This document shows positions 1 to 64,000 of a stretch of DNA of 64,000 bases, piece after piece. Location of the stretch: positions 16,331 through 80,330 of the IMG/VR virus record IMGVR_UViG_3300025695_000006. One strand, written 5' to 3'. How positions within the stretch are numbered: position 1 is the stretch's first letter; each line of letters opens with the position of its first letter. Source of the stretch: a virus. A model generated the notes under the pieces. It did no database searches. It was not told the origin of the DNA and saw nothing but the letters and a program-made list of their open reading frames with translations. The position numbers were made by a program, and so were the translations under genes.

Positions 1-3000
1 GTTCTGCTAGATAGTTCTATTGATTTAGGTAAGTAGTTCTCAAAATTGTATTGGTATGGTAAAGAAAATCTATCATCGTAACCAAACTCTTTAGATATAC
101 GATCCATATTCCTTTCGTACTCGACTTCGGTCCACGTATAATCATCAAAGTAATCTGATGATGAGTAACTATTTACTTGTTGTTTAAAGAAGTATAGCCC
201 GTTACCTAGTGATAAATAATCCTCTAATCTTAGTGTTGATCCGCTATTCCAATTTAGTTCAGCAGCTCTTTTGTATAGGTTATCCACTTCGTAGAATTTA
301 AGTTTTTCGGCACCAAAATAACCTAGCGTTTTGTATTCTGTGTAAGGGTCGTAACCAAATATTTCTTCTGACCCAGTGTTTAGTTCCTTTCCGTTTGGTA
401 TAACTTCATATAGCTGGTTTCTACCGTCTTTGGTTTTTCTTACATCATACCCGTATGTTGGTAGTGATAGACCAGCTATTATTACCCCCATTTTAGCAAC
501 TTTATCCTTTACATACTTATTATTCTCTTCTATGTGTTTTGTTAACATAGAGTAGTAATTATTAAACTCATTATTCAAGTAACTTCTAAACGCTATACGA
601 TGGCTATCATCTAGATCCGTATAGAAGTTATTAAAAGTATTTAATGATGGTTCCAAATTTTTGTCCCATATAGCTAAAGTATTTAACGCTATTTTTGTCT
701 TAAACTCTTTAGCGAAATTATCCATTATATCTTTATATATTTTATTGGATATCGTAGTTTCTTTAAAGTATATCCCTCCAGTTTCAGAATATGCATCTGA
801 CCTATTGTTTGTGTAACCATTAGTTAGGTTTCCTGGGTGGAATTTGGTGCTAGAACCGTTGTCACCTAATGCTTCAGAACTTTTTGCTGTAAAATTGTAA
901 GGTAAACCTAAACCATCACCCACCTTAAACATGTATTCTTGTGGGTGTAAATGTAGTTTCAACGCCTCGAATTTATAGACGCCCTTAAAGTAATTATCTT
1001 TTTGTTTGTTGAATAGGTTACCTAATTCAATATACCTTTTGCTCTTCGCTATATTGTTAAATATTTCAGCATAAGTAACCCCGTCATTTAAAGTATCACC
1101 ACTAACCCTATTAATTGAATCTGATGTACTATCTTCTTCTGAAGTACTTGAGCTATAAATAATAGAGTTAATTATATCCTCTTTATTTTCAGATATTTTT
1201 GATTGGTAATTTTTACCGTTTAACATATCTACTAATACTCTGTAAGGTTTACTTTCAGAGGAAATAGGTGATTCCTGTTTAAAATCAACTAAAGAGAAGC
1301 CATCTTCTTTTACGGTTAGTTCTGTCGCAGAGCCTAAAACTAGTGAATTAGTATATTCACCGAATGTTTGGTATAGCTCTGAGAATAGACCATCGTACTT
1401 TATCTCGTACCTTTGCATGTAGTTTCTACCGTACTCTTCTCTAAAAGAGAATTCACCGAAATTAGAGTGATCTATTTCAGTCCAATATTTAGTGTTTGTT
1501 GGGTCAGGATTACTTGGTTCGGTACTATCAACTATTTTTATGTTATTTCTAACGTAGTATTGACCTTGCCATATAACACAAGACTCTTCGTTATAAGAAG
1601 TTACTGAAGGGTCATATGCTTGAGCCCTAATTAAATCATTATAATATGTACCACCAGCTAATTTAGGTAGTAATCTTTTACTTATAACACCTATAGTACC
1701 TACTGGTATTTCTAAGTTTTCAGTAGATGGTGTTATTAATTCAGCTTTTTTAACTATAGGTATTAAATCTAAACTATTTTGAGCGAAGAAATCCTCCTCT
1801 AAATTAATTAAGTCTCTTTCTCTTTGGTCTGTGTTAGCGAATGTTCTTTCATCGTATACATCTGTATTGGCGTAATAGTTGAAAGATAGTGCTGTTTGTA
1901 ATTCATCAACATATCTCCTTAACCCTTGTCCACCTATGTATTTGAAATTAACGCTTACTTTGGCGATCATTGGTTGTACACCTATACCTTCTGGATTTAA
2001 GTCGAATACTAAAGGGTCGTAGCTTATGTTTAAATTGTTTAGTATTATTTTAGTATGGTAGAAATCACCTATTCTTAAGACACAGACTGGTGGTCTACCG
2101 AAACTAGTGTTTTTAGCGTCACAACTGTAGTTACCTTTAGGTTTTTGTATAGTTTCTCCTGGCCTCATACATTGTTGTAAGAACGTTAACCTAGCATTTA
2201 ACCCTTCTGGTGTCATAGAGTGAAATGCTGGTGTGAAGTATTTTAATTTTTGTTTTAAACTATCGTATACAATAGGCGCTTCTTCTGATAAGAATTCGAA
2301 ATAATCACATTCCGTTAATAGTTTACCTAATATTCTTTGAGCTATTTCTCTTTTAGTTACGTTAGTTTGTACATTTTTAGCCTCAGTAACCAGTGGTGGT
2401 TTTTCTTTTGAGGGTAGAGTTCTTTCTATTTTAATATTTCGTTTTCGTAACTCAGTACTGATACCCACTCTTCTACAAAAAGATGCTTGTGGTGATAAAT
2501 TACCACATATAAGGTCAGCTTCTGTAAGTGGTACCCTTATTTGTTTACCGTTAGCACCGTTTTTTATATTAAGTAAAGTACCAATAAATTGCTTATCTAT
2601 AGTTACACCTTCTACTTTAAACCCACCCTCTGTTATTTTGTCATAGTCATCATAGGTACCAACCATATAATAAGTGTCGTTAGAACCGTAAGCAACTTTG
2701 TAGTATGGTACGCCGTTGTATGTGCTTGGTTTACCGAAATTAGAGATAAATTCTTCACCTGTAAATACGTCTTCCGCGGTTAAACCTAAACCTGAATTAC
2801 TTGTGTCTAGGAAGAAAATTATTTCTTGTTTTGATACTAATTGGTTTGTGTCTTGCCTGTATATTATAACGTAGTTAGTACTTTCTATTTCGGTAAATAA
2901 ACTATCTACATTAGATTTGGTTATTTTCACCCCTTCGCTATTACTACATATTATTCTTTCGTTACTTAACACGTCTGTTATAAACCATTTTATTACAGAA

Positions 3001-6000
3001 ACGAATCTTCTAGAAGCTAATTTATCGTTATAATCCTTTATTTTAGTTATTGATTGACCTGGTGCTGAAGGTGATGCGTGAGCTACTACATTTATTTGCA
3101 TGTTATAATCTTTAACATTATCAAATGATTCTGCTGCTAGGTTAGAGTTTTCACTTTTTATCGACTCATATTGTTCTTGATAACCGTAAGATATCTTTCT
3201 GTATGTCTCTCTATCTTTTTCGAAAAAATATTTTGATCCTTCTATCGCTTTTAAACCTATAGTTTGGTCGTATCTAACCCAATTTTCTTCTTTTGCGATT
3301 ACTTGTGATCCACCCGCTTTAGCTCTTTCGTACCTATGATTTTGTTGGTAGATAGGGTCTGTAGTATCTTTCATTTTAGCTAAACCACTATACACTTCGA
3401 AATACTCGTCATAACCTTTAACCTCGAAAGTTTCCTCCTTATATTTTCTTAAAGGTATGTCATTTTCAAAGAAAAGGTTATATTTAGGTACTATAGGGGT
3501 TTCAACTTCTGTACCTTCTATGTCTACTGCGGTGCTTTGGAATGAACCACTACTTTCAACTGATTTCCTTATTTTATCATTAGGTAACCTAACGTCTAGG
3601 TCACTAATAACTTTCTTAAAGTATTCTATGTCAGAGTCTGTGAACACACCCCATATTCTGGCTAATTCAAATATATCGTACTCCAAACAACCAGCCCAAA
3701 AAGCTGCTAATAATTCGTCTACCTCTCCATCTGTTATAGAAGCAAATTCTTTTGATACTAATAGGTTTAGTATTGATGGGTGATCGACAACAATATCCCA
3801 TGATAACGTACCACTTCTTTCGGTGTTATTGTATGTATATATTGGTTCTGGTCTACCTAAGAACTGGTGTGATGTCCAGTTTGTATTAGTATCATCCGTA
3901 AAACGCATATTGTAAGGTGGGAACCACATTATTCTACCTCCGTTTGAACCTTTTTCGCATGGTGGTAAGTCTGTGAATGGTTGTGAGTCTCGCCAAGCTA
4001 AATTCTCTAAAGAAAACATGTATTTTCTGGCTCTCTTTTCCCCAAATCCTTCTACTACAGCATCACCTAATCCATCACCTAGTCTACCGTAACCTTCATT
4101 TACGTTTAGTGCTGAAGGGTGTATGTTTAGGTTACCATATCTATCCAGTACTGAATTCCTTTCTTTTCTATTCAATTCTTTCCATCTGATTAGGTCGGTT
4201 ACTTTTGAAAATGGTTTTGCTTTCGTCCATGTTCTACATAACTCAACTTCATCGTATAGTTTTTTATCAACCCTGTTACCAGCAGCGTCTAACCCTGGTA
4301 CTAAATAGTCGTAACCTATAACCTCTTCATTTTTATTGAGTCTAGGTGTCTTAAATGGTGATATAACACCACTACCTTTTGCCGAGAAATTATACCCGTC
4401 ATAAAACTTCGTTTTAGTTTGGTCTATGGATCTTGAAACAACGTTTACATCACTGTTGTTTAGTAGCTCTTGGGTTTTAGCCATTATAGAGGATCCTCTG
4501 AATTGTTTAAATTTTGATAAATTTTCGTTTTCTAAACTTTCATCCCAGTTAAAATCTTGACTACCCGCACCGCTAGATCCGCCATCAAAGAATCCACCTA
4601 GTGTAGGGTCCCAATATTTTTCTCTTGTTGTACCTCTCCATATAAAAGAGGTTTGTTTTGACCCGTATTTAGAGACGTCTTCAACGCCTGGTTCTGAATA
4701 AAAACCTACAGTACCATTTTTAGTTGTTATTTCTGTGGTTAATCTGGCCGCACTTGTTACTTGGTTACCGTTAGTGTCTGTAAGTAACTTAAAAATCTTT
4801 TCAGTAGCCGTACCCATATAGGTTTGGTCATTTGAGGGGTCGTAATCATTACTTTTTCTTAATCTGTTGTATGTTAGTTTACCGCTACCTACAGATAGTT
4901 CAGGTATGTAGTCTGGGCTGTACTTGTTTAAAGTTAGGTTAGAGAAAGTCATGAACCTTTGTCCTAAACCAGTACTCCTTAACCTTTCTTCATCTCTAGA
5001 GTCTAGTTTATTATCTGAATCATAATCGCTTTGTCCTGTCGGTAATAATAAAACTGAATCATCTGAGAAGAAAGCTGAAGCTAATCCCCCTAGACCACTA
5101 ACGTCTGAAACGAAACTAGCTAGTTTACCTAAACCACCTTTAAATGTTGTTATGTCGGAATTACCTCTTTCTAATATAGATGAAGGGTTTTTTAACGCTT
5201 CGGCTATTTTTAATGGGTTTGTTAACATTTCGTCGAATGTTACTAACCCTAATGCTTCGGCAGCTAATTTAGATGCTAATCTAGCTTCTAAATGGAATTT
5301 TAATTCAATAGCACCTATCTGTGCTAGTAATGTATCATTTTTTAAACCTGGTTCTGTTAATAGATTTGCGATATTTAGATCTTCTCCTAATAAAGCACTT
5401 AAAGGTGTTGATGCGGTTGGTGTATTTAAAAAATCACCTAATACTAATTCTGTTGGGTCCGCATTATTTAATTTGTCCTCCGTTAAATAAGGGTTTTGAG
5501 GTGTGTTTGGTGATTGATTTAAAATTAAGTCAGCTAATATATCGTACACAACCGTAGATTCTGGTTGATATAGGTTTTTAGCGTTAGCATTTATGTATTG
5601 TAGTTGTAAAGGGGTTAATTCGTTTTGGTTTTGTACTATGTAGTTGTTAACTATAGTGTCTGCACCTACAGGTATAGTACCTGGGTTGGATAATGTATAT
5701 GAATCAGTAGCATCGTTAGGGTCTTTAACCATATTTAAACCTAATAAACTTATTCTTAATGGAGCTGCGTCAGTTTGAACGTCTCCAGGGTTTAAGTTAG
5801 TGAATGTGTTAATGGTTGTGTTTGTACCTCTACCCGCTAAATACTGAGCTGTTAATGTAGCATTAGCTGTTAATGTACCTATACCAGTAGTTATATCTGT
5901 TGGGGTTGCCAAAGACATATTTAAGTTCATGGTTCTTGGGATTACAGCTTCTGTATCTACATCTCCAGGGTTTATTACATTAAAATCGTTAACTACTGTC

Positions 6001-7559
6001 GGTGTACCTCTACCAGCTAAATATTGTGCTGCAAATGTACCACTAAGGTTTAATACACCACTTGTTATATCTAAAGGTGTGTTTAAACTCTTATTTAAAT
6101 TTAATGTTCTAGGTGTTAACGCGTCTGTTAATACATTACCTGGGTTAGCGTTTAGGTAGTCATTAATTACGGTATCTAAACCTCTACCAGCTAAATATTG
6201 TGCTGCTAAAGAACCGCTTAAACTAGTAACGCCAGCCGTTATATCCAATGGAGTGTTTAATGTTCTATTGAAATTGGCTGTTCTTGGTGATAATGAGTCT
6301 GTAACCACATCACCAGGGTTTGTGTTTATATAGTCGTTTATAACACTAAATGCGCCTCTACCTGATAAGTACTGAGCCGCAAAAGCACCACTTAATGTCC
6401 CTACTCCGCTTGATATGTCCGATGGTGTGTTTAAGGCTCTGGCAAAGTTCATTGCTCTTGGAGTAACCGCATCGGTTAATACGTCACCAGGGTTTGTATT
6501 TGGTACCGTGTTTATAGGGGCGATAGTTCCTCTGCCAGCTAAATATTGTGCTGCTAAAGACCCACTTAACGTCCCTACCCCACTGGTTATATCTGATGGT
6601 GTATTTAATGTTTGTGCAAAATTTAATGTTCTAGGTGATATAGCGTCTGTTAAAACGTCTCCAGGATTATTAACTATAAAGTCATTTATAACACTAAACG
6701 AACCTCTTCCAGATAGATACTGAGAGGCTATAGCTGAAGTTGGTGATAAGTCGTTAACCCCAGCTGTTATATCTGATGGGGTGTTTAAGTTTCTAGCTAA
6801 ATCTAAATTTCTGGGTGATACCGCATCGGTTAATACATCACCAGGGTTTAAAACATTAAAGTCGTTTATAATACTAAATGAACCTCTTCCAGATAAATAT
6901 TGTGACGCTAATGTTGTATTTGGTGATAAATTATTTACACCAGAAGTTATATCCGATGGTGTGTTTAGGTTTTTAGCTAAATCTAAATTTCTAGGTGATA
7001 CTGCATCAGTTAATACATCCCCAGGGTTTACGACATTAAAATCATTTATGACGCTAAACGCACCTCTTCCAGATAGATATTGTGATGCTAATGTTGTATT
7101 TGGTGATAAATTATTTACACCAGAAGTTATATCCGATGGTGTGTTTAGGTTTTTACCTATGTCTGTAGTTCTAGGTGATACCGCATCGGTTAATACATCA
7201 CCAGGGTTTAAGTTAGTAAAATCATTTATAATCGTTAATTCACCTTTGCTATTTAACATATTAGCGGTGTACTGTTGGTTACTATTTAAATCATCTAAAC
7301 CAGTTGTTATATCATTAGGTGTATTAAGTGTCCTACTTAAGTTAGATTTTCTGGCGGATATACCGTCAGTGTCTACGTCACCTGGATTTAATACTTTATA
7401 ATCGTTTATAAGTGCATATTGACCTAAGGAGCTTAGGTATGCGTTAACCGTTACTGAATTTGTTAGGTTCGCTAAACCAGTTACAACATCAGGTGTTGAT
7501 TTTAAATTAAACTTTAGAATTTCATCTCTGAATTCTGCTGAAGTGTTTTTAAGACCCAT
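1..7559 (-). CDS. Giant (>2519 aa, 3'-truncated by window edge) baseplate hub / tail-tube-initiator-like structural protein with N-terminal tandem repeats and an internal OmpA-like domain
   Basis: ATG at 7559-7557 (MGLKNTSAEFRDEILK...). Spot translations stay in one open frame, and no minus-strand ORF is listed in 1-7559, consistent with no stop in the window. Tube-initiator-like motifs GRIMWFPPYNMRF..NWTSHQFLGRPEPIYTY (~3950-3830) and GRPPVCVLRIGDFYHTKII (~2100-2045); OmpA-like INVVAHAS..DYNDKLASRRF (~3100-3003). Lies directly downstream of the tape-measure genes. Confidence 0.8.
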   Translation of the reverse strand, partial: MGLKNTSAEFRDEILKFNLKSTPDVVTGLANLTNSVTVNAYLSSLGQYALINDYKVLNPGDVDTDGISARKSNLSRTLNTPNDITTGLDDLNSNQQYTANMLNSKGELTIINDFTNLNPGDVLTDAVSPRTTDIGKNLNTPSDITSGVNNLSPNTTLASQYLSGRGAFSVINDFNVVNPGDVLTDAVSPRNLDLAKNLNTPSDITSGVNNLSPNTTLASQYLSGRGSFSIINDFNVLNPGDVLTDAVSPRNLDLARNLNTPSDITAGVNDLSPTSAIASQYLSGRGSFSVINDFIVNNPGDVLTDAISPRTLNFAQTLNTPSDITSGVGTLSGSLAAQYLAGRGTIAPINTVPNTNPGDVLTDAVTPRAMNFARALNTPSDISSGVGTLSGAFAAQYLSGRGAFSVINDYINTNPGDVVTDSLSPRTANFNRTLNTPLDITAGVTSLSGSLAAQYLAGRGLDTVINDYLNANPGNVLTDALTPRTLNLNKSLNTPLDITSGVLNLSGTFAAQYLAGRGTPTVVNDFNVINPGDVDTEAVIPRTMNLNMSLATPTDITTGIGTLTANATLTAQYLAGRGTNTTINTFTNLNPGDVQTDAAPLRISLLGLNMVKDPNDATDSYTLSNPGTIPVGADTIVNNYIVQNQNELTPLQLQYINANAKNLYQPESTVVYDILADLILNQSPNTPQNPYLTEDKLNNADPTELVLGDFLNTPTASTPLSALLGEDLNIANLLTEPGLKNDTLLAQIGAIELKFHLEARLASKLAAEALGLVTFDEMLTNPLKIAEALKNPSSILERGNSDITTFKGGLGKLASFVSDVSGLGGLASAFFSDDSVLLLPTGQSDYDSDNKLDSRDEERLRSTGLGQRFMTFSNLTLNKYSPDYIPELSVGSGKLTYNRLRKSNDYDPSNDQTYMGTATEKIFKLLTDTNGNQVTSAARLTTEITTKNGTVGFYSEPGVEDVSKYGSKQTSFIWRGTTREKYWDPTLGGFFDGGSSGAGSQDFNWDESLENENLSKFKQFRGSSIMAKTQELLNNSDVNVVSRSIDQTKTKFYDGYNFSAKGSGVISPFKTPRLNKNEEVIGYDYLVPGLDAAGNRVDKKLYDEVELCRTWTKAKPFSKVTDLIRWKELNRKERNSVLDRYGNLNIHPSALNVNEGYGRLGDGLGDAVVEGFGEKRARKYMFSLENLAWRDSQPFTDLPPCEKGSNGGRIMWFPPYNMRFTDDTNTNWTSHQFLGRPEPIYTYNNTERSGTLSWDIVVDHPSILNLLVSKEFASITDGEVDELLAAFWAGCLEYDIFELARIWGVFTDSDIEYFKKVISDLDVRLPNDKIRKSVESSGSFQSTAVDIEGTEVETPIVPKYNLFFENDIPLRKYKEETFEVKGYDEYFEVYSGLAKMKDTTDPIYQQNHRYERAKAGGSQVIAKEENWVRYDQTIGLKAIEGSKYFFEKDRETYRKISYGYQEQYESIKSENSNLAAESFDNVKDYNMQINVVAHASPSAPGQSITKIKDYNDKLASRRFVSVIKWFITDVLSNERIICSNSEGVKITKSNVDSLFTEIESTNYVIIYRQDTNQLVSKQEIIFFLDTSNSGLGLTAEDVFTGEEFISNFGKPSTYNGVPYYKVAYGSNDTYYMVGTYDDYDKITEGGFKVEGVTIDKQFIGTLLNIKNGANGKQIRVPLTEADLICGNLSPQASFCRRVGISTELRKRNIKIERTLPSKEKPPLVTEAKNVQTNVTKREIAQRILGKLLTECDYFEFLSEEAPIVYDSLKQKLKYFTPAFHSMTPEGLNARLTFLQQCMRPGETIQKPKGNYSCDAKNTSFGRPPVCVLRIGDFYHTKIILNNLNISYDPLVFDLNPEGIGVQPMIAKVSVNFKYIGGQGLRRYVDELQTALSFNYYANTDVYDERTFANTDQRERDLINLEEDFFAQNSLDLIPIVKKAELITPSTENLEIPVGTIGVISKRLLPKLAGGTYYNDLIRAQAYDPSVTSYNEESCVIWQGQYYVRNNIKIVDSTEPSNPDPTNTKYWTEIDHSNFGEFSFREEYGRNYMQRYEIKYDGLFSELYQTFGEYTNSLVLGSATELTVKEDGFSLVDFKQESPISSESKPYRVLVDMLNGKNYQSKISENKEDIINSIIYSSSTSEEDSTSDSINRVSGDTLNDGVTYAEIFNNIAKSKRYIELGNLFNKQKDNYFKGVYKFEALKLHLHPQEYMFKVGDGLGLPYNFTAKSSEALGDNGSSTKFHPGNLTNGYTNNRSDAYSETGGIYFKETTISNKIYKDIMDNFAKEFKTKIALNTLAIWDKNLEPSLNTFNNFYTDLDDSHRIAFRSYLNNEFNNYYSMLTKHIEENNKYVKDKVAKMGVIIAGLSLPTYGYDVRKTKDGRNQLYEVIPNGKELNTGSEEIFGYDPYTEYKTLGYFGAEKLKFYEVDNLYKRAAELNWNSGSTLRLEDYLSLGNGLYFFKQQVNSYSSSDYFDDYTWTEVEYERNMDRISKEFGYDDRFSLPYQYNFENYLPKSIELSSR
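5760..7530 (-). repeat. Ten tandem coding repeats of 174/180 nt (58/60 aa), consensus NPGDVLTDA.SPR..N....LNTP.DIT.GV..LS....A.QYL.GRG....IND
   Basis: NPG anchors at 7381, 7201, 7021, 6841, 6661, 6487, 6313, 6139, 5965 and 5785 (spacings 180x4, 174x4, 180). Units 6841-7020 and 7021-7200 are nearly identical at DNA level. Confidence 0.95.
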
Positions 7560-7599
7560 ATCTTATTTATATCTTTAATTGTCTTTAATTCTAATAACT

Positions 7600-10365
7600 T
7601 TATATGTCGTTAATTGGTGCTACACCAAAATCAACTACATAATTAGCACTACCAAATTCGGTTTTGGCCATTGTAGCCTCTATATATTTACCGAACATTT
7701 GTGGATCAGCGTCATAAAGTTGTTTAGCTGTTATATTTTTAATTCCGTTTGGTGTATCATGTTCTATTGTACCTGATACGTTTACGGTCATTGTTGACGT
7801 ACTGTTATTATTAGATGAATAGGTGTTTCTTGCCGCCATTTCGTCTATAAAAGCTACCGCATCGCCTGGGGAACCTTTTATTAACCTACCGTTTGAGTAG
7901 ACCATAGCATCCTTTACGGGTTCTTCAGGTATGTGTCGGAGGTCCGATAAAGATTCTGCGTTATAACCCTCTTTCGTTCTAAGTTTATCTCTTAGTTCCA
8001 TCTCGTATGAGTTGTTATCTGCGTTAGTTGAAACAAGCCCTGTTATGGCATCGGTCATTTGTGCCCCAGATAATTGTAGTGATATCCTAGCTTGTCTTTG
8101 CCAATCTTCGGTATCCGCACCTACTAAATAACCTACCCCAGACATAAGACTGTAAGCTGTACCTTCGAGCATATTTAAAACCCCAGAAGCAGTTCTTGTA
8201 AAAAAATTATTACTGCTTTCAGATTGACTTAAGCTTTTTGCTGCCTGGTCCATTAGTTTGTTGGCCGATTCTCTACCACCAGCCATTGCTACAGTTCCCT
8301 TTACTACGTTACCGTCGGAATCTCTGAACGATTGACCTATTAATTGTTGACCAGCGCTGTTTAGGGAATCACCAACTAAAGGTAGGTCTTTTAATGAGGT
8401 AAATATGTTTCCGAAGATGTATTGTACGTATGGTAGTATCGTGTTAGCCATGAACTTAATCATACTTTGCATCACATTTTGTATTTTTGTGAAGAACGGA
8501 CCTTCTCCATCCATCATTTTTTTTGAGCTGTCTAAGAATTCATTAAAATCATTTAGGAAGAAATTTAAACCTGTGGATAAAACACCTCCTGGTGCAAAAG
8601 CTGAATCTATAAAGGGTATCATCTGGTCAGATATTGCTGAACCTAAATCCTCTATCTTCTTTAAAGTACCTTCGTCTTCTAAGAATCTAGTTAAATTTGT
8701 GAATAATGGTGTTAATCCTATGGCGAATCTATCTAAAACAATAGCAAACCTTTGACTTAAATTTAATCTTTCTTGGGCGGCATTTTCGTTTGCTCTTCTA
8801 GCTGATAATATATTTTGTAATTGATCTTCGTTAGTTATACTGCTAACTAATTTACTAACACCGTTAGGCATTTTTATTTCATATTTCCCACCCTTGTTCA
8901 TTGTTATTAGGTTGGATAATGATTGTTTATCATCTTCACTAAAATTTATTAGTGAACCAGATGATTCACTTAAACTCATTAATTTGTCAGATGTTTTAGC
9001 CTGTTCTATAACAGCATTAGCTATTTGATCAAAATTTTGACCTAGAGCTTCAGCCTGCTCTTTTAATATCTGACGTTGGGCTGGTGGTATGATGAATTGA
9101 TTGTTTTTGTTCTTAACAGCTAAGTTTCTTGCACTATCTATTAATTTTTCAGCCATACCATCGGCATTGTTCATTGAGTCGTACATTAACGAGGCTGGGT
9201 CTCCAAATTGTTGGGCCATCTCACCACCTAATACTTGTATTTTTGCAGCCGCCTCAACAGCCTTTTCTGGACTGAAGAATGCGTCTTTAAACGATTTAAT
9301 TGATTCGGCTAGATTAAACCTTAAAGATTGTGATTTTGCTGCTAATTTAGTTAAATCCTCAACACTTCTACCAAAAGCACTACCAGTTAGATTTTTAACT
9401 ACGTCTGTAGTTGTTTTTAATAACTTAGTTTGGTTTATATTAAACTTAGCTGCTACATTCCTGCCTTTATCAGCCGTTTTCATTGTAGTTTTCATTGAAT
9501 AACCTAAGTTATCAAATTCACTAACCATTTCAGTAACACCTTTAACACCTAAGCCAGTACTGTACCCTAGTTTAACTATGTCTTCTATCTCACTATTACT
9601 AAATAAACGATTTTTACCAGTGTTATTACTGAACTCGTTTATGATGTTTGCTATGTCCTCTATTTTACCTCCGTAACCAGCTATATCGTTGTATAGTTGG
9701 GGCATGTTATTCATTAAACCCCTATACTCTTTGTTGGTTAACCCTATATCAGCAGAGAGGCCTCCAACGGCTGACTGCATGTTTAAGAACATTTTCCAGG
9801 CTTTCTCTATAGGGAATATGGTTTTAAATATAGCGGTACCTATTGATAGCGCCATTTTAAATATACCACTTAATGGACTTAATAGGTTTCCAGCTATATT
9901 ACCTATATTACTAACACCAGCCATAACACCACCTAGTTTACTACTAGCTTTCTTGGCCATTTTGTAATTAACGTCAGCTATTTCTTTTTCTACTTTAGCT
10001 TGTTTAATTTTATTAGATAGGTGTATTTTCTGTTCTTTAGATAGTTCTTTAGATAACTTTTTTTCAATATCACCCATTCTTTTGATGGCTTTATCTTGTT
10101 TAGCTAGATCTTTCTTAACCTTTTTTAGATTATTAGCATCATCTATTTTACCTTTAGCCCATCTTTTAATATTTTTACCTATAGTTTCAGATTTTAAATC
10201 CCATTTAAACGATTCCTCTTTTTTAGAAATAATAGCTTCATGCATGTTTAACATGCGGTTCATTTGCTCTTCTTGTTTAGCTCCGTCTATTATACCCTCT
10301 TTCCTAGCCTCGTTTAGAGCCTTTGAAGCGTTGAGTATGTCTTTCATGAAATCACCTTGTGCCAT
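7600..10365 (-). CDS. Tail tape measure protein (paralog 2)
   Basis: 921 aa, helical and A/G/L/K-rich with amphipathic hydrophobic segments; downstream of the tube/chaperone genes. Confidence 0.75.
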   Translation of the reverse strand: MAQGDFMKDILNASKALNEARKEGIIDGAKQEEQMNRMLNMHEAIISKKEESFKWDLKSETIGKNIKRWAKGKIDDANNLKKVKKDLAKQDKAIKRMGDIEKKLSKELSKEQKIHLSNKIKQAKVEKEIADVNYKMAKKASSKLGGVMAGVSNIGNIAGNLLSPLSGIFKMALSIGTAIFKTIFPIEKAWKMFLNMQSAVGGLSADIGLTNKEYRGLMNNMPQLYNDIAGYGGKIEDIANIINEFSNNTGKNRLFSNSEIEDIVKLGYSTGLGVKGVTEMVSEFDNLGYSMKTTMKTADKGRNVAAKFNINQTKLLKTTTDVVKNLTGSAFGRSVEDLTKLAAKSQSLRFNLAESIKSFKDAFFSPEKAVEAAAKIQVLGGEMAQQFGDPASLMYDSMNNADGMAEKLIDSARNLAVKNKNNQFIIPPAQRQILKEQAEALGQNFDQIANAVIEQAKTSDKLMSLSESSGSLINFSEDDKQSLSNLITMNKGGKYEIKMPNGVSKLVSSITNEDQLQNILSARRANENAAQERLNLSQRFAIVLDRFAIGLTPLFTNLTRFLEDEGTLKKIEDLGSAISDQMIPFIDSAFAPGGVLSTGLNFFLNDFNEFLDSSKKMMDGEGPFFTKIQNVMQSMIKFMANTILPYVQYIFGNIFTSLKDLPLVGDSLNSAGQQLIGQSFRDSDGNVVKGTVAMAGGRESANKLMDQAAKSLSQSESSNNFFTRTASGVLNMLEGTAYSLMSGVGYLVGADTEDWQRQARISLQLSGAQMTDAITGLVSTNADNNSYEMELRDKLRTKEGYNAESLSDLRHIPEEPVKDAMVYSNGRLIKGSPGDAVAFIDEMAARNTYSSNNNSTSTMTVNVSGTIEHDTPNGIKNITAKQLYDADPQMFGKYIEATMAKTEFGSANYVVDFGVAPINDI

Positions 10366-10427
10366 ATATTAAATTTAGTGTATATCTCTTAAGTATAAAT
10401 ACAAAAGAAATTGTTTTATAGTTATCA

Positions 10428-13136
10428 TTAACTTAAATTATTTATCATTTGTTGTAGTACCATTTTAGATGACATAATAACGGTGTCATCAACGGTTTTA
10501 CTGTCTACTGACAAGTTATTATATTTATTTAGTATCCTACCACTTAATACTATATTAACTTTTCTGTGTCCGCTAGCATTAAATCCGTTAGACAAACTGT
10601 TAATATAGTTTAGTGCGTCACCTTTTTTACCTTTATAGGCAGAGCCGTCTGGTCTAATGACAAGATCTTGGGCTGTTTCTACCGAATAATCCTTCTGCGA
10701 ATCTATACCAGCATTTACTGCGTCTAGAGCCATACTCCCTGCTGTACCTGCTCCTGGTAATGTGGATAATACACCAGAAGCTAAAGCCATACCTGCTTGA
10801 CCAAAGTTACCCTCTATAGCATAACTAAAGGTATCCCAAAGGCCTATAGCAAGACCTACTAATGGTATTCTTTTAGCTATATTTTTAGCACCCGTTTTTG
10901 CTAATGATTTACTAATTTTTTTACCAGAAGCTCTAACCCCTGCTCCGACCGCGTTAGATGTCAAGTCTGCCTCACCATATAATTCGTTGTGTTTTTCTAT
11001 AGTTTTTTTAAGTGTTTCTAAATTGTTTTCATAAAACTTGGTACCTTTTGATTTTTCTAGACCTTTTTTTTGTAGCTCTACACCACCCTTCATTAAACTT
11101 CTACTTTTAACCGCACCTTTCGTACCTTTCTCTATACCTATACCTAATTTCTGTATGGCTATACCTGAGTAATACTCTAAGGGTCCTACTAGGTATTTAA
11201 TTAAATTATCGGTTATAATATCTTTACTATCTATTAATATTTTTGAAAACCCTTTATCTGGGTCTTGCCATACCATGATTAAATCAGTTATGATAGAATT
11301 AAAAGTTTTTAGTATATCTCTTACCGTTGAACCGAGTTCGTTAGAAAAACCATCGTTAATGAATTTAATCATTTCTGATGATATAGCTTTAACTGTTTTG
11401 TCTAGGTTATTTATAGTATCGTTTTCTGTGAAGTGTCTGTTTAACGCAACGAATATTTTGGAGAACCCTATCATAAACCTATCCGATGCTATACCTATCC
11501 TTTCCGATAAGTTTTTCCTCATTAAGGCCGATTCTTTGTTTACCCTGTCCTGGTTTATGGTTTTTAATATACTTACATTACTAGGTATTTCTGATAATTT
11601 TTTTGTCATTCCGTTAGATAATCTCATACTGTAAGATCCGTCCTCGTTTAAAGTCATTAGATTTTTAAGTAATTCAGCTTTGTCTTCACCTATATTAAGT
11701 TCTAATATACCTCTATTCTCTAGAGCTTTTAGTTTATCTAGGTCCTTACCTTGTTCTATCGCAACATTAAATAATTCTTCTGAGTCGTGTCCTAATATAC
11801 TAGCCATATTTCTTATGATCTCACGATCTTCTGGAGCTATATCGAAACCGTTTTTACCTTTAAACGCTTTACCTTTTAATGATTCTATAAGGTCTGCGGT
11901 TAATTGTTCTGGTTCTAATATACTTTTAGCCATTAAAGTAAAGGGGTGCCCAAAATAAAACCCGAATTTACCACCTAGTAGTCTAGCTTTAGCTGCTATA
12001 TCTACAGCTATTTCTGGGTTTCTAAACGCATCAGCAAAATTTTTAACCGAATTACCCACGTCTAACCTCATTTTTTCGGCTTTTAATACTAAGCTGGTCA
12101 TTCCTTTAAGTCCTATACTTATACCAAAACCAGTTAACGCTACTGTTGTTTTATCTATACTTTTTAATACCTTTGATTGGTTTAGGTTTAAGCTCATAGC
12201 TTTACCTCTAACGTATTTAGTAAAATCTAAAGTTTCATCTAATGAATAACCTAAGTTGTTAAAATTACCAACTAGTTCAGCAGCACCTTCTGCACCTAGT
12301 GACGTACCTAAACCTAGTTCTAATATACTTTCGTACTCTTTACCAGTAAATAACCTATTTCTGTTAGTTACGTCACTAAATTTAGTAAAAACTTTACCTA
12401 TATCTTCCAGGCTACCACCAACATTTAAAACGTTTAGCATGATTGAAGGTAGGTCTTCTAACATTTTTTTTGACTCGGAGGCTATTAACCCAGAATCAGC
12501 AGCTATATTACCAGATAAACTTTGTATCTTTAAGAAAAAATTATAAGCTCCTTTAATAAGATTAAGTCTAGCCATACCTAATTTCTTAAGTATATCCTTA
12601 GTAACACCAAATATAGCTTTTGCGGCACCTACTATTGCTTCACCTGCCACCATAGCTATAATAACTAGTGGGTGACCTCCTTTTAATGATTTACCTATAC
12701 CACCAGCAGATTTAGCTGTCTCTTTAGCTATTTTTTCATCAACCTCGTTAAGTTCTTTTGTAGTCTCTAGCTCAGTCCTTCTTTTTTTTAATAATTTAGC
12801 TAAATCTTTATCACCTTTTTTATTAGCTTCTTTTTCTTCTTCTCTGTAATCGCTTATTTTTTTAGTTAACTCGGATTGCTCTTTTTTGTACCTATTTTTT
12901 TTCTCACGTTCTTTTGATAAATTTTTATAAACCTTTTTAAAGTATTTAAGTAAAGTCTCCTCTTTTAAGTCAAGTTTGTAATATTCTTTCCTTCTGTTAA
13001 CTGAATCTATAGCATCATCCAACGAATCTTTTAAAAAGTTGTTTCTAGTGTAATTACTTATACTACCTTTTTTATTTAGTTCGTTTATTCTCTCTTGAGC
13101 TTTTACAAAAGCTGATGTTATATCTCCTTGAGCCAT
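10428..13136 (-). CDS. Tail tape measure protein (paralog 1)
   Basis: 902 aa; same MAQGD start and colinear similarity to 7600..10365 (NRLF, LGYS, AFxxPExAVxxAAKxxxLGG); C-terminal RIPLVGLAIG amphipathic block. Confidence 0.75.
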   Translation of the reverse strand: MAQGDITSAFVKAQERINELNKKGSISNYTRNNFLKDSLDDAIDSVNRRKEYYKLDLKEETLLKYFKKVYKNLSKEREKKNRYKKEQSELTKKISDYREEEKEANKKGDKDLAKLLKKRRTELETTKELNEVDEKIAKETAKSAGGIGKSLKGGHPLVIIAMVAGEAIVGAAKAIFGVTKDILKKLGMARLNLIKGAYNFFLKIQSLSGNIAADSGLIASESKKMLEDLPSIMLNVLNVGGSLEDIGKVFTKFSDVTNRNRLFTGKEYESILELGLGTSLGAEGAAELVGNFNNLGYSLDETLDFTKYVRGKAMSLNLNQSKVLKSIDKTTVALTGFGISIGLKGMTSLVLKAEKMRLDVGNSVKNFADAFRNPEIAVDIAAKARLLGGKFGFYFGHPFTLMAKSILEPEQLTADLIESLKGKAFKGKNGFDIAPEDREIIRNMASILGHDSEELFNVAIEQGKDLDKLKALENRGILELNIGEDKAELLKNLMTLNEDGSYSMRLSNGMTKKLSEIPSNVSILKTINQDRVNKESALMRKNLSERIGIASDRFMIGFSKIFVALNRHFTENDTINNLDKTVKAISSEMIKFINDGFSNELGSTVRDILKTFNSIITDLIMVWQDPDKGFSKILIDSKDIITDNLIKYLVGPLEYYSGIAIQKLGIGIEKGTKGAVKSRSLMKGGVELQKKGLEKSKGTKFYENNLETLKKTIEKHNELYGEADLTSNAVGAGVRASGKKISKSLAKTGAKNIAKRIPLVGLAIGLWDTFSYAIEGNFGQAGMALASGVLSTLPGAGTAGSMALDAVNAGIDSQKDYSVETAQDLVIRPDGSAYKGKKGDALNYINSLSNGFNASGHRKVNIVLSGRILNKYNNLSVDSKTVDDTVIMSSKMVLQQMINNLS

Positions 13137-13144
13137 TTAATTAA

Positions 13145-13813
13145 TTAATTAAAATTAAATATTAGTTTTTTACCCGATACATCTGGTTTTACAGAAAACT
13201 GTATCGCATCAATCAAGGCTTTTAAATTATCCCCTTTAGCGATTAGTTTGTAGAACGTGTCTAGTGATACGCCGTCTAAGAAACTATATGTTATACTCTT
13301 AACTTTTTTAGTATCTCTTTCCACTATAGCTTCAATACTTTTGTTAGTAGATACTATTTTAGCGTACTTTTCATCTTTGAAACTATCATCAATATTAACT
13401 TCTAATCTAAACCTATTACTTAGTAGTGGTTTAAGGTTCGTTAATTTATCTGATTGATTTTTTTTAAGGTAATCGTAATTAGAACCAAGGTCTACACCTA
13501 TCTTAGGTATTTTAACACTTTTTATAACACCTTCTTTTTGTAGATAAAATAGTAAAGAGAATACTATAGTAGTTAATTTATTTAATTCAACTAAATCATC
13601 ATTATCTAAAAAATATCGATACTGATAATGATGCCCTAAATAATTCTTCATAGCGTCATCCGTATTTTTATTAGCTCTAGACGCCATGGCTGAAGATACT
13701 TCTGCGTCAGCATTAGATAAGAAATCATCGAAATTCTTTGGTTTATCATTAGATTCGTTTAATTCTTTCAGTATTAAACTAACTTGCGATTCCGTTAAAA
13801 TATATTTCTTCAT
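13145..13813 (-). CDS. Hypothetical late protein
   Basis: 222-aa ORF with its own TATTTATA motif (13826-13833); N-terminus MKKYILTESQVSLILKELNES. Confidence 0.7.
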   Translation of the reverse strand: MKKYILTESQVSLILKELNESNDKPKNFDDFLSNADAEVSSAMASRANKNTDDAMKNYLGHHYQYRYFLDNDDLVELNKLTTIVFSLLFYLQKEGVIKSVKIPKIGVDLGSNYDYLKKNQSDKLTNLKPLLSNRFRLEVNIDDSFKDEKYAKIVSTNKSIEAIVERDTKKVKSITYSFLDGVSLDTFYKLIAKGDNLKALIDAIQFSVKPDVSGKKLIFNFN

Positions 13814-13843
13814 AATTCTTTTATTTATAAATACCTTTAAAAC

Positions 13844-13874
13844 AAAAAACCCACGATTAAGTGGGTTTTTTTTT
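13844..13874. terminator. Bidirectional intrinsic terminator
   Basis: A6-CCCAC-gattaa-GTGGG-T9, immediately after the stop of 13873..14121. Confidence 0.8.
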
Positions 13875-14121
13875 AATTTCTTTTAGATTTAGATTTTTGT
13901 ATCTCTCTTTCTCTAGATTCTTTAATTTTGTCGTTCTCTTCCATTAGTATTTCAATAAACTTTCTTCTCTCGAATACTGGCATAGTAATAACGTCACGGT
14001 ATGTAAAATTCCCGTGTTTAACTAACACATAGGATTCGTACATCATTTGAGATCTATAATCAAACGTAAGGCCAAAGAAATTTGGATGTAATGGGAAGTT
14101 CACCAAAAAAAAACTCTCCAC
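13873..14121 (-). CDS. Small tail/baseplate assembly protein (T4 gp51-like or GT-type frameshift extension)
   Basis: Overlaps the 3' end of 14060..14818 in the +1 frame; YVLVKHGNFTYRDVITMPVFERRKFI resembles gp51-like chaperones. Start uncertain (GTG, internal ATG, or frameshift). Confidence 0.6.
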   Translation of the reverse strand: MESFFLVNFPLHPNFFGLTFDYRSQMMYESYVLVKHGNFTYRDVITMPVFERRKFIEILMEENDKIKESREREIQKSKSKRN

Positions 14122-14818
14122 TTGGAGCTTGTATATTAATCGTTAAGTCTAGCCCAGGTTCGTTGTCGTTTAGGTACTTTCTGAATTTCGAGGAATCCAT
14201 TGGAGACATAGCGTCTACGAATTGAACAATAGCTGCTTTATCCCTAATCCCATCAACTTCTGTTATTTGATTTTGTAATCTAAGTGTCATTACTTGTGAT
14301 ATAGCGCTTGAACCTAGTTTCTTACTTCTAATCTGATCGTCTTTAATCAACTTCTCATCTTCATAAGCAGTTAGGAATTTAAATTTTACGGTTTTACCAG
14401 ATTTTGGTAGTAAGAAAGAACACTCGCCGTTATCATCAGGAGTTAAATCAACTTCTTTTATAGGAAACTGACTAATATCAATATCCTCTACAAAAGTCTC
14501 ATCTGTTTTAGGGTCTGTTAATTCTACTGGGTATATCTCACCATAACCAGTAGACCTAAGGAAGAAAATAATAGCGTTTCTATCTCCAGGTAATAAATCC
14601 CCAGCCTTAATGTCTTTGTCTAAGATTTTTTTCTCTAATAATACATCTAACACTTTACCGCTCTGTAATAAGTTTGGTGATGTTAATATGTTTTCGTCTG
14701 AAGCTGTCATGTAAGCAACTTTAACGGTGTCTTTCTTGTTTTTGTAAAACAACCCTTTTGAAGGTAATGTAATTACATCATGTGCTGGTTCAAAGTATAC
14801 TTGTTCCGAATTTTCCAT
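14060..14818 (-). CDS. Baseplate hub assembly / tail assembly chaperone (T4 gp26-like)
   Basis: ITLPSKGLFY..VKVAYMTASDENIL..GDRNAIIFFLRSTGYG..LPKSGKTVKFKFLT..FLWP; between tube and tape-measure genes. Confidence 0.75.
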   Translation of the reverse strand: MENSEQVYFEPAHDVITLPSKGLFYKNKKDTVKVAYMTASDENILTSPNLLQSGKVLDVLLEKKILDKDIKAGDLLPGDRNAIIFFLRSTGYGEIYPVELTDPKTDETFVEDIDISQFPIKEVDLTPDDNGECSFLLPKSGKTVKFKFLTAYEDEKLIKDDQIRSKKLGSSAISQVMTLRLQNQITEVDGIRDKAAIVQFVDAMSPMDSSKFRKYLNDNEPGLDLTINIQAPSGEFFFGELPITSKFLWPYV

Positions 14819-14910
14819 AATTTTATTTAAATGTGTTTTATTAATGTTTTTATAAATACTGTATATTTTTTTTTCTTAAAATACTAGTATTTACTTAAAA
14901 GTAACACTAT

Positions 14911-15324
14911 ATGGCTAAAAAGAAAGTTAAAAAGAAAAATAAAATGAGGTCTGTTAGAAAAAAAATGAATGGTACTTCTAAACTAGAGACTTCTTTTGCT
15001 GAAATATTGGAATCTTTAGACATAAAATTTAAACAACATTATATGTTTAAGGATAGGGAATTTGATTTTTTACTTACGGACCATAATATTATAGTTGAAA
15101 CTCACGGTTGTTTCTACCATTGTTGTAAAGCACATAACCCAGAGGCTAAATATAGTTTTCAGAGGTCTAATTTAAAAAACGATAAACACAAGGTTAAGCT
15201 AGTCAAGTTTGATCACAACTATACTTTACTGGTTGTTTGGGAACATGAAATGAGTGAGAATAAGTTGTTAGTTGAGCGGGTTAATAAATTTATTACCAAA
15301 CACAGTAAGTTACTAAACGATTGA
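14911..15324 (+). CDS. Vsr/DUF559-like PD-(D/E)xK endonuclease
   Basis: TSKLE..FDFLL..IIVETHGCFYH..NDKHK..YTLLVVWEHE pattern; inverted relative to the tail operon. Confidence 0.75.
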   Translation: MAKKKVKKKNKMRSVRKKMNGTSKLETSFAEILESLDIKFKQHYMFKDREFDFLLTDHNIIVETHGCFYHCCKAHNPEAKYSFQRSNLKNDKHKVKLVKFDHNYTLLVVWEHEMSENKLLVERVNKFITKHSKLLND

Positions 15325-15328
15325 GAAT

Positions 15329-15360
15329 AAAAAAAAGGGGATATGATATACACACCCCCC
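15329..15360 (-). terminator. Intrinsic terminator after tail tube gene
   Basis: Minus strand GGGGGUGUG-loop-CAUAUCCCC (with G-U pairs) followed by a U-tract. Confidence 0.75.
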
Positions 15361-15386
15361 TTATATTAATGATAATAGTTTTTTTA

Positions 15387-15875
15387 TTAGTAAACTAATA
15401 TACAACGATCCATTCTTAATGTTGCAGATATATCTGCGATCTCATCGTCGCTATATTCTAGAGAACCGAAATCAACGTTAGTTAAGAAAGTTCCTTGAAG
15501 AATCCATTTCTCAACAACAACACCAGTTGGGTCTAACATTTCTAATTCTATATCTTTTTTATAACCTGCGGCATAACCCATACGTCCTGTTACAGATTCA
15601 GCGTGTAAACGAACCCACTCCATCAATGCTTGAGCAGCTGAAGGTCCAATAGGGTCTTTAAATGTAACATCAATAGACTCCCAGTTAAATCTACCAGCAA
15701 CATATGTTGATGTATTTAAAAAAGGTATTTCTACTTCGTTTATTGTAACCTTTGGTCTAGATGTAGAGATCACAAACCACTCGTTAATACCTAGTGAACT
15801 TGGAAATCTTAAAATAAATCTGTTCTTCTTCTTTGGTTCGTAAGGAACAGGCATTTTCATTAATAAGTTAGCCAT
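15387..15875 (-). CDS. Tail tube protein (T4 gp19-like)
   Basis: 162 aa; EPKKKNRFILRF..RPKVTINEVEIPFLN..YVAGRFNWESI..YKKDIELEMLDPTG..W.LQG.F; follows the sheath gene. Confidence 0.9.
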   Translation of the reverse strand: MANLLMKMPVPYEPKKKNRFILRFPSSLGINEWFVISTSRPKVTINEVEIPFLNTSTYVAGRFNWESIDVTFKDPIGPSAAQALMEWVRLHAESVTGRMGYAAGYKKDIELEMLDPTGVVVEKWILQGTFLTNVDFGSLEYSDDEIADISATLRMDRCILVY

Positions 15876-16081
15876 ATTTTATATATTTAGTTTTTAATTA
15901 TTCTTTCTTATAAATACCCTCACTTTTACCTTTGTACACCTTATTTTAAAAAAAAGTTAATATAATTAACTATATTTGTAAAAGTGTAACGATATAGTGA
16001 TCGCGTACTGTTTTATTATAAATAGTCTAAAGACCATTTTTATCAAAATAATGGTTAAATAAAAAATAATTCACCAATAAC

Positions 16082-16112
16082 TTGACTTTTTGGTTTGAGA
16101 TCCTTATTTTTG
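16082..16112 (+). promoter_or_regulatory. Bacteroidota sigma-A-type promoter pointing into the AT-rich repeat, with no downstream ORF
   Basis: TTG (16082-84), 20-nt spacer, TATTTTTG (16105-12), matching TTG-N19-21-TAnnTTTG. Confidence 0.5.
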
Positions 16113-16140
16113 ATAAGGCTATTATCCCAACCCCCATTAT

Positions 16141-16260
16141 AATTAATATATATATAGTACATATTATAATAATATAATAATATAATAATATAATAATATA
16201 TTGTACTATAATAATATATATAATATATGTACTATAATAATATATGTACTATAATAATAC
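16141..16260. repeat. Near-pure AT tract with tandem TATAATAA units and three TGTACTATAATAATA iterations
   Basis: Direct reading; TGTACTATAATAATA at ~16202, 16228 and 16245. Confidence 0.9.
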
Positions 16261-16292
16261 AAAAAAAAGAAGGGTAACTTAATACCCTTCTT
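16261..16292 (-). terminator. Intrinsic terminator after tail sheath gene
   Basis: GAAGGGTA-acttaa-TACCCTTC stem; the adjacent A8 is the U-tract on the minus strand. Confidence 0.8.
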
Positions 16293-16308
16293 AATACATT
16301 ATTTATTT

Positions 16309-19300
16309 TTAGATGTTATCAAAAGATACGTTCTGAGGAGTAACTGTGAACTCAAGCTCTATGAACTCTAACGTTGGTGTGGGTTTGATAAATATCTTAC
16401 CTCTCAACGTATTTCTATCTCCATCTTCAATATCCATTTCAACTGAAACTCTAAAGTCTGTTAAACCTCTTTCTTTTCTTATGTTATCCAATATAGGGTT
16501 AACTAATGATAAGAATTGATTTCTAACCGTAGTATCATTCGGATCAAATAATAATCTTTTAGATACACTCATTATTAATCTTCTAGCTTGTAATAACAAT
16601 CTTCTAATGTTAAGTCTATCAAGAGCACTTGATTTAATCTGTAAGTTTCTGTTACCCCAGATAACAACTCCAACGTCTGAATATGTTGCTAATGGGTTAA
16701 TTCTACCTGGGTAAAGTACATCTCTAGACTCTTGATCTAGCGCTATACGAGCTCTATTACATTTAACCAGACCTCTGTTATAACCAGCTGTCGCAAACCA
16801 TGGGAAAGAAACGTTATCAGTGTAAGCTAAATTCCTAACTACTTCAGCGGTAGGTGGTATAAATAAATTAGCGTTATTAGTCGTGTCGTTAATTTGAATC
16901 CATGGGTAATATAGAGCAGTGTAACTAGAATCTATTTCAGTACCTTCAAGTTCATCAACAATATCCTCAGCGTAATACCAGTTTTCTGAATCAGAAGGGT
17001 TACTGTTATTCAATAACTTTATATCTGGTAAAGTAGGTAAGTAGATAGTGTCTAATCTTTTCTCTTCAACAATCTCGATAGCATCTCTTACCAAATCAGT
17101 GTTATTCAACACATCAATACCAGGGGTAGTTAATATGTTTATAGCTATTTCCTCAGGATTCTGCATACTTCTCAATCCGTATAGAGTAGAGTAGTAATCA
17201 GAAGTACCAAACAATTCAGCGTACTCCACATTTGTGAATGTATCGAAAGAACTATTAACGAAACCAGTTCTACCTATTTTATAATCATCTGTATTAGTTC
17301 TATTAACTCTATAAGCATCCCAACCATCAAAACCACCTGAAAATAAACAAGTGAATTTTCTAGTTCTCATACTGTTATAAGGGTGGGTTGTAGTACCATC
17401 AACGATAGTAGCATCGTTAAAAGTCCCAACACCTACAGCAAATACCTCTTCATTTGTCATAGAGTCAATAATAGCCGAAGCGTTAGTATCCATATGGAAA
17501 CCTTTAGTTTTTGTTATATAATCATCACCAGTATTGTAAGCGTTATCACCTAAAATACTTTTCTTACCTTTGAATAGTAATAAATCTTTATCATAACCAA
17601 ATTGACTAGAAAAGCCTAGGTAGTGTTTACGAACAACATCTCCAGAAGAAATTGTAGCGTTATCAAAAGGTGGGTCAAAAACAACATCACCAGGTGAATA
17701 ATACTCTAACTTGTAAGGTACTTCAGGTACAGAAAGAGAACCTAAGTCATCAACTCTAAATTCATAACCTTCGAAACCAGAAGCAACACCATCGCTAGGT
17801 GCGTTATCTGCCATTTCTAAAATAACATAACTACTCTTTAAAGGGTATTTATTATCGATAGTACCTATTTTTCTACCTATGTAATTATCTAAAGACTCGT
17901 CCATTGTACAATCAACAAATTTCTCTAGAATAACAGGAGACTTATCACTATCATTAAAAGATCTAATATATAAATCGAAAGTTCTTTTAGATAGATCTAC
18001 ATTAGCGATAGATAATTTTATTTCATAATTAGCGTTAGTACCGTCAGATATAGAAATTAATCTAAACATTCTTTGTGGTAAACCACCTCGTAATTCAGAT
18101 ACAATAAAAGGTGTTACTGGAGATTGAAATTGGAATTTATAATGATCCCAGCTATTCTCAGAAACTAACTCAGTGTGTAAACCTTTTATCTTACCGTTTA
18201 ATCTACCCATTTTTAAAGAGTTATCATAAACTTCTTCAACAAATATCATAGCGTCACCATCATCAGGTGTAGAACCGATAACCTTCTTAATGTAATTCGC
18301 TTTAGTTTGATCTAAAGATACAGTATAAGAAAAATCGCTACCAGTAGGGTTACCCGTAGTACCAGTTAACTCGAAAGACAAGAAAGGGTTATTAACCATA
18401 TCGTCCTGAGCATTCATACTTAAAGTAGCTGCGTTATATTTAAGTACATCAGAAACATACCCACCTCTACTTCTAATAGTAGCTACAGTTTTATTATGAC
18501 CTTCATTATAAGGTGAAGCACTTAAAACAGTTGTATATAATTCTAATTCACCAGCTATAGTAGTAATACCACTAGGTGTGAAACTATGACAAAATAAACC
18601 AAAACTAGTACCCACATATTCCTCGTTAGAAGAATTATAAACTAATTCGTTATTAAGTATATACGAATCTCTATCACTTACAGGTACAGACGAAGGTAAT
18701 TCGTAAGCATCTATATAAGTAGGTATTACACCATTAACAGTATTAGCATCATTATCTATATCTGTCTCTAATTGAGAGGTTAATAACCCCCAATACATAG
18801 AGTGTTTTTTATCATAAAAACGTGCGTTCTGATAACCACCTATTGTAGTGAAATAACTTTCAAAAGTGGTGGTGAATTCAGTCGCATCAACACCAACAAT
18901 ATCAGATATGTAAGTTAATAAATCTGTATTACCTGAAACACTAGTCGTATAAAAAGAGTTAGTAGCGGTATCAAATTCAAAAGCAATTGATTGTTTAGTG
19001 ACACCAGTAGTTGACAAAGTTGATTCATCAACAGCCCCCATAGTCTTAATACTCCATGCCATACCAGCCTCGTACCCAGACAAACCTAACACTCTAGTTA
19101 CATACAATTGGTTTGATTGAGTTAAATACTGTTTAGCAATATAAGGTAACTCATATTTAACTATTTGTGTGTTTTTAAATTTTTGTGGGTCAGTTCCCCC
19201 AAAAGTTGTTTGAAACTCGTCAAAGTTTCTAATAAACATCGGTTGGAACGCAGGTCCCTTCAACGTTTCACCTACACTACCTAGTGTAGTAACACCAACA

Positions 19301-19371
19301 GTTTCTGTTGTGAAGGATAAGTCTTTTTCGGTTGTGTAAACACCTGGAGATGCATATACTTTATTTGCCAT
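16309..19371 (-). CDS. Contractile tail sheath protein (T4 gp18-like)
   Basis: N-terminal SPGVYTTEKDLS..GETLKGPAFQP; C-terminal PWFATAGYNRG, RDVLYPGRINP, VIWGNRNLQ, ALDRLNIRRLL. Confidence 0.95.
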   Translation of the reverse strand: MANKVYASPGVYTTEKDLSFTTETVGVTTLGSVGETLKGPAFQPMFIRNFDEFQTTFGGTDPQKFKNTQIVKYELPYIAKQYLTQSNQLYVTRVLGLSGYEAGMAWSIKTMGAVDESTLSTTGVTKQSIAFEFDTATNSFYTTSVSGNTDLLTYISDIVGVDATEFTTTFESYFTTIGGYQNARFYDKKHSMYWGLLTSQLETDIDNDANTVNGVIPTYIDAYELPSSVPVSDRDSYILNNELVYNSSNEEYVGTSFGLFCHSFTPSGITTIAGELELYTTVLSASPYNEGHNKTVATIRSRGGYVSDVLKYNAATLSMNAQDDMVNNPFLSFELTGTTGNPTGSDFSYTVSLDQTKANYIKKVIGSTPDDGDAMIFVEEVYDNSLKMGRLNGKIKGLHTELVSENSWDHYKFQFQSPVTPFIVSELRGGLPQRMFRLISISDGTNANYEIKLSIANVDLSKRTFDLYIRSFNDSDKSPVILEKFVDCTMDESLDNYIGRKIGTIDNKYPLKSSYVILEMADNAPSDGVASGFEGYEFRVDDLGSLSVPEVPYKLEYYSPGDVVFDPPFDNATISSGDVVRKHYLGFSSQFGYDKDLLLFKGKKSILGDNAYNTGDDYITKTKGFHMDTNASAIIDSMTNEEVFAVGVGTFNDATIVDGTTTHPYNSMRTRKFTCLFSGGFDGWDAYRVNRTNTDDYKIGRTGFVNSSFDTFTNVEYAELFGTSDYYSTLYGLRSMQNPEEIAINILTTPGIDVLNNTDLVRDAIEIVEEKRLDTIYLPTLPDIKLLNNSNPSDSENWYYAEDIVDELEGTEIDSSYTALYYPWIQINDTTNNANLFIPPTAEVVRNLAYTDNVSFPWFATAGYNRGLVKCNRARIALDQESRDVLYPGRINPLATYSDVGVVIWGNRNLQIKSSALDRLNIRRLLLQARRLIMSVSKRLLFDPNDTTVRNQFLSLVNPILDNIRKERGLTDFRVSVEMDIEDGDRNTLRGKIFIKPTPTLEFIELEFTVTPQNVSFDNI

Positions 19372-19475
19372 ATCTTATAAATTTATTAATCTTTTAATTT
19401 TACTTATTGATAAATATTAAACTTTTTATCAAAAAACCAGAAACTTTCAGCATTTCATAAAAAGTTACTTTATTT

Positions 19476-20243
19476 TTAATTATTTTCTGTTATAGTTATT
19501 GTCCTACTTACTGAAGGAGTTACAATGAAATCTTCTGGATCCAATATGAAACCCTGTAAGTTAAAAGTGTATAATTGAACATAAAATCTTTTATTATTTA
19601 AATCAGTTACTTGACTCTCATCTGATGTATCTTCCAACACAATTGGTATATAATGACCATTAACAGCGGTATAAGCCTGTCTACTTTGAAAATTCTTTAA
19701 AACTATAGCGTTAAACTTATTCAGTTCCTGTTGTCTATATGAGAATATCCTCACAGAATAATTTATATCTACAGGTATAGGTTGAGGTATTTGATACACA
19801 TCAACACCCCTATTATTACCATCCCATGTAGGAACCTCAGCGTAAGTGTAATGTCTACCAGTAGGTATATTATATCTCATAGAAGGGTTGGTACCATACT
19901 TTGTATCAGGACTTCTAACTATATTAATAAAAGGTATTTTAGTGTTTTTATATTCATCAGAAAACTTCCAAGTCTGAGAAAATTCATTCCAAGCCTGTAT
20001 ACCCATCATAAAAACTGGAGTTTTTTCTCCATTAAGTGTTAATGACAATTCATTATTAACGAATTCCTTAAAACCCCTATCTAAATCAATATGTAAAACA
20101 CCTTTAGGTAAATAAGTATCCTTATCAACAATCATATCCTTCATATTCTCAGCCGCACCACTCTGCATAGAGTAAGGGTAAGTAATATTAGAACGATCTC
20201 TCGTTATGTTTATTTTCTTTTTAAAAGAACCAGGTAAAGCCAT
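19476..20243 (-). CDS. Tail terminator / sheath stabilizer (T4 gp15-like)
   Basis: PQPIPVDINYSVRI..ELNKFN..F.LQGFIL; position between neck and sheath genes. Confidence 0.6.
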   Translation of the reverse strand: MALPGSFKKKINITRDRSNITYPYSMQSGAAENMKDMIVDKDTYLPKGVLHIDLDRGFKEFVNNELSLTLNGEKTPVFMMGIQAWNEFSQTWKFSDEYKNTKIPFINIVRSPDTKYGTNPSMRYNIPTGRHYTYAEVPTWDGNNRGVDVYQIPQPIPVDINYSVRIFSYRQQELNKFNAIVLKNFQSRQAYTAVNGHYIPIVLEDTSDESQVTDLNNKRFYVQLYTFNLQGFILDPEDFIVTPSVSRTITITENN

Positions 20244-20245
20244 AA

Positions 20246-20767
20246 TTACAATCCATTAAAAACGTTAGGGTCAACGCTAGTACATTTTATTCTTCTGAAG
20301 TAACCCTTATAACCGAAATGAGAACTAGGGTTATCACTAGTGATTTTACCATCATCAAACACGGTAAAATACTTAAAATTATCTTCATAATCCGAGTAAC
20401 CAACCATATCACCATACGATATATCAATACCCTTCTCCTCCAATTGTTTCTTTAAAAGAGTGAACTCTAAATTACCGTAATCTTGATACCTCATATTACC
20501 ATCTGGTAAATAAGATTTATTTTCACTAGTAGATAAATTAAGTATAACCTTCAGTTCAACAGGAGCCTTAAATCTAATATCAGAAGCATTACCTTCCTGA
20601 TAAACATCATCAACCTGAGTATTAACCCTATCTATCCTAAATAAAACAACGGTAAAATTCATATCTCCCTCAATGAGTTCTGTCGCCATGTCTAATTCTA
20701 ATCTGAAGTCTTCTTCGTCATAAAATTTATTTAATCTAGTATTAGGTATCCTAGTCTTTCTATTCAT
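20246..20767 (-). CDS. Head completion / neck protein (T4 gp14-like)
   Basis: VVLFRID..VDDVYQE..F..PVEL..LEEKGIDISYGD; synteny. Confidence 0.6.
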   Translation of the reverse strand: MNRKTRIPNTRLNKFYDEEDFRLELDMATELIEGDMNFTVVLFRIDRVNTQVDDVYQEGNASDIRFKAPVELKVILNLSTSENKSYLPDGNMRYQDYGNLEFTLLKKQLEEKGIDISYGDMVGYSDYEDNFKYFTVFDDGKITSDNPSSHFGYKGYFRRIKCTSVDPNVFNGL

Positions 20768-20883
20768 ATTAATATAGTTATCTATTACATATAAATAGTT
20801 TCATTTATTAATGAATTGACTTTTATTTTAACAAGTCCTATTATTAATAAAGAATAAAGGTTTGAAATACATGTATTCATATA

Positions 20884-22662
20884 ATGAAACTACCGATAGA
20901 AAAAAGAGCTTTAGATATACTAAAAGTTTATGAAGGGCTTAATGACCACATACTTAAAATAAAAAATGATTATAATAAAACTAAGGGATTTGTACCAACA
21001 AAGGCTCAAAGTAATTATATAATTAGGAATGGTAATGTAAACCCTGTAATCGTAAACAAGTTATTTACTTTAAACCCATCTTGTAGAACTTTTATATCCG
21101 AACAACTAATGTTAGACTTCATACCAGAAGAAGTGTTCGTCAGTAAATTATTATCAAGAAAAAATGATATGTTACATATAAACGGTTGTTTTGAAGAGGG
21201 ATGTGACAAATATTTCAATTTTTATTTATCTAAATCATGCTTAAAATCCAATAAAGAAGAACCAGAGATAGACATAACAAAATACTCTAGACCACCAAAA
21301 CCGCATCAAGTTACCGCTATAAAGAAGTTATTAAGTAACGACAAGTTTATATTAGCTGACGAAATGGGTCTGGGTAAAACAACCTCTGCTATCATATCAG
21401 CTGTTGAGGCTGGGTATGAAAAAATACTAATCGTATGTCCCGCTTCTCTTAAATTAAATTGGGAGGTGGAGATATCTAATTATGATTCGGTGGAAAATAT
21501 AAGTGTTGTTAATGGCAATAACTTTAATGCTAAGAAATGGACTATAGTTAATTACGACATACTCAAAAATTTTCATCACCTACCCAAAAGAGGTGTCAAC
21601 ACTGAAGACTTACCAGTATCACCAATAGACTATAATGAGTTTGATTTAGTTATTGCTGATGAAGCTCATTACCTAAAGAACTCTAATTCAAATAGAACTA
21701 AAATATTTAATGACTTCGCTATGAAGATACCCGTTAGATGGTTATTAACAGGGACACCTATAACCAATAAACCTATCGACTTCTATAATTTGTTATTCCT
21801 ATGCGAATCACCAGTAGCGGACAGTTGGGTTGGTTATGTAAAAAGGTATTGTGCTGGTAGACAATTTAACAGAAAAGGTACCAACAAAAAATACTGGGTA
21901 TGTTCTGGAGCCTCAAACCTGGAAGAATTAAACGAATTTTCATCTGATGTTATATTGAGAAGAACAAAGGATGAATCTATAGATCTACCACAAAAAACTG
22001 TAAAACCAGTATATCTACCAATAGAAATGTCTAAAAACTATAACACCTATATTAAAGAATACGAGGAGTGGCAAGAAGAAATGATAACCAATGGTGAAAA
22101 ACCAAAAGTAACAGACCACTTAACCCAATTAGTAAAAGTTAGACAATTGTTATCCTCAGATAAAATTGGAACGACTATTAATATGGCTGAAGAGATGATA
22201 GATAACGGTCATAAAGTTATTATATTCAGTTGTTTTACAAACACTATAAAAGAATTAGAATCCCATTTTGGTAACAAATGTGTCACTATTGACGGTTCGG
22301 TATCCTCTATAAGAAGACAACACGCAGTTGAAAGTTTTCAAAACAACGATAAAATAAAAGTCTTCATAGGGAATATAGTTGCTGCTGGAGTTGGATTAAC
22401 ATTAACCGAAGGTAGTGTTGTAATATTCAATGATTTGGATTGGACGCCAGCAAATCACATGCAAGCTGAAGATAGAGCACACAGAATAGGACAAGAAAAT
22501 AAGGTACATATAATATACCCCCTAGTTAAAGACACGTTAGATCTTATAATGTATAAAACACTACAATCAAAAATGGAGATTATAAGTACTATAATGGGTG
22601 ATGACCCAAAAGAAGACCATATCTCTATGACTAAAGAGGTTATAAATACCCTATCTCTTTAA
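20884..22662 (+). CDS. SNF2-family helicase/translocase (SMARCAL1/HARP-like)
   Basis: ILADEMGLGKT, DEAH, LLTGTP, GVGLTLT and QAEDRAHRIGQ motifs. Confidence 0.95.
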   Translation: MKLPIEKRALDILKVYEGLNDHILKIKNDYNKTKGFVPTKAQSNYIIRNGNVNPVIVNKLFTLNPSCRTFISEQLMLDFIPEEVFVSKLLSRKNDMLHINGCFEEGCDKYFNFYLSKSCLKSNKEEPEIDITKYSRPPKPHQVTAIKKLLSNDKFILADEMGLGKTTSAIISAVEAGYEKILIVCPASLKLNWEVEISNYDSVENISVVNGNNFNAKKWTIVNYDILKNFHHLPKRGVNTEDLPVSPIDYNEFDLVIADEAHYLKNSNSNRTKIFNDFAMKIPVRWLLTGTPITNKPIDFYNLLFLCESPVADSWVGYVKRYCAGRQFNRKGTNKKYWVCSGASNLEELNEFSSDVILRRTKDESIDLPQKTVKPVYLPIEMSKNYNTYIKEYEEWQEEMITNGEKPKVTDHLTQLVKVRQLLSSDKIGTTINMAEEMIDNGHKVIIFSCFTNTIKELESHFGNKCVTIDGSVSSIRRQHAVESFQNNDKIKVFIGNIVAAGVGLTLTEGSVVIFNDLDWTPANHMQAEDRAHRIGQENKVHIIYPLVKDTLDLIMYKTLQSKMEIISTIMGDDPKEDHISMTKEVINTLSL

Positions 22663-23828
22663 TGTTCACATAAAAAGCTAATCTTAACATCTCTTCTTTG
22701 AGCACCCACATCACTATCACCAGTAGGTAATACAATAACATTATACTTTAATGGCTCCTCCTGAGTAGAAGGTAATTCACTAGTGTAAACTAATGACTCA
22801 TAAGGTACATTGTACTTTGAAACAATTAATTTCTTAAGATTCTCTTCACCACCCTCATTAAAGGTAGGTTTACCATTTTCATCTTTAACAAAGTGCGGCC
22901 CCTTTTTAACGAAAATATCTTTAAATAGTTCTTTAGGTACTATCTTAGAAACTTTAACAGAGTCAGTATCCACTTTTTCCGTTTCTCTTTTGTTAGCGTC
23001 ATCTGAAAAGTTCATGATAAAGTTATCATCAGATATATTTGCTATATCCCCCATTTTAGTATAGGCGTAAGATTCGATATTAAAGCCACTACTAATTAAT
23101 TGATTAGTAACACTCCTAGCGATATCATAATATTTTTTAGAGAAAAAATCACCAGCGTCATTCCACCTGATTATTAATTTAATATCTTCCCCTAGTTTTC
23201 TAGACTCTCTTTTAATCTTATAAGCTAAAGGGTCTAATTCATCCATAATTATATTCTCATACTCTTCTGGATCGTTTAATAGTAGGTTTAATCTTTGGGT
23301 ATACTTTAAGTTCTTACCATCATTCATTATATAAAACCCCTTACGAGCATAACAGTTAACAGCACAAGCACCCGCACCAGGACAAGTATTTATAGTATAA
23401 AATTTATTATTATCCTTATCATATAATATACTCCTCAAAGCAGGTAAACCAGTATTAACGGTATATTGTAGCGCACCCTTATCACCTTTTTCCATTTTAG
23501 GATTCCTATCGAAAATTAGTTTAGGTTTAGAAGTGATTTCTCTAATAAAATGCTCCACATCAATATCACCGTCTTTAAGCGGTATATTACCCCTACTAAT
23601 TATAGGTTCGTTAGCGCTTATCTTACCCCTATCTTTAGATTTAGAGTTAAGTCTATCTAATTGACCGTTTAGCATATTAACCACATCTTCTGGAGCCATA
23701 CAGGTTTTCTTAACATCTGAAAACTCTTTATCCCAATCAACCTCGTTAATGCTATTATGTTCTTTTAATCTATAATTAGACAACTCTTTTAATCTAACTA
23801 AAGACTCTCTTATATTTTTCTTACCCAT
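22659..23828 (-). CDS. Gp88-like phage protein with Cx5Cx3C putative Fe-S (radical-SAM-like) motif
   Basis: TCPGAGACAVNCYARKG, IRWNDAGDFFS and YAYTK motifs. Confidence 0.7.
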   Translation of the reverse strand: MGKKNIRESLVRLKELSNYRLKEHNSINEVDWDKEFSDVKKTCMAPEDVVNMLNGQLDRLNSKSKDRGKISANEPIISRGNIPLKDGDIDVEHFIREITSKPKLIFDRNPKMEKGDKGALQYTVNTGLPALRSILYDKDNNKFYTINTCPGAGACAVNCYARKGFYIMNDGKNLKYTQRLNLLLNDPEEYENIIMDELDPLAYKIKRESRKLGEDIKLIIRWNDAGDFFSKKYYDIARSVTNQLISSGFNIESYAYTKMGDIANISDDNFIMNFSDDANKRETEKVDTDSVKVSKIVPKELFKDIFVKKGPHFVKDENGKPTFNEGGEENLKKLIVSKYNVPYESLVYTSELPSTQEEPLKYNVIVLPTGDSDVGAQRRDVKISFLCEH

Positions 23829-23888
23829 TCTTTTAAATTATTATATAGTTACACAACTAATATGATGACGTTTTTAGCTATATTAAAC

Positions 23889-23903
23889 TATTTATTATAA
23901 ATA
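23889..23903. promoter_or_regulatory. Back-to-back divergent late-promoter motifs (TATTTAT / TATAAATA)
   Basis: TATTTATTATAAATA between the divergent genes starting at 23828 (-) and 23912 (+). Confidence 0.6.
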
Positions 23904-23911
23904 CATACAAA

Positions 23912-25003
23912 ATGAGAATAAATCCAGCTGAGAAAGAGAAGATATACAAACAAGCTAAACATAGACTTGGTGCACCGATCAGAAAAATACAACTAGAGGA
24001 TGAACAATTAGATTCGTTACTTGAATTAGCTACAGAAGATTACGTTGAGTTTATACACAACTGGTTAATAGAACACCAGTGGCCCAGTCTAGTCGGTTTA
24101 AACGTTAATGAAGCGGACTTAACCAGAGCATTTCTATACAGAACACACGATTTAGTAACACAATACACCTACTCATACTCCAAAATAGTTGGTCTAGGTG
24201 CTGGTGAAGGGGGTTATGTCATGAAAAGAGATTTCTTTGAATTAGTAAAGGGTCAACAAATGTATGAAATACCAGCTAACAGAGAAATCAATGAAGTGCT
24301 TTGGTTTACACCAGCCTCTTTAGATCAATCGGTTATAGATCCATTCTTAGGTGTATGGAATAATGCATTTGGTGCTGAATATATGGGATTAGGTAGTTAT
24401 TATATATTACCAGCGTCCGATATGATGCTGAGACAAAATGATAGGAATTTAAAGAATAGAATGATCCGAGGGGAGATGATATATAAAATAACCAACGCAC
24501 CAGACGGTAAGAAGTACGTTCACTTAATGAACACTCCTGGCGGTCGTTTTGATTATAGAGGATCAATGATGGACGCAGGTAAATGTTGGTATTGGTATTA
24601 TGATATTAATCCAGAAATTAAAGAGGATTGTTTAACAAAAAACAAAGATATCATTAAATCGCCAATGGATGTACCTTTGGATAACGTTGCTTTTGATGAT
24701 TTAAACGACCCAGCAAAAATATGGATAAGAAGATATTTCACTGCACTTTGTAAAGAAACTCTGGGTAGGGTTAGAGGTACCTTTGGTGGTAAAATACCAA
24801 TTCCAGATGCTGCTATGGAGATGGAATACCAATCACTTTTATCAGAAGGTAAAGACGAAGTATTAACACTTAAAAAGGAATTGGAAGATAGAATGGTTAG
24901 ATTCAACCCTGTTGAAATGTTGAAGAGAATGTCAACTGAAGCTGAAGAGATTAATAAAGCCTTAAAATATAGAGCTTTCCCAACGCCAATAAAAATAATA
25001 TAA
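23912..25003 (+). CDS. Neck / head-tail adaptor protein (T4 gp13-like)
   Basis: KHRLGAPIRKIQLEDEQLD..WIRRYFTALCKETLGRVRG..LLSEGKDE. Confidence 0.8.
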   Translation: MRINPAEKEKIYKQAKHRLGAPIRKIQLEDEQLDSLLELATEDYVEFIHNWLIEHQWPSLVGLNVNEADLTRAFLYRTHDLVTQYTYSYSKIVGLGAGEGGYVMKRDFFELVKGQQMYEIPANREINEVLWFTPASLDQSVIDPFLGVWNNAFGAEYMGLGSYYILPASDMMLRQNDRNLKNRMIRGEMIYKITNAPDGKKYVHLMNTPGGRFDYRGSMMDAGKCWYWYYDINPEIKEDCLTKNKDIIKSPMDVPLDNVAFDDLNDPAKIWIRRYFTALCKETLGRVRGTFGGKIPIPDAAMEMEYQSLLSEGKDEVLTLKKELEDRMVRFNPVEMLKRMSTEAEEINKALKYRAFPTPIKII

Positions 25004-26526
25004 TGAGGTATAACGAATCGTATAAGAATGATTATTTCGATCTAACGTTAAGTAATGACTCTCGTGATTTCTATCGAGATTATAGTGATTGTGATTTAAT
25101 TAATATTGACATAACTAAAAACTTATGCTCAATTAAAAACTCATATACGGGTGAAGACGTTGTTTTAGAGAATATAACGCTAACGGGTTACGACAATCAA
25201 TTCTTAGCAGAAAAAGAAGATCTTATAGGAGACAATATAATACAAAACACTAAAAACGGTGTTCAAATTATTTCAAACCCTAAATTAAGTTATGTAATAG
25301 AGAGTGGTGATACATTTTGCTTTCATCAAGTATCTGGTTACACGGGTACGTATAGTTATGATATAGAATACGATAAACTAGATAAAGGTCAATATTACGA
25401 CCAACTAAAGGGAGGTTTCTACCAAGGTTTTTACAAAATAGTTAATCAACCAGTAGAATGGTTCCCCACAAGAGCCAGATTAGGGTGGACCTCAAACAAA
25501 GTTATACACTTTCCTTTATATGAGCAAAGTACAGGGTCGACAAAAAACATTTTAAACGACAATTACTCGGGTAATACTGGTTTTATATTCTATATGGGTA
25601 CTAGAGCAGAAAATAAATTCTCTGACTTAACTCAGATCGAAATAGAAAAATTAGAATCTGGCTACTCAATATCACCCAAAACAGGTGAAAATATATATAC
25701 GTACAATGATTTAGTAACATTAGATGGGGTTAATAAATACGACGGTTATTATAACTACTATCAAGGTTCTATGTACACAGGAAGAAACTATACTGATGAA
25801 TCCAAGAAACTAGTGTATCACCAAGAATACAAAGATTTATATTATAATTCCATAGGTGTTAGAATCACACCAGATGGTAAAATAGGTTACAGAACCATAT
25901 ATCCAACAGACGTTTGTTATAGTGGAGAAACACAAGATGTATCTGGTATAACCAGCAATTCATTCGTAGAGGAAGAAGATAACCCATGTTCAAACCATAC
26001 TGTTAGCAGAATAATAACTAAGTATTTTACTATAGAAGAGTGTTACACAAAAAAACCATTAATTGATGTTAATGAAGAAAAGTATCTACATATTAGCGCC
26101 GTTTTCGAGAGAGACTTCCCTTATGGAGAAGGGTGTGAACTTAAATACGGTGACTATAAAAAAGGTGTCTTATCTATTTACATAAATGGTTTCCTAGTCT
26201 TAAGAAATAAAGAATTTATTGAGATAATTACACACGATTTAGACGAAAAAGCTGATCTACAAGAGACCGTACCATACAACATATCTTTTGGTGGGGGTAC
26301 TCAAAACCTAGTTGAAGCAACATATTTAGACAATACTAAGGAAATAAACACAGTTTTAGACAAATTTTTTACTGGTACTTTTCTAGGTGGTATTAAAGAT
26401 TTTCAAATGTTATGTACCCCACTATACACCATGGAAATAAAAGAAATTGTATCTAATATTAAAGATAAATACGATTTAAAGACAATAAATGGTGGGAGAA
26501 AGATATTTATAAATAAATTATTCTAA
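25003..26526 (+). CDS. Virion structural protein with LamG/ConA-like beta-sandwich features
   Basis: YLHISAVFER..GVLSIYINGFLV..ISFGGG..F.GGIKDFQM; six [ST]GxT motifs. Confidence 0.55.
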   Translation: MRYNESYKNDYFDLTLSNDSRDFYRDYSDCDLINIDITKNLCSIKNSYTGEDVVLENITLTGYDNQFLAEKEDLIGDNIIQNTKNGVQIISNPKLSYVIESGDTFCFHQVSGYTGTYSYDIEYDKLDKGQYYDQLKGGFYQGFYKIVNQPVEWFPTRARLGWTSNKVIHFPLYEQSTGSTKNILNDNYSGNTGFIFYMGTRAENKFSDLTQIEIEKLESGYSISPKTGENIYTYNDLVTLDGVNKYDGYYNYYQGSMYTGRNYTDESKKLVYHQEYKDLYYNSIGVRITPDGKIGYRTIYPTDVCYSGETQDVSGITSNSFVEEEDNPCSNHTVSRIITKYFTIEECYTKKPLIDVNEEKYLHISAVFERDFPYGEGCELKYGDYKKGVLSIYINGFLVLRNKEFIEIITHDLDEKADLQETVPYNISFGGGTQNLVEATYLDNTKEINTVLDKFFTGTFLGGIKDFQMLCTPLYTMEIKEIVSNIKDKYDLKTINGGRKIFINKLF

Positions 26527-26927
26527 TGATATTCAGTATAAGACAAAACTCAACGCTACCCGTATTAAAAATGAAAGTTTTAAAAGATGGTAGAAACGAC
26601 TTCAGACACTTTGAAGAACTTCTAGAGAATTCTGTTGCTACTTTCGCCATGAAAGATGAAGAGAATGGTGTTTATAAAGTAGCCAACAAAGAAGCTAAAA
26701 TAGTTTTAGAAAAACCATGCGAAGAAACTTCAGAAAAAAATTATATTGTCACTTACCAGTTTTCATCTGAGGATACTAATAAACCAGGTATATTTTTAGG
26801 TGAGTTTAAAATCACATTATTCGATTTAACCGACCCAACTAAAGTATACGGAGAGTTGATAACCCCAATACAAGAACAATTATATATACACATACTGGAT
26901 TCTTTTGTTAAAACAGATATCGTATAA
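26526..26927 (+). CDS. BppU-like Ig-fold baseplate/tail protein
   Basis: FSIRQNSTLPVL..ATFAM..VTYQFSSEDTNKPGIFLGEFKI. Confidence 0.6.
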   Translation: MIFSIRQNSTLPVLKMKVLKDGRNDFRHFEELLENSVATFAMKDEENGVYKVANKEAKIVLEKPCEETSEKNYIVTYQFSSEDTNKPGIFLGEFKITLFDLTDPTKVYGELITPIQEQLYIHILDSFVKTDIV

Positions 26928-27008
26928 TAGTACCATACTCTATATTAGTGAATCAAGGTTTTAAACCACGTGTATTTAATCAATATTAGAAAAAAGAATG
27001 TAATCTTT

Positions 27009-27039
27009 TTTGTTTATCATGTAAATTTATCTATATTTG
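27009..27039 (+). promoter_or_regulatory. Bacteroidota sigma-A promoter for DNA polymerase
   Basis: TTTG (27009-12), 19 nt, TATATTTG (27032-39): exact -33/-7 consensus. Confidence 0.75.
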
Positions 27040-27063
27040 TCCTAAATTAAAATAAAATTAACG

Positions 27064-30000
27064 ATGGCTGGATACAAGATACCTTTAGATCAAATAGAAA
27101 AGTTTTTAAATGGACATGATGATGAGAAGTATATTGTTAATATAGAATACGACAAAGAAACAAATCTTATTCACAAAATAAAACAGCATCCAGAAAAAGG
27201 CCTCTATACCGAAAAGGAGCCTCTACTCGCTTTTATGTGGATTAAAAACCTTAACAAAGTTAAGGAATTAATAAACTTCTACGGTAATAGCGATGCTAGG
27301 ATAAGATCTGCTAGAGAAAAATTCGGTATAGAAATAAAATCGTTAGAACACAGTAATCACCCTAAATTAATTGAAGGTTATAGGTATTTACTAACCTGTA
27401 CTCAGGGACACCAAAGAATGTTACAGTTCTTTAAAGAAGGTGGTTTATATGTTTATGATAAAAGAAATGATATAAGATCTAATTTCTTAATGATATCACC
27501 AGTAGAACAATATTTAATACATACTGGTAAACGACTTTTTAAGGGTTTCGATGAATATTCTGAAATACACAAACTAGTATTCGATTTAGAAACAACTGGT
27601 TTAGACCCTAGTTATAGTAGGATATTTATGATTGGTATGTACACAAATAAAGGTGTGGAAGAAATAATACCAATCGAAGACAATGACGAGTCAGAAAGAC
27701 AAGGTATCATAAAATTCTTTGATAAAATAAACGAAATAAAACCAGCTATTATAGCGGGATACAATAGTGCTAACTTTGACTGGCCATTTTTCTTTAAAAG
27801 ATGTGAAATACTAGGGTTAGATATAGAAAAAATAGCAATCACCCTTAAGAAAGGTGAGTTAATCAATAATAGATCAGGAATGCTTAAACTAGGTAGTGAA
27901 GTCGAACATTTCGAACAAACTAATATGTTTGGTTATAGTATTATAGACATTATACACTCAGCCAGAAGAGCTCAAGCTATCGATTCCAGTATGAAGTCAG
28001 CAGGTCTTAAATACGTTTGTAAATACAATAAAATAAATAAGAAAAATCGTGTTTATATCACTGGTGATAAAATAGGTGATACGTGGTATTCAAAAGATAC
28101 TTTTTATTTTAATGACAGGAACGGTACCTACAACAAAGCTAAAGGTTCCATAGATTTTATCGATAACATAACAAGAGAGTACGTACAATCAAACCCAGAA
28201 GAGATATTTGTTTATAGTGAGAATGAGTCTTTAGAAGGTTTTGGTGAACAATCTAAAGAGATGCGTGGCGAAAGCAACGCAATACCTATCCTTACTAAGA
28301 AAAAACCAGGTAATACCGATGATTCATTCTTTAACGACCTAGAATTAGAGGATAATAAAGTTAAAATAAATAAGGGTATCAAGGAGATAATCAGATTTAT
28401 TGATGAGGGTAAGAAAGTTAATTTCCCTAAAAGTGGTATAGGTACAGATTCTTCTCAACTACAATTAAGAGCACCTAATACCTACAACTTTTTAATACAA
28501 ACGCTAAAAGCGTTGCGTTCTTACATAGAAACAATAAAACCTGTTGATGGTAAATATATTGTTGAGAGATATCTTATTGATGATTTATGGGAAACCATGG
28601 AAGTAGATGAGGTTTACAACCAGTCTTCATTTTTATTAGCTAAGCTAGTACCAACAACTTACCAAAGAGTATCCACAATGGGTACCGCTGGGTTATGGAA
28701 GCTTTTAATGATGACCTATTCCTTCGAGAATGGTTTAGCCGTACCAACCCCAGAAGAGAGACGTAGTTTTACTGGTGGGTTATCTAGACTTTTTAAGGTC
28801 GGTTATTCTGAAGAATTAAGGAAAATGGATTACGACTCATTATACCCAGCCATACAATTAGCTCACGATATATTCCCTAGTTCTGATGTTAATGGGGCTA
28901 TGAAATCCATGTTAAAATACTTTCACACAGAGAGGTTTAAAGCTAAAAACCTAGCCAGTAAGTATAAAAAAGAGGGTAACTATCAATTAGCGGATAAATA
29001 CAAAAGAAAACAACTACCACTTAAGATATTTATAAACTCAATGTTCGGTGCCCTGGGTGCTCCTCTAGCCTTTCAATGGGCTGAGATAGATGTTAGTGAG
29101 CAAATAACATGTACAGCTAGGCAATACCTTAGATTATTAGTTAAATTCTTTATAAAGAAAGGTTACGACCCTTCAGTATTAGATACCGATGGTGTAAACT
29201 TCACAGCGCCAGAGAGTGGTGAAGATTTTATTTATATAGGTAAAGGTTTAAGTAACAGCGTTGAAAAAGGCAGAGAGTACACTGGTGTAGACGCTACGGT
29301 TGCGGAATTCAACGACTTATATATGCGTAAAGAAATGGGGTTGAGTTTAGATGGGGTATGGCCATCAACTATAAACCTATCTAGAAAAAATTATGCTCTC
29401 CTAGAATATGATGGTAGTATTAGTTTAACTGGTAACAGTATTAAATCCAAAAAACTACCTATGTATATAGAAGAATTCCTTAAAAAAGGGATTAAAATGT
29501 TGTTAGAGAATAAGGGTTATGAATTTGTTAGTTATTATCATGAATATGCTGAAAAGATATATAACAAAGAAATACCATTAGCTATGATAGCAACTAAATC
29601 AAGAGTTAAGAAGAGTATTGAGGATTATAAAAATAGAGGCACTGATAAAAATGGTAGAGACCTACCTAAACAGGCTCATATGGAATTAGCGGTTATAAAT
29701 AACTTAGATGTTAACTTAGGTGATACAATATATTATGTAAATAATGGTAAGGTAAAGTCTCACGGTGATTCGCAATATAATAAAGAAGGTGAAATGTATG
29801 CTTCTTTAGTACCTATGGATATAATAGAAAACAAACCTAATGAGATAGGTGAATATAACGTACCTAAATATCTAGACGCTTTTAACAAGAAAATAAAACC
29901 ATTATTAGTTTCGTACTCTTTAAATGTTAGGGGTGATATATTGATAAATAAACCAGAAGACAAGAAAATGTTCCTAAGGTCGGAATTAAAATTGTTGAAT

Positions 30001-30165
30001 AATCAACCTAACGATATAGGTGACCAAGATACCTTATTAGAGTTTTACACCCCATCACCAACAGAAAAAGAGTTCTGGAATAAACTATCATATGAACCTG
30101 ATTTTTGGTTTAATGATGATATAATATTTAAAATACCTGGTTTCGAAGAAGAAATTCCAGTGTGA
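27064..30165 (+). CDS. Family B DNA polymerase with 3'-5' exonuclease and a ~125-aa insertion
   Basis: ExoI FDLETTG, ExoII GYNSANFD, ExoIII YLIDD; polymerase motifs DYDSLYP, KIFINSMFG and DTDG. Confidence 0.95.
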   Translation: MAGYKIPLDQIEKFLNGHDDEKYIVNIEYDKETNLIHKIKQHPEKGLYTEKEPLLAFMWIKNLNKVKELINFYGNSDARIRSAREKFGIEIKSLEHSNHPKLIEGYRYLLTCTQGHQRMLQFFKEGGLYVYDKRNDIRSNFLMISPVEQYLIHTGKRLFKGFDEYSEIHKLVFDLETTGLDPSYSRIFMIGMYTNKGVEEIIPIEDNDESERQGIIKFFDKINEIKPAIIAGYNSANFDWPFFFKRCEILGLDIEKIAITLKKGELINNRSGMLKLGSEVEHFEQTNMFGYSIIDIIHSARRAQAIDSSMKSAGLKYVCKYNKINKKNRVYITGDKIGDTWYSKDTFYFNDRNGTYNKAKGSIDFIDNITREYVQSNPEEIFVYSENESLEGFGEQSKEMRGESNAIPILTKKKPGNTDDSFFNDLELEDNKVKINKGIKEIIRFIDEGKKVNFPKSGIGTDSSQLQLRAPNTYNFLIQTLKALRSYIETIKPVDGKYIVERYLIDDLWETMEVDEVYNQSSFLLAKLVPTTYQRVSTMGTAGLWKLLMMTYSFENGLAVPTPEERRSFTGGLSRLFKVGYSEELRKMDYDSLYPAIQLAHDIFPSSDVNGAMKSMLKYFHTERFKAKNLASKYKKEGNYQLADKYKRKQLPLKIFINSMFGALGAPLAFQWAEIDVSEQITCTARQYLRLLVKFFIKKGYDPSVLDTDGVNFTAPESGEDFIYIGKGLSNSVEKGREYTGVDATVAEFNDLYMRKEMGLSLDGVWPSTINLSRKNYALLEYDGSISLTGNSIKSKKLPMYIEEFLKKGIKMLLENKGYEFVSYYHEYAEKIYNKEIPLAMIATKSRVKKSIEDYKNRGTDKNGRDLPKQAHMELAVINNLDVNLGDTIYYVNNGKVKSHGDSQYNKEGEMYASLVPMDIIENKPNEIGEYNVPKYLDAFNKKIKPLLVSYSLNVRGDILINKPEDKKMFLRSELKLLNNQPNDIGDQDTLLEFYTPSPTEKEFWNKLSYEPDFWFNDDIIFKIPGFEEEIPV

Positions 30166-30209
30166 TATGAATATTACTAAACTCAAAGATATTTATAATA
30201 AAATATTCT

Positions 30210-30776
30210 ATGGAAAATAATAAAAACATCAAAGAGTTTATTGACGATGAAGGTAATATCATAAGTGGTGATCTAAAACATGTCGATTACAAGAACACGT
30301 CACATGACACTACTGACGCTTCGGTATTAAAAACTAGACAACCTTTTTTATTCCAAAACTACAGGAGATACTACGGAGAATCAACACTACCGTTCAACGA
30401 AGAAGCAGATAAACTAAAAGACTCACCAGAAAAGTTTTATGAATTCCTATATAAAAAGGGTTTAGAGAACACTTTTGAAGATTACTTCCTAGAAATAAAG
30501 GATAAAAAAGATGTTAAACCAGCCAACCCAGAGGAACTAACTAAAACTACTTCTAAAGAAAAGGCGTTTAAAATGTTAGAAGATTTATTATCTAGAGGTA
30601 AAGACAGTAGCATAATAAACAAAGTAGTACCTACCACCATAGAAGAAATAAGAGGTAAAGAAAGCCTAATTTTAGGTAAATTAGATAGACTTATTGAATT
30701 CTTTAATAAAAATATGGATGAATCCGAAAAAAAGGTTTTACTAGACTACTTTAAGAAATCTTTAGATAATGAGTGA
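30210..30776 (+). CDS. Hypothetical late protein
   Basis: 188-aa ORF preceded by TATTTATA (30190-97). Confidence 0.75.
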   Translation: MENNKNIKEFIDDEGNIISGDLKHVDYKNTSHDTTDASVLKTRQPFLFQNYRRYYGESTLPFNEEADKLKDSPEKFYEFLYKKGLENTFEDYFLEIKDKKDVKPANPEELTKTTSKEKAFKMLEDLLSRGKDSSIINKVVPTTIEEIRGKESLILGKLDRLIEFFNKNMDESEKKVLLDYFKKSLDNE

Positions 30777-31266
30777 GTTATTTGAGAACATAAACGAAGA
30801 AAATTCTATATTAAAGAGTAAATCCTATGACTTACCAGAAGAGTTAATTGATTTATTAAAAAGTGCGATTAAAAAACACTCTGAACATAAGACAGTAAAG
30901 GGTTATAAAAGAGCCAACCATTTAATAAAAAACACTAACCAACCCTTTGTTAACTTAGTTATGATAAAACATTACTTTGATACGCTAGATAAAGACAACT
31001 TAAACCCAATAGAATACGAGTTAAATGGTGGTGATGCTATGAATAAATGGGTTCAGGGTTTAATAAAAAGTGAAAGAGAAAGGGTTAAGAGTCAAAAAGT
31101 CGCAAAAACTAATGCTGGTATGAGTCAACAATTTAGACAAGATGATAAAGATAATGACTTCGACACTAGTATAGGTGATAGAGTTATGGATGTACCAGAC
31201 CTAATGACGAATAGTGCTTTATTAGAGGATATAGATAAAATAAAAAAATTAATAAATAAAATTTAA
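30769..31266 (+). CDS. Hypothetical protein
   Basis: 165-aa ORF overlapping the previous gene; ends LLEDIDKIKKLINKI. Confidence 0.75.
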   Translation: MSELFENINEENSILKSKSYDLPEELIDLLKSAIKKHSEHKTVKGYKRANHLIKNTNQPFVNLVMIKHYFDTLDKDNLNPIEYELNGGDAMNKWVQGLIKSERERVKSQKVAKTNAGMSQQFRQDDKDNDFDTSIGDRVMDVPDLMTNSALLEDIDKIKKLINKI

Positions 31267-31271
31267 AGATT

Positions 31272-31553
31272 ATGGCTAACAATATTTTAAAAGTACCTGC
31301 TTCACAACAACTTAGACAGGTAGCTAGCGATGAAAGAGAAGGTAAATTAATACCAACTAACGAATATAAACCAGATTCATTCGAGTATGGGGCTACAAAC
31401 CCTAATGCTGTAAGTGACGGTGACAGTAAAGGAAAAGGTGATTTAGGGAAAGGTACTATCGGTAACGACACTGATGTAGCTGAAAGATCTAAATTATTAG
31501 CTGTTAATAACTACAAGAATACTAATACATATCCAGACGAATCTGTACTTTAA
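31272..31553 (+). CDS. Hypothetical small protein
   Basis: 93-aa ORF in a tight operon. Confidence 0.7.
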   Translation: MANNILKVPASQQLRQVASDEREGKLIPTNEYKPDSFEYGATNPNAVSDGDSKGKGDLGKGTIGNDTDVAERSKLLAVNNYKNTNTYPDESVL

Positions 31554-31565
31554 TTTTATAATATT

Positions 31566-32114
31566 ATGCTTATAATTGAAAATATCGGTGATGATAAGTT
31601 AGATGTTATTAGATACGCAATTGAAAATAAATACGAGGTTTCGTTCTGGTACAGAGGTGTTAAAGTTAGTGACCCTGACAATAAAAAGTACACTAAACAA
31701 AACTATAGACGCGTACAACCAGTAGCACTAGGTAAAAGTAAGGGTACTGGTAAATGGATGCTTAGGGCCTACCAAACTACAGGTGTGACTAACACAGAAA
31801 ACCAAAAATGGAAAACTTTCATTGTTGATGAAATTAAAGATAATACGATTAAAGTGATGTATGATAACACGGGTAAGAATCTAAAAACTTTCGAACCTAA
31901 AAGCGATTACAAAACGGATGGATCAGACAAAAAGATGGCTAATGATAAGTCTATAAATTATTTAGATGTTAATAAACCAGCTGGACCTAAAGATCCCAAT
32001 TATAAAGAACCAGAAATGGTAAATAAAAATGAAGAAGGAGAAAATGTCGATTTAACTATTAATGAATCTTACAGCTCTGGTTTTCTAAAATGGATATATA
32101 GTACATATGAATAG
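31566..32114 (+). CDS. Stand-alone WYL-domain protein
   Basis: IRYAIENKYEVSFWY..RRVQPVALG..WMLRAY..WKTFIVDEI matches the WYL pattern (AI..r..l.f.Y..R.v.P..L..WYL.a..R.F..drI). Confidence 0.75.
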   Translation: MLIIENIGDDKLDVIRYAIENKYEVSFWYRGVKVSDPDNKKYTKQNYRRVQPVALGKSKGTGKWMLRAYQTTGVTNTENQKWKTFIVDEIKDNTIKVMYDNTGKNLKTFEPKSDYKTDGSDKKMANDKSINYLDVNKPAGPKDPNYKEPEMVNKNEEGENVDLTINESYSSGFLKWIYSTYE

Positions 32115-32703
32115 TGAAGAAAAAGCGAATAAATTAGCTCAAGGTATAGCTAACGCAAGAAAAGTAATGCAGAAAGTAGAAGGTGGTATCTCTAATAGCA
32201 ACCAAAACACAAATAATGGTATTAGCACATCATACCCACCACAACCTAACTATAATGAAAGGGAACCAGAGTACATATCTGAGGCTGAAATGAAAGCAAG
32301 GGTAGCGTCTAAGAACACTGGACCTAAAAAGACTATGAAAAACCTAGAGTCATCTAAAATGCCTAAAGAAATATTAGAATCTTTCTTAAACAACCCTATT
32401 AACGACCCAACAGTACCAGTTGGTTTAGACAACGTTGTAAGTAAGGTTAACGAGACTCAAAACAGTTACAATAACGTATATCAATCAACAGGACCCGAAA
32501 TAACTAAAGAGGTTGTAGTAGAATCTAAAGCTCCAGTTATGGACACTAATTTGATAGAATATATCATAAAAAAAACTGTTGAAGAAACGATAGACAAGAT
32601 GAGTAAAAATACGTCTATTGATGAGACTATACAAATAAAAATAGGTGAAAAGACTTTTGGTGGTAAATTAATGTCATTAAAAGAGAATAATAAAAATAAA
32701 TAA
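32107..32703 (+). CDS. Hypothetical protein
   Basis: 198-aa ORF overlapping the previous gene. Confidence 0.75.
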   Translation: MNSEEKANKLAQGIANARKVMQKVEGGISNSNQNTNNGISTSYPPQPNYNEREPEYISEAEMKARVASKNTGPKKTMKNLESSKMPKEILESFLNNPINDPTVPVGLDNVVSKVNETQNSYNNVYQSTGPEITKEVVVESKAPVMDTNLIEYIIKKTVEETIDKMSKNTSIDETIQIKIGEKTFGGKLMSLKENNKNK

Positions 32704-32716
32704 ATAAATAAAAATT

Positions 32717-32896
32717 ATGAACAAAGAACAATTAATGGGAATTATTAGACACGTACTAACATTTGTTGGTGGTATTGTTGTCGCAAAAGGGTTTGCTGAC
32801 GAAGCTCTTGTATTAGAATTAATCGGTGGTGGTACAACACTAATAGGTGGTATATGGTCAATCTTAGATAAAATCAAGGATACTAAAAAAGTATGA
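32717..32896 (+). CDS. Putative holin (2 TM helices, 59 aa; not in ORF track)
   Basis: Own translation MNKEQLMGIIRHVLTFVGGIVVAKGFADEALVLELIGGGTTLIGGIWSILDKIKDTKKV*: two hydrophobic segments and a basic C-terminus. Confidence 0.7.
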   Translation: MNKEQLMGIIRHVLTFVGGIVVAKGFADEALVLELIGGGTTLIGGIWSILDKIKDTKKV

Positions 32897-32897
32897 T

Positions 32898-33089
32898 ATG
32901 TCTGTAATAAAATTTTGTAAAAACAAATGTTGTCCAGTAATAGAGGTGAAAGAATCCACGATAGTACTTGGCGATAAAGAAGGTCCAGAAGGTATAACCA
33001 CATGGACTAAATCACAGTTTTCTGATTTTGTTGAGGCGGCCAAGTCGGGTAAGTTCGACGATATAACCACCAACAAACAAGAAAGTTAA
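32898..33089 (+). CDS. Small Cys-containing protein, DUF397-like
   Basis: CCPVIEV..IVLGDKEGPEG..W.KSQFSDFVEAAKSGKFD resembles DUF397 (CVEV..VRDSK.P.G..F...W..F...VK.G.FD). Confidence 0.5.
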   Translation: MSVIKFCKNKCCPVIEVKESTIVLGDKEGPEGITTWTKSQFSDFVEAAKSGKFDDITTNKQES

Positions 33090-33095
33090 AAACTC

Positions 33096-33133
33096 AAAAA
33101 CCCAATTAAATGCAATATATTAATTGGGTTTTT
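33096..33133. terminator. Bidirectional intrinsic terminator
   Basis: AAAAACCCAATTAA ... TTAATTGGGTTTTT inverted repeat. Confidence 0.7.
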
Positions 33134-33169
33134 AATTAAATTCACTATATTGCAATAAATCTACTAACT

Positions 33170-33940
33170 ATGAAACAAATAATCTTAAGCCTGTTAATCA
33201 CAACAGCACTATTCGCTTGTCGAAAAACATCACCAATGGAAGAATCAGAAAACACATTGGAAGTAACAGAAGCAAACATGGCTGTTATCGGAAAGAGAAC
33301 TGCAACTTGGTGCGGGCCTTGTGGAAGTTGGGGGTTTCCTCAATTTGAAACATTGAAAGAAACTTACAAAGGAAAAGCCCTATTTATGGCTTGGAAAGAC
33401 GCCTTTACAACTACCGAAGGTTCAACTTTGTTTGATGAAGTAGGACCAACTTTTAACTTAGGGGGTTCAGTACCAACATTTTTTTACAATTTTATTCCAA
33501 ACGCTGATGATTCAGTGATTACGAAGCACGTTGAATCTGATTACGTTGTTGCTAGCGCTAATTACGACATGGAAGTATCAGGTCAAAATGTGTTGTTAAA
33601 AACCACAACAAAGTTTTTTGCTAATGTGGAAGGTGTGTACTATATAGCCCCATACATGATAGTTGACAACATCGTTGGTTACCAAAATGGGCATGTTGAC
33701 GGGAACAACACAGTTCATCACAACTATGTTGCTAGAGTCGCAAAACCAACAACGGTTAGTTCAGTAGAAAACTTTGGGTACCAATTAACAACAAATGGTG
33801 CTGAAAGAGGCCACACAATTAACCTAGACTTTACAGTAAAAAAAGATGTTTCCTGGAAAACAAAAGATATTTCTTTCGGATTAGTGATCTACAAACAAGA
33901 ACCTTGGGGGTTACAATTTGTCAACGCATTCACTAAATAA
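33170..33940 (+). CDS. Omp28-like outer-membrane lipoprotein with thioredoxin-like WCGPC motif
   Basis: Signal peptide II MKQIILSLLITTALFA-C; TATWCGPCG; GYQNG..HHNYVAR. Confidence 0.75.
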   Translation: MKQIILSLLITTALFACRKTSPMEESENTLEVTEANMAVIGKRTATWCGPCGSWGFPQFETLKETYKGKALFMAWKDAFTTTEGSTLFDEVGPTFNLGGSVPTFFYNFIPNADDSVITKHVESDYVVASANYDMEVSGQNVLLKTTTKFFANVEGVYYIAPYMIVDNIVGYQNGHVDGNNTVHHNYVARVAKPTTVSSVENFGYQLTTNGAERGHTINLDFTVKKDVSWKTKDISFGLVIYKQEPWGLQFVNAFTK

Positions 33941-33970
33941 CTTTAATTAATAAAGGTAAATTTTTATTAT

Positions 33971-34717
33971 ATGAATAAGATTAGAATTCTAGTTATAGGT
34001 GAGAGTTGCACTGACGAGTTTATTTATTGTAAATCGGATAGATTATCACCAGAAGCCCCAGTACCAGTTTTAAACCCAATAAAAACTGTTAAAAATAGAG
34101 GTATGTCTGGTAACACAACAACAAATTTAAAGTCTATATTACCAAACTCTCAGATTACTTCAGTGATACAAACTGAAAATATAACTAAAACACGTTATAT
34201 CGAGAATAAATCTAACCATATGTTCTTAAGGGTAGATAAAGGTGAGGACAGTTTAACACCTATAGAATGGACTAACGATATCATAGAATCTATAAAACAG
34301 GCTGATATAGTCGTTGTAAGTGATTACAACAAAGGTTTTTTAAAGGATTCTGATGTAAAAAGAATAGGAGAGTTAAGTGAGTTATCTATATTAGATTCTA
34401 AGCGTAAATTAAATAATGATATTATAAATAGTTATACGTTTATAAAATTGAATGAATCAGAATATGGTAACAATAAACATTTAACACATAACGGTATTAT
34501 AGTAACACTAGGATCTAAAGGTGCTAGACATGGTAGTAAATTATACCCATCACTAAACCCTCAAGAAACCATAGACGTAAGCGGTGCTGGTGATACTTTT
34601 ACCGCTTCATTCATAACTACCTACTATATAACCTCAGATATTTCAGAAGCTATAATAAAAGCTAATGAAAACGCTTCCAACGTCGTAAGTAGAAGAGGGG
34701 TAGTAACACCCAAATAA
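33971..34717 (+). CDS. PfkB-family heptose-7-phosphate kinase (RfaE/HldE domain I-like)
   Basis: ILVIGE..D..RLSPEAPVPV, SDYNKG and DVSGAGDTF motifs. Confidence 0.85.
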   Translation: MNKIRILVIGESCTDEFIYCKSDRLSPEAPVPVLNPIKTVKNRGMSGNTTTNLKSILPNSQITSVIQTENITKTRYIENKSNHMFLRVDKGEDSLTPIEWTNDIIESIKQADIVVVSDYNKGFLKDSDVKRIGELSELSILDSKRKLNNDIINSYTFIKLNESEYGNNKHLTHNGIIVTLGSKGARHGSKLYPSLNPQETIDVSGAGDTFTASFITTYYITSDISEAIIKANENASNVVSRRGVVTPK

Positions 34718-34779
34718 ATAAACAGATTTACTTTAATTTATGCATTAAATTTACTATTATTACACAAATAATAAATTTA

Positions 34780-36003
34780 ATGAGTAAGATAAACATACTA
34801 GTTAACCCTAATGATAGGTCTGGATCTGGTAAATACAGGTGTATAGACCCACACGTAACCCTACAAAATAACCACAGTGAAGAATATTTTGTAGAGATAA
34901 ACCAAAATATAGATTTTAACGACACTAACTACCTAAAAAAGTTTAATATATTCTTTTTTAATAGGGTACCTGGGGGTAATTACCAACAAGCCGAAGAGAT
35001 TTTCGCTAAGATAAAATCTTTAGGTGGTAAAATAGTTCTTGATTTAGATGACTACTGGAGATTGGATAAATCTCACGGTATGTATTTACAGGCTAAAGAA
35101 GGTGGATACAGTAGAACTATTATCAATCTAGTTAAAAGTGCTGATATGGTAACTGTTACAACAGAAATACTAAGAGATGAAGTATTTAAGTACAACAAAA
35201 ACTGTTTCGTATTACCAAACGCGATTAACCCAAAAGAACAACAATTTACACCAAAACCTACAGAATCTGATAGATTAAGGTTCGGTTGGCTTGGCGGGTC
35301 TTCCCATATTAAAGATATCGAATTAATTAAAGATATAGCTCAGACCACAGCAAAACGAAAAGATGAAATACAATTTGTTTTATGCGGTTTCGATAAAAGA
35401 GGTAAGGTTAAAATGTTCAACCCAGAAACTAAAAAGTGGATGGAAAGAGATATGCAACCACTAGAAACTACATGGTTCATGTATGAGGTGTTTATAACTA
35501 ACAATTTTAGATTATTAGAGGGTGATACCGAGTATCTAAGTCATCTAATGAAGTTTGACCCAGAAGTTAAATTTGATGACTTAAACAAACCATACAGAAG
35601 GATATGGACAAAAAATATTAATAACTATGCTACAGGTTATAACGAGTTCGATGTAGCATTAGCACCTTTGTTAGATAACGAATTTAATAAATACAAGTCT
35701 CAGTTAAAAGTTATTGAGGCTGGTTTCCACAAAAAACCTATCATTGCACAAAACTACGGTCCGTATACAATAGATTTAATATCAGCGGTAAACAAAGGTG
35801 GTACTATTAACAGTGATGGTAACTCTTTATTAGTGGAAACTAGTAAAAACCATAAACAATGGGGTAAACACGTTAAAATGTTAATGGATAACCCAAATAT
35901 GGTAACGGACTTAGGTGAAAAGTTATACGAAACAGTTAAAGATCGTTACGATATAAATAACGTAACAAAATATAGAGACGAATTATACAAATCATTAGTT
36001 TAG
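34780..36003 (+). CDS. GT-B fold glycosyltransferase (GT4-like)
   Basis: VLDLDDYW, ADMVTVTT, VLPNAI, FGWLGGSSH, DVALAPL..FN.YKSQLKVIEAG. Confidence 0.85.
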   Translation: MSKINILVNPNDRSGSGKYRCIDPHVTLQNNHSEEYFVEINQNIDFNDTNYLKKFNIFFFNRVPGGNYQQAEEIFAKIKSLGGKIVLDLDDYWRLDKSHGMYLQAKEGGYSRTIINLVKSADMVTVTTEILRDEVFKYNKNCFVLPNAINPKEQQFTPKPTESDRLRFGWLGGSSHIKDIELIKDIAQTTAKRKDEIQFVLCGFDKRGKVKMFNPETKKWMERDMQPLETTWFMYEVFITNNFRLLEGDTEYLSHLMKFDPEVKFDDLNKPYRRIWTKNINNYATGYNEFDVALAPLLDNEFNKYKSQLKVIEAGFHKKPIIAQNYGPYTIDLISAVNKGGTINSDGNSLLVETSKNHKQWGKHVKMLMDNPNMVTDLGEKLYETVKDRYDINNVTKYRDELYKSLV

Positions 36004-36004
36004 A

Positions 36005-36589
36005 ATGGAAAATCATTTAGATAATATAAACATAAACGAACTTCTTAGTGAGGATGTTAAGAAAGACTTAGAAAGTGTGTTAGGTCAAACACAAGATTTA
36101 ATGGGTGACTGGGATTACGACCAAGAAACCATGAGTATAAAATTAAAAGTATCATTTATAAATAAATCTGACAACCCTGACCCATCATACGAAAAACACG
36201 GCGACAGTGGTTTTGATATTAGAGCCAATATAGATGAACCGATCGAACTAAAACCAGGTAATAGAACATTAATAAAAACTGGTTTATATTTTCAGATACC
36301 GTTAGGTTATGAATTACAGGTTAGGTCTAGAAGTGGTTTAGCCCTTAAAAACGGTGTGATGGTATTAAATAGTCCTGGTACAGTAGACTCTGGTTACAGA
36401 GGCGAAGTAGGGGTTATACTTTATAATACAGATAATTCAGAATCATTTGCCGTAAATAATGGTGATAGAATAGCCCAAGGAGTTATAGCCGCCGTACAAA
36501 CAATGGATAGGACTAAACTTATAAAAAAAGATAAACTATCTTCATCAGAAAGAGGTGAAGGCGGGTTTGGTTCAACAGGAGTTAAATAA
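36005..36589 (+). CDS. dut: Trimeric dUTPase with N-terminal extension
   Basis: SGFDI, RSRSGLA, GTVDSGYRGE, GDRIAQ and RGEGGFGSTG (motifs I-V). Confidence 0.95.
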   Translation: MENHLDNININELLSEDVKKDLESVLGQTQDLMGDWDYDQETMSIKLKVSFINKSDNPDPSYEKHGDSGFDIRANIDEPIELKPGNRTLIKTGLYFQIPLGYELQVRSRSGLALKNGVMVLNSPGTVDSGYRGEVGVILYNTDNSESFAVNNGDRIAQGVIAAVQTMDRTKLIKKDKLSSSERGEGGFGSTGVK

Positions 36590-36593
36590 TGTT

Positions 36594-36896
36594 ATGGAAG
36601 AATTTAAAGAACAAATAAAGGCTTACAAAACTATCACACCAGATGTACTAGATAGAGTCGAGTACAAAACAGTTTGGTCTGGTAAAAGGATAGAGGTCGG
36701 AGATAAAGTATTGTACGCATTTGTTTATCCACCAGGATCGGACGAGTATAAGTTAGCCACTTTCCTCCAAAGAGAGCTAAATGAGGTTAGTTTAAAATTT
36801 AGTTTCATACAGATGTTTAATGGGATCATACCTGTATTAAAATTTAAAGACGATGATACGGTACGAGAATTAATAGAAGAAAAAGATGAAGACTAA
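36594..36896 (+). CDS. Hypothetical protein
   Basis: Likely start is the ATG at 36594 (MEEFKEQ), just after the dut stop. Confidence 0.65.
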   Translation: MEEFKEQIKAYKTITPDVLDRVEYKTVWSGKRIEVGDKVLYAFVYPPGSDEYKLATFLQRELNEVSLKFSFIQMFNGIIPVLKFKDDDTVRELIEEKDED

Positions 36897-38325
36897 CATT
36901 AAGATCAGTGTCGTTTTCTCAACCAGAGCTATAGACGATTCATTTGTTGAACACGTAAAAAAAACATGTCTACATAAAGGTGTTGAAGTATTACCGTACC
37001 TAAATAACGGAGAATACTCATTAACTGAAATATACAACAAAGGGTTAAAAGAAGCGTCTAGTGATATAGTGGTTTTTTGTCATGATGATATAATTTTTGA
37101 AACAAAAAATTGGGGTAATAAGTTAATAAAACATTTTGATAAAAATGAAGAATATTCCATACTAGGTGTTGCTGGCACGAATCACATGATCAGTGGTATG
37201 TGGTGGGAGATAAGGAACGCTATGCACGGAACCGTTAAACACACCGACGGTAATAAAGTATGGGAGAATAAATTCTCTAAAAGTTACGGTAATGAACTAA
37301 AAGAGATGGTTGTTCTGGATGGTTTATTTTTAGCGGTAGATAGGACTAGGTTAATAAGTAAATTCGATGAATCGTATAAAGGGTTCCATTTCTATGACAT
37401 ATCATTTTGTTTTGATAATCATATAAATGGGGCTAAAATAGGTTTAATGTCTAATATTAAATTGATACATAAATCGGTTGGTGGTACTAACAAACAATGG
37501 GAGGAGAATAAATTAATCTTTGAGACCAGAAATTCTAAAAACATACCAATAAACCTAAATAAAAACACCTCACATATAGTATTCGATAAATCATTACCAA
37601 AAGTAGACTTACACGTACTATGTTGGAACGAAGAAAAGATAATCCCTTCATTTTTAAAACACTACGAAAACTGGGTTGATAGAATCATAGTTTACGATAA
37701 CAAATCTAATGACAATAGTGTTAAGATATTAACTGAACACCCTAAAGTAACTATCATTAGTTACGATACTGGTGGTGAAATACGCGACGATGCCTACCTA
37801 CAGATAAAAAATAATTTATGGAAAAATTCGATAGGTAGAGCGGACATTGTAATAGTTTGTGATATGGACGAGTTTCTATATACCGAAAACATAGGAACTT
37901 TAATACGAAACTTTAACGATAGTAGTGCTACTATAATAAAACCAGTGGGTTATGATATGATAATAGAGGATTTCGACATCACTAAAAGTGTTGATTTATT
38001 AAGTGACGTTAAATACGGTATAAGACACAATCATTTTGACAAACTATGTATGTTCAAGCCAAGTGAGATAAAGGAGATTAATTATAATTTCGGCTGTCAT
38101 GTCGCTAACCCCTCTGGTAATGTAAAGTATTTCGATGGTGATGTTAAACTATTACATTATAAAAAAATAGGGTTAAAATACTTTCTAGATAAAATGGGTA
38201 GTTACCATAAAAGGTTAAGTAAGTTTAACAGGGATAGATCCCTGGGTTACCAATACGATTTCGATAGAGAGAAACATATCACAGACTTCACTAAAGATTC
38301 TCATAAAAGTAAAAAAGTTATATGA
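36886..38325 (+). CDS. Two-domain GT-A (GT2-like) glycosyltransferase
   Basis: Domain 1 YNKGL..VVFCHDDI..DGLFL..FHFYD; domain 2 CWNEEKII..YDNKSND..VIVCDMDEF..LLHYK. Confidence 0.85.
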   Translation: MKTNIKISVVFSTRAIDDSFVEHVKKTCLHKGVEVLPYLNNGEYSLTEIYNKGLKEASSDIVVFCHDDIIFETKNWGNKLIKHFDKNEEYSILGVAGTNHMISGMWWEIRNAMHGTVKHTDGNKVWENKFSKSYGNELKEMVVLDGLFLAVDRTRLISKFDESYKGFHFYDISFCFDNHINGAKIGLMSNIKLIHKSVGGTNKQWEENKLIFETRNSKNIPINLNKNTSHIVFDKSLPKVDLHVLCWNEEKIIPSFLKHYENWVDRIIVYDNKSNDNSVKILTEHPKVTIISYDTGGEIRDDAYLQIKNNLWKNSIGRADIVIVCDMDEFLYTENIGTLIRNFNDSSATIIKPVGYDMIIEDFDITKSVDLLSDVKYGIRHNHFDKLCMFKPSEIKEINYNFGCHVANPSGNVKYFDGDVKLLHYKKIGLKYFLDKMGSYHKRLSKFNRDRSLGYQYDFDREKHITDFTKDSHKSKKVI

Positions 38326-38855
38326 AAGAAGTTTTATTGATAGGTAATGGTCCGTCTTGTTTAGATAAAGAATTGGGTGAACTAATAGACTCTCATGAAA
38401 CAGTTATTAGGTTCAATGACTTCGAGACAAAAGGTTACGAAAAACACGTTGGTACCAAAACAGACGTATGGGTCAAGACTAAAATGTCATCTAAACATAT
38501 AACCAAAAACTTCAAAAGTAAATTCTACGTTTACCCAAACATCATAAGATGTACCGAAGAAGAGAAGAAGATTTTAGTTAATGATGGGTTTAATGTGATC
38601 CCTGTAAAATTCTACAACAAGGTAAATAAATTGTTAGACGCTGGTAACCTATGGGCCACTACTGGATTAGTGATGATATACTATTTTATAGAAAAAGGTT
38701 ATAATGTCAAAATACATGGTTTTGATTTCTTTGAGAATGGAGTTCATTACTATAAAGACGATAATAAAATGATAGGTCATAGACCAGACTTAGAAAAGGC
38801 TTTGGTCAACAATCTCATTAATAAAGGTGAAGTTAAATTATTATATAATGGATAA
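38322..38855 (+). CDS. GT29 sialyltransferase-like protein 1
   Basis: Sialylmotif L (IGNGPS..G.LID..VIRFN..GY..HVGTKT), S (TTG..V.IHGFDFF), III (HYY) and VS (HRPDLE). Confidence 0.8.
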   Translation: MKEVLLIGNGPSCLDKELGELIDSHETVIRFNDFETKGYEKHVGTKTDVWVKTKMSSKHITKNFKSKFYVYPNIIRCTEEEKKILVNDGFNVIPVKFYNKVNKLLDAGNLWATTGLVMIYYFIEKGYNVKIHGFDFFENGVHYYKDDNKMIGHRPDLEKALVNNLINKGEVKLLYNG

Positions 38856-39498
38856 ACTTAAAATATTAATACCAGCCAGAAGAAACTCAAAAGGCTTACC
38901 TTTTAAAAATAGGTTACTTTTTAACGAAACAGTTGATAGTATACCTAAAAAATACCACAAATACATAATTGTATCAACAGATGATGAAGTATTGATCGAA
39001 AAATGTGAATTAATGGGTTTAAAAGTTTCTATTAGACCAGATGAGTTAGCCATTGACACAACCAGCACAAAAGAAGTCATTGAATACCTAGTTAAAAACG
39101 GTGATTTAAATTACGACGATGTGGTTATAATGCTATACCTAACTTACCCAGAAAGAACTTTTAAAGAGGTTAAAAATGTCTATAAATTATTTTTAGATAA
39201 TAAAGAAAAAAGTTTGTTGTGTAAAAAGGATTTTAAAGGTGTACACCCATATTTATATATGTTAAACGCAGGTAACAACAAAGGTAGACAGTTAGTTAAA
39301 CATAATCTATACAGGAGACAAGACTACCCAGAAATATTTGAAATATCTCATTACATATCTATATTTAAGGTTAGTGAATTAGGTAAACTAAACAATAATT
39401 TATATAATGATGATACATATTTCTTTAAAATATACGATGTTATAGACGTTGACACTAAAAAAGATTTTGATGGGTTACTTCGCAAAGAAAAAAAATAA
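38848..39498 (+). CDS. neuA: CMP-nonulosonate (acylneuraminate) cytidylyltransferase
   Basis: LIPARRNSKGLPFKN, VSTDD, RPDELA, RRQD and IDVDT; likely start is the ATG at 38848. Confidence 0.9.
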   Translation: MDKLKILIPARRNSKGLPFKNRLLFNETVDSIPKKYHKYIIVSTDDEVLIEKCELMGLKVSIRPDELAIDTTSTKEVIEYLVKNGDLNYDDVVIMLYLTYPERTFKEVKNVYKLFLDNKEKSLLCKKDFKGVHPYLYMLNAGNNKGRQLVKHNLYRRQDYPEIFEISHYISIFKVSELGKLNNNLYNDDTYFFKIYDVIDVDTKKDFDGLLRKEKK

Positions 39499-40453
39499 GG
39501 GTAAATCAATAGTTACTAAGAGTAACCAGAAACAAAGAATTAAAATTAATTCTCAGGTCGATGAGGTCTTAGAAAACGTGGTTGAAATAGTAACAGCTAA
39601 CAACCCTAAAAAAGGTCTTAAAGTGAATAAAACTAAAAATGTTGACTTAAAGAAAGGGGTTGTAAAAACAGAACAAAAAAATGTTGACTTAAAGAAAGGG
39701 GTTGTAAAAACAGAACAAAAAAATGTTTCTGAACCTACACTCACCACTATTAAAGGAACTAAAACAAAAAACAATGATAAGTCTAATCAAGAATTATATG
39801 ACGAAACCATTGACAGATTATTAAACCAATTTTTAAAAAAACGCTCTTTATTATCTTTAGATAATTTAAAGAGGATGATAAAAAATAAGACTATAATATT
39901 AGTTGCTAACTCATCAGACTTACTTAAAAAAGAAAATGGTGATATTATTGACTCTAATGATATTGTCGTAAGATTCAACTCATTTAAATTAAACGAAGTA
40001 TATACTGGGTCTAAAACTACAATACATGTTAGCGTATACCTACAAGACGAAAATCTAGATAAATACGTACCTATAAGATTTATCATATCAAATAACCTCA
40101 CTAACTGGATCAATAAGGTTAAAGGTTTAAACAAGGTTCATCAGGGGTTAATACTTAAGTATAACCACCATAATGATCATAATAGTATGAAAACAGACGA
40201 ACAACCAAGCACTAGCGGGTATACCATGCTAAAGTTATTATTACACCTAGGTGGGTTTAAAAAGATAGACCTAATAGGATTTAACTTCTATGACGGTGGT
40301 GAAAATAGTTTATTAAGGACAGATAAAGGTTTAGAGTACGAGATATCTAAAGTACATAATTATAAGAAAGAGAAATTAGAAATAATGAGTATGGCTTTTG
40401 AGTATGATAAAAAAAATAATATAATAACTTTTTATGATAGTAACACATACTAA
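39470..40453 (+). CDS. GT29 sialyltransferase-like protein 2 with Lys-rich N-terminal extension
   Basis: L motif ILVANSS..G.IIDS.DIVVRFN..TGSKT; S motif PSTSG..IDLIGFNFY; VS motif HNYKKE; likely start is the ATG at 39470. Confidence 0.75.
   Translation: MGYFAKKKNKGKSIVTKSNQKQRIKINSQVDEVLENVVEIVTANNPKKGLKVNKTKNVDLKKGVVKTEQKNVDLKKGVVKTEQKNVSEPTLTTIKGTKTKNNDKSNQELYDETIDRLLNQFLKKRSLLSLDNLKRMIKNKTIILVANSSDLLKKENGDIIDSNDIVVRFNSFKLNEVYTGSKTTIHVSVYLQDENLDKYVPIRFIISNNLTNWINKVKGLNKVHQGLILKYNHHNDHNSMKTDEQPSTSGYTMLKLLLHLGGFKKIDLIGFNFYDGGENSLLRTDKGLEYEISKVHNYKKEKLEIMSMAFEYDKKNNIITFYDSNTY
39635..39727 (+). repeat. Perfect 42-nt tandem duplication (KNVDLKKGVVKTEQ x2 plus partial)
   Basis: Units begin at 39635, 39677 and (partial) 39719. 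Confidence 0.9.
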
Positions 40454-41285
40454 ACACACCAACATAGCCGAGGCACCAGAAGCTATAAGTGAGGTTATAA
40501 ACAAATATACCGAACATAAATCATATGTTGTTGGTTATTCTTACCCAGGTAAATTAATTATACCTAATTCAGATATAGTACACCAACACAACAAGAAGTT
40601 CTATACTACCAAGAAAAGTATTATACAATACCACAGTGAACCTTTTAGAGTTGAATTAAATGTTGATATACCAAAACTAGTAATAGCCCAATATCATGCC
40701 ACCTTACCCGAATATAGACATTGTAGAGTGGTAAGAAACCCAGTAGATTTATTTGATGTTAAATACATCCCCAAATATCAAAACAAAGTAATTAGAATAG
40801 GATATTCACCATCTTCAACAACACCCTCGTCTAAATGGGCTGATAAGGGTTACAAAGAAACTATACCAATCCTAAATAAAATAAAAAAAATATATAAAGA
40901 TAAAGTGGAGATAGAGGTGATTACTGGGGTGCCACTAGAAGAATGTCTCAAAAGAAAATCTGAGTGTAATATATTTATAGATGAAGTTAAGACCGATTCG
41001 TATCACAGATCAGGCCTCGAATCAATGGCCATGGGTATAACAACCATATGTTCTGTTAGTAAGGAAGTAGAAGAAGTTTTACTAAGGTCGTCAAACGCTA
41101 AAACAAACCCTTTTATTAACACGTATCACCAAAACTTAGAAATAGAATTAATTAATTTAATAGAATCTGGTTTAAATAAAATAATTGATAAAGGTTACGA
41201 AAGTAGATTATGGATGGAGAACCATTGGGACCCAGAAACTATCGCAAATGAATACATTAAAATATACGAAAAATGGCTAGATTAA
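40434..41285 (+). CDS. GT-B fold glycosyltransferase-like protein
   Basis: IGYSPS..KG..CLKRKSECNIFIDE..SGLESMAMG..W..HWDP..Y. Confidence 0.7.
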   Translation: MIVTHTKHTNIAEAPEAISEVINKYTEHKSYVVGYSYPGKLIIPNSDIVHQHNKKFYTTKKSIIQYHSEPFRVELNVDIPKLVIAQYHATLPEYRHCRVVRNPVDLFDVKYIPKYQNKVIRIGYSPSSTTPSSKWADKGYKETIPILNKIKKIYKDKVEIEVITGVPLEECLKRKSECNIFIDEVKTDSYHRSGLESMAMGITTICSVSKEVEEVLLRSSNAKTNPFINTYHQNLEIELINLIESGLNKIIDKGYESRLWMENHWDPETIANEYIKIYEKWLD

Positions 41286-41908
41286 ACATGGAAACAATGA
41301 AAGATGTACTAAATGAAAATTTGGATATATCAAAAATAAAATTAATTTATGACGTAGGGTGTTTAAACGGAGTTGACAGCTTCCTTCTATCAGAATTATT
41401 TGACGCTAAAGTTATAGGGTTCGAAGGTTTACCCAACAATTACAAAAAATTCCTACTAGGTAAAGATACCGAAAAAGTTAGTTTTGAAAATTTCGTAATA
41501 AGAGATTACGATGGGGTAACACATTTTTACGAAAAAGAACAAAATGGTATACATAGTATTTTTGAACAAAATTTATCAAAAACTAAAGAACGGTTAGTTG
41601 AGTTAAAATGTAAAAGGATGGACACGTACATAACAGAAAAATCCTTAGATATACCCGACCTCGTTAAAATAGATGTTGAAGGAGCTACATTAGAAGCCTT
41701 AAAAAGTTTTGGTGGTATTTTAGAGGATATAAAAATACTACAAATTGAAACTGAGGAGGTTGAATATTTCACAGGACAAACTTTAGAACCTAAAGTTATG
41801 GAATACCTTTACAGTAAAGGATTTTTTCCTATATTTAAATCAACAGCAATTAACGTCAAACAGAATGACTATATTATGTTAAATAAAAAATATTATAAAC
41901 AAAAGTAA
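41273..41908 (+). CDS. FkbM-family SAM-dependent methyltransferase
   Basis: IYDVGCLNG, IGFEG and PDLVKIDVEGA motifs. Confidence 0.9.
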   Translation: MARLNMETMKDVLNENLDISKIKLIYDVGCLNGVDSFLLSELFDAKVIGFEGLPNNYKKFLLGKDTEKVSFENFVIRDYDGVTHFYEKEQNGIHSIFEQNLSKTKERLVELKCKRMDTYITEKSLDIPDLVKIDVEGATLEALKSFGGILEDIKILQIETEEVEYFTGQTLEPKVMEYLYSKGFFPIFKSTAINVKQNDYIMLNKKYYKQK

Positions 41909-41911
41909 ATT

Positions 41912-42751
41912 ATGAATAGTAAGACAAAGATTATAGGTGAAATAGGTATCAACCATAACGGGGATATAGCTATAGCAAAACAATTAATATTAGTAGCTAA
42001 AGCTGCTGGTTGTGATTATGTTAAGTTTCAAAAAAGAAACCCAGACATATGTGTTCCAGAGGAACAGAAAGGTAAGATGAGACAAACTCCTTGGGGTGAG
42101 ATAACTTACTTAGAATATAAATGGAAAACTGAGTTCGGTGAAGCTGAGTACGATGAAATAGATAGGTTTTGTAAAGAGATTGGTATTAACTGGTTCGCAT
42201 CCGTTTGGGATAAAACATCTGTAGATTTTATGATGAAGTACGAAAGTGACCTAGGAGTAGCTATGAAAATACCATCGGCGTTGATAACCGATATTGAATT
42301 ATGTGAGTATGCTAGAGAAAAGGCCGATTACTTAATGATATCAACAGGTATGAGTAATGAAGATGAGGTTACTTTATGTATAGATGCGTGTAACCCAGAC
42401 GTTATAATGCACACAAACTCAACATATCCATGTCCAGTAAACGAATTAAATTTAAATTACATAACATGGTTAAAAAACCACTACGCTGAAAAAGAAATAG
42501 GTTATAGCGGACATGAGTACGGGCTAGTAACCACTTTCGCTGCTATACCAATGGGCGTAAAATGGGTAGAACGCCACATAACACTAGACAGGGGTATGTG
42601 GGGATCCGATCATTCAGCTTCAATTGAACCATCTGGTTTATTTAAATTAGTTAAAGGTATTAGAGATATAGAAGAATCATTATCAATACCAGAAGGTCCT
42701 AGAGAATTATTTGGTGGTGAACTATCTAAAATGAAGAGTTTAAGGAAATAA
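41912..42751 (+). CDS. neuB: N-acetylneuraminate/nonulosonate(-9-P) synthase, lacking the C-terminal SAF domain
   Basis: IIGEIGINHNGD, VKFQKR, MKIPS, ISTGMS, HTNSTYP, GYSGHE, ERHITLDR..GSDH. Confidence 0.95.
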   Translation: MNSKTKIIGEIGINHNGDIAIAKQLILVAKAAGCDYVKFQKRNPDICVPEEQKGKMRQTPWGEITYLEYKWKTEFGEAEYDEIDRFCKEIGINWFASVWDKTSVDFMMKYESDLGVAMKIPSALITDIELCEYAREKADYLMISTGMSNEDEVTLCIDACNPDVIMHTNSTYPCPVNELNLNYITWLKNHYAEKEIGYSGHEYGLVTTFAAIPMGVKWVERHITLDRGMWGSDHSASIEPSGLFKLVKGIRDIEESLSIPEGPRELFGGELSKMKSLRK

Positions 42752-42762
42752 AATTAATTTAT

Positions 42763-43053
42763 ATGTTAATATATGTTGATATAGATAATACTATATTTAA
42801 AACAGGGAGTACCGACTATACAACCAGTACCCCAATGATGGACAGAATCAAAAAGATAAATAAATTATACGACGAAGGGAACACTATTGTTTATTGGACG
42901 GCAAGGGGTTCCGTAACAGGTATAGATCATTCGGAACTAACCAAGAAGCAATTTAAGGAATGGGGAGTCAAACACCATGAATTGAAATTCGGCAAACCTC
43001 CTTACGATATTTTTATCGACGATAAGAATATAAACAGTGAAGATTACTTTTAA
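42763..43053 (+). CDS. Capless HAD phosphatase (capsule-locus type)
   Basis: YVDIDNTI, YWTARG, GKP and FIDDK (HAD motifs I-IV). Confidence 0.85.
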   Translation: MLIYVDIDNTIFKTGSTDYTTSTPMMDRIKKINKLYDEGNTIVYWTARGSVTGIDHSELTKKQFKEWGVKHHELKFGKPPYDIFIDDKNINSEDYF

Positions 43054-43067
43054 TACAAAACATACAT

Positions 43068-43805
43068 ATGGCTAGAAAAGCTAGAAAAAAATTATCATAC
43101 GAAGAACAGCAGGATATCCTAGAATCAATGAGTAATGATCATCAAGGGAACGATTTTTTAAAAAGAATTAAGGTTGATATAAAGTGTAAAACGGTTAACC
43201 AGAAAAAACTAGTTAAAGAAATAAAGGATAAAGAGATGGTTATATGCTCTGGATTACCAGGTACAGGTAAAACTTACTTGTCCTGTGCAGTCGCACTAGA
43301 TTTAATAAAAAATGATGGCAGATATCGAAAAATAGTTATAGTTAAGTCGGTTACAACATTAAAAGATGAAGAGATAGGCTTTTTAAAAGGTACTATGAAA
43401 GAAAAGATGGAACCTTTTATGTACTCTTTTATGCATAACTTCGAAAAGATAGTCGGTAAATATAATACTCAAACCCTTAGAGAAGCGGGTATGATAGAAG
43501 AAATGCCTATAGCGTACATGAGGGGTATAAATATAGATAACTCCATAGTAATCATAGACGAGGCTCAAAATATCTCTATAGATAACATAAGAACCATAAT
43601 GACAAGATTGGGTGAGAACTCTAAAATGATATTTTTAGGTGATGAGAATCAAGTAGACATGAAGAGAAAGGGTCAGAGTTCCTTACACTTTATAATCGAA
43701 AAGTTTTCTGATTTTGAAGAGGTGGGTACTGTCGTACTTACTGACAGTGACGTAGTCAGAAACCCGTTGATTAAAAAAATAGAACAAATATTTAGAGAAA
43801 AATAG
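43068..43805 (+). CDS. phoH: PhoH-family ATPase
   Basis: GLPGTGKT, IGFLKG, AYMRG, DEAQN, TRLG, GD..Q.D and VVRNP motifs. Confidence 0.95.
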   Translation: MARKARKKLSYEEQQDILESMSNDHQGNDFLKRIKVDIKCKTVNQKKLVKEIKDKEMVICSGLPGTGKTYLSCAVALDLIKNDGRYRKIVIVKSVTTLKDEEIGFLKGTMKEKMEPFMYSFMHNFEKIVGKYNTQTLREAGMIEEMPIAYMRGINIDNSIVIIDEAQNISIDNIRTIMTRLGENSKMIFLGDENQVDMKRKGQSSLHFIIEKFSDFEEVGTVVLTDSDVVRNPLIKKIEQIFREK

Positions 43806-43858
43806 ATGTAGACTTTATTTTATACCAATTATCTACTAATTTTAATAAAAAATAGAAC

Positions 43859-44497
43859 ATGATAATTGGTATAACAATAAACAATATTTTACGTGACCAC
43901 GTATCAAAATTGAAAGACCTTTACGAATTTGAGTTTGAGAAAGAGGTAGAGGGTCCTATAAACCCATTTAAGTTATCAGAACATTTCCCTGATATTGATC
44001 CTGTTATTGAATCACCAGAATTTAAGGATGATGGTAAAGAGATTGAATTCCCTGAAAACGCTAAAGATAACGGGTTTAATTTAGATAAATTCATGTATGA
44101 CGAAGCTTCTTTTGAAATATTCGGCAGAACTGATGAAACGGAACAAGGTATCATTAAAAATATATCAGATTTCTCCAATAAAAACAGGATCAAAATAGTA
44201 TTACTTAATAACGAAAGTCAGAGGTCAAAAGCGGCGACGCTTTTCTTCCTAAGTAAGAATTATTACAATCTAGAACAAGTTATTTTCCCTAAAAAATGGA
44301 AAGACTTCTGGACGCACTGTGACGTAATCGTTACAGACAATCCCAAGCTACTAAAATCTAAACCAAAAGGTAAAATATCGATAAAACATATAAACGATTT
44401 TAATATTGACATTAAATCCGATTATGCTATAATTAACACAAAGGAATTATTTAAACTCCTAAGAAAATTAAAAAAAGAAAATAATGGAAAAAGGTAA
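43859..44497 (+). CDS. 5'(3')-deoxyribonucleotidase-like HAD-fold protein with degenerate motif I
   Basis: IGITINNILRD in place of IGIDxDGVLRD; CDVIVTDNP..N at the C-terminus. Confidence 0.55.
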   Translation: MIIGITINNILRDHVSKLKDLYEFEFEKEVEGPINPFKLSEHFPDIDPVIESPEFKDDGKEIEFPENAKDNGFNLDKFMYDEASFEIFGRTDETEQGIIKNISDFSNKNRIKIVLLNNESQRSKAATLFFLSKNYYNLEQVIFPKKWKDFWTHCDVIVTDNPKLLKSKPKGKISIKHINDFNIDIKSDYAIINTKELFKLLRKLKKENNGKR

Positions 44498-45563
44498 AGA
44501 ATTGGTTAGTAACCTAGAATCTGCTATAGCTAAGATTCAAAATAAAGAACATAAAATAATATTTATGGTACCAGACACTAAAGGTAACGGTAAATCAAGT
44601 GTTATTCACCTGTACGACCAAGCATTAGCTTTAAAAAACGCTGGGTATAATGTAGCAATGTTACACGAAAAAAACGACTTTATAAAAGTGGGTAGTTGGT
44701 TATCAACAGAATGTGACGAGATAGAACACATGTCTATTGAAGATAATAACTTAGTTGTAGGTCCTTCAGACTTTATAGTAGTACCAGAAGTGTACGGAAG
44801 CGTTTTTGAGCAGATAGTTAACATGCCTATGGAGAAAATAATCTATGTACAATCTTACGATTATATGTTAGAGGCATTCTCACCTGGTAAATCTTGGCTT
44901 GATTCTGGTGCCGAAGAATGTATAACAACATCAAACACTCTCAAGGATATGATTGAAGGTACTGTACCAGTAAAAGACGTACAATTCATAGAACCTAAAA
45001 TAGGTGGTAGCTTCAAACCTAGCGAAAAACCACAAAAACCTATTATTGCGATACATTGTCGTGAAGCCAGAAAAGCAGCTAAATTGATAAAGGCTTTTTA
45101 CATGAAATATCCTATCTATAGATTCGTTTCATTTAAAGATATGCACACAATGAATCACGACGATTTCGCTTCAAACTTAAAAGAATGTGCTGTATCAGTC
45201 TGGATAGACGATGACTCGTCATTCGGTAGATTCCCAGTAGAATCAATCAAATCTAACGTACCCGTTATAGGTAAAGTACCTAATATTATCCCAGAATGGA
45301 TGACTGACGATAACGGTGTATGGATGTACGATGAGAACCAAATACCTGAAATATTATCTAGTTTTATAAAAAATTGGTTAGACGACACGCTACCTGATAA
45401 CTTAACTAATGTTAAGGAAACTATTAAGGACAGGTACTCGGAAGATAATTTCGAAAAAAATACTGTAGAGGTATTTGAACACTTATTCGATAAGAAAGTG
45501 AGTAAATTAGAAAAAATAAAAGAGAATATTAAAGAAACATTACAAGAAGATGAGCAAAAGTAA
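44484..45563 (+). CDS. GT-B fold glycosyltransferase-like protein
   Basis: DFIVVPEVY, IIYVQ, FASNLKECAVSVWIDD.SSFGRFPVES..VPVIG. Confidence 0.7.
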   Translation: MEKGKELVSNLESAIAKIQNKEHKIIFMVPDTKGNGKSSVIHLYDQALALKNAGYNVAMLHEKNDFIKVGSWLSTECDEIEHMSIEDNNLVVGPSDFIVVPEVYGSVFEQIVNMPMEKIIYVQSYDYMLEAFSPGKSWLDSGAEECITTSNTLKDMIEGTVPVKDVQFIEPKIGGSFKPSEKPQKPIIAIHCREARKAAKLIKAFYMKYPIYRFVSFKDMHTMNHDDFASNLKECAVSVWIDDDSSFGRFPVESIKSNVPVIGKVPNIIPEWMTDDNGVWMYDENQIPEILSSFIKNWLDDTLPDNLTNVKETIKDRYSEDNFEKNTVEVFEHLFDKKVSKLEKIKENIKETLQEDEQK

Positions 45564-46383
45564 TTTAACAATTATAGTACCAGTACATTCAGTAGAAGAT
45601 GCGGGTAAACATAAGTTTGATGATATGTTCGATATAGCACTATCATCCATTAACATAAATGAAACTAAACCAGAAAAGGTACTAGTAGTCATATGTGATT
45701 GTTCCGATGTCAAAGAAAAGGTAGAATCAGTAGATTTTGGTAAATACGATGGACTAGACATAGAAGTTATAGTTAACACTGGTGAAACTGATTACCAAAG
45801 TCAGATAAACTTCGCTGCTAAAGAGGTTAACACTGAATTTATGAGTGTCCTAGAGTTTGATGATGAATTATCTAAAACTTGGTTTAAAAACGTTAACGAC
45901 CACATAGAGTCTTACCCTGAAGTAGATTTATTCTTACCCATCGTAAATGATGTTGACCAAGAAGGTAATTTCATTGGGTTATCGAACGAAGCTGTATGGG
46001 CGTACAACTTTACTGAAACAGTTGGTAATATTGATCTAGAAGTACTACTTGAATACCCTAACATCAGTTTATGTGGTATGGTTATAAAAACTGAAGTGTT
46101 TAATAATATAGGTGGTTTAAAACAAATTAAACTAACATTTAATTATGAATTCCTATTAAGATTCCATAGTAATGGTCATAAATCAATGGTCATCCCTAAG
46201 ATAGCTTACAAACACGTAAACATGAGAGATAACTCTTTATTCTGGTTGTACAAAAATAGTGAAGCCTTAGAATATAAGATCGAACCAAATGAGGGTTTAT
46301 TCTGGATGGAAACTGCTAAGAAAGAGTATTTGTTTAATGATGATAGAAATATAAAATATGAGGATGTAGAAACAGTTGATTAA
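45550..46383 (+). CDS. GT-A (GT2-like) glycosyltransferase
   Basis: LTIIVPVH, INFA, EFMSVLEFDD, IGG..YEFLLR. Confidence 0.75.
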   Translation: MSKSNLTIIVPVHSVEDAGKHKFDDMFDIALSSININETKPEKVLVVICDCSDVKEKVESVDFGKYDGLDIEVIVNTGETDYQSQINFAAKEVNTEFMSVLEFDDELSKTWFKNVNDHIESYPEVDLFLPIVNDVDQEGNFIGLSNEAVWAYNFTETVGNIDLEVLLEYPNISLCGMVIKTEVFNNIGGLKQIKLTFNYEFLLRFHSNGHKSMVIPKIAYKHVNMRDNSLFWLYKNSEALEYKIEPNEGLFWMETAKKEYLFNDDRNIKYEDVETVD

Positions 46384-47096
46384 TGGGTAGGAAGAAAAAA
46401 AATAAAACCTACTATGGTCCAGAGCAAGAAGAAGCTGTTGTTAGGTTTTTAGAAGCTGAGTCTGACTACGAACGCCAAAAAATCTATAGGGAAGAATTAA
46501 GAGCCCCTATAGATAAGTTAATAGAAAACATAATAAGAACGTATAGACTTTACAGACCATCTTATGAGTTCGAAGATCTACATTCTGATACATTATCGTT
46601 TCTAATAACTAAATTCGACAAATTCAAACCAGAAAAAGGTAAAAAATCGTACTCGTATTTCGGTACTATATGTAAAAATTATCTCTTTGGTGAAATGGTC
46701 AAGGAGCACAAAAGGAATACATCATTAGTAGATATTGATAAAAGTCAGAGTGATGTATTAAAAAGAGATGGGTACACTTACTATATAGACACTGAAGATA
46801 TAGACTTTACACTTTTCTTAGAAAATTTAGCTATAAGTGTTAGAGAAGATTTGAAGAATGATAACCTATCCGACAATGAGTTTAAGGTTGGTTACGCACT
46901 AGCCAAAATATTAGAAGAGTGGAGGGAATTATTCTCAGATGTAAGCGATGGTAAAAATTCAACTAAATTCAACAAAAACTTAATTCTACTTTACATAAGA
47001 AATATGACAGGTTTAAACACTAAAGAAATAAGGAATAGTATGAAAAGGTTTAAATCATTATATAAAATGTTTAAGAACGATTATCTAGATGACTGA
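46383..47096 (+). CDS. Phage late sigma factor (T4 gp55-like, sigma-70 region 2)
   Basis: KLIENII..DLHSDTLSFL..KFDKFKPEKGKKSYSYFGTICKNYL resembles sigma regions 2.2-2.4 (FdpeK..afsYf..I..n). Confidence 0.75.
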   Translation: MGRKKKNKTYYGPEQEEAVVRFLEAESDYERQKIYREELRAPIDKLIENIIRTYRLYRPSYEFEDLHSDTLSFLITKFDKFKPEKGKKSYSYFGTICKNYLFGEMVKEHKRNTSLVDIDKSQSDVLKRDGYTYYIDTEDIDFTLFLENLAISVREDLKNDNLSDNEFKVGYALAKILEEWRELFSDVSDGKNSTKFNKNLILLYIRNMTGLNTKEIRNSMKRFKSLYKMFKNDYLDD

Positions 47097-47120
47097 TATT
47101 TATTATAAAATAATATTATT

Positions 47121-47501
47121 ATGGCAATAAAGAAAAAAAAGGTAGAAGTTACTGAAGAAAGCATGAGGGAACTAATGCAAGAAACTTATAATGAGATAGT
47201 TGACGAAAGAAGCAGGGCGTTATCTGCATATAAAAAGTTTAGTAAAGACATACAAGAAAATTCAGATATAGCTTTAGTTGGTAAAATAACTAACGATTTA
47301 CTTAAAATAATTGACTCTTCGATAGAAAAAAAGATTAGGTTAATTAAAATACAAGGTGATATACTGTATAAATCTGGTAAACCAATTGAAGGTGCTGGTT
47401 CAAATATGACTATAACTGAAGATGATCGAAAGTGGGCCGAAGAATTCCTTAAAAACCAATCTAAGGATAACTCAAACGGAAACGAAAAAAAATATGAATA
47501 G
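47121..47501 (+). CDS. Hypothetical helical late protein
   Basis: 126-aa ORF preceded by TATTTAT (47097). Confidence 0.7.
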   Translation: MAIKKKKVEVTEESMRELMQETYNEIVDERSRALSAYKKFSKDIQENSDIALVGKITNDLLKIIDSSIEKKIRLIKIQGDILYKSGKPIEGAGSNMTITEDDRKWAEEFLKNQSKDNSNGNEKKYE

Positions 47502-47503
47502 GT

Positions 47504-49411
47504 ATGAGTTCACAAAGCGAAATATTTTCAAGATATAGATCATTAACTACATCAAATACACAGAAAGGGTTTATTACTGACTCACAAAAGAAAATCAATA
47601 AATTAGAGTTTATTGATTTTTTGGTTGAATTAGTTAAGTCAACTAGAGGTCAAAAAGAGTTTAAAAGTTTAATATTAAAAGGTAGTTTATCTGAACTAAA
47701 GAAGTTTGATTCGATAAATAAAGTTATAAAAGATTCTTTTATAGCTAAATTTGGTTGCGACGAAAACTTAATAATACCAGAAAAATACACAACTTTATCA
47801 GTTACTGGTATAGAAATGTCTAAATCTGAGATAGACGGCTATGGTTTATTAAATATAGATCCAGATAGTCGTACAGGTAAACTAATGTACGAAGGTAATG
47901 ACGTAAAAAGGCATGTGAATTACTTCTTTAACAAGGCTCAAAACGCTACAAAATCATCTCCGCTAGTTTTAGAAAAAGAAGGTAAAGTTTTATTTACCTT
48001 ACACGCTAAAGATAGTTCAACATATGTATTCCAATTCGGACCATCATATTCAAAAAAATTATTCAGTGATTTTTTGGACGATTATATTGATATAGTAATA
48101 CCAGTATTTAACTTCCCTAACTTCATGGCTATACTAACCGACACATTAACAGGTGCGTTATCAATAAAAGGTCAATTGAGTAAAACAATAGTGCTTAAAC
48201 AAAGTGGATTAACCAAAGGTTTGAAAAAAATGTTTGGGTTTTGTAATGAAGATGAGGACACTACCAAGCCAGATTCAACAAACAAAAGTTTCTTAAATGA
48301 CGAGTACAGTGCTAACCAAGCACAAAAAAACGGTGAAGGTAGTGGTGTCACGGATTCAAACGCGGACTTTGATAACGTATTTAATTTTAACAACAAAGAG
48401 TTAGATGAGATAGAAGATATATCAGAATTAAGATCTAAAGGGTTCTTAAGGTTCTCATCATGTGGTAATCTAGACGTAACTATAAACCCAGATGATATAC
48501 TTAATTCTATAGAAGAATTATTCGCCAATAGTCAACCAAACAAATTATTGTTTCCTGGTGACAACCCTAACGAAATAGTTAGCCCAGAAAATAGTGGTAT
48601 AATAGATAATTCTAAACTAATACCTAACCTAGATGAAGCCGCAAGTATTTTAGATAAAAGTTTAAATAACGGTATAAATAAAGTTGTTAACGAAGGTGAA
48701 ACTTCCGCAGTAATAAACCTACCTAACATAAATGCCGAAGTTCAGTTAGGTATACTTAAAGCCATACCTTACTCAATCATGCAGATGGTCGTTACACCCA
48801 AAGTTATGGTAATACCAAAACTATTTCTAGTATTAAAGGGTGACGATCAGAAAAAAACACCTGAAAGTTCTGTCGATTTTATAAAACCAGTTATACAGAA
48901 AATAGGTAACTCAGTCACAGACTTATTAGTACAAAATATATTTAATCTAATTAAAAAGGATTTAATAGGTTTAGCTAAGAAAATAAGTGCTGATTTCTTA
49001 AAACAAAGAGGTTTAGATTACGCAGCGTCATTAGGTAGTTTATTATCTTTATTAAAAGCTTTAAAGGGTTTTAAGATAAAAGGCTGTCAATCTATAATAG
49101 AACAAATATTAAGGTTACTAAAATTATTAAATGTGGTACCAATGCCACCAATACCACCACCACTAGTATTACTAGGTGGAGGACTTAAACCAGGGTTAAA
49201 TCAAGTATCAATGCTTAATGATTTAAAGGCTAATTTAAGTGAAAAGGGTATAGAAACCGCCGCAACATTCCCAGATGGGACACCAAATCACCTAATGATA
49301 GCTTTAGAAGAGACAGTAAAATTAATGGTGAGTAATATAAAAACAAACGCTAAAGTAGAGGTAACGACAGTAGGTGCTGGGTTAACTACAGGGTTTGGCC
49401 AAATACAATAG
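47504..49411 (+). CDS. Hypothetical structural protein
   Basis: 635-aa ORF in the late operon upstream of the spike gene. Confidence 0.7.
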   Translation: MSSQSEIFSRYRSLTTSNTQKGFITDSQKKINKLEFIDFLVELVKSTRGQKEFKSLILKGSLSELKKFDSINKVIKDSFIAKFGCDENLIIPEKYTTLSVTGIEMSKSEIDGYGLLNIDPDSRTGKLMYEGNDVKRHVNYFFNKAQNATKSSPLVLEKEGKVLFTLHAKDSSTYVFQFGPSYSKKLFSDFLDDYIDIVIPVFNFPNFMAILTDTLTGALSIKGQLSKTIVLKQSGLTKGLKKMFGFCNEDEDTTKPDSTNKSFLNDEYSANQAQKNGEGSGVTDSNADFDNVFNFNNKELDEIEDISELRSKGFLRFSSCGNLDVTINPDDILNSIEELFANSQPNKLLFPGDNPNEIVSPENSGIIDNSKLIPNLDEAASILDKSLNNGINKVVNEGETSAVINLPNINAEVQLGILKAIPYSIMQMVVTPKVMVIPKLFLVLKGDDQKKTPESSVDFIKPVIQKIGNSVTDLLVQNIFNLIKKDLIGLAKKISADFLKQRGLDYAASLGSLLSLLKALKGFKIKGCQSIIEQILRLLKLLNVVPMPPIPPPLVLLGGGLKPGLNQVSMLNDLKANLSEKGIETAATFPDGTPNHLMIALEETVKLMVSNIKTNAKVEVTTVGAGLTTGFGQIQ

Positions 49412-49413
49412 AT

Positions 49414-49620
49414 ATGAATAACCCTAAATTAAAAGAGATATTCGATAATGTTGATAAGAAATCTAATAAAGATTTAGCCACAACATTAATAGCACTTAAA
49501 AACGATTTTGATGGTGTTAAAGACACCCTTATAAGGTTAACGACTACACTAGAAGAGCTTGAGTCTACACACAGTAAAGTCCTCAACGAATTGCAGAACA
49601 GATTAAAAATTAAAGGATAA
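49414..49620 (+). CDS. Small coiled-coil protein
   Basis: 68 aa with heptad pattern; stop overlaps the next ATG. Confidence 0.7.
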   Translation: MNNPKLKEIFDNVDKKSNKDLATTLIALKNDFDGVKDTLIRLTTTLEELESTHSKVLNELQNRLKIKG

Positions 49621-51272
49621 TGAATACTGATTACACATTAGGTATATGTATAGATAATAATGACCCAAATAACTACGGTAGGATTAGGGTTGTTAATTAT
49701 AATGCGTATAAAAATTACTTATCCGTTAACGGTATAAAAGAATACGTTGACTCAAATAGTGATAACAACACAAAGTACACTATATGGTCCGATGGTGTTG
49801 ATACTAATAATCTACCAGATGAAGACGTAGCAGAACCATTTTTACCACATAATTTAAATGTGATACCTTTAGTTGGTCAGGTGGTTAGACTTATAACTGA
49901 TTCTGATAACAAAAAATTATACGTTGGACCAATAACTAGTACACCCACTGATTTAAAAACCATCTATAGAGACAGATTAACTGAGAATAGATCAGAAGTA
50001 CCAAGCAATATAGCTAATAGAGTTTCGGATACCAACATATCAGGTTTCAATAATGAGCAGATAAGTTTAGGTGGTAATAGAGCTTTAATTAGATTAGATC
50101 ATATTAATAATAAGACTAAAAAAACACAATACCCTATATTCCAAATATCTAAATTAAATAAAAGTTTAGATTATAAAGAGGTTACTAAAACAGTAACTAA
50201 AGTTAAAGATGTGTTTTTAGATTATATGATAGAATTAGAGTTTAATTACTCTAAGAAAAACTCTTTAACTGATAAAAATATACAATGTGTTATATCGATA
50301 TACAACACTATAAATACGATCGTTGATAATGATAATAAAAAGGGTTTAACTAAAAATAAGTATAATAAGCATGCTAACTACTTATCAGGTAATTCGCGAA
50401 ATCAATACACGGTAAGACACGTACTAGACTTCAATGAGGTTGAGGCGATGGATAAAACCATCGAAGAAATATTATCAGCTTACAAAACTAAAAAAATAAA
50501 ATACTTTAACCCAGACACACCAAACAACAATCAGTTAATTGAAGCTAACGGTAATATAAGGTTAATAAACAAAATTAGCGCAATGCCTAATAATGGTGGT
50601 GGGGTGAATAGTACGCTAGACATCGTCACCGATTTAAATAACGCTGTCATTAGAATATCACCATTAGCCACAGATCTATATTCGAAACCGAGTTCACAAT
50701 TACAAAAAGAGTTGTTAATACCTAACACACAACCATCGGATACGTTGTCACTTGACTACGTTAGGTTTAGTGAGTTTAATAATTTTATACGTAAAATAAG
50801 GAAGTATGGTGAAGGTAGATTCACTGGTACCCAAAACCTACAACCACCACAAACTACCACTATTAAATCGGTGGAAGAGGAAGTAATTGACAAAAGTGTA
50901 ACGACACAAGTAATGTACGCAGATAAATTCTTATTGTTAAGTAGTCTAAATTCACCAAACTATTTAGATAGTAGTGATAAAGGTATGAATAATGATACTG
51001 TATCTAAGTTTCTATCTGGTATATCAAACGATGGTTCTAGGGACTATAATACTTACGGATGGGTCAGAGGAGAAAAAATGTTAGAGCTAATAAATAGGTT
51101 AATTAGTATAGTATTAACACACGGTCATTCAATTGGTCAGGTAGAAGATTCTATTAACGTTGACGCCAGAAAATTACTATCAAATTTAACTAGTGAACTG
51201 AATCAAGAGATAAACGGAAATAAATTAAATCAACCAACTAAGATAATTAATCATAACTTACGTATAAACTAA
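49620..51272 (+). CDS. Baseplate central spike (T4 gp5 / gpV-like)
   Basis: N-terminal OB-fold motif GICIDNNDPNNYGRIRV..P.VGQVV; C-terminal VRGE..L..L..LTHGH spike-tip motif. Confidence 0.7.
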   Translation: MNTDYTLGICIDNNDPNNYGRIRVVNYNAYKNYLSVNGIKEYVDSNSDNNTKYTIWSDGVDTNNLPDEDVAEPFLPHNLNVIPLVGQVVRLITDSDNKKLYVGPITSTPTDLKTIYRDRLTENRSEVPSNIANRVSDTNISGFNNEQISLGGNRALIRLDHINNKTKKTQYPIFQISKLNKSLDYKEVTKTVTKVKDVFLDYMIELEFNYSKKNSLTDKNIQCVISIYNTINTIVDNDNKKGLTKNKYNKHANYLSGNSRNQYTVRHVLDFNEVEAMDKTIEEILSAYKTKKIKYFNPDTPNNNQLIEANGNIRLINKISAMPNNGGGVNSTLDIVTDLNNAVIRISPLATDLYSKPSSQLQKELLIPNTQPSDTLSLDYVRFSEFNNFIRKIRKYGEGRFTGTQNLQPPQTTTIKSVEEEVIDKSVTTQVMYADKFLLLSSLNSPNYLDSSDKGMNNDTVSKFLSGISNDGSRDYNTYGWVRGEKMLELINRLISIVLTHGHSIGQVEDSINVDARKLLSNLTSELNQEINGNKLNQPTKIINHNLRIN

Positions 51273-51285
51273 AATATTTATAACC

Positions 51286-52827
51286 ATGGGGATCTACAGA
51301 ACATACTTCGATAAAAACAACACAGTCGTTAAAGACAGTAATATAAATACTGGTAGGAACCAAGTATCCGAACTATATTTCGGTGGGGAAACTAGTAGAT
51401 TCTTATTCTACTGTTCTTTTGACGAGATAAAATCTATGATTAACGATAAAATCATAAACCCAGAGATGGGTGTTACACATACATTAAAAATAAAGAATAC
51501 GTCCAGCTTCGATATAAAAGACTTTCTAGGGGTTAATAACAACCTAATGTTAGGGGAAAGCTATAGACCAAACTCTATAGACTTAGAATTACACCCCGTA
51601 AACGAATTCTGGGACGAAGGAACAGGGTACGACTTCATAGAATCATTGAATAATTTCGAACAAAATAGAGATTTTATACAAGAACCGTCAAATTGGTTTA
51701 ACAGAACCACTGTTAATAAGTTCGATACACCAGGTGTTATAAGTGTTAACAGCACACCAATAACGACATTACATTTAGACAAAGGTAATGAGGATATAGT
51801 TATGGATATAACGCAATTTGTTAATGATTATATTAAAACTGGAATAACTACTGGAATAACCACTGGAATAACCACTGGAGTAACTACTGGAATAACCACT
51901 GGAGTAACTACTGGAATAACCACTGGGATAACCACTGGGATAACCACTGGAGTAACCACTGGGATAACCACTGGAATAACTACTGGGATAACCACTGGAA
52001 TAACTACTGGTGCAACATATGCAGGTTTTTGTTTAAAATACAGTAATGCCATAGAAAATATACCAAAAGAACCCGATAATAAAACATATGCTATAGGTTT
52101 GTTTACCAGGCACACACAAACATTCTTCGAACCATTCATAGAAACCAGATATGATGACCATATAGATGACGACAGAAATAACTTTTATTTAGGTAAAAAC
52201 AATAAATTATTTTTCACATCAGTAATTGGTGGTAAATTAGAGAATCTAGATAAGATACCAAAATGTACAGTAGAAGGTGAAGAGTTAGAAGTAAAACAAA
52301 AAACAAAAGGTGTTTATTATGTGGAACTTTATGCTAACGAAAATACATTAACTAGTTATACCGAATATAATGACATATGGAGTGGTATAACTTACCTAGG
52401 TATAGATAGACCAGACGTAAAACTTAGGTTCGTACCTATAGACGCCGACAAATATTACACATTCAATACGGATACGTTGGATGACACAAGGTATGGTGTA
52501 TCGGTTAGTGGGATAAAAAGAGAAGAAAAAGTACGACAAGGAGAAAAAAGGAAGGTAAACGTATTATTAAGAAAACCTTATACGGTTTCCGAATATGAAT
52601 CTAGTAATAGCGTATACTATAGAATGTACACCAAACAAGGACCAGCGGTTATACCAATAACAGAATGGGAAAAAGTTAATAGGAATTTAAATAATAATTA
52701 CTTTACTATCGATACTACATGGATGGTACCACAGGACTATTTTATTGATATTAAGGTTGAAACAAATGGTGAGACCACCATATACGAAAATGAGTTAGAG
52801 TTTCAAATAACAAATAAATTAATTTAA
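51286..52827 (+). CDS. Virion structural protein containing a (TG[IVA]T)15 repeat
   Basis: 513 aa, beta-rich (YFDKNNT..SRFLF..WDEGTG); preceded by TATTTATA. Confidence 0.7.
   Translation: MGIYRTYFDKNNTVVKDSNINTGRNQVSELYFGGETSRFLFYCSFDEIKSMINDKIINPEMGVTHTLKIKNTSSFDIKDFLGVNNNLMLGESYRPNSIDLELHPVNEFWDEGTGYDFIESLNNFEQNRDFIQEPSNWFNRTTVNKFDTPGVISVNSTPITTLHLDKGNEDIVMDITQFVNDYIKTGITTGITTGITTGVTTGITTGVTTGITTGITTGITTGVTTGITTGITTGITTGITTGATYAGFCLKYSNAIENIPKEPDNKTYAIGLFTRHTQTFFEPFIETRYDDHIDDDRNNFYLGKNNKLFFTSVIGGKLENLDKIPKCTVEGEELEVKQKTKGVYYVELYANENTLTSYTEYNDIWSGITYLGIDRPDVKLRFVPIDADKYYTFNTDTLDDTRYGVSVSGIKREEKVRQGEKRKVNVLLRKPYTVSEYESSNSVYYRMYTKQGPAVIPITEWEKVNRNLNNNYFTIDTTWMVPQDYFIDIKVETNGETTIYENELEFQITNKLI
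51838..52017 (+). repeat. 15 x 12-nt in-frame tandem repeat encoding T-G-[I/V/A]-T
   Basis: ACTGG(A/G)(A/G)TAAC(C/T) units, with a final unit ACTGGTGCAACA. Confidence 0.95.
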
Positions 52828-53232
52828 ATGTATTTAATATATATAAACCCTTTAAACAAAGATTTCAAAGGACAGAACACTTATGAGTTCATATTCTCTA
52901 AAAGAACTGACAATGTTGAATATGGAGAGGATTGGGATGTTGAACCAGCATCTAGTGGATCACCAACACCACCCAATATAGAACAGGTGGACGAAGTTGG
53001 GGTACTTAGGTCATTAGATATTGAATTGACATTGAATATCGATTCAGACAACTTCTCTATGTACGATTGTGTTGAGGGTATAATAGCCCTAGCATGGGAA
53101 ACAGAGTCTCCAGAAGTAGAAGACAGATTAGTCTTTAAGTATGGTGAGGATGCTGATAGCGTTAAGAGTAAAATTTATAGTAGAGATAAAGAATTAAAAA
53201 TAATTAACAAAGAACAAATACATAAAATATAA
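52828..53232 (+). CDS. Hypothetical acidic protein
   Basis: 134-aa ORF abutting its neighbours. Confidence 0.75.
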   Translation: MYLIYINPLNKDFKGQNTYEFIFSKRTDNVEYGEDWDVEPASSGSPTPPNIEQVDEVGVLRSLDIELTLNIDSDNFSMYDCVEGIIALAWETESPEVEDRLVFKYGEDADSVKSKIYSRDKELKIINKEQIHKI

Positions 53233-54035
53233 TGGAAGACGAGACAATAAAAAACATTGTAAATAATCCCGATAAAGCGATAGAATCGTTAAAAGATGCG
53301 GAAAATGCTATTAAAAGTTTAGTTGATGCTAATAATACTGCTAAAACTGAAATAAATACCCAAAATGAATCTGAGGGTATAGAAGAATCTAATTCTGATG
53401 AAGGGTTCAAAGAAATTATTGATAACTTATTGGAAAGGTTGAGTGGTGGTTATAGATACTACGATATATCATCGGACCAAAAAAATAGAAGTGAAATGGT
53501 TCCATCTGAAAGGTACCACATAACAGACCTAGAGGGTGATAGAATAGCTGATAACTTATCTGATGAAGGAGTTATTGATTATGTTAAGGATTTAATAAAA
53601 CATGATGGTGAGGAATCTAGTGAACATAAAACCATCTCAACCATAGATGACGCTAAATCAGAAATGGAGTTACATAAACTGGGTAAAGTGATTAACGTAA
53701 AAGATACAAAACAACTAGATTTATTCCCTAAAAAAGACGATAAAATTGAAGATTCAGGGTACTCTAAAGTTATATCCAAGATGACCGATACTGAAGTTAA
53801 AGACATTATTATTGGTATGGGATCTAATGGGTGGGTACTTAAAAAAGCTATTAGTGCTATAGAAAGTGGTGATGATAAAAAGGCTTACATAGTATTAAGA
53901 CATCTATTAGATATGAGAAAGGGTGTTAATGAAGAAAATTTGGATAGTAAAGAAATATTAAGTAATATTGTAGAATCTAATGAGATTAGATTAACTAAGT
54001 CTGATATACTAACCTTCATAAAAGAAAGGAAATAG
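53232..54035 (+). CDS. Hypothetical protein
   Basis: 267-aa ORF, translationally coupled to the previous gene. Confidence 0.7.
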   Translation: MEDETIKNIVNNPDKAIESLKDAENAIKSLVDANNTAKTEINTQNESEGIEESNSDEGFKEIIDNLLERLSGGYRYYDISSDQKNRSEMVPSERYHITDLEGDRIADNLSDEGVIDYVKDLIKHDGEESSEHKTISTIDDAKSEMELHKLGKVINVKDTKQLDLFPKKDDKIEDSGYSKVISKMTDTEVKDIIIGMGSNGWVLKKAISAIESGDDKKAYIVLRHLLDMRKGVNEENLDSKEILSNIVESNEIRLTKSDILTFIKERK

Positions 54036-54036
54036 A

Positions 54037-54153
54037 ATGAAATACAACGAAGAAAAAATAGCTCCAGTTATCACACCAGTGATAACACCATTAAAAGATC
54101 CGTCTAAAATAGTTATCCCTAAACCAGATGAAAAGGGTAAACCTAAAGCTTAA
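54037..54153 (+). CDS. 38-aa Pro-rich peptide (not in ORF track)
   Basis: MKYNEEKIAPVITPVITPLKDPSKIVIPKPDEKGKPKA*, starting 1 nt after the previous stop. Confidence 0.5.
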   Translation: MKYNEEKIAPVITPVITPLKDPSKIVIPKPDEKGKPKA

Positions 54154-54156
54154 AAA

Positions 54157-54187
54157 TTGGTTATATCCAATAATTTACCTATATTTG
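54157..54187 (+). promoter_or_regulatory. Bacteroidota sigma-A-type promoter
   Basis: TTG (54157-59), 20 nt, TATATTTG (54180-87). Confidence 0.6.
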
Positions 54188-54217
54188 TCTCATTATTAAT
54201 AATGAGACATTTTTTTT
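54186..54217 (+). terminator. Perfect 24-bp palindrome plus T8 (intrinsic terminator)
   Basis: TGTCTCATTATT-AATAATGAGACA, then TTTTTTTT, then ATG at 54218. Confidence 0.7.
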
Positions 54218-55363
54218 ATGATAAAATCAGAGTTAGATAAGAGGGTTAAAGAATTGGGTTACCCCAATTTGATAACTAGTGATATTTTAAATAAATTATC
54301 CTCAAGGAACCATCCTTTAGGTAGAATGCCTTATTATAAAAAAACCCCAAACTCAACCATCTGTAGAGAAGAAGAGATCGCTATAGAGAGATATACCGAA
54401 CTAATAGATTCATATTGTAATACATTTAAAGTTGAGGCTAAAAGTATTGTAAAACCAACAGTTTTTATGAACGCTATGATCTCAAATGCAGCGGCCATAA
54501 ATAAAGAATCAGCCAACAGACCCGCTTTATGTAATTTAGCTGAAAAGATAATAAGAGAAGAGTGGTTTTTAGGTGAGGATGAGGTTATTTTTGATTTAGA
54601 GTTTGTTGAACAAGGAAATATAGAGCTACCCAAAGAGATGAACATGGATTCAACTCTAGATGACGAGTCTAAAAAAGAAATAGAGTCGGAGATACCCAAT
54701 GAAATAGTGAAAAGGAGGACTATAAATGCTCTCGCTCAAGGGGCCTCTTTAAAAGGGCATTATATATTCCACCTATATCAAGAAGAGATAAATAACATAA
54801 TACCTGATGTTACTAACTTATACCAAAAAGCTTTGATAGCTAATGATTTGATTTATTATCTAGTTGATGATGATGATTTTAAGGGTAGTATAGAAGCAAA
54901 TAATAATAACAATGCTGGGTATGTTGACCTTGACTTTGATGGTGAAATACCTAAAATTATAGTCAAAGCTATTAATTTACCGATCATGATACATGAGATG
55001 ATAAAGGGTGTTATTTCCTTACTCTCTGTAGCTGGGTTACCTAAGAATAAATCCAAGGAACTAATCGAGTATACTGACACTATAACTAGTGAGCTTTGGG
55101 ATATAAGGTTATTCCCTTTAATTTGGGGTAATCTTAATACTTTATTTGACGAAAGTGATTACGACCTTAAAAAATTAGTTTTGCTTGAGTTATTTAAAAA
55201 AAGTGCTGATGATTTTATTAATTTCATGAATAAATTAGAGAATGAACCAGATATGGCCAAGAAATATATCGAAATGATTATTAAAGATAAGAGGCTTGAG
55301 ATCATGGAGTTCGAATTTAACAATTCCATGGATGATATAGACCTTAGCGATTTAGGGTTATAA
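54218..55363 (+). CDS. Hypothetical protein upstream of terminase
   Basis: 381-aa ORF (KRRTINALAQG..P.MIHEMIKG..E.WDIR; HExxxG possible metal site). Confidence 0.75.
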   Translation: MIKSELDKRVKELGYPNLITSDILNKLSSRNHPLGRMPYYKKTPNSTICREEEIAIERYTELIDSYCNTFKVEAKSIVKPTVFMNAMISNAAAINKESANRPALCNLAEKIIREEWFLGEDEVIFDLEFVEQGNIELPKEMNMDSTLDDESKKEIESEIPNEIVKRRTINALAQGASLKGHYIFHLYQEEINNIIPDVTNLYQKALIANDLIYYLVDDDDFKGSIEANNNNNAGYVDLDFDGEIPKIIVKAINLPIMIHEMIKGVISLLSVAGLPKNKSKELIEYTDTITSELWDIRLFPLIWGNLNTLFDESDYDLKKLVLLELFKKSADDFINFMNKLENEPDMAKKYIEMIIKDKRLEIMEFEFNNSMDDIDLSDLGL

Positions 55364-55379
55364 TAAACTATTTATATAT

Positions 55380-57173
55380 ATGAGAAAAGAGATAACTGAC
55401 AAGAGGGAATTACTACTTGAATACACTAAATGTTCAGGTGACCCCGTGTATGTTATAGAAAGTTATTTCGAAACCTTCGATAAAACTAGAGAGGGTTACG
55501 TACCATTTGAATTATTTGATGGTCAAAAAAAATTAGTATCAAATTACAAAGAACACAGGTTTAATCTAGTATTAAAATACAGACAAGCTGGTATATCGAC
55601 TGTAACAGCCGCATACTCAGCGGTATTAACCGCTTTCGCTAGTCCAGATAGACCAGAAAAAGTATTGATATTAGCCAATAAACAAGAAACGGCTATAGAG
55701 TTCCAGAACAAAATAATTAATTTTATAAAACAACTACCTAATTGGGTAAATGTGGGGTTCGAAAAATCTTCTCAAAAACACGTCAGGTTATCTAATGGTT
55801 CTGAAATAAAAGCCGTAGCAACATCACAAGATGCACTGCGTGGATACACACCTACAGTACTATTAATTGATGAAGCCGCCTTCGTTGAAGGTGGACAAGA
55901 GTTATGGACAGCATGTTTAGCCTCAATAGGTACAGGTGGTAAAGCGGTACTAATATCAACACCTAACGGACTAGATCCTATATACTACGCATCATACGAA
56001 GGTGCCATTAAGGGTGATAACAGTTTCTGTGTAACCCATTTAAAATGGTGGAGAGACCCAAGATTTAATAAGGACTTAAAATTAGTAGAAACTAAAGATG
56101 TTGTCGATTGGTTCCAAAAACCAGATAAAGAAAAAACCGAAAAAGTTATAAGTGATGCAATAAACCTAAAAGTTAAAGAAATAGCAAAGCTTATAGAAGA
56201 TGGTTATAAACCATACTCTTCTTGGTACGAAAACATGTGTAGAGACATGAACTTTAATAAGCGTATGATAAACCAAGAGTTAGAGTGTGCGTTTATTGGT
56301 TCAGGTGACAACGTTATTGAAGGTGATGTAATAAGGAAACAAGAACAAGAAAACGTAAAGAACCCAGTCATTAAAGATAAGGCTTGGGATAGTAATATGT
56401 GGATATGGGAGTTACCACAAAAAGGGCATAGGTATATACTAGCATTAGACGTATCCAGAGGAGACTCTGAGGATGCTACTGGTATGACTATTATTGACTA
56501 TGACACATTCGAACAAGTAGCTGAGTACCATGGTAAAGTACCACCAGACATAGCAGCACAATTAGTTGACAAGTACGGTAGGATGTATGATGCGTTATCG
56601 ACGTTTGATATAACTGGAGGTATGGGTGTAGCTACTACACAAAAACTAAAAGAGCTTAATTACCCTAAAAAATTACTACATTACGATAAAGATGGTGATA
56701 ATAGCATGTATCATATGTTAGATGATAACGCTATACCTGGTATAAACTTTGCCTCTAGAAACAGAAGGAGTCAAATAGTTGCTGCTTTAGAAGAAGCGGT
56801 AGCTAGAGGTGGTTTTAAGATTAGAAGTGAAAGATTAACCGCCGAATTAAAGAAATTTGTCTACAAAAACGGTAAACCTAATCACATGAAGGGTGCTCAC
56901 GATGATTTGATTATGGCGTTAGGTATGGCTTTATTCGTAGCCAACACAGCCTTTAAAAGATTACAAGAATCAGAAAACATGACCAAAGCCATGTTAAGTA
57001 GCTGGAAAGTAAGAACTAATGAAACAAAATCTGAATCAAACTATTTATCAGGTAGTATTAGCAGTAAACCAAATTATGAGAACTCAACTAAAAGTAAGGG
57101 TAGTAGCTTAAATCAAACCATTAACAATACCCAAGAGTACGGTTGGTTATTCGGTTCTAATAGGAAAAAATAA
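55380..57173 (+). CDS. terL: Terminase large subunit (T4 gp17-like)
   Basis: LKYRQAGIST (Walker A), LLIDEAAF (Walker B), ISTPNG; nuclease ALDVSRG..D and HDDLIMA. Confidence 0.95.
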   Translation: MRKEITDKRELLLEYTKCSGDPVYVIESYFETFDKTREGYVPFELFDGQKKLVSNYKEHRFNLVLKYRQAGISTVTAAYSAVLTAFASPDRPEKVLILANKQETAIEFQNKIINFIKQLPNWVNVGFEKSSQKHVRLSNGSEIKAVATSQDALRGYTPTVLLIDEAAFVEGGQELWTACLASIGTGGKAVLISTPNGLDPIYYASYEGAIKGDNSFCVTHLKWWRDPRFNKDLKLVETKDVVDWFQKPDKEKTEKVISDAINLKVKEIAKLIEDGYKPYSSWYENMCRDMNFNKRMINQELECAFIGSGDNVIEGDVIRKQEQENVKNPVIKDKAWDSNMWIWELPQKGHRYILALDVSRGDSEDATGMTIIDYDTFEQVAEYHGKVPPDIAAQLVDKYGRMYDALSTFDITGGMGVATTQKLKELNYPKKLLHYDKDGDNSMYHMLDDNAIPGINFASRNRRSQIVAALEEAVARGGFKIRSERLTAELKKFVYKNGKPNHMKGAHDDLIMALGMALFVANTAFKRLQESENMTKAMLSSWKVRTNETKSESNYLSGSISSKPNYENSTKSKGSSLNQTINNTQEYGWLFGSNRKK

Positions 57174-57199
57174 ATAAAACAAAAAAAAACAAAAAACAA

Positions 57200-57439
57200 A
57201 TGGGAAATATATTAATTAAACAAGGTAGGTCATCAGGACCTGGATCATCATCCATAGCAAGGACAAACATTAAAAAAAGTGATCCTATAAGCGGTGCTGC
57301 ATTAGAAGGTAATTTAAACTCGATAAAGTGTTCACCAGAATCAGATGGTACAACAACTTTCGTACAAGAAAAAGTTTGGTCATCCGATATAGGTAATTAC
57401 AAATTCCCTCCATTCGTTGACTGCGAATATGTAGATTAA
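57200..57439 (+). CDS. Hypothetical small protein
   Basis: 79-aa ORF filling the terL-portal gap. Confidence 0.6.
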   Translation: MGNILIKQGRSSGPGSSSIARTNIKKSDPISGAALEGNLNSIKCSPESDGTTTFVQEKVWSSDIGNYKFPPFVDCEYVD

Positions 57440-57450
57440 AAAAAAAGAAT

Positions 57451-59250
57451 ATGGCAAAGAATTTAACGATATTTCAAAGATTAAACAAGGTACTGGGCAA
57501 CGAGGTTGACGGTCCTAAGTACGTTATAGACCCTAACTCGTTCAACGGATTAGAAGGTGATGCGCTAGATCAAAAGAAATTAGAAGCTCAACAAACAGTA
57601 TTTTTACAAAATCAGTGGAAAAAGATAGATAACGAACTTTATCAAAAAGCTGTTTATTATGAACCAACTAGAATAGCATCGTATTATGATTACGAAGCCA
57701 TGGAATACACCCCAGAAATTTCGGTTGCGTTGGATATTTTTGCTGAAGAAGCTACCACACCAAATGAAAACGGTAGGGTATTAAGTATATACTCTGATAG
57801 TTCTAGAATAAAGAAAGAATTGGAGCGTTTATTTATGAACGTGTTGGATATAGATGCTAACCTAACACCATGGACTAGAAACTTATGTAAGTACGGCGAT
57901 AACTTCATATACAATAAAGTGGTACCTGGACAAGGTATCGTTGGAGTTACTCAGTTACCTAACATTGAAATGACTAGGTCTGAGCCTGGATTCGCCAAAG
58001 TTAATAGTTTAGATAGTCAACAGAAAGAAGTTAACACCGCATTCCATTGGAAAGATAAAAACATTGAATTTAATTCATTTGAAGTATCACACTTTAGGTT
58101 ATTAGGTGATGACAGGAGGTTACCTTACGGTACGTCTATGTTAGAAAAAGTTAGACGTATATGGAAACAGTTATTACTTTCAGAGGATGCTATGTTAGTC
58201 TACCGTGTTACTAGGGCACCAGAAAGACGTGTGTACAAAGTATTTGTGGGTAATATGGATGATAAAGATGTTGACGCTTATGTTGATAAAATAGCTAACA
58301 ACTTTAAAAGGACTAATATGGTTGACAACGACAACGGTAACCAAGATACTAGGTACAATGCGTTAGCCGTAGATCAAGATTACTTCATACCAGTCAGAGA
58401 CCCAGGTCTAGCTATGCCAATAGAAACACTACCTGGTGCGCAAAACCTATCAGAAATAGCTGATATAGAATATATACAGAAAAAGATGTTAGCGGCACTT
58501 AGAGTACCTAAGGCCTTCATAGGGTTTGAAGAAACATTGGGTGACGGTAAAAACTTAGCTATATTAGATGTACGTTTCGCTAGAGCAGTCCATAGGATAC
58601 AAAAAGCTCTTATACAAGAACTAAATAAAATAGCTATAATACACCTACACTCAAAAGGGTACGAGGATGATCTAGAGAATTTTACTCTAAGCCTAACTAG
58701 TCCATCAACACAAGCAGAAATGCTTAAAATACAAAACTGGAAAGAGAAAGTTATGTTATATCGTGACTCTGTTTCTGATGCTGGTAATGGTTTTAGTGCT
58801 ATGTCAATGACTTATGCTAAAAAAGAGATTTTAAACATGAGTGATGATGAGATTAAACTAGATATACAAAGACAAGCAATAGAAAAAGCAGGTGGGGAAG
58901 AAATTAAATCCTTAGGTGAGACCATAAAACAAACTGGTGTGTTTAGAGATATATACAAACTATACAAAATAGACCCAGATAGTATGATGGTAGGTGATGA
59001 CTCAGATAACCCTGCGAGTACAGACTCAGGTTCAGGTACAGATTTTAATTCCGAACCCTCTGATGATGCTGGTTTTGACCTAGGTGGTGATGAGGCGAGT
59101 GATGACTTAGGGACAGATTTCACAGCACCTTTAGAAGTACCAGGTGAAGAACCCTTAGCCGAAATAAGTAACAAAAAAATAGAAAATAAGAACAGGATGA
59201 TTAACGAATCTATCAGAAAGACGATAGATGATATTAATAACTTATTATAA
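57451..59250 (+). CDS. Portal protein (T4 gp20-like)
   Basis: PEISVALDI, YGTSMLE..R.WKQL.L.EDAMLVYRVTRAPERRV, DYFIP, IETLPG, ALRVPK, DVRFAR. Confidence 0.95.
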   Translation: MAKNLTIFQRLNKVLGNEVDGPKYVIDPNSFNGLEGDALDQKKLEAQQTVFLQNQWKKIDNELYQKAVYYEPTRIASYYDYEAMEYTPEISVALDIFAEEATTPNENGRVLSIYSDSSRIKKELERLFMNVLDIDANLTPWTRNLCKYGDNFIYNKVVPGQGIVGVTQLPNIEMTRSEPGFAKVNSLDSQQKEVNTAFHWKDKNIEFNSFEVSHFRLLGDDRRLPYGTSMLEKVRRIWKQLLLSEDAMLVYRVTRAPERRVYKVFVGNMDDKDVDAYVDKIANNFKRTNMVDNDNGNQDTRYNALAVDQDYFIPVRDPGLAMPIETLPGAQNLSEIADIEYIQKKMLAALRVPKAFIGFEETLGDGKNLAILDVRFARAVHRIQKALIQELNKIAIIHLHSKGYEDDLENFTLSLTSPSTQAEMLKIQNWKEKVMLYRDSVSDAGNGFSAMSMTYAKKEILNMSDDEIKLDIQRQAIEKAGGEEIKSLGETIKQTGVFRDIYKLYKIDPDSMMVGDDSDNPASTDSGSGTDFNSEPSDDAGFDLGGDEASDDLGTDFTAPLEVPGEEPLAEISNKKIENKNRMINESIRKTIDDINNLL

Positions 59251-59280
59251 TAACGACTATTTATATAAAAATTAAATAAA

Positions 59281-59994
59281 ATGTTTGGAAAATTAAAAGA
59301 AAGTGTACTATCAAGCCTAGAGAGTACTATGAATAATAAAGGCGAAAAAGATTTTAAATCAGAATTTGCTGAATATATTAAGGTTTTAAAAGAAGATAAT
59401 GTATTAAGAGAGTTTAATGAAACTTATAACTTATTAAATGATCTAAAGTTTGATGATGAGTTAATGGCTTTAGCATTTGTTGACGAATCAATAAAGCGTT
59501 TAAAAGAGATCGATGGGACGTCTACAGATAAATTAAGTAAACTTACCGAAGAAACTATCGATATAAGTGGTACGATTAACCATAGTATAGACGAACTAGT
59601 CTTCAATAAAAATCTAAGTATTGTCGATAAAGTTGAGCACAAAACGAAGTTGGTTAGAAATGTGATAAAAAACAGCGTTAATGGTGAAGAGTTAAACGAA
59701 TCTATAGACTCTATAACATCAAGGTTAAATAACAAGGTCTCTCAGTTAAATGAGGAACAAGTTAAAGCGTTAAATATTTTTGCCGATAATGATGAATCAA
59801 AAATAAACGAGTATTACGCGACGCTTATCAATGAAGTTTCTGCTCTAGTTAACAAAACTGTTAACGAGTCAAATGATATAATTATCGTAAAAAAATTGTT
59901 AAGTGTTAATACTAGATTAAACGAGATGTCTAATAATAAACCTACACTTGAGGCTATAGACGACATATTAGATTTAAAGAAAACCTTCATTTAA
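59281..59994 (+). CDS. Hypothetical head-module protein
   Basis: 237-aa helical ORF with many LNE/INE motifs; preceded by TATTTATA. Confidence 0.75.
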   Translation: MFGKLKESVLSSLESTMNNKGEKDFKSEFAEYIKVLKEDNVLREFNETYNLLNDLKFDDELMALAFVDESIKRLKEIDGTSTDKLSKLTEETIDISGTINHSIDELVFNKNLSIVDKVEHKTKLVRNVIKNSVNGEELNESIDSITSRLNNKVSQLNEEQVKALNIFADNDESKINEYYATLINEVSALVNKTVNESNDIIIVKKLLSVNTRLNEMSNNKPTLEAIDDILDLKKTFI

Positions 59995-60044
59995 TTAGGG
60001 TTTGCATTAAGTTGTATCAGATACTAATTAAACTTATTGAAAAT

Positions 60045-60080
60045 AAAAAAGCCAGAGGTAGCGAACTTCTGGCTTTTTTT
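60045..60080. terminator. Bidirectional intrinsic terminator
   Basis: A6-GCCAGA-ggtagcgaact-TCTGGC-T7. Confidence 0.8.
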
Positions 60081-60158
60081 GTTACCGAAACGGTAACGGT
60101 CCTAAAACACCGCCTAAAGCGGAATATCATATACTAATCTTTAAAATTTAAAATCTAC
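60045..60158 (-). ncRNA. Candidate ~110-nt structured non-coding RNA
   Basis: Minus-strand TATTTATA at 60169-60162 with no ORF downstream; three GC-rich hairpins, ending in a terminator. Confidence 0.5.
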
Positions 60159-60253
60159 ACCTATAAATAGGTGATTTATTTGGTTAATCACTTTTATTTC
60201 ACTATTATTATATAGTAACAACAATAAACTTTTGATTAAAATGGTTAGAAAGA

Positions 60254-60706
60254 ATGCAAAGCAAATTTGGGAAAGAAAAAAAATTATTCACAAACGAAAA
60301 ATTTAGAGTTAAATACGGTACTATAGACGCCGTAAAATTAAACGCGATATACATAAATATCGATTCATGGGTAAAACCTGGTGAAATAGATAACTACGAA
60401 TCTTACATAAGATTTATACGTAAAGGAGTTATCTTAAAAATAAAAGAAGATTTAAATACCGAAGTGTTATCTAAAAACATAATAGTTGATTTAGATCTTA
60501 GAGCCTCAGGTATGAGTAAGGGTAAAAAAAGTTTCATGTCAATCGAAATAACTATATACCCAATAATAAAAACAGAATTTAATTCTGACATCATAAAACA
60601 AAATGTTAGTGCTATAGTTAGCAACGCCATAGAGTCATTAGAACTTAATGAATTAACATTTTATTCCAAAAAGAAAGAAAGTAAGGTACTGGAAAACACT
60701 CTATAA
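60254..60706 (+). CDS. Hypothetical protein
   Basis: 150-aa ORF (YGTID..IVDLDLRASG..KKSFM..EIT). Confidence 0.75.
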   Translation: MQSKFGKEKKLFTNEKFRVKYGTIDAVKLNAIYINIDSWVKPGEIDNYESYIRFIRKGVILKIKEDLNTEVLSKNIIVDLDLRASGMSKGKKSFMSIEITIYPIIKTEFNSDIIKQNVSAIVSNAIESLELNELTFYSKKKESKVLENTL

Positions 60707-60812
60707 ATTAACAAAAAAGATAGGGTGTGAGTGAAGGTATGTACACATCATACAGTTTAGAAAAGTATTTGCACCATTTCTCTTATATTTATAAGATATA
60801 AATCCTATAGAA

Positions 60813-61532
60813 ATGAGTTTAAAAATTTTAAAAGAAAACGAAGAAGGTTTCGGTATACTAGTAGAAGGAGATGCTGGTTACGTATCAGATGGAATACACG
60901 GAGATATAATCAATGAAGAAGCCAATAGAGGTGAATTAGATTTAACCCAACCAATATACTACTATGCAACCTTACAAAAATACGGTACGGAAAACAGAAA
61001 CGGTAGGGTATACCCAGAAGCTATATTAAAGAGAGAGGTTGAGAAGTATAGAGAGGTTATAAAAAGGAATTCTAGTTTTCACGAACTAGATCACCCACAA
61101 GAATCTGTTATATCATTAAAAGGTGGTTCACCACACAGGATAGTCGATATGTTCTGGAGAGATAATGTTTTAATTGGTAAATTAGAGATATTAGTATCTG
61201 AAGGTTTTAGAAAAAGTGGTATCATTTCGTGCAACGGAGACTTAACAGCCATGTACCTTTCTTACGGTATGACTTTAGGTATATCATCTAGAGGTGTAGG
61301 TAGTCTGAAAAAGGTTAATGGTAAAAACGTTGTCCAAGACGATTTCGAATTAATTTGCTGGGATGTAGTATCCTCACCATCAACACCAGGTTCATATCTA
61401 TACAAAGACCAAAACGAATTTAAAAAATACGACGAAGTGTTAGACGATGATTCTAGTATTAGTGAAAACAAAACCGAAGTAGATAAAGAAAACTCGTTCA
61501 TAAATAATTTGAACAAATTTTTAGGAATGTAA
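60813..61532 (+). CDS. Prohead core protease (T4 gp21-like)
   Basis: NRNGRVYP, ELDHP, LGISSRGVGSL and WDVVSSPSTPG motifs. Confidence 0.95.
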   Translation: MSLKILKENEEGFGILVEGDAGYVSDGIHGDIINEEANRGELDLTQPIYYYATLQKYGTENRNGRVYPEAILKREVEKYREVIKRNSSFHELDHPQESVISLKGGSPHRIVDMFWRDNVLIGKLEILVSEGFRKSGIISCNGDLTAMYLSYGMTLGISSRGVGSLKKVNGKNVVQDDFELICWDVVSSPSTPGSYLYKDQNEFKKYDEVLDDDSSISENKTEVDKENSFINNLNKFLGM

Positions 61533-61583
61533 CTTTATTTTGTGATAATATATCTTATCATTACGATATAAAAAAACATTAAG

Positions 61584-61823
61584 ATGAAAACATATTATTG
61601 GTACACAGTAACTATTCAGTTAATCGTTGAGGACGAACAAACTGGTAAAATTAAAAAAGTTAAAGAAAATTATCTAGCTAAAGCTATTTCAGTTACAGAC
61701 GCTGAAGCCACAGTCATTAAAGATCTAGAAGGTTACTCGGGAGAGTATAGGATATTAAAAATTGACGAATCTAGGTTAGTGAAGGTTATCATACCAGAGG
61801 GTGTTGAAGTAAACGCCCAGTAA
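61584..61823 (+). CDS. DUF4494-like protein (Bacteroidota family)
   Basis: W...I..EDE.TGK.KKV.E.YL..A.S.TDAEA pattern. Confidence 0.7.
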   Translation: MKTYYWYTVTIQLIVEDEQTGKIKKVKENYLAKAISVTDAEATVIKDLEGYSGEYRILKIDESRLVKVIIPEGVEVNAQ

Positions 61824-61841
61824 CAAGGTATTAAAATAAGT

Positions 61842-61875
61842 AAACCCGCCGTTGATAAAATGGTGGGTTTTTTTT
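61842..61875 (+). terminator. Intrinsic terminator
   Basis: AAACCCGCCG-loop-TGGTGGGTTT plus T-tract. Confidence 0.7.
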
Positions 61876-61976
61876 GTAAAAATACACCACTTATATACGT
61901 TTTGTGTTTTTTACGATTTTTTATAGTATTTATAACTAAGATAATACATCATAAGAATATTCAATTATTTAAAGAT

Positions 61977-63224
61977 ATGAGCAAAACAAATATTTTAGAG
62001 GAAACTCTTGCAGAAATTCAGGAACTTAGAAAAGCTGTTTCTGAAAATGCTAATCACGCATTAAAGAGTACACTCAAAGAAGAGTTAGAAGAAATTGTTA
62101 AAAATAACTTAGAAGAAGTTATTGTTAGCGAAGAATTATCAGATGACATGCCAGGTTCTGATTTACCTGGTGATTTAGATAAAGCTGAAGAAGAAGAGGT
62201 CTTAGCGATCGAACCAGAAGATGAAGAATCTGAAGAGGAAAAACCAGAAGGTGAAGAACCAGAAGGTGAAGAATCTGAAGAAGAAGAGTCTGAAGAAGTG
62301 ATCGACCTAACTGATGAATCTGACGAAGATGTTATTAAACACTTCGAACTGATGAATCCAGCTGATGAAATCGAGATCATCCAAACACCTGAAGGTGGTG
62401 TTCAAATAAACATTAACCCAGAAGAAGGTGCTGAAGAAGAGAGTGAAGAAGCTCTAGAAACTTCAGAAGAAGAACCTACTAATGATACGGTTATGTTTGA
62501 ACCAGAAGAGTTAGAGGAATCTAACGAAGTTTCTGAAGAACCTGAAGTTAATATGGAAGAAGAAAAAATCGAAGAAGAAGAACCTGTACACGAAATCGAA
62601 ATTTCTGAGGAGGACATTGCTAGTTTGGCTGAAATCAATTCTAACGAAGAGGAAGAAAAAACTCATGAAGAAGAAGTTGTGGCTGAAGAAGAAGTGGCTG
62701 AAGAAGAAATAGTAGAAAAAGAGGTCATGGTTGATACTAAAGAACAAGAGTTACGCGAAAGCTTGGTTATTATGAGAAAAAAATACCAAGAAGTTGTGTC
62801 TGAAAATAATAAAAAGACTGAGGAATTGGTTGGATTTAAAAATTTAACGGAAGAATTTAAAGGTTCTGAAGCTGAATACAAATCTGCCATCAAAAACCTT
62901 AAGTCGCAGTTACAAGAAGTTGCTTTGTTTTCATCAAACTTAACTTACGCAATCAAACTTATTACTGAGAACTCTACAACTAAGGACGAGAAGTTAGAAA
63001 TCTTAAACAGATTTGATAACGCCGAAAACTTAAATGAATCTAGAGAGATCTTTAATAGTATGCAAAGTCAGTTCAGTTCTAACAAAATAGCAACTAAACA
63101 AATGGTAGAAGAAAAAATTATGGAGACTCCTAAGTCTAGCGGTTCATCAAAACTAAACGAATCAACAGCTTATCAGAACCCACAATTATCAAGAATTCTT
63201 GATATCATTGGTAAAATTAAATAA
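61977..63224 (+). CDS. Prohead scaffolding protein (T4 gp22-like)
   Basis: Very Glu-rich with a C-terminal coiled coil, between protease and capsid genes. Real start is the ATG at 61977 (MSKTNILEE) after TATTTATA at 61927-34; the track's longer N-terminus overlaps a terminator. Confidence 0.85.
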   Translation: MSKTNILEETLAEIQELRKAVSENANHALKSTLKEELEEIVKNNLEEVIVSEELSDDMPGSDLPGDLDKAEEEEVLAIEPEDEESEEEKPEGEEPEGEESEEEESEEVIDLTDESDEDVIKHFELMNPADEIEIIQTPEGGVQININPEEGAEEESEEALETSEEEPTNDTVMFEPEELEESNEVSEEPEVNMEEEKIEEEEPVHEIEISEEDIASLAEINSNEEEEKTHEEEVVAEEEVAEEEIVEKEVMVDTKEQELRESLVIMRKKYQEVVSENNKKTEELVGFKNLTEEFKGSEAEYKSAIKNLKSQLQEVALFSSNLTYAIKLITENSTTKDEKLEILNRFDNAENLNESREIFNSMQSQFSSNKIATKQMVEEKIMETPKSSGSSKLNESTAYQNPQLSRILDIIGKIK

Positions 63225-63249
63225 AATTAAAACTTAAAAAAAAACTAAA

Positions 63250-64000
63250 ATGGGAGCATTTATTAGAATCAGGAAAAGTTGGTAACGTAAACCTTAATCA
63301 CTTAAAAGAGGTACGTACTGACGTAATTAACAGATGGGACGGACTTGGACTATTAGAAGGTCTAGGAGGTCACAAAAAAGAGAATATAGCACAATTATTC
63401 GAAAACCAAGCATCTTACATGCTTAATGAATCAGTTGCATTAGGTAACGAAGGTTCTTTCGAAACAGTGGTATTTCCAATCGTGAGAAGAGTATTCTCAA
63501 AATTATTAGCTAACGAAATCGTTTCGGTACAAGCATTGAACTTACCAATTGGTAAATTGTTTTACTTTATTCCTAAATTGGAGAACTCTGCATTTTTGGG
63601 TGCTTCTGCTGGTATCAATCCAGAAGGAACTAACGTTAGTCCTAACCTATACGACTCTTTCTACGGAGAAGATGGTCTTTATGACGAATCTAAAGGTAAA
63701 GAAATAGCGTTATCAGGAACAGCTACAACTGCAAACTTGTTTGCGTTTGACTCAGCTGCTGATAGTGGGTATGTAACTAAAGCAGGAACTGATATTGCAG
63801 TTGAATCAACAGAAATTATCAAAGTGAACTTTAGTTCATCGATAACTAACTGGGAAAACGCTGACGAAGTATTGTCTACATTGGCAATAACATCAGCTAC
63901 TTCAGGTGCTGATTTCGATTTCTATTTACCAGCACAAAAGTATGGTAGAGCAGTAATGGAAGCTAATGGTGATGTTTATGTTGCTGTTGTTAACAATAGT
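63250..64000 (+). CDS. Major capsid protein (T4 gp23-like), 3'-truncated by window; 1-nt frameshift after codon 3
   Basis: Frame from 63260 reads LLESGKVGN..RWDGLGLLEGL..AQLFENQ..FPIVRRVFSKLLANEIVSVQALNLPIGKLFY; the ATG at 63250 is in a different frame that stops at 63283-85. Confidence 0.9.

Follow-up and report, generated by a model that had tools for sequence, protein, structure and literature searches.

A 64,000-nucleotide stretch of an IMG/VR virus record (hereafter, the window) carries at 38322-43053, on the + strand, seven co-directional genes that likely form the core of a glycan-building phage island for the synthesis, activation and attachment of a sialic-acid-like nine-carbon sugar. 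Judging from gene content, this sugar is probably of the Kdn type. The gene identities, the folds of two of the proteins and the linkage statistics were demonstrated, and from these we infer what the enzymes use and make, in which order they act and what they modify.

Cassette layout and genomic setting

The seven open reading frames, reported in the preliminary description as contiguous genes of named families, were all recovered with the same coordinates and strand, and their ends overlap or nearly abut. This packing is operon-like, and no + strand terminator was found between 33000 and 47500. Genes for tail sheath, PolB, TerL and portal in the record bear out the earlier assignment to a phage, and the source is an uncultured, distantly T4-like tailed phage, probably of jumbo size. 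Searches covered the 80-kb record (G000; CheckV completeness 27%) and a syntenic 154-kb relative (G001; 52%), both of which are fragments. The entire cassette is syntenic in locus L004, and L001-L003 retain NeuB, NeuA, the HAD gene and the first GT29-like gene with the middle genes swapped.

The upstream edge of the island is formed by a PfkB-family carbohydrate kinase (33971..34717, +; Pfam PfkB, E 1.2e-11), kept in L002-L004. Next to it lies a putative GT-B (GT1/GT4-like) glycosyltransferase of 407 aa (34780..36003, +), whose Glyco_trans_1_4 match is weak and below the cut-off (E 0.0014); it is syntenic in L001-L004 and present in 21/80 of the NeuB loci counted below. A dUTPase/dCTP-deaminase-like gene inside the island (36005..36589, +; phrog_135 dUTPase, E 2.4e-54) is followed by a two-domain GT-A enzyme (36886..38325, +; Glyco_tranf_2_5 and Glyco_tranf_2_4/GT92-like, Pfam E 2.6e-25 and 4.4e-17), the stop of which overlaps the start of the first GT29-like gene. 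Downstream, a PhoH-like ATPase (43068..43805, +; PF02562, E 1.7e-58) flanks the module from outside, being found alongside NeuB in just 27/80 viral loci, and a further GT2-family glycosyltransferase occurs at 45550..46383 (+; PF00535, 25 bits vs. cut-off 23.3).

Within the cassette, the 283-aa product of 40434..41285 (+) matched no Pfam model. Its AlphaFold2 (AF2) model (pLDDT 94.4) is a two-Rossmann GT-B fold, for which Foldseek returned the GT4-type enzymes PimA (2.2e-9), BshA, MshA and PglA, so we list it as a compact, GT4-like glycosyltransferase; nearly all of its 174 metagenomic homologues are labelled "hypothetical". The adjacent gene (41273..41908, +) encodes an FkbM-family methyltransferase (PF05050, E 2e-10; TIGR01444, 57.2 bits vs. 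37.7).

Two GT29-like enzymes

Family assignments made in the preliminary description held in HMM searches, in which Glyco_transf_29 (both ORFs), NeuB and CTP_transf_3 all scored above Pfam cut-offs, and a six-frame search of G000 reproduced the PF00777 match of both GT29-like ORFs. The first of these, a soluble "mini-GT29" of 177 aa (38322..38855, +; PF00777, E 1.8e-17, 64.1 bits vs. cut-off 23), does have all four sialylmotifs as described: L (GNGPS...RFN, ~38331-38423), S (TTG...HGFD, ~38652-38726), III (HYY, 38745-38756) and VS (H-x4-E, 38778-38795). Their residues were invariant or nearly so across 13 and across 60 homologues. The protein begins with motif L, the type II anchor and stem region being missing; no hydrophobic segment was found (maximum KD19 1.06), and Cys is absent from the positions of the eukaryotic L-S disulfide. 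In its AF2 model (pLDDT 94, pTM 0.91) the fold is of GT29 type, and the top 42 Foldseek matches in the PDB were all sialyltransferases, with GT29 entries first (TMq 0.75-0.79). The enzyme is therefore GT29 by sequence and GT29-like by predicted fold.

The second enzyme (39449..40453, +; PF00777, 26.5 bits vs. cut-off 23) shows motifs L, S and VS, as had been seen before, and lacks motif III (HYY), which we count against our preferred reading. While the fold of the first enzyme was confirmed on its model, the second is placed in GT29 from its sequence, by profile-profile comparison with the mini-GT29 profile (hhalign probability 98.2). Its catalytic domain spans residues ~142-315, and the preceding ~120 N-terminal amino acids are Lys-rich and poorly conserved (net charge +21), with a perfect tandem repeat (42 nt x 2.2, 39635-39727) in the region encoding them. 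Based on orthologues in L004 and L002, its true start is probably ATG 39470, and that of NeuA ATG 38848.

A profile search recovered 6553 relatives, mostly of 170-210 aa. Together with the bacterial GT29-like genes reported previously (PMC5811610), these render incomplete the earlier characterization of GT29 as the family of eukaryotic Golgi sialyltransferases. Metagenomic fusions join the mini-GT29 to GT2_4/GT92, GT8, GT4 or methyltransferase domains; in proteins P0024 and P0034 the partner is a GT2_4/GT92 domain of the type encoded at 36886..38325. The partner domains are of the same kinds as the genes around the mini-GT29 in this phage.

Synthase, phosphatase and the predicted sugar

The NeuB-family nonulosonate synthase (41912..42751, +; 279 aa; PF03102, E 9.7e-60) consists of a TIM barrel only; the sequence stops after the barrel, and no C-terminal SAF domain was matched in Pfam. 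Residues E10, K38, Q40, K119, S122, H201, E220, H222 and D233 align with E25, K53, Q55, K129, S132, H215, E234, H236 and D247 of N. meningitidis NeuB, and most of the aligned PEP- and metal-binding residues are invariant in homologue alignment A5. A Leu aligns with the proposed catalytic Glu134 of the N. meningitidis enzyme, and this counts against our preferred reading, as do equivalog scores far under the NCBI cut-offs for both NeuB (best NCBIfam model TIGR03569 NeuB_NnaB, 189.9 bits vs. 399.65; PseI, 136.4 bits) and NeuA (best model PseF, E 5e-14, 52.5 bits vs. 205.7). The latter, a NeuA/PseF-like cytidylyltransferase serving as putative CMP-nonulosonate synthetase (38827..39498, +; CTP_transf_3, PF02348, 27.4 bits vs. 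cut-off 22.6), was tied by iterative search to the CTP_transf_3 genes of a bacterial module described below. Beginning 11 nt after NeuB, a capless HAD phosphatase of 96 aa (42763..43053, +; phrog_1238, E 8.7e-26) with a DxDxT signature (DIDNT in translation) is a candidate nonulosonate-9-phosphate phosphatase. It matched the EcbF/BcbF capsule phosphatase subfamily weakly (27 bits) and BT0820-family HADs more weakly.

We propose that the SAF-less NeuB would form a nonulosonate-9-phosphate (Kdn-9-P type) from PEP and a hexose phosphate, for which mannose-6-phosphate is the likeliest candidate, that the adjoining mini-HAD would then strip the phosphate, and that the NeuA-like enzyme would yield the CMP-sugar. 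Contigs of bacterial MAGs, mostly Marinisomatota, carry a twin of this module in the order GT29-CTP_transf_3-NeuB-HAD and also encode GlnRS, HtrA, WaaA, an MsbA-like ABC transporter, GT25 and LicD. Since the twin HADs pass the NF058599 equivalog for Kdn-9-P phosphatase (185.1 and 181.2 bits vs. cut-off 180) in this LPS-core neighbourhood, a 9-phosphate, Kdn-type route is supported. The earlier suggestion that the phage itself makes a Kdn-like sugar thus gains from these twins and from the recurrence of the synthase, phosphatase and CMP-synthetase trio; against it, the phage HAD falls in another subfamily of HADs and gave no match to NF058599 (KdsC-family HAD).

At least 561 IMG/VR contigs encode a NeuB of this type, and linkage was counted in the best 80 of these at least 561 loci, retrieved with the KFQKR pattern. 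Co-occurrence of the cassette, put forward previously as a check, was evident: HAD was near NeuB in 74/80 viral loci (directly downstream in 41/80), NeuA in 72/80 and a GT29-like gene in 29/80, and the complete trio was found in 67/80. De-duplication at 95% left 61 clusters, with HAD in 56, NeuA in 57 and GT29 in 24; the module is common in uncultured phages. GT29-like genes are again paired with NeuB in the unrelated phages L005/L006 and in LR756508, an unrelated 484-kb phage with four GT29 paralogues. A KFQ-KR dyad follows strand beta-2 of the phage NeuB; it is kept in all aligned HAD-linked NeuBs and replaced by TW in L005, a locus with NeuB and without HAD. The 80-locus set is uninformative on the dyad because the same pattern served to retrieve it.

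Possibly, though doubtfully, the same module makes Neu5Ac or another N-acylated nonulosonate instead of Kdn, its synthase acting on ManNAc-6-P, as animal NANS does, or on another host-supplied hexosamine derivative. The ranking of NeuB_NnaB over PseI for NeuB and the PseF match of NeuA favor this, as do the related phage clusters L005 and L013, in which DegT aminotransferases and dehydratase/epimerases lie beside NeuB. The genome is also incomplete and, since only ~27% was recovered, precursor genes could be elsewhere. However, the absence of NeuC first noted for the window extends to the 80-kb record and its 154-kb relative (both fragments), where NeuC (PF02350), DegT aminotransferase (PF01041) and acetyltransferase genes were all not found, and the bacterial twin phosphatase passes the cut-off for the Kdn-9-P enzyme.

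It is unlikely that the HAD and the PfkB kinase constitute a separate sugar-nucleotide pathway (e.g., heptose), with NeuB using an unphosphorylated sugar in the ordinary bacterial route. The phage HAD family, of another subfamily than KdsC/Kdn-9-P phosphatase, occurs in 390 GenBank phages and, among the cyanophages listed, adjoins genes annotated "carbohydrate kinase", "nucleotidyltransferase" or "ADP-heptose synthase"; in our phage, the PfkB kinase (33971-34717) lies 8 kb upstream of the HAD gene. Both the breadth of this family and the kinase were counted against the Kdn-type reading. Yet by the above counts HAD tracks NeuB and not PhoH or PfkB (the latter in 2/80), neither a GmhA-type SIS_2 nor an HldE-type adenylyltransferase was found in G000 or G001, and the bacterial twins likewise couple NeuB with a phosphatase.

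Transfer, acceptors and known systems

Under the Kdn-type reading, the two soluble, disulfide-free GT29-fold enzymes would transfer the sugar with inversion from its CMP-nonulosonate donor, a reaction backed by their genetic linkage to NeuA and NeuB, the VS-motif histidine acting as base. The acceptor would be a glycan assembled by the soluble GT-A and GT-B enzymes encoded nearby, to which FkbM may contribute an O-methyl group. Since no transmembrane segment was found in any cassette protein, this chemistry would be cytoplasmic. The final acceptor could be phage virion proteins or, given the context of the bacterial twin module, a host lipid-linked envelope glycan of LOS/LPS-core type.

We consider it quite improbable that the GT29-like enzymes transfer Kdo or another ulosonate from host CMP-Kdo, their tie to the NeuB pathway being only a loose one. 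For GT29-like proteins of plants a role as Kdo/Dha transferases is suspected, NeuB/NeuA are absent within 10 kb of the GT29-like genes in viral loci L009-L011, and one bacterial module (L020) adjoins WaaA. However, the GT29-like gene has CTP_transf_3 as its neighbour and NeuB nearby in 6/7 bacterial loci and in most of the viral lineages that carry it, and within 38322-43053 the first GT29-like gene overlaps NeuA. Very improbable is glycan hypermodification of phage DNA in place of proteins or lipids: phage GT clusters are described that decorate 5hmC with mono- to trisaccharides (Pyle et al., bioRxiv 10.1101/2023.12.21.572611), the island includes the dUTPase/dCTP-deaminase-like gene, the second GT29-like enzyme has a strongly basic N-terminus and all the enzymes are soluble, but sialic-type sugars are unmentioned in that preprint, the twin module has an LPS-core context, and no thymidylate-synthase-like hydroxymethylase, C5-methyltransferase or TET/JBP dioxygenase was found in G000 or G001, the TET/JBP search being weak because its TET control gave no match anywhere.

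The first GT29-like enzyme shares with eukaryotic GT29 (ST3Gal-I 2wnb, ST6GalNAc2 6apl, ST8SiaIII 5bo9, ST6Gal1) the GT-A-variant fold and the residues of motifs L, S, III and VS, including the VS His-x4-Glu. Unlike them, it has no membrane anchor, stem or disulfide cysteines, its predicted setting is cytoplasmic, and it is about two thirds the length of the eukaryotic catalytic domain (TM-score on target ~0.5). GT42 CstII/CstI of Campylobacter jejuni, soluble/peripheral enzymes that act on lipooligosaccharide, are of the same fold class and were its second-best structural matches (Foldseek, E 4e-6); sequence membership is nevertheless with GT29, a CST-I match appearing just in the L005 homologue and weakly (E 0.0047). 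Viruses are known to encode glycosylation machineries, as in the capsid/fibril glycans of chloroviruses and mimivirus and the virion glycosylation of mycobacteriophages, which likewise cluster soluble virus-encoded GTs with sugar-nucleotide genes. To our knowledge, none of these relies on GT29 or makes a nonulosonate by way of NeuB, HAD and NeuA.

The sequence Man-6-P to Kdn-9-P to Kdn to CMP-Kdn is, as the preliminary description stated for the former organism, established in Bacteroides thetaiotaomicron, and also in Prymnesium parvum (PMC6200933). As in that pathway, the phage encodes its NeuB-family synthase together with a HAD phosphatase and a CTP_transf_3 enzyme, and no 2-epimerase goes with them; the phage version, predicted from sequence, differs in its SAF-less synthase, in its 96-aa phosphatase of another HAD subfamily, and in being viral and physically coupled to GT29-type transferases. 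We found no biochemistry in the literature for prokaryotic or viral GT29-like proteins or for SAF-less NeuB, and no paper on phage GT29-like versions; bacterial ones are already known in silico from 23 sequences, mostly alpha-proteobacterial (Petit et al., 2018, Sci Rep 8:2946; PMC5811610), in a paper where the words "phage" and "virus" do not occur. Like that set, which came from marine bacteria, the enzymes described here are prokaryote-encoded and bear sialylmotifs; unlike it, they are phage-borne, ~177 aa long and tied to NeuB, NeuA and HAD, with relatives that number in the thousands and extend to Marinisomatota MAGs.

The seven-gene module and its recurrence among viruses

The preliminary description placed seven contiguous genes for synthesis and transfer of a nonulosonate (a sialic-acid-like, nine-carbon sugar) on this phage fragment, and our analysis confirmed them as overlapping or closely spaced ORFs, all on the + strand. 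The first, a GT29-like gene of 177 aa (GT29#1, 38322-38855), matched PF00777 with 64.1 bits (cut-off, 23). It is followed by a CMP-sugar synthetase (NeuA, 38827-39498) that matched CTP_transf_3 with 27.4 bits and whose nearest NCBIfam model, PseF, scored far under its cut-off, and by a second GT29-like gene (GT29#2, 39449-40453) with a PF00777 match of 26.5 bits in its C-terminal half. The remaining four encode a 283-aa GT-B enzyme (40434-41285), an FkbM methyltransferase (41273-41908), a 279-aa NeuB synthase without a SAF domain (41912-42751; E = 1e-59), and a 96-aa HAD phosphatase (42763-43053) with a DIDNT motif and a match to phrog_1238 (8.7e-26). The GT-B protein had no Pfam match and its assignment is based on predicted fold; its AlphaFold2 model (pLDDT 94.4) is a compact GT-B of the GT4 type that matches PimA, BshA, MshA, and PglA, and the label first given to it was right.

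The source record is 80.3 kb and 27% complete (CheckV), and the 64 kb of it in the window include genes for tail sheath, helicase, family-B DNA polymerase, portal, and a large terminase with ≤31% identity to Flavobacterium phage immuto and other T4-like myoviruses. A syntenic relative, L004, measures 154 kb at 52% completeness, and the complete genome is therefore probably ~300 kb. Identical proteins are encoded by a 186.8-kb contig. A 10-kb part of the window had no megablast match among GenBank phages, and tblastn against them gave two weak matches for GT29, three for NeuB, and nothing more; phage isolates are therefore uninformative here. No tRNAs were found, so none hinted at a host. The G+C content is ~32%. 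From 33971 to 46383 every gene is on the + strand, mostly overlapping or separated by a few bases, and no terminator-like site was found on that strand; a promoter scan gave 63 matches vs. 71 expected, i.e., no enrichment.

Three other features of this region were observed. Directly after the last GT2 gene, a 237-aa ORF (46383-47096) has a weak sigma-70 region-2 match below the cut-off (E = 4.7e-4) and may be a phage sigma-like factor. A 182-aa ORF (31566-32114), flanked by the polymerase on one side and the glycan island on the other, has a weak WYL-domain match just below the cut-off (E = 4e-4). In the middle of the glycosyltransferase island, a dUTPase/dCTP-deaminase-like gene (36005-36589) is followed by a 113-aa ORF of no assigned function; the dUTPase-like gene is syntenic in L001-L004, four related viral loci from IMG/VR.

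The co-occurrence of the cassette across related phages, put forward earlier as a check, was examined in these and other loci. The entire cassette is syntenic in L004. L001-L003 retain GT29#1, NeuA, NeuB, and HAD, with a GT8 protein in place of the GT29#2, GT-B, and FkbM genes, and with FkbM and another methyltransferase shifted between NeuB and HAD. The association of GT29 with NeuB also recurs in unrelated phages. In L005 and L006 the gene order is DegT-GT2-NeuB-NeuA-dehydrogenase-GT29-methyltransferase, while an unannotated, uncultured 484-kb phage (LR756508) has four GT29-like paralogues around a SAF-less NeuB (LR756508.1, 314000-334000; island at 8025-13193 of that locus). One of these lies just 5' of NeuB, and a GIY-YIG (LEM-3-like) endonuclease gene directly after NeuB precedes the other three; GDP-mannose 4,6-dehydratase and epimerase genes are upstream and the same mini-HAD is downstream. 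NeuB alignment retrieved relatives on at least 561 IMG/VR contigs. Among the best 80 of these loci (54-93% identity, ±10 kb), the small HAD was present in 74, in 41 of which it comes immediately after NeuB; NeuA occurred in 72 of the 80, a GT29-like gene in 29, and PhoH in no more than 27. When NeuBs were collapsed at 95% identity, the 61 resulting clusters contained HAD in 56, NeuA in 57, and GT29 in 24. For comparison, the HAD family occurs in 390 of 50,697 GenBank phage records. These counts therefore show the conserved core to be NeuB-HAD-NeuA, with GT29 one among several optional transferases. The module is real, intact, and widespread, and its function is predicted from sequence.

A further locus lacks GT29. 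Marine virus AG-345-L05 (MH319754.1), a single-virus genome classified in the Kyanoviridae, encodes a GT1-like protein, SDR, CTP_transf_3, DegT aminotransferase, SAF-less NeuB, mini-HAD, epimerase/dehydratase, and methyltransferase (5424-13421 of the locus), and looks like an amino-nonulosonate version of the same core.

The synthase, the small phosphatase, and the candidate sugar

In alignment, the phage NeuB retains the PEP- and metal-binding residues of Neisseria meningitidis NeuB (phage/meningococcal E10/E25, K38/K53, Q40/Q55, K119/K129, S122/S132, H201/H215, E220/E234, H222/H236, and D233/D247); the position of meningococcal Glu134 is Leu in the phage and Asp in the bacterial modules described below. 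SAF-less NeuBs are known from environmental bacteria. All aligned HAD-linked NeuBs have Lys-Arg directly after KFQ in strand beta-2, then a conserved W-G-x-x-T-Y loop. At the dyad position, the NeuB of L005, from a cluster without HAD, has Thr-Trp, and PDB enzymes that use unphosphorylated sugars have residues other than Lys-Arg. In human NANS, the loop corresponding to this region favours phosphorylated substrate, according to a review (PMC8208679). From 12 sequences, we propose that the dyad is a putative phosphate-binding signature; the 80 loci cannot test it, since KFQKR was one of the search patterns used to gather them. PDB sequence scores for NeuB did not discriminate (SpsE 88.7, PseI 84.1, 6ncs 83.2, and N. 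meningitidis NeuB 51.3 bits). Together, NeuB-HAD coupling and the dyad make up a sequence signature, open to testing, of nonulosonate synthases that use phosphosugars.

A similar module occurs in bacteria. Among species-representative genomes, mini-GT29 was found on seven contigs, four from Neomarinimicrobiota/Marinisomatota, one from an FCB-group and one from an alphaproteobacterial MAG, and one unclassified; a CTP_transf_3 gene is directly 3' of it in 6/7 and NeuB is within a few kb in 5/7. On a Marinisomatota-type contig (L019) and an unclassified MAG contig (L020), genes for an NTP-transferase, LicD, GT29, CTP_transf_3, NeuB (with SAF, 351-363 aa), and HAD (161-172 aa) lie in this order at ~8000-14200. 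The contigs are cellular; among their other genes are those for GlnRS, HtrA, WaaA (the Kdo transferase), a GT25 enzyme, and an ABC transporter resembling MsbA, and the genomic setting is one of LPS/LOS core. WaaA adjoins the module in L020, and L019 has the transporter, GT25, and a second GT29/NeuA/NeuB set. The L019 and L020 HADs scored 185.1 and 181.2 bits on NF058599, the NCBIfam equivalog for Kdn-9-phosphate phosphatase (cut-off, 180), well higher than on KdsC. These scores are the best evidence so far for a Kdn-type 9-phosphate route in NeuB modules linked to GT29; the route itself is established for B. thetaiotaomicron and for Prymnesium parvum (PMC6200933). The L019/L020 gene set also suggests a Kdn- and phosphocholine-decorated lipooligosaccharide in SAR406-type bacteria.

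A Kdn-type sugar is the most likely product. The phage HAD lies outside the KdsC/Kdn-9-P phosphatase family, which weakens this reading for the phage itself. Neither NeuC nor DegT was found in the fragments available, outside which half or more of the genome lies. An alternative is that the HAD serves a heptose pathway, since a PfkB kinase is upstream in the island and a HAD of this family lies next to genes annotated, in the cyanophages listed, as a carbohydrate kinase or a nucleotidyltransferase (in two, as ADP-heptose synthase); searches of the source record and its syntenic 154-kb relative found no GmhA-type isomerase (SIS_2) or HldE-type adenylyltransferase (CTP_transf_like) and gave it no support, and across viral loci the HAD co-occurs with NeuB, not PfkB. 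In many T4-like cyanophage records, members of phrog_1238 (small DxDxT HADs, from the phage gene at 42763-43053 and the 390 GenBank phage records) are labelled "phosphoheptose isomerase"; by sequence this family is a capless HAD phosphatase and the name looks like a propagated misannotation.

The target of the glycan

Membrane segments are absent from all proteins of the island, which also has no gene for a flippase, a polymerase, or a phosphoglycosyltransferase of the initiating type; its predicted chemistry is therefore cytoplasmic, by soluble or peripheral enzymes. This setting fits two targets, host lipid-linked core glycans or phage proteins. The bacterial context points to the former. 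We lean slightly toward the host glycan. Glycan hypermodification of DNA, known for phage GT clusters (Pyle et al., bioRxiv 10.1101/2023.12.21.572611), gained no support, as no hydroxymethylase, TET, or C5-methyltransferase (PF00303, PF12851, PF00145) was found in the available fragments.

In some mini-GT29 relatives the same chain carries a GT2_4/GT92, GT8, GT4, or 2OG-oxygenase domain, or GT2 together with a methyltransferase. Since the GT domains in these fusions are of the kinds that flank GT29#1, and a two-domain GT2 gene upstream overlaps its start, this argues that the GT29-like enzymes and their neighbours act on one glycan.

The GT29-like enzymes compared with animal sialyltransferases

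The sialylmotifs were read correctly in the preliminary description: GT29#1 has all four (L, GNG-S and R-x-N; S, T-T-G and G-F-D; III, H-Y-Y; VS, H-x4-E), and GT29#2 has three of them, L (in the form ANSS...RFN), S, and VS, with HYY absent. In GT29#1 these residues are (near-)invariant across 13 close and 60 diverse homologues and line up with pig ST3Gal-I by phmmer. The earlier reading had been staked on a GT29 fold, which was borne out for GT29#1, the one of the two with a predicted structure (AlphaFold2, 60-sequence alignment; pLDDT 94, pTM 0.91). All 42 Foldseek matches to PDB at E ≤ 0.001 were sialyltransferases, with the GT29 enzymes ST6GalNAc2, ST8SiaIII, ST3Gal-I, and ST6Gal1 on top (TM-score on query 0.67-0.79 for GT29 structures) and GT42 CstII/CstI next. 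Nor do these proteins stand alone: a profile search of 1.84 billion representatives gave 6553 matches at E ≤ 0.001, and 2369 when the limit was E ≤ 1e-10, most of them 170-210 aa long. In GT29#2, the Lys-rich N-terminal region contains a perfect 42-nt tandem repeat (2.2 copies, 39635-39727) encoding a repeated 14-residue K/V-rich unit; compared with the L004 orthologue, the catalytic domain is well conserved and the N-terminal ~120 aa poorly, and the whole protein has a net charge of +21.

Petit et al. (2018) reported an in silico set of 23 GT29-like sequences from bacteria and argued that eukaryotic GT29 is of bacterial origin; the words "phage" and "virus" are absent from their text (PMC5811610). 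We found no description of a phage GT29 or phage nonulosonate module in the open-access literature, the lone trace being neuB among the KO-table matches of a 2013 virome survey. A possible, if rather doubtful, reading is that large aquatic phages widely carry a self-sufficient cytoplasmic "sialylation" line, in which a SAF-less, phosphate-recognising NeuB (KFQ-KR) and the mini-HAD would convert central metabolites to Kdn or an O-methylated form of it and minimal 177-aa GT29s would then cap a phage-built glycan carried by virion proteins or by the infected-cell envelope. If true, this would be the first function assigned to the branch of the animal sialyltransferase family found in prokaryotes and viruses, and would offer eukaryotic GT29 a source other than the proposed alpha-proteobacterial one. 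The GT29-NeuA-NeuB-Kdn9P-phosphatase modules of Marinisomatota MAGs are relevant to the origin of eukaryotic GT29, as are the hundreds of copies in phages. Sugars of the sialic-acid type are classic self-markers and receptor-masking caps, and a virus equipped to make, activate, and transfer them by itself could alter how grazers, defence systems, or other phages recognise infected cells or virions.

The earlier interpretation, that the phage makes a Kdn-like CMP-sugar and transfers it to virion proteins or the host surface, is supported in part. The 177-aa soluble, disulfide-free core is the smallest sialyltransferase-fold enzyme met in this analysis and would suit enzymology and glyco-engineering as a scaffold. 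Unlike animal GT29 enzymes, the phage proteins start at motif L, have no hydrophobic segment, lack the L-S disulfide cysteines, and cover roughly one half to two thirds of the catalytic domain of those enzymes (TM-score on target ~0.5). The module is a viral, minimal, and new variant of known parts, joining a predicted nonulosonate 9-phosphate route to a GT29-fold transferase.
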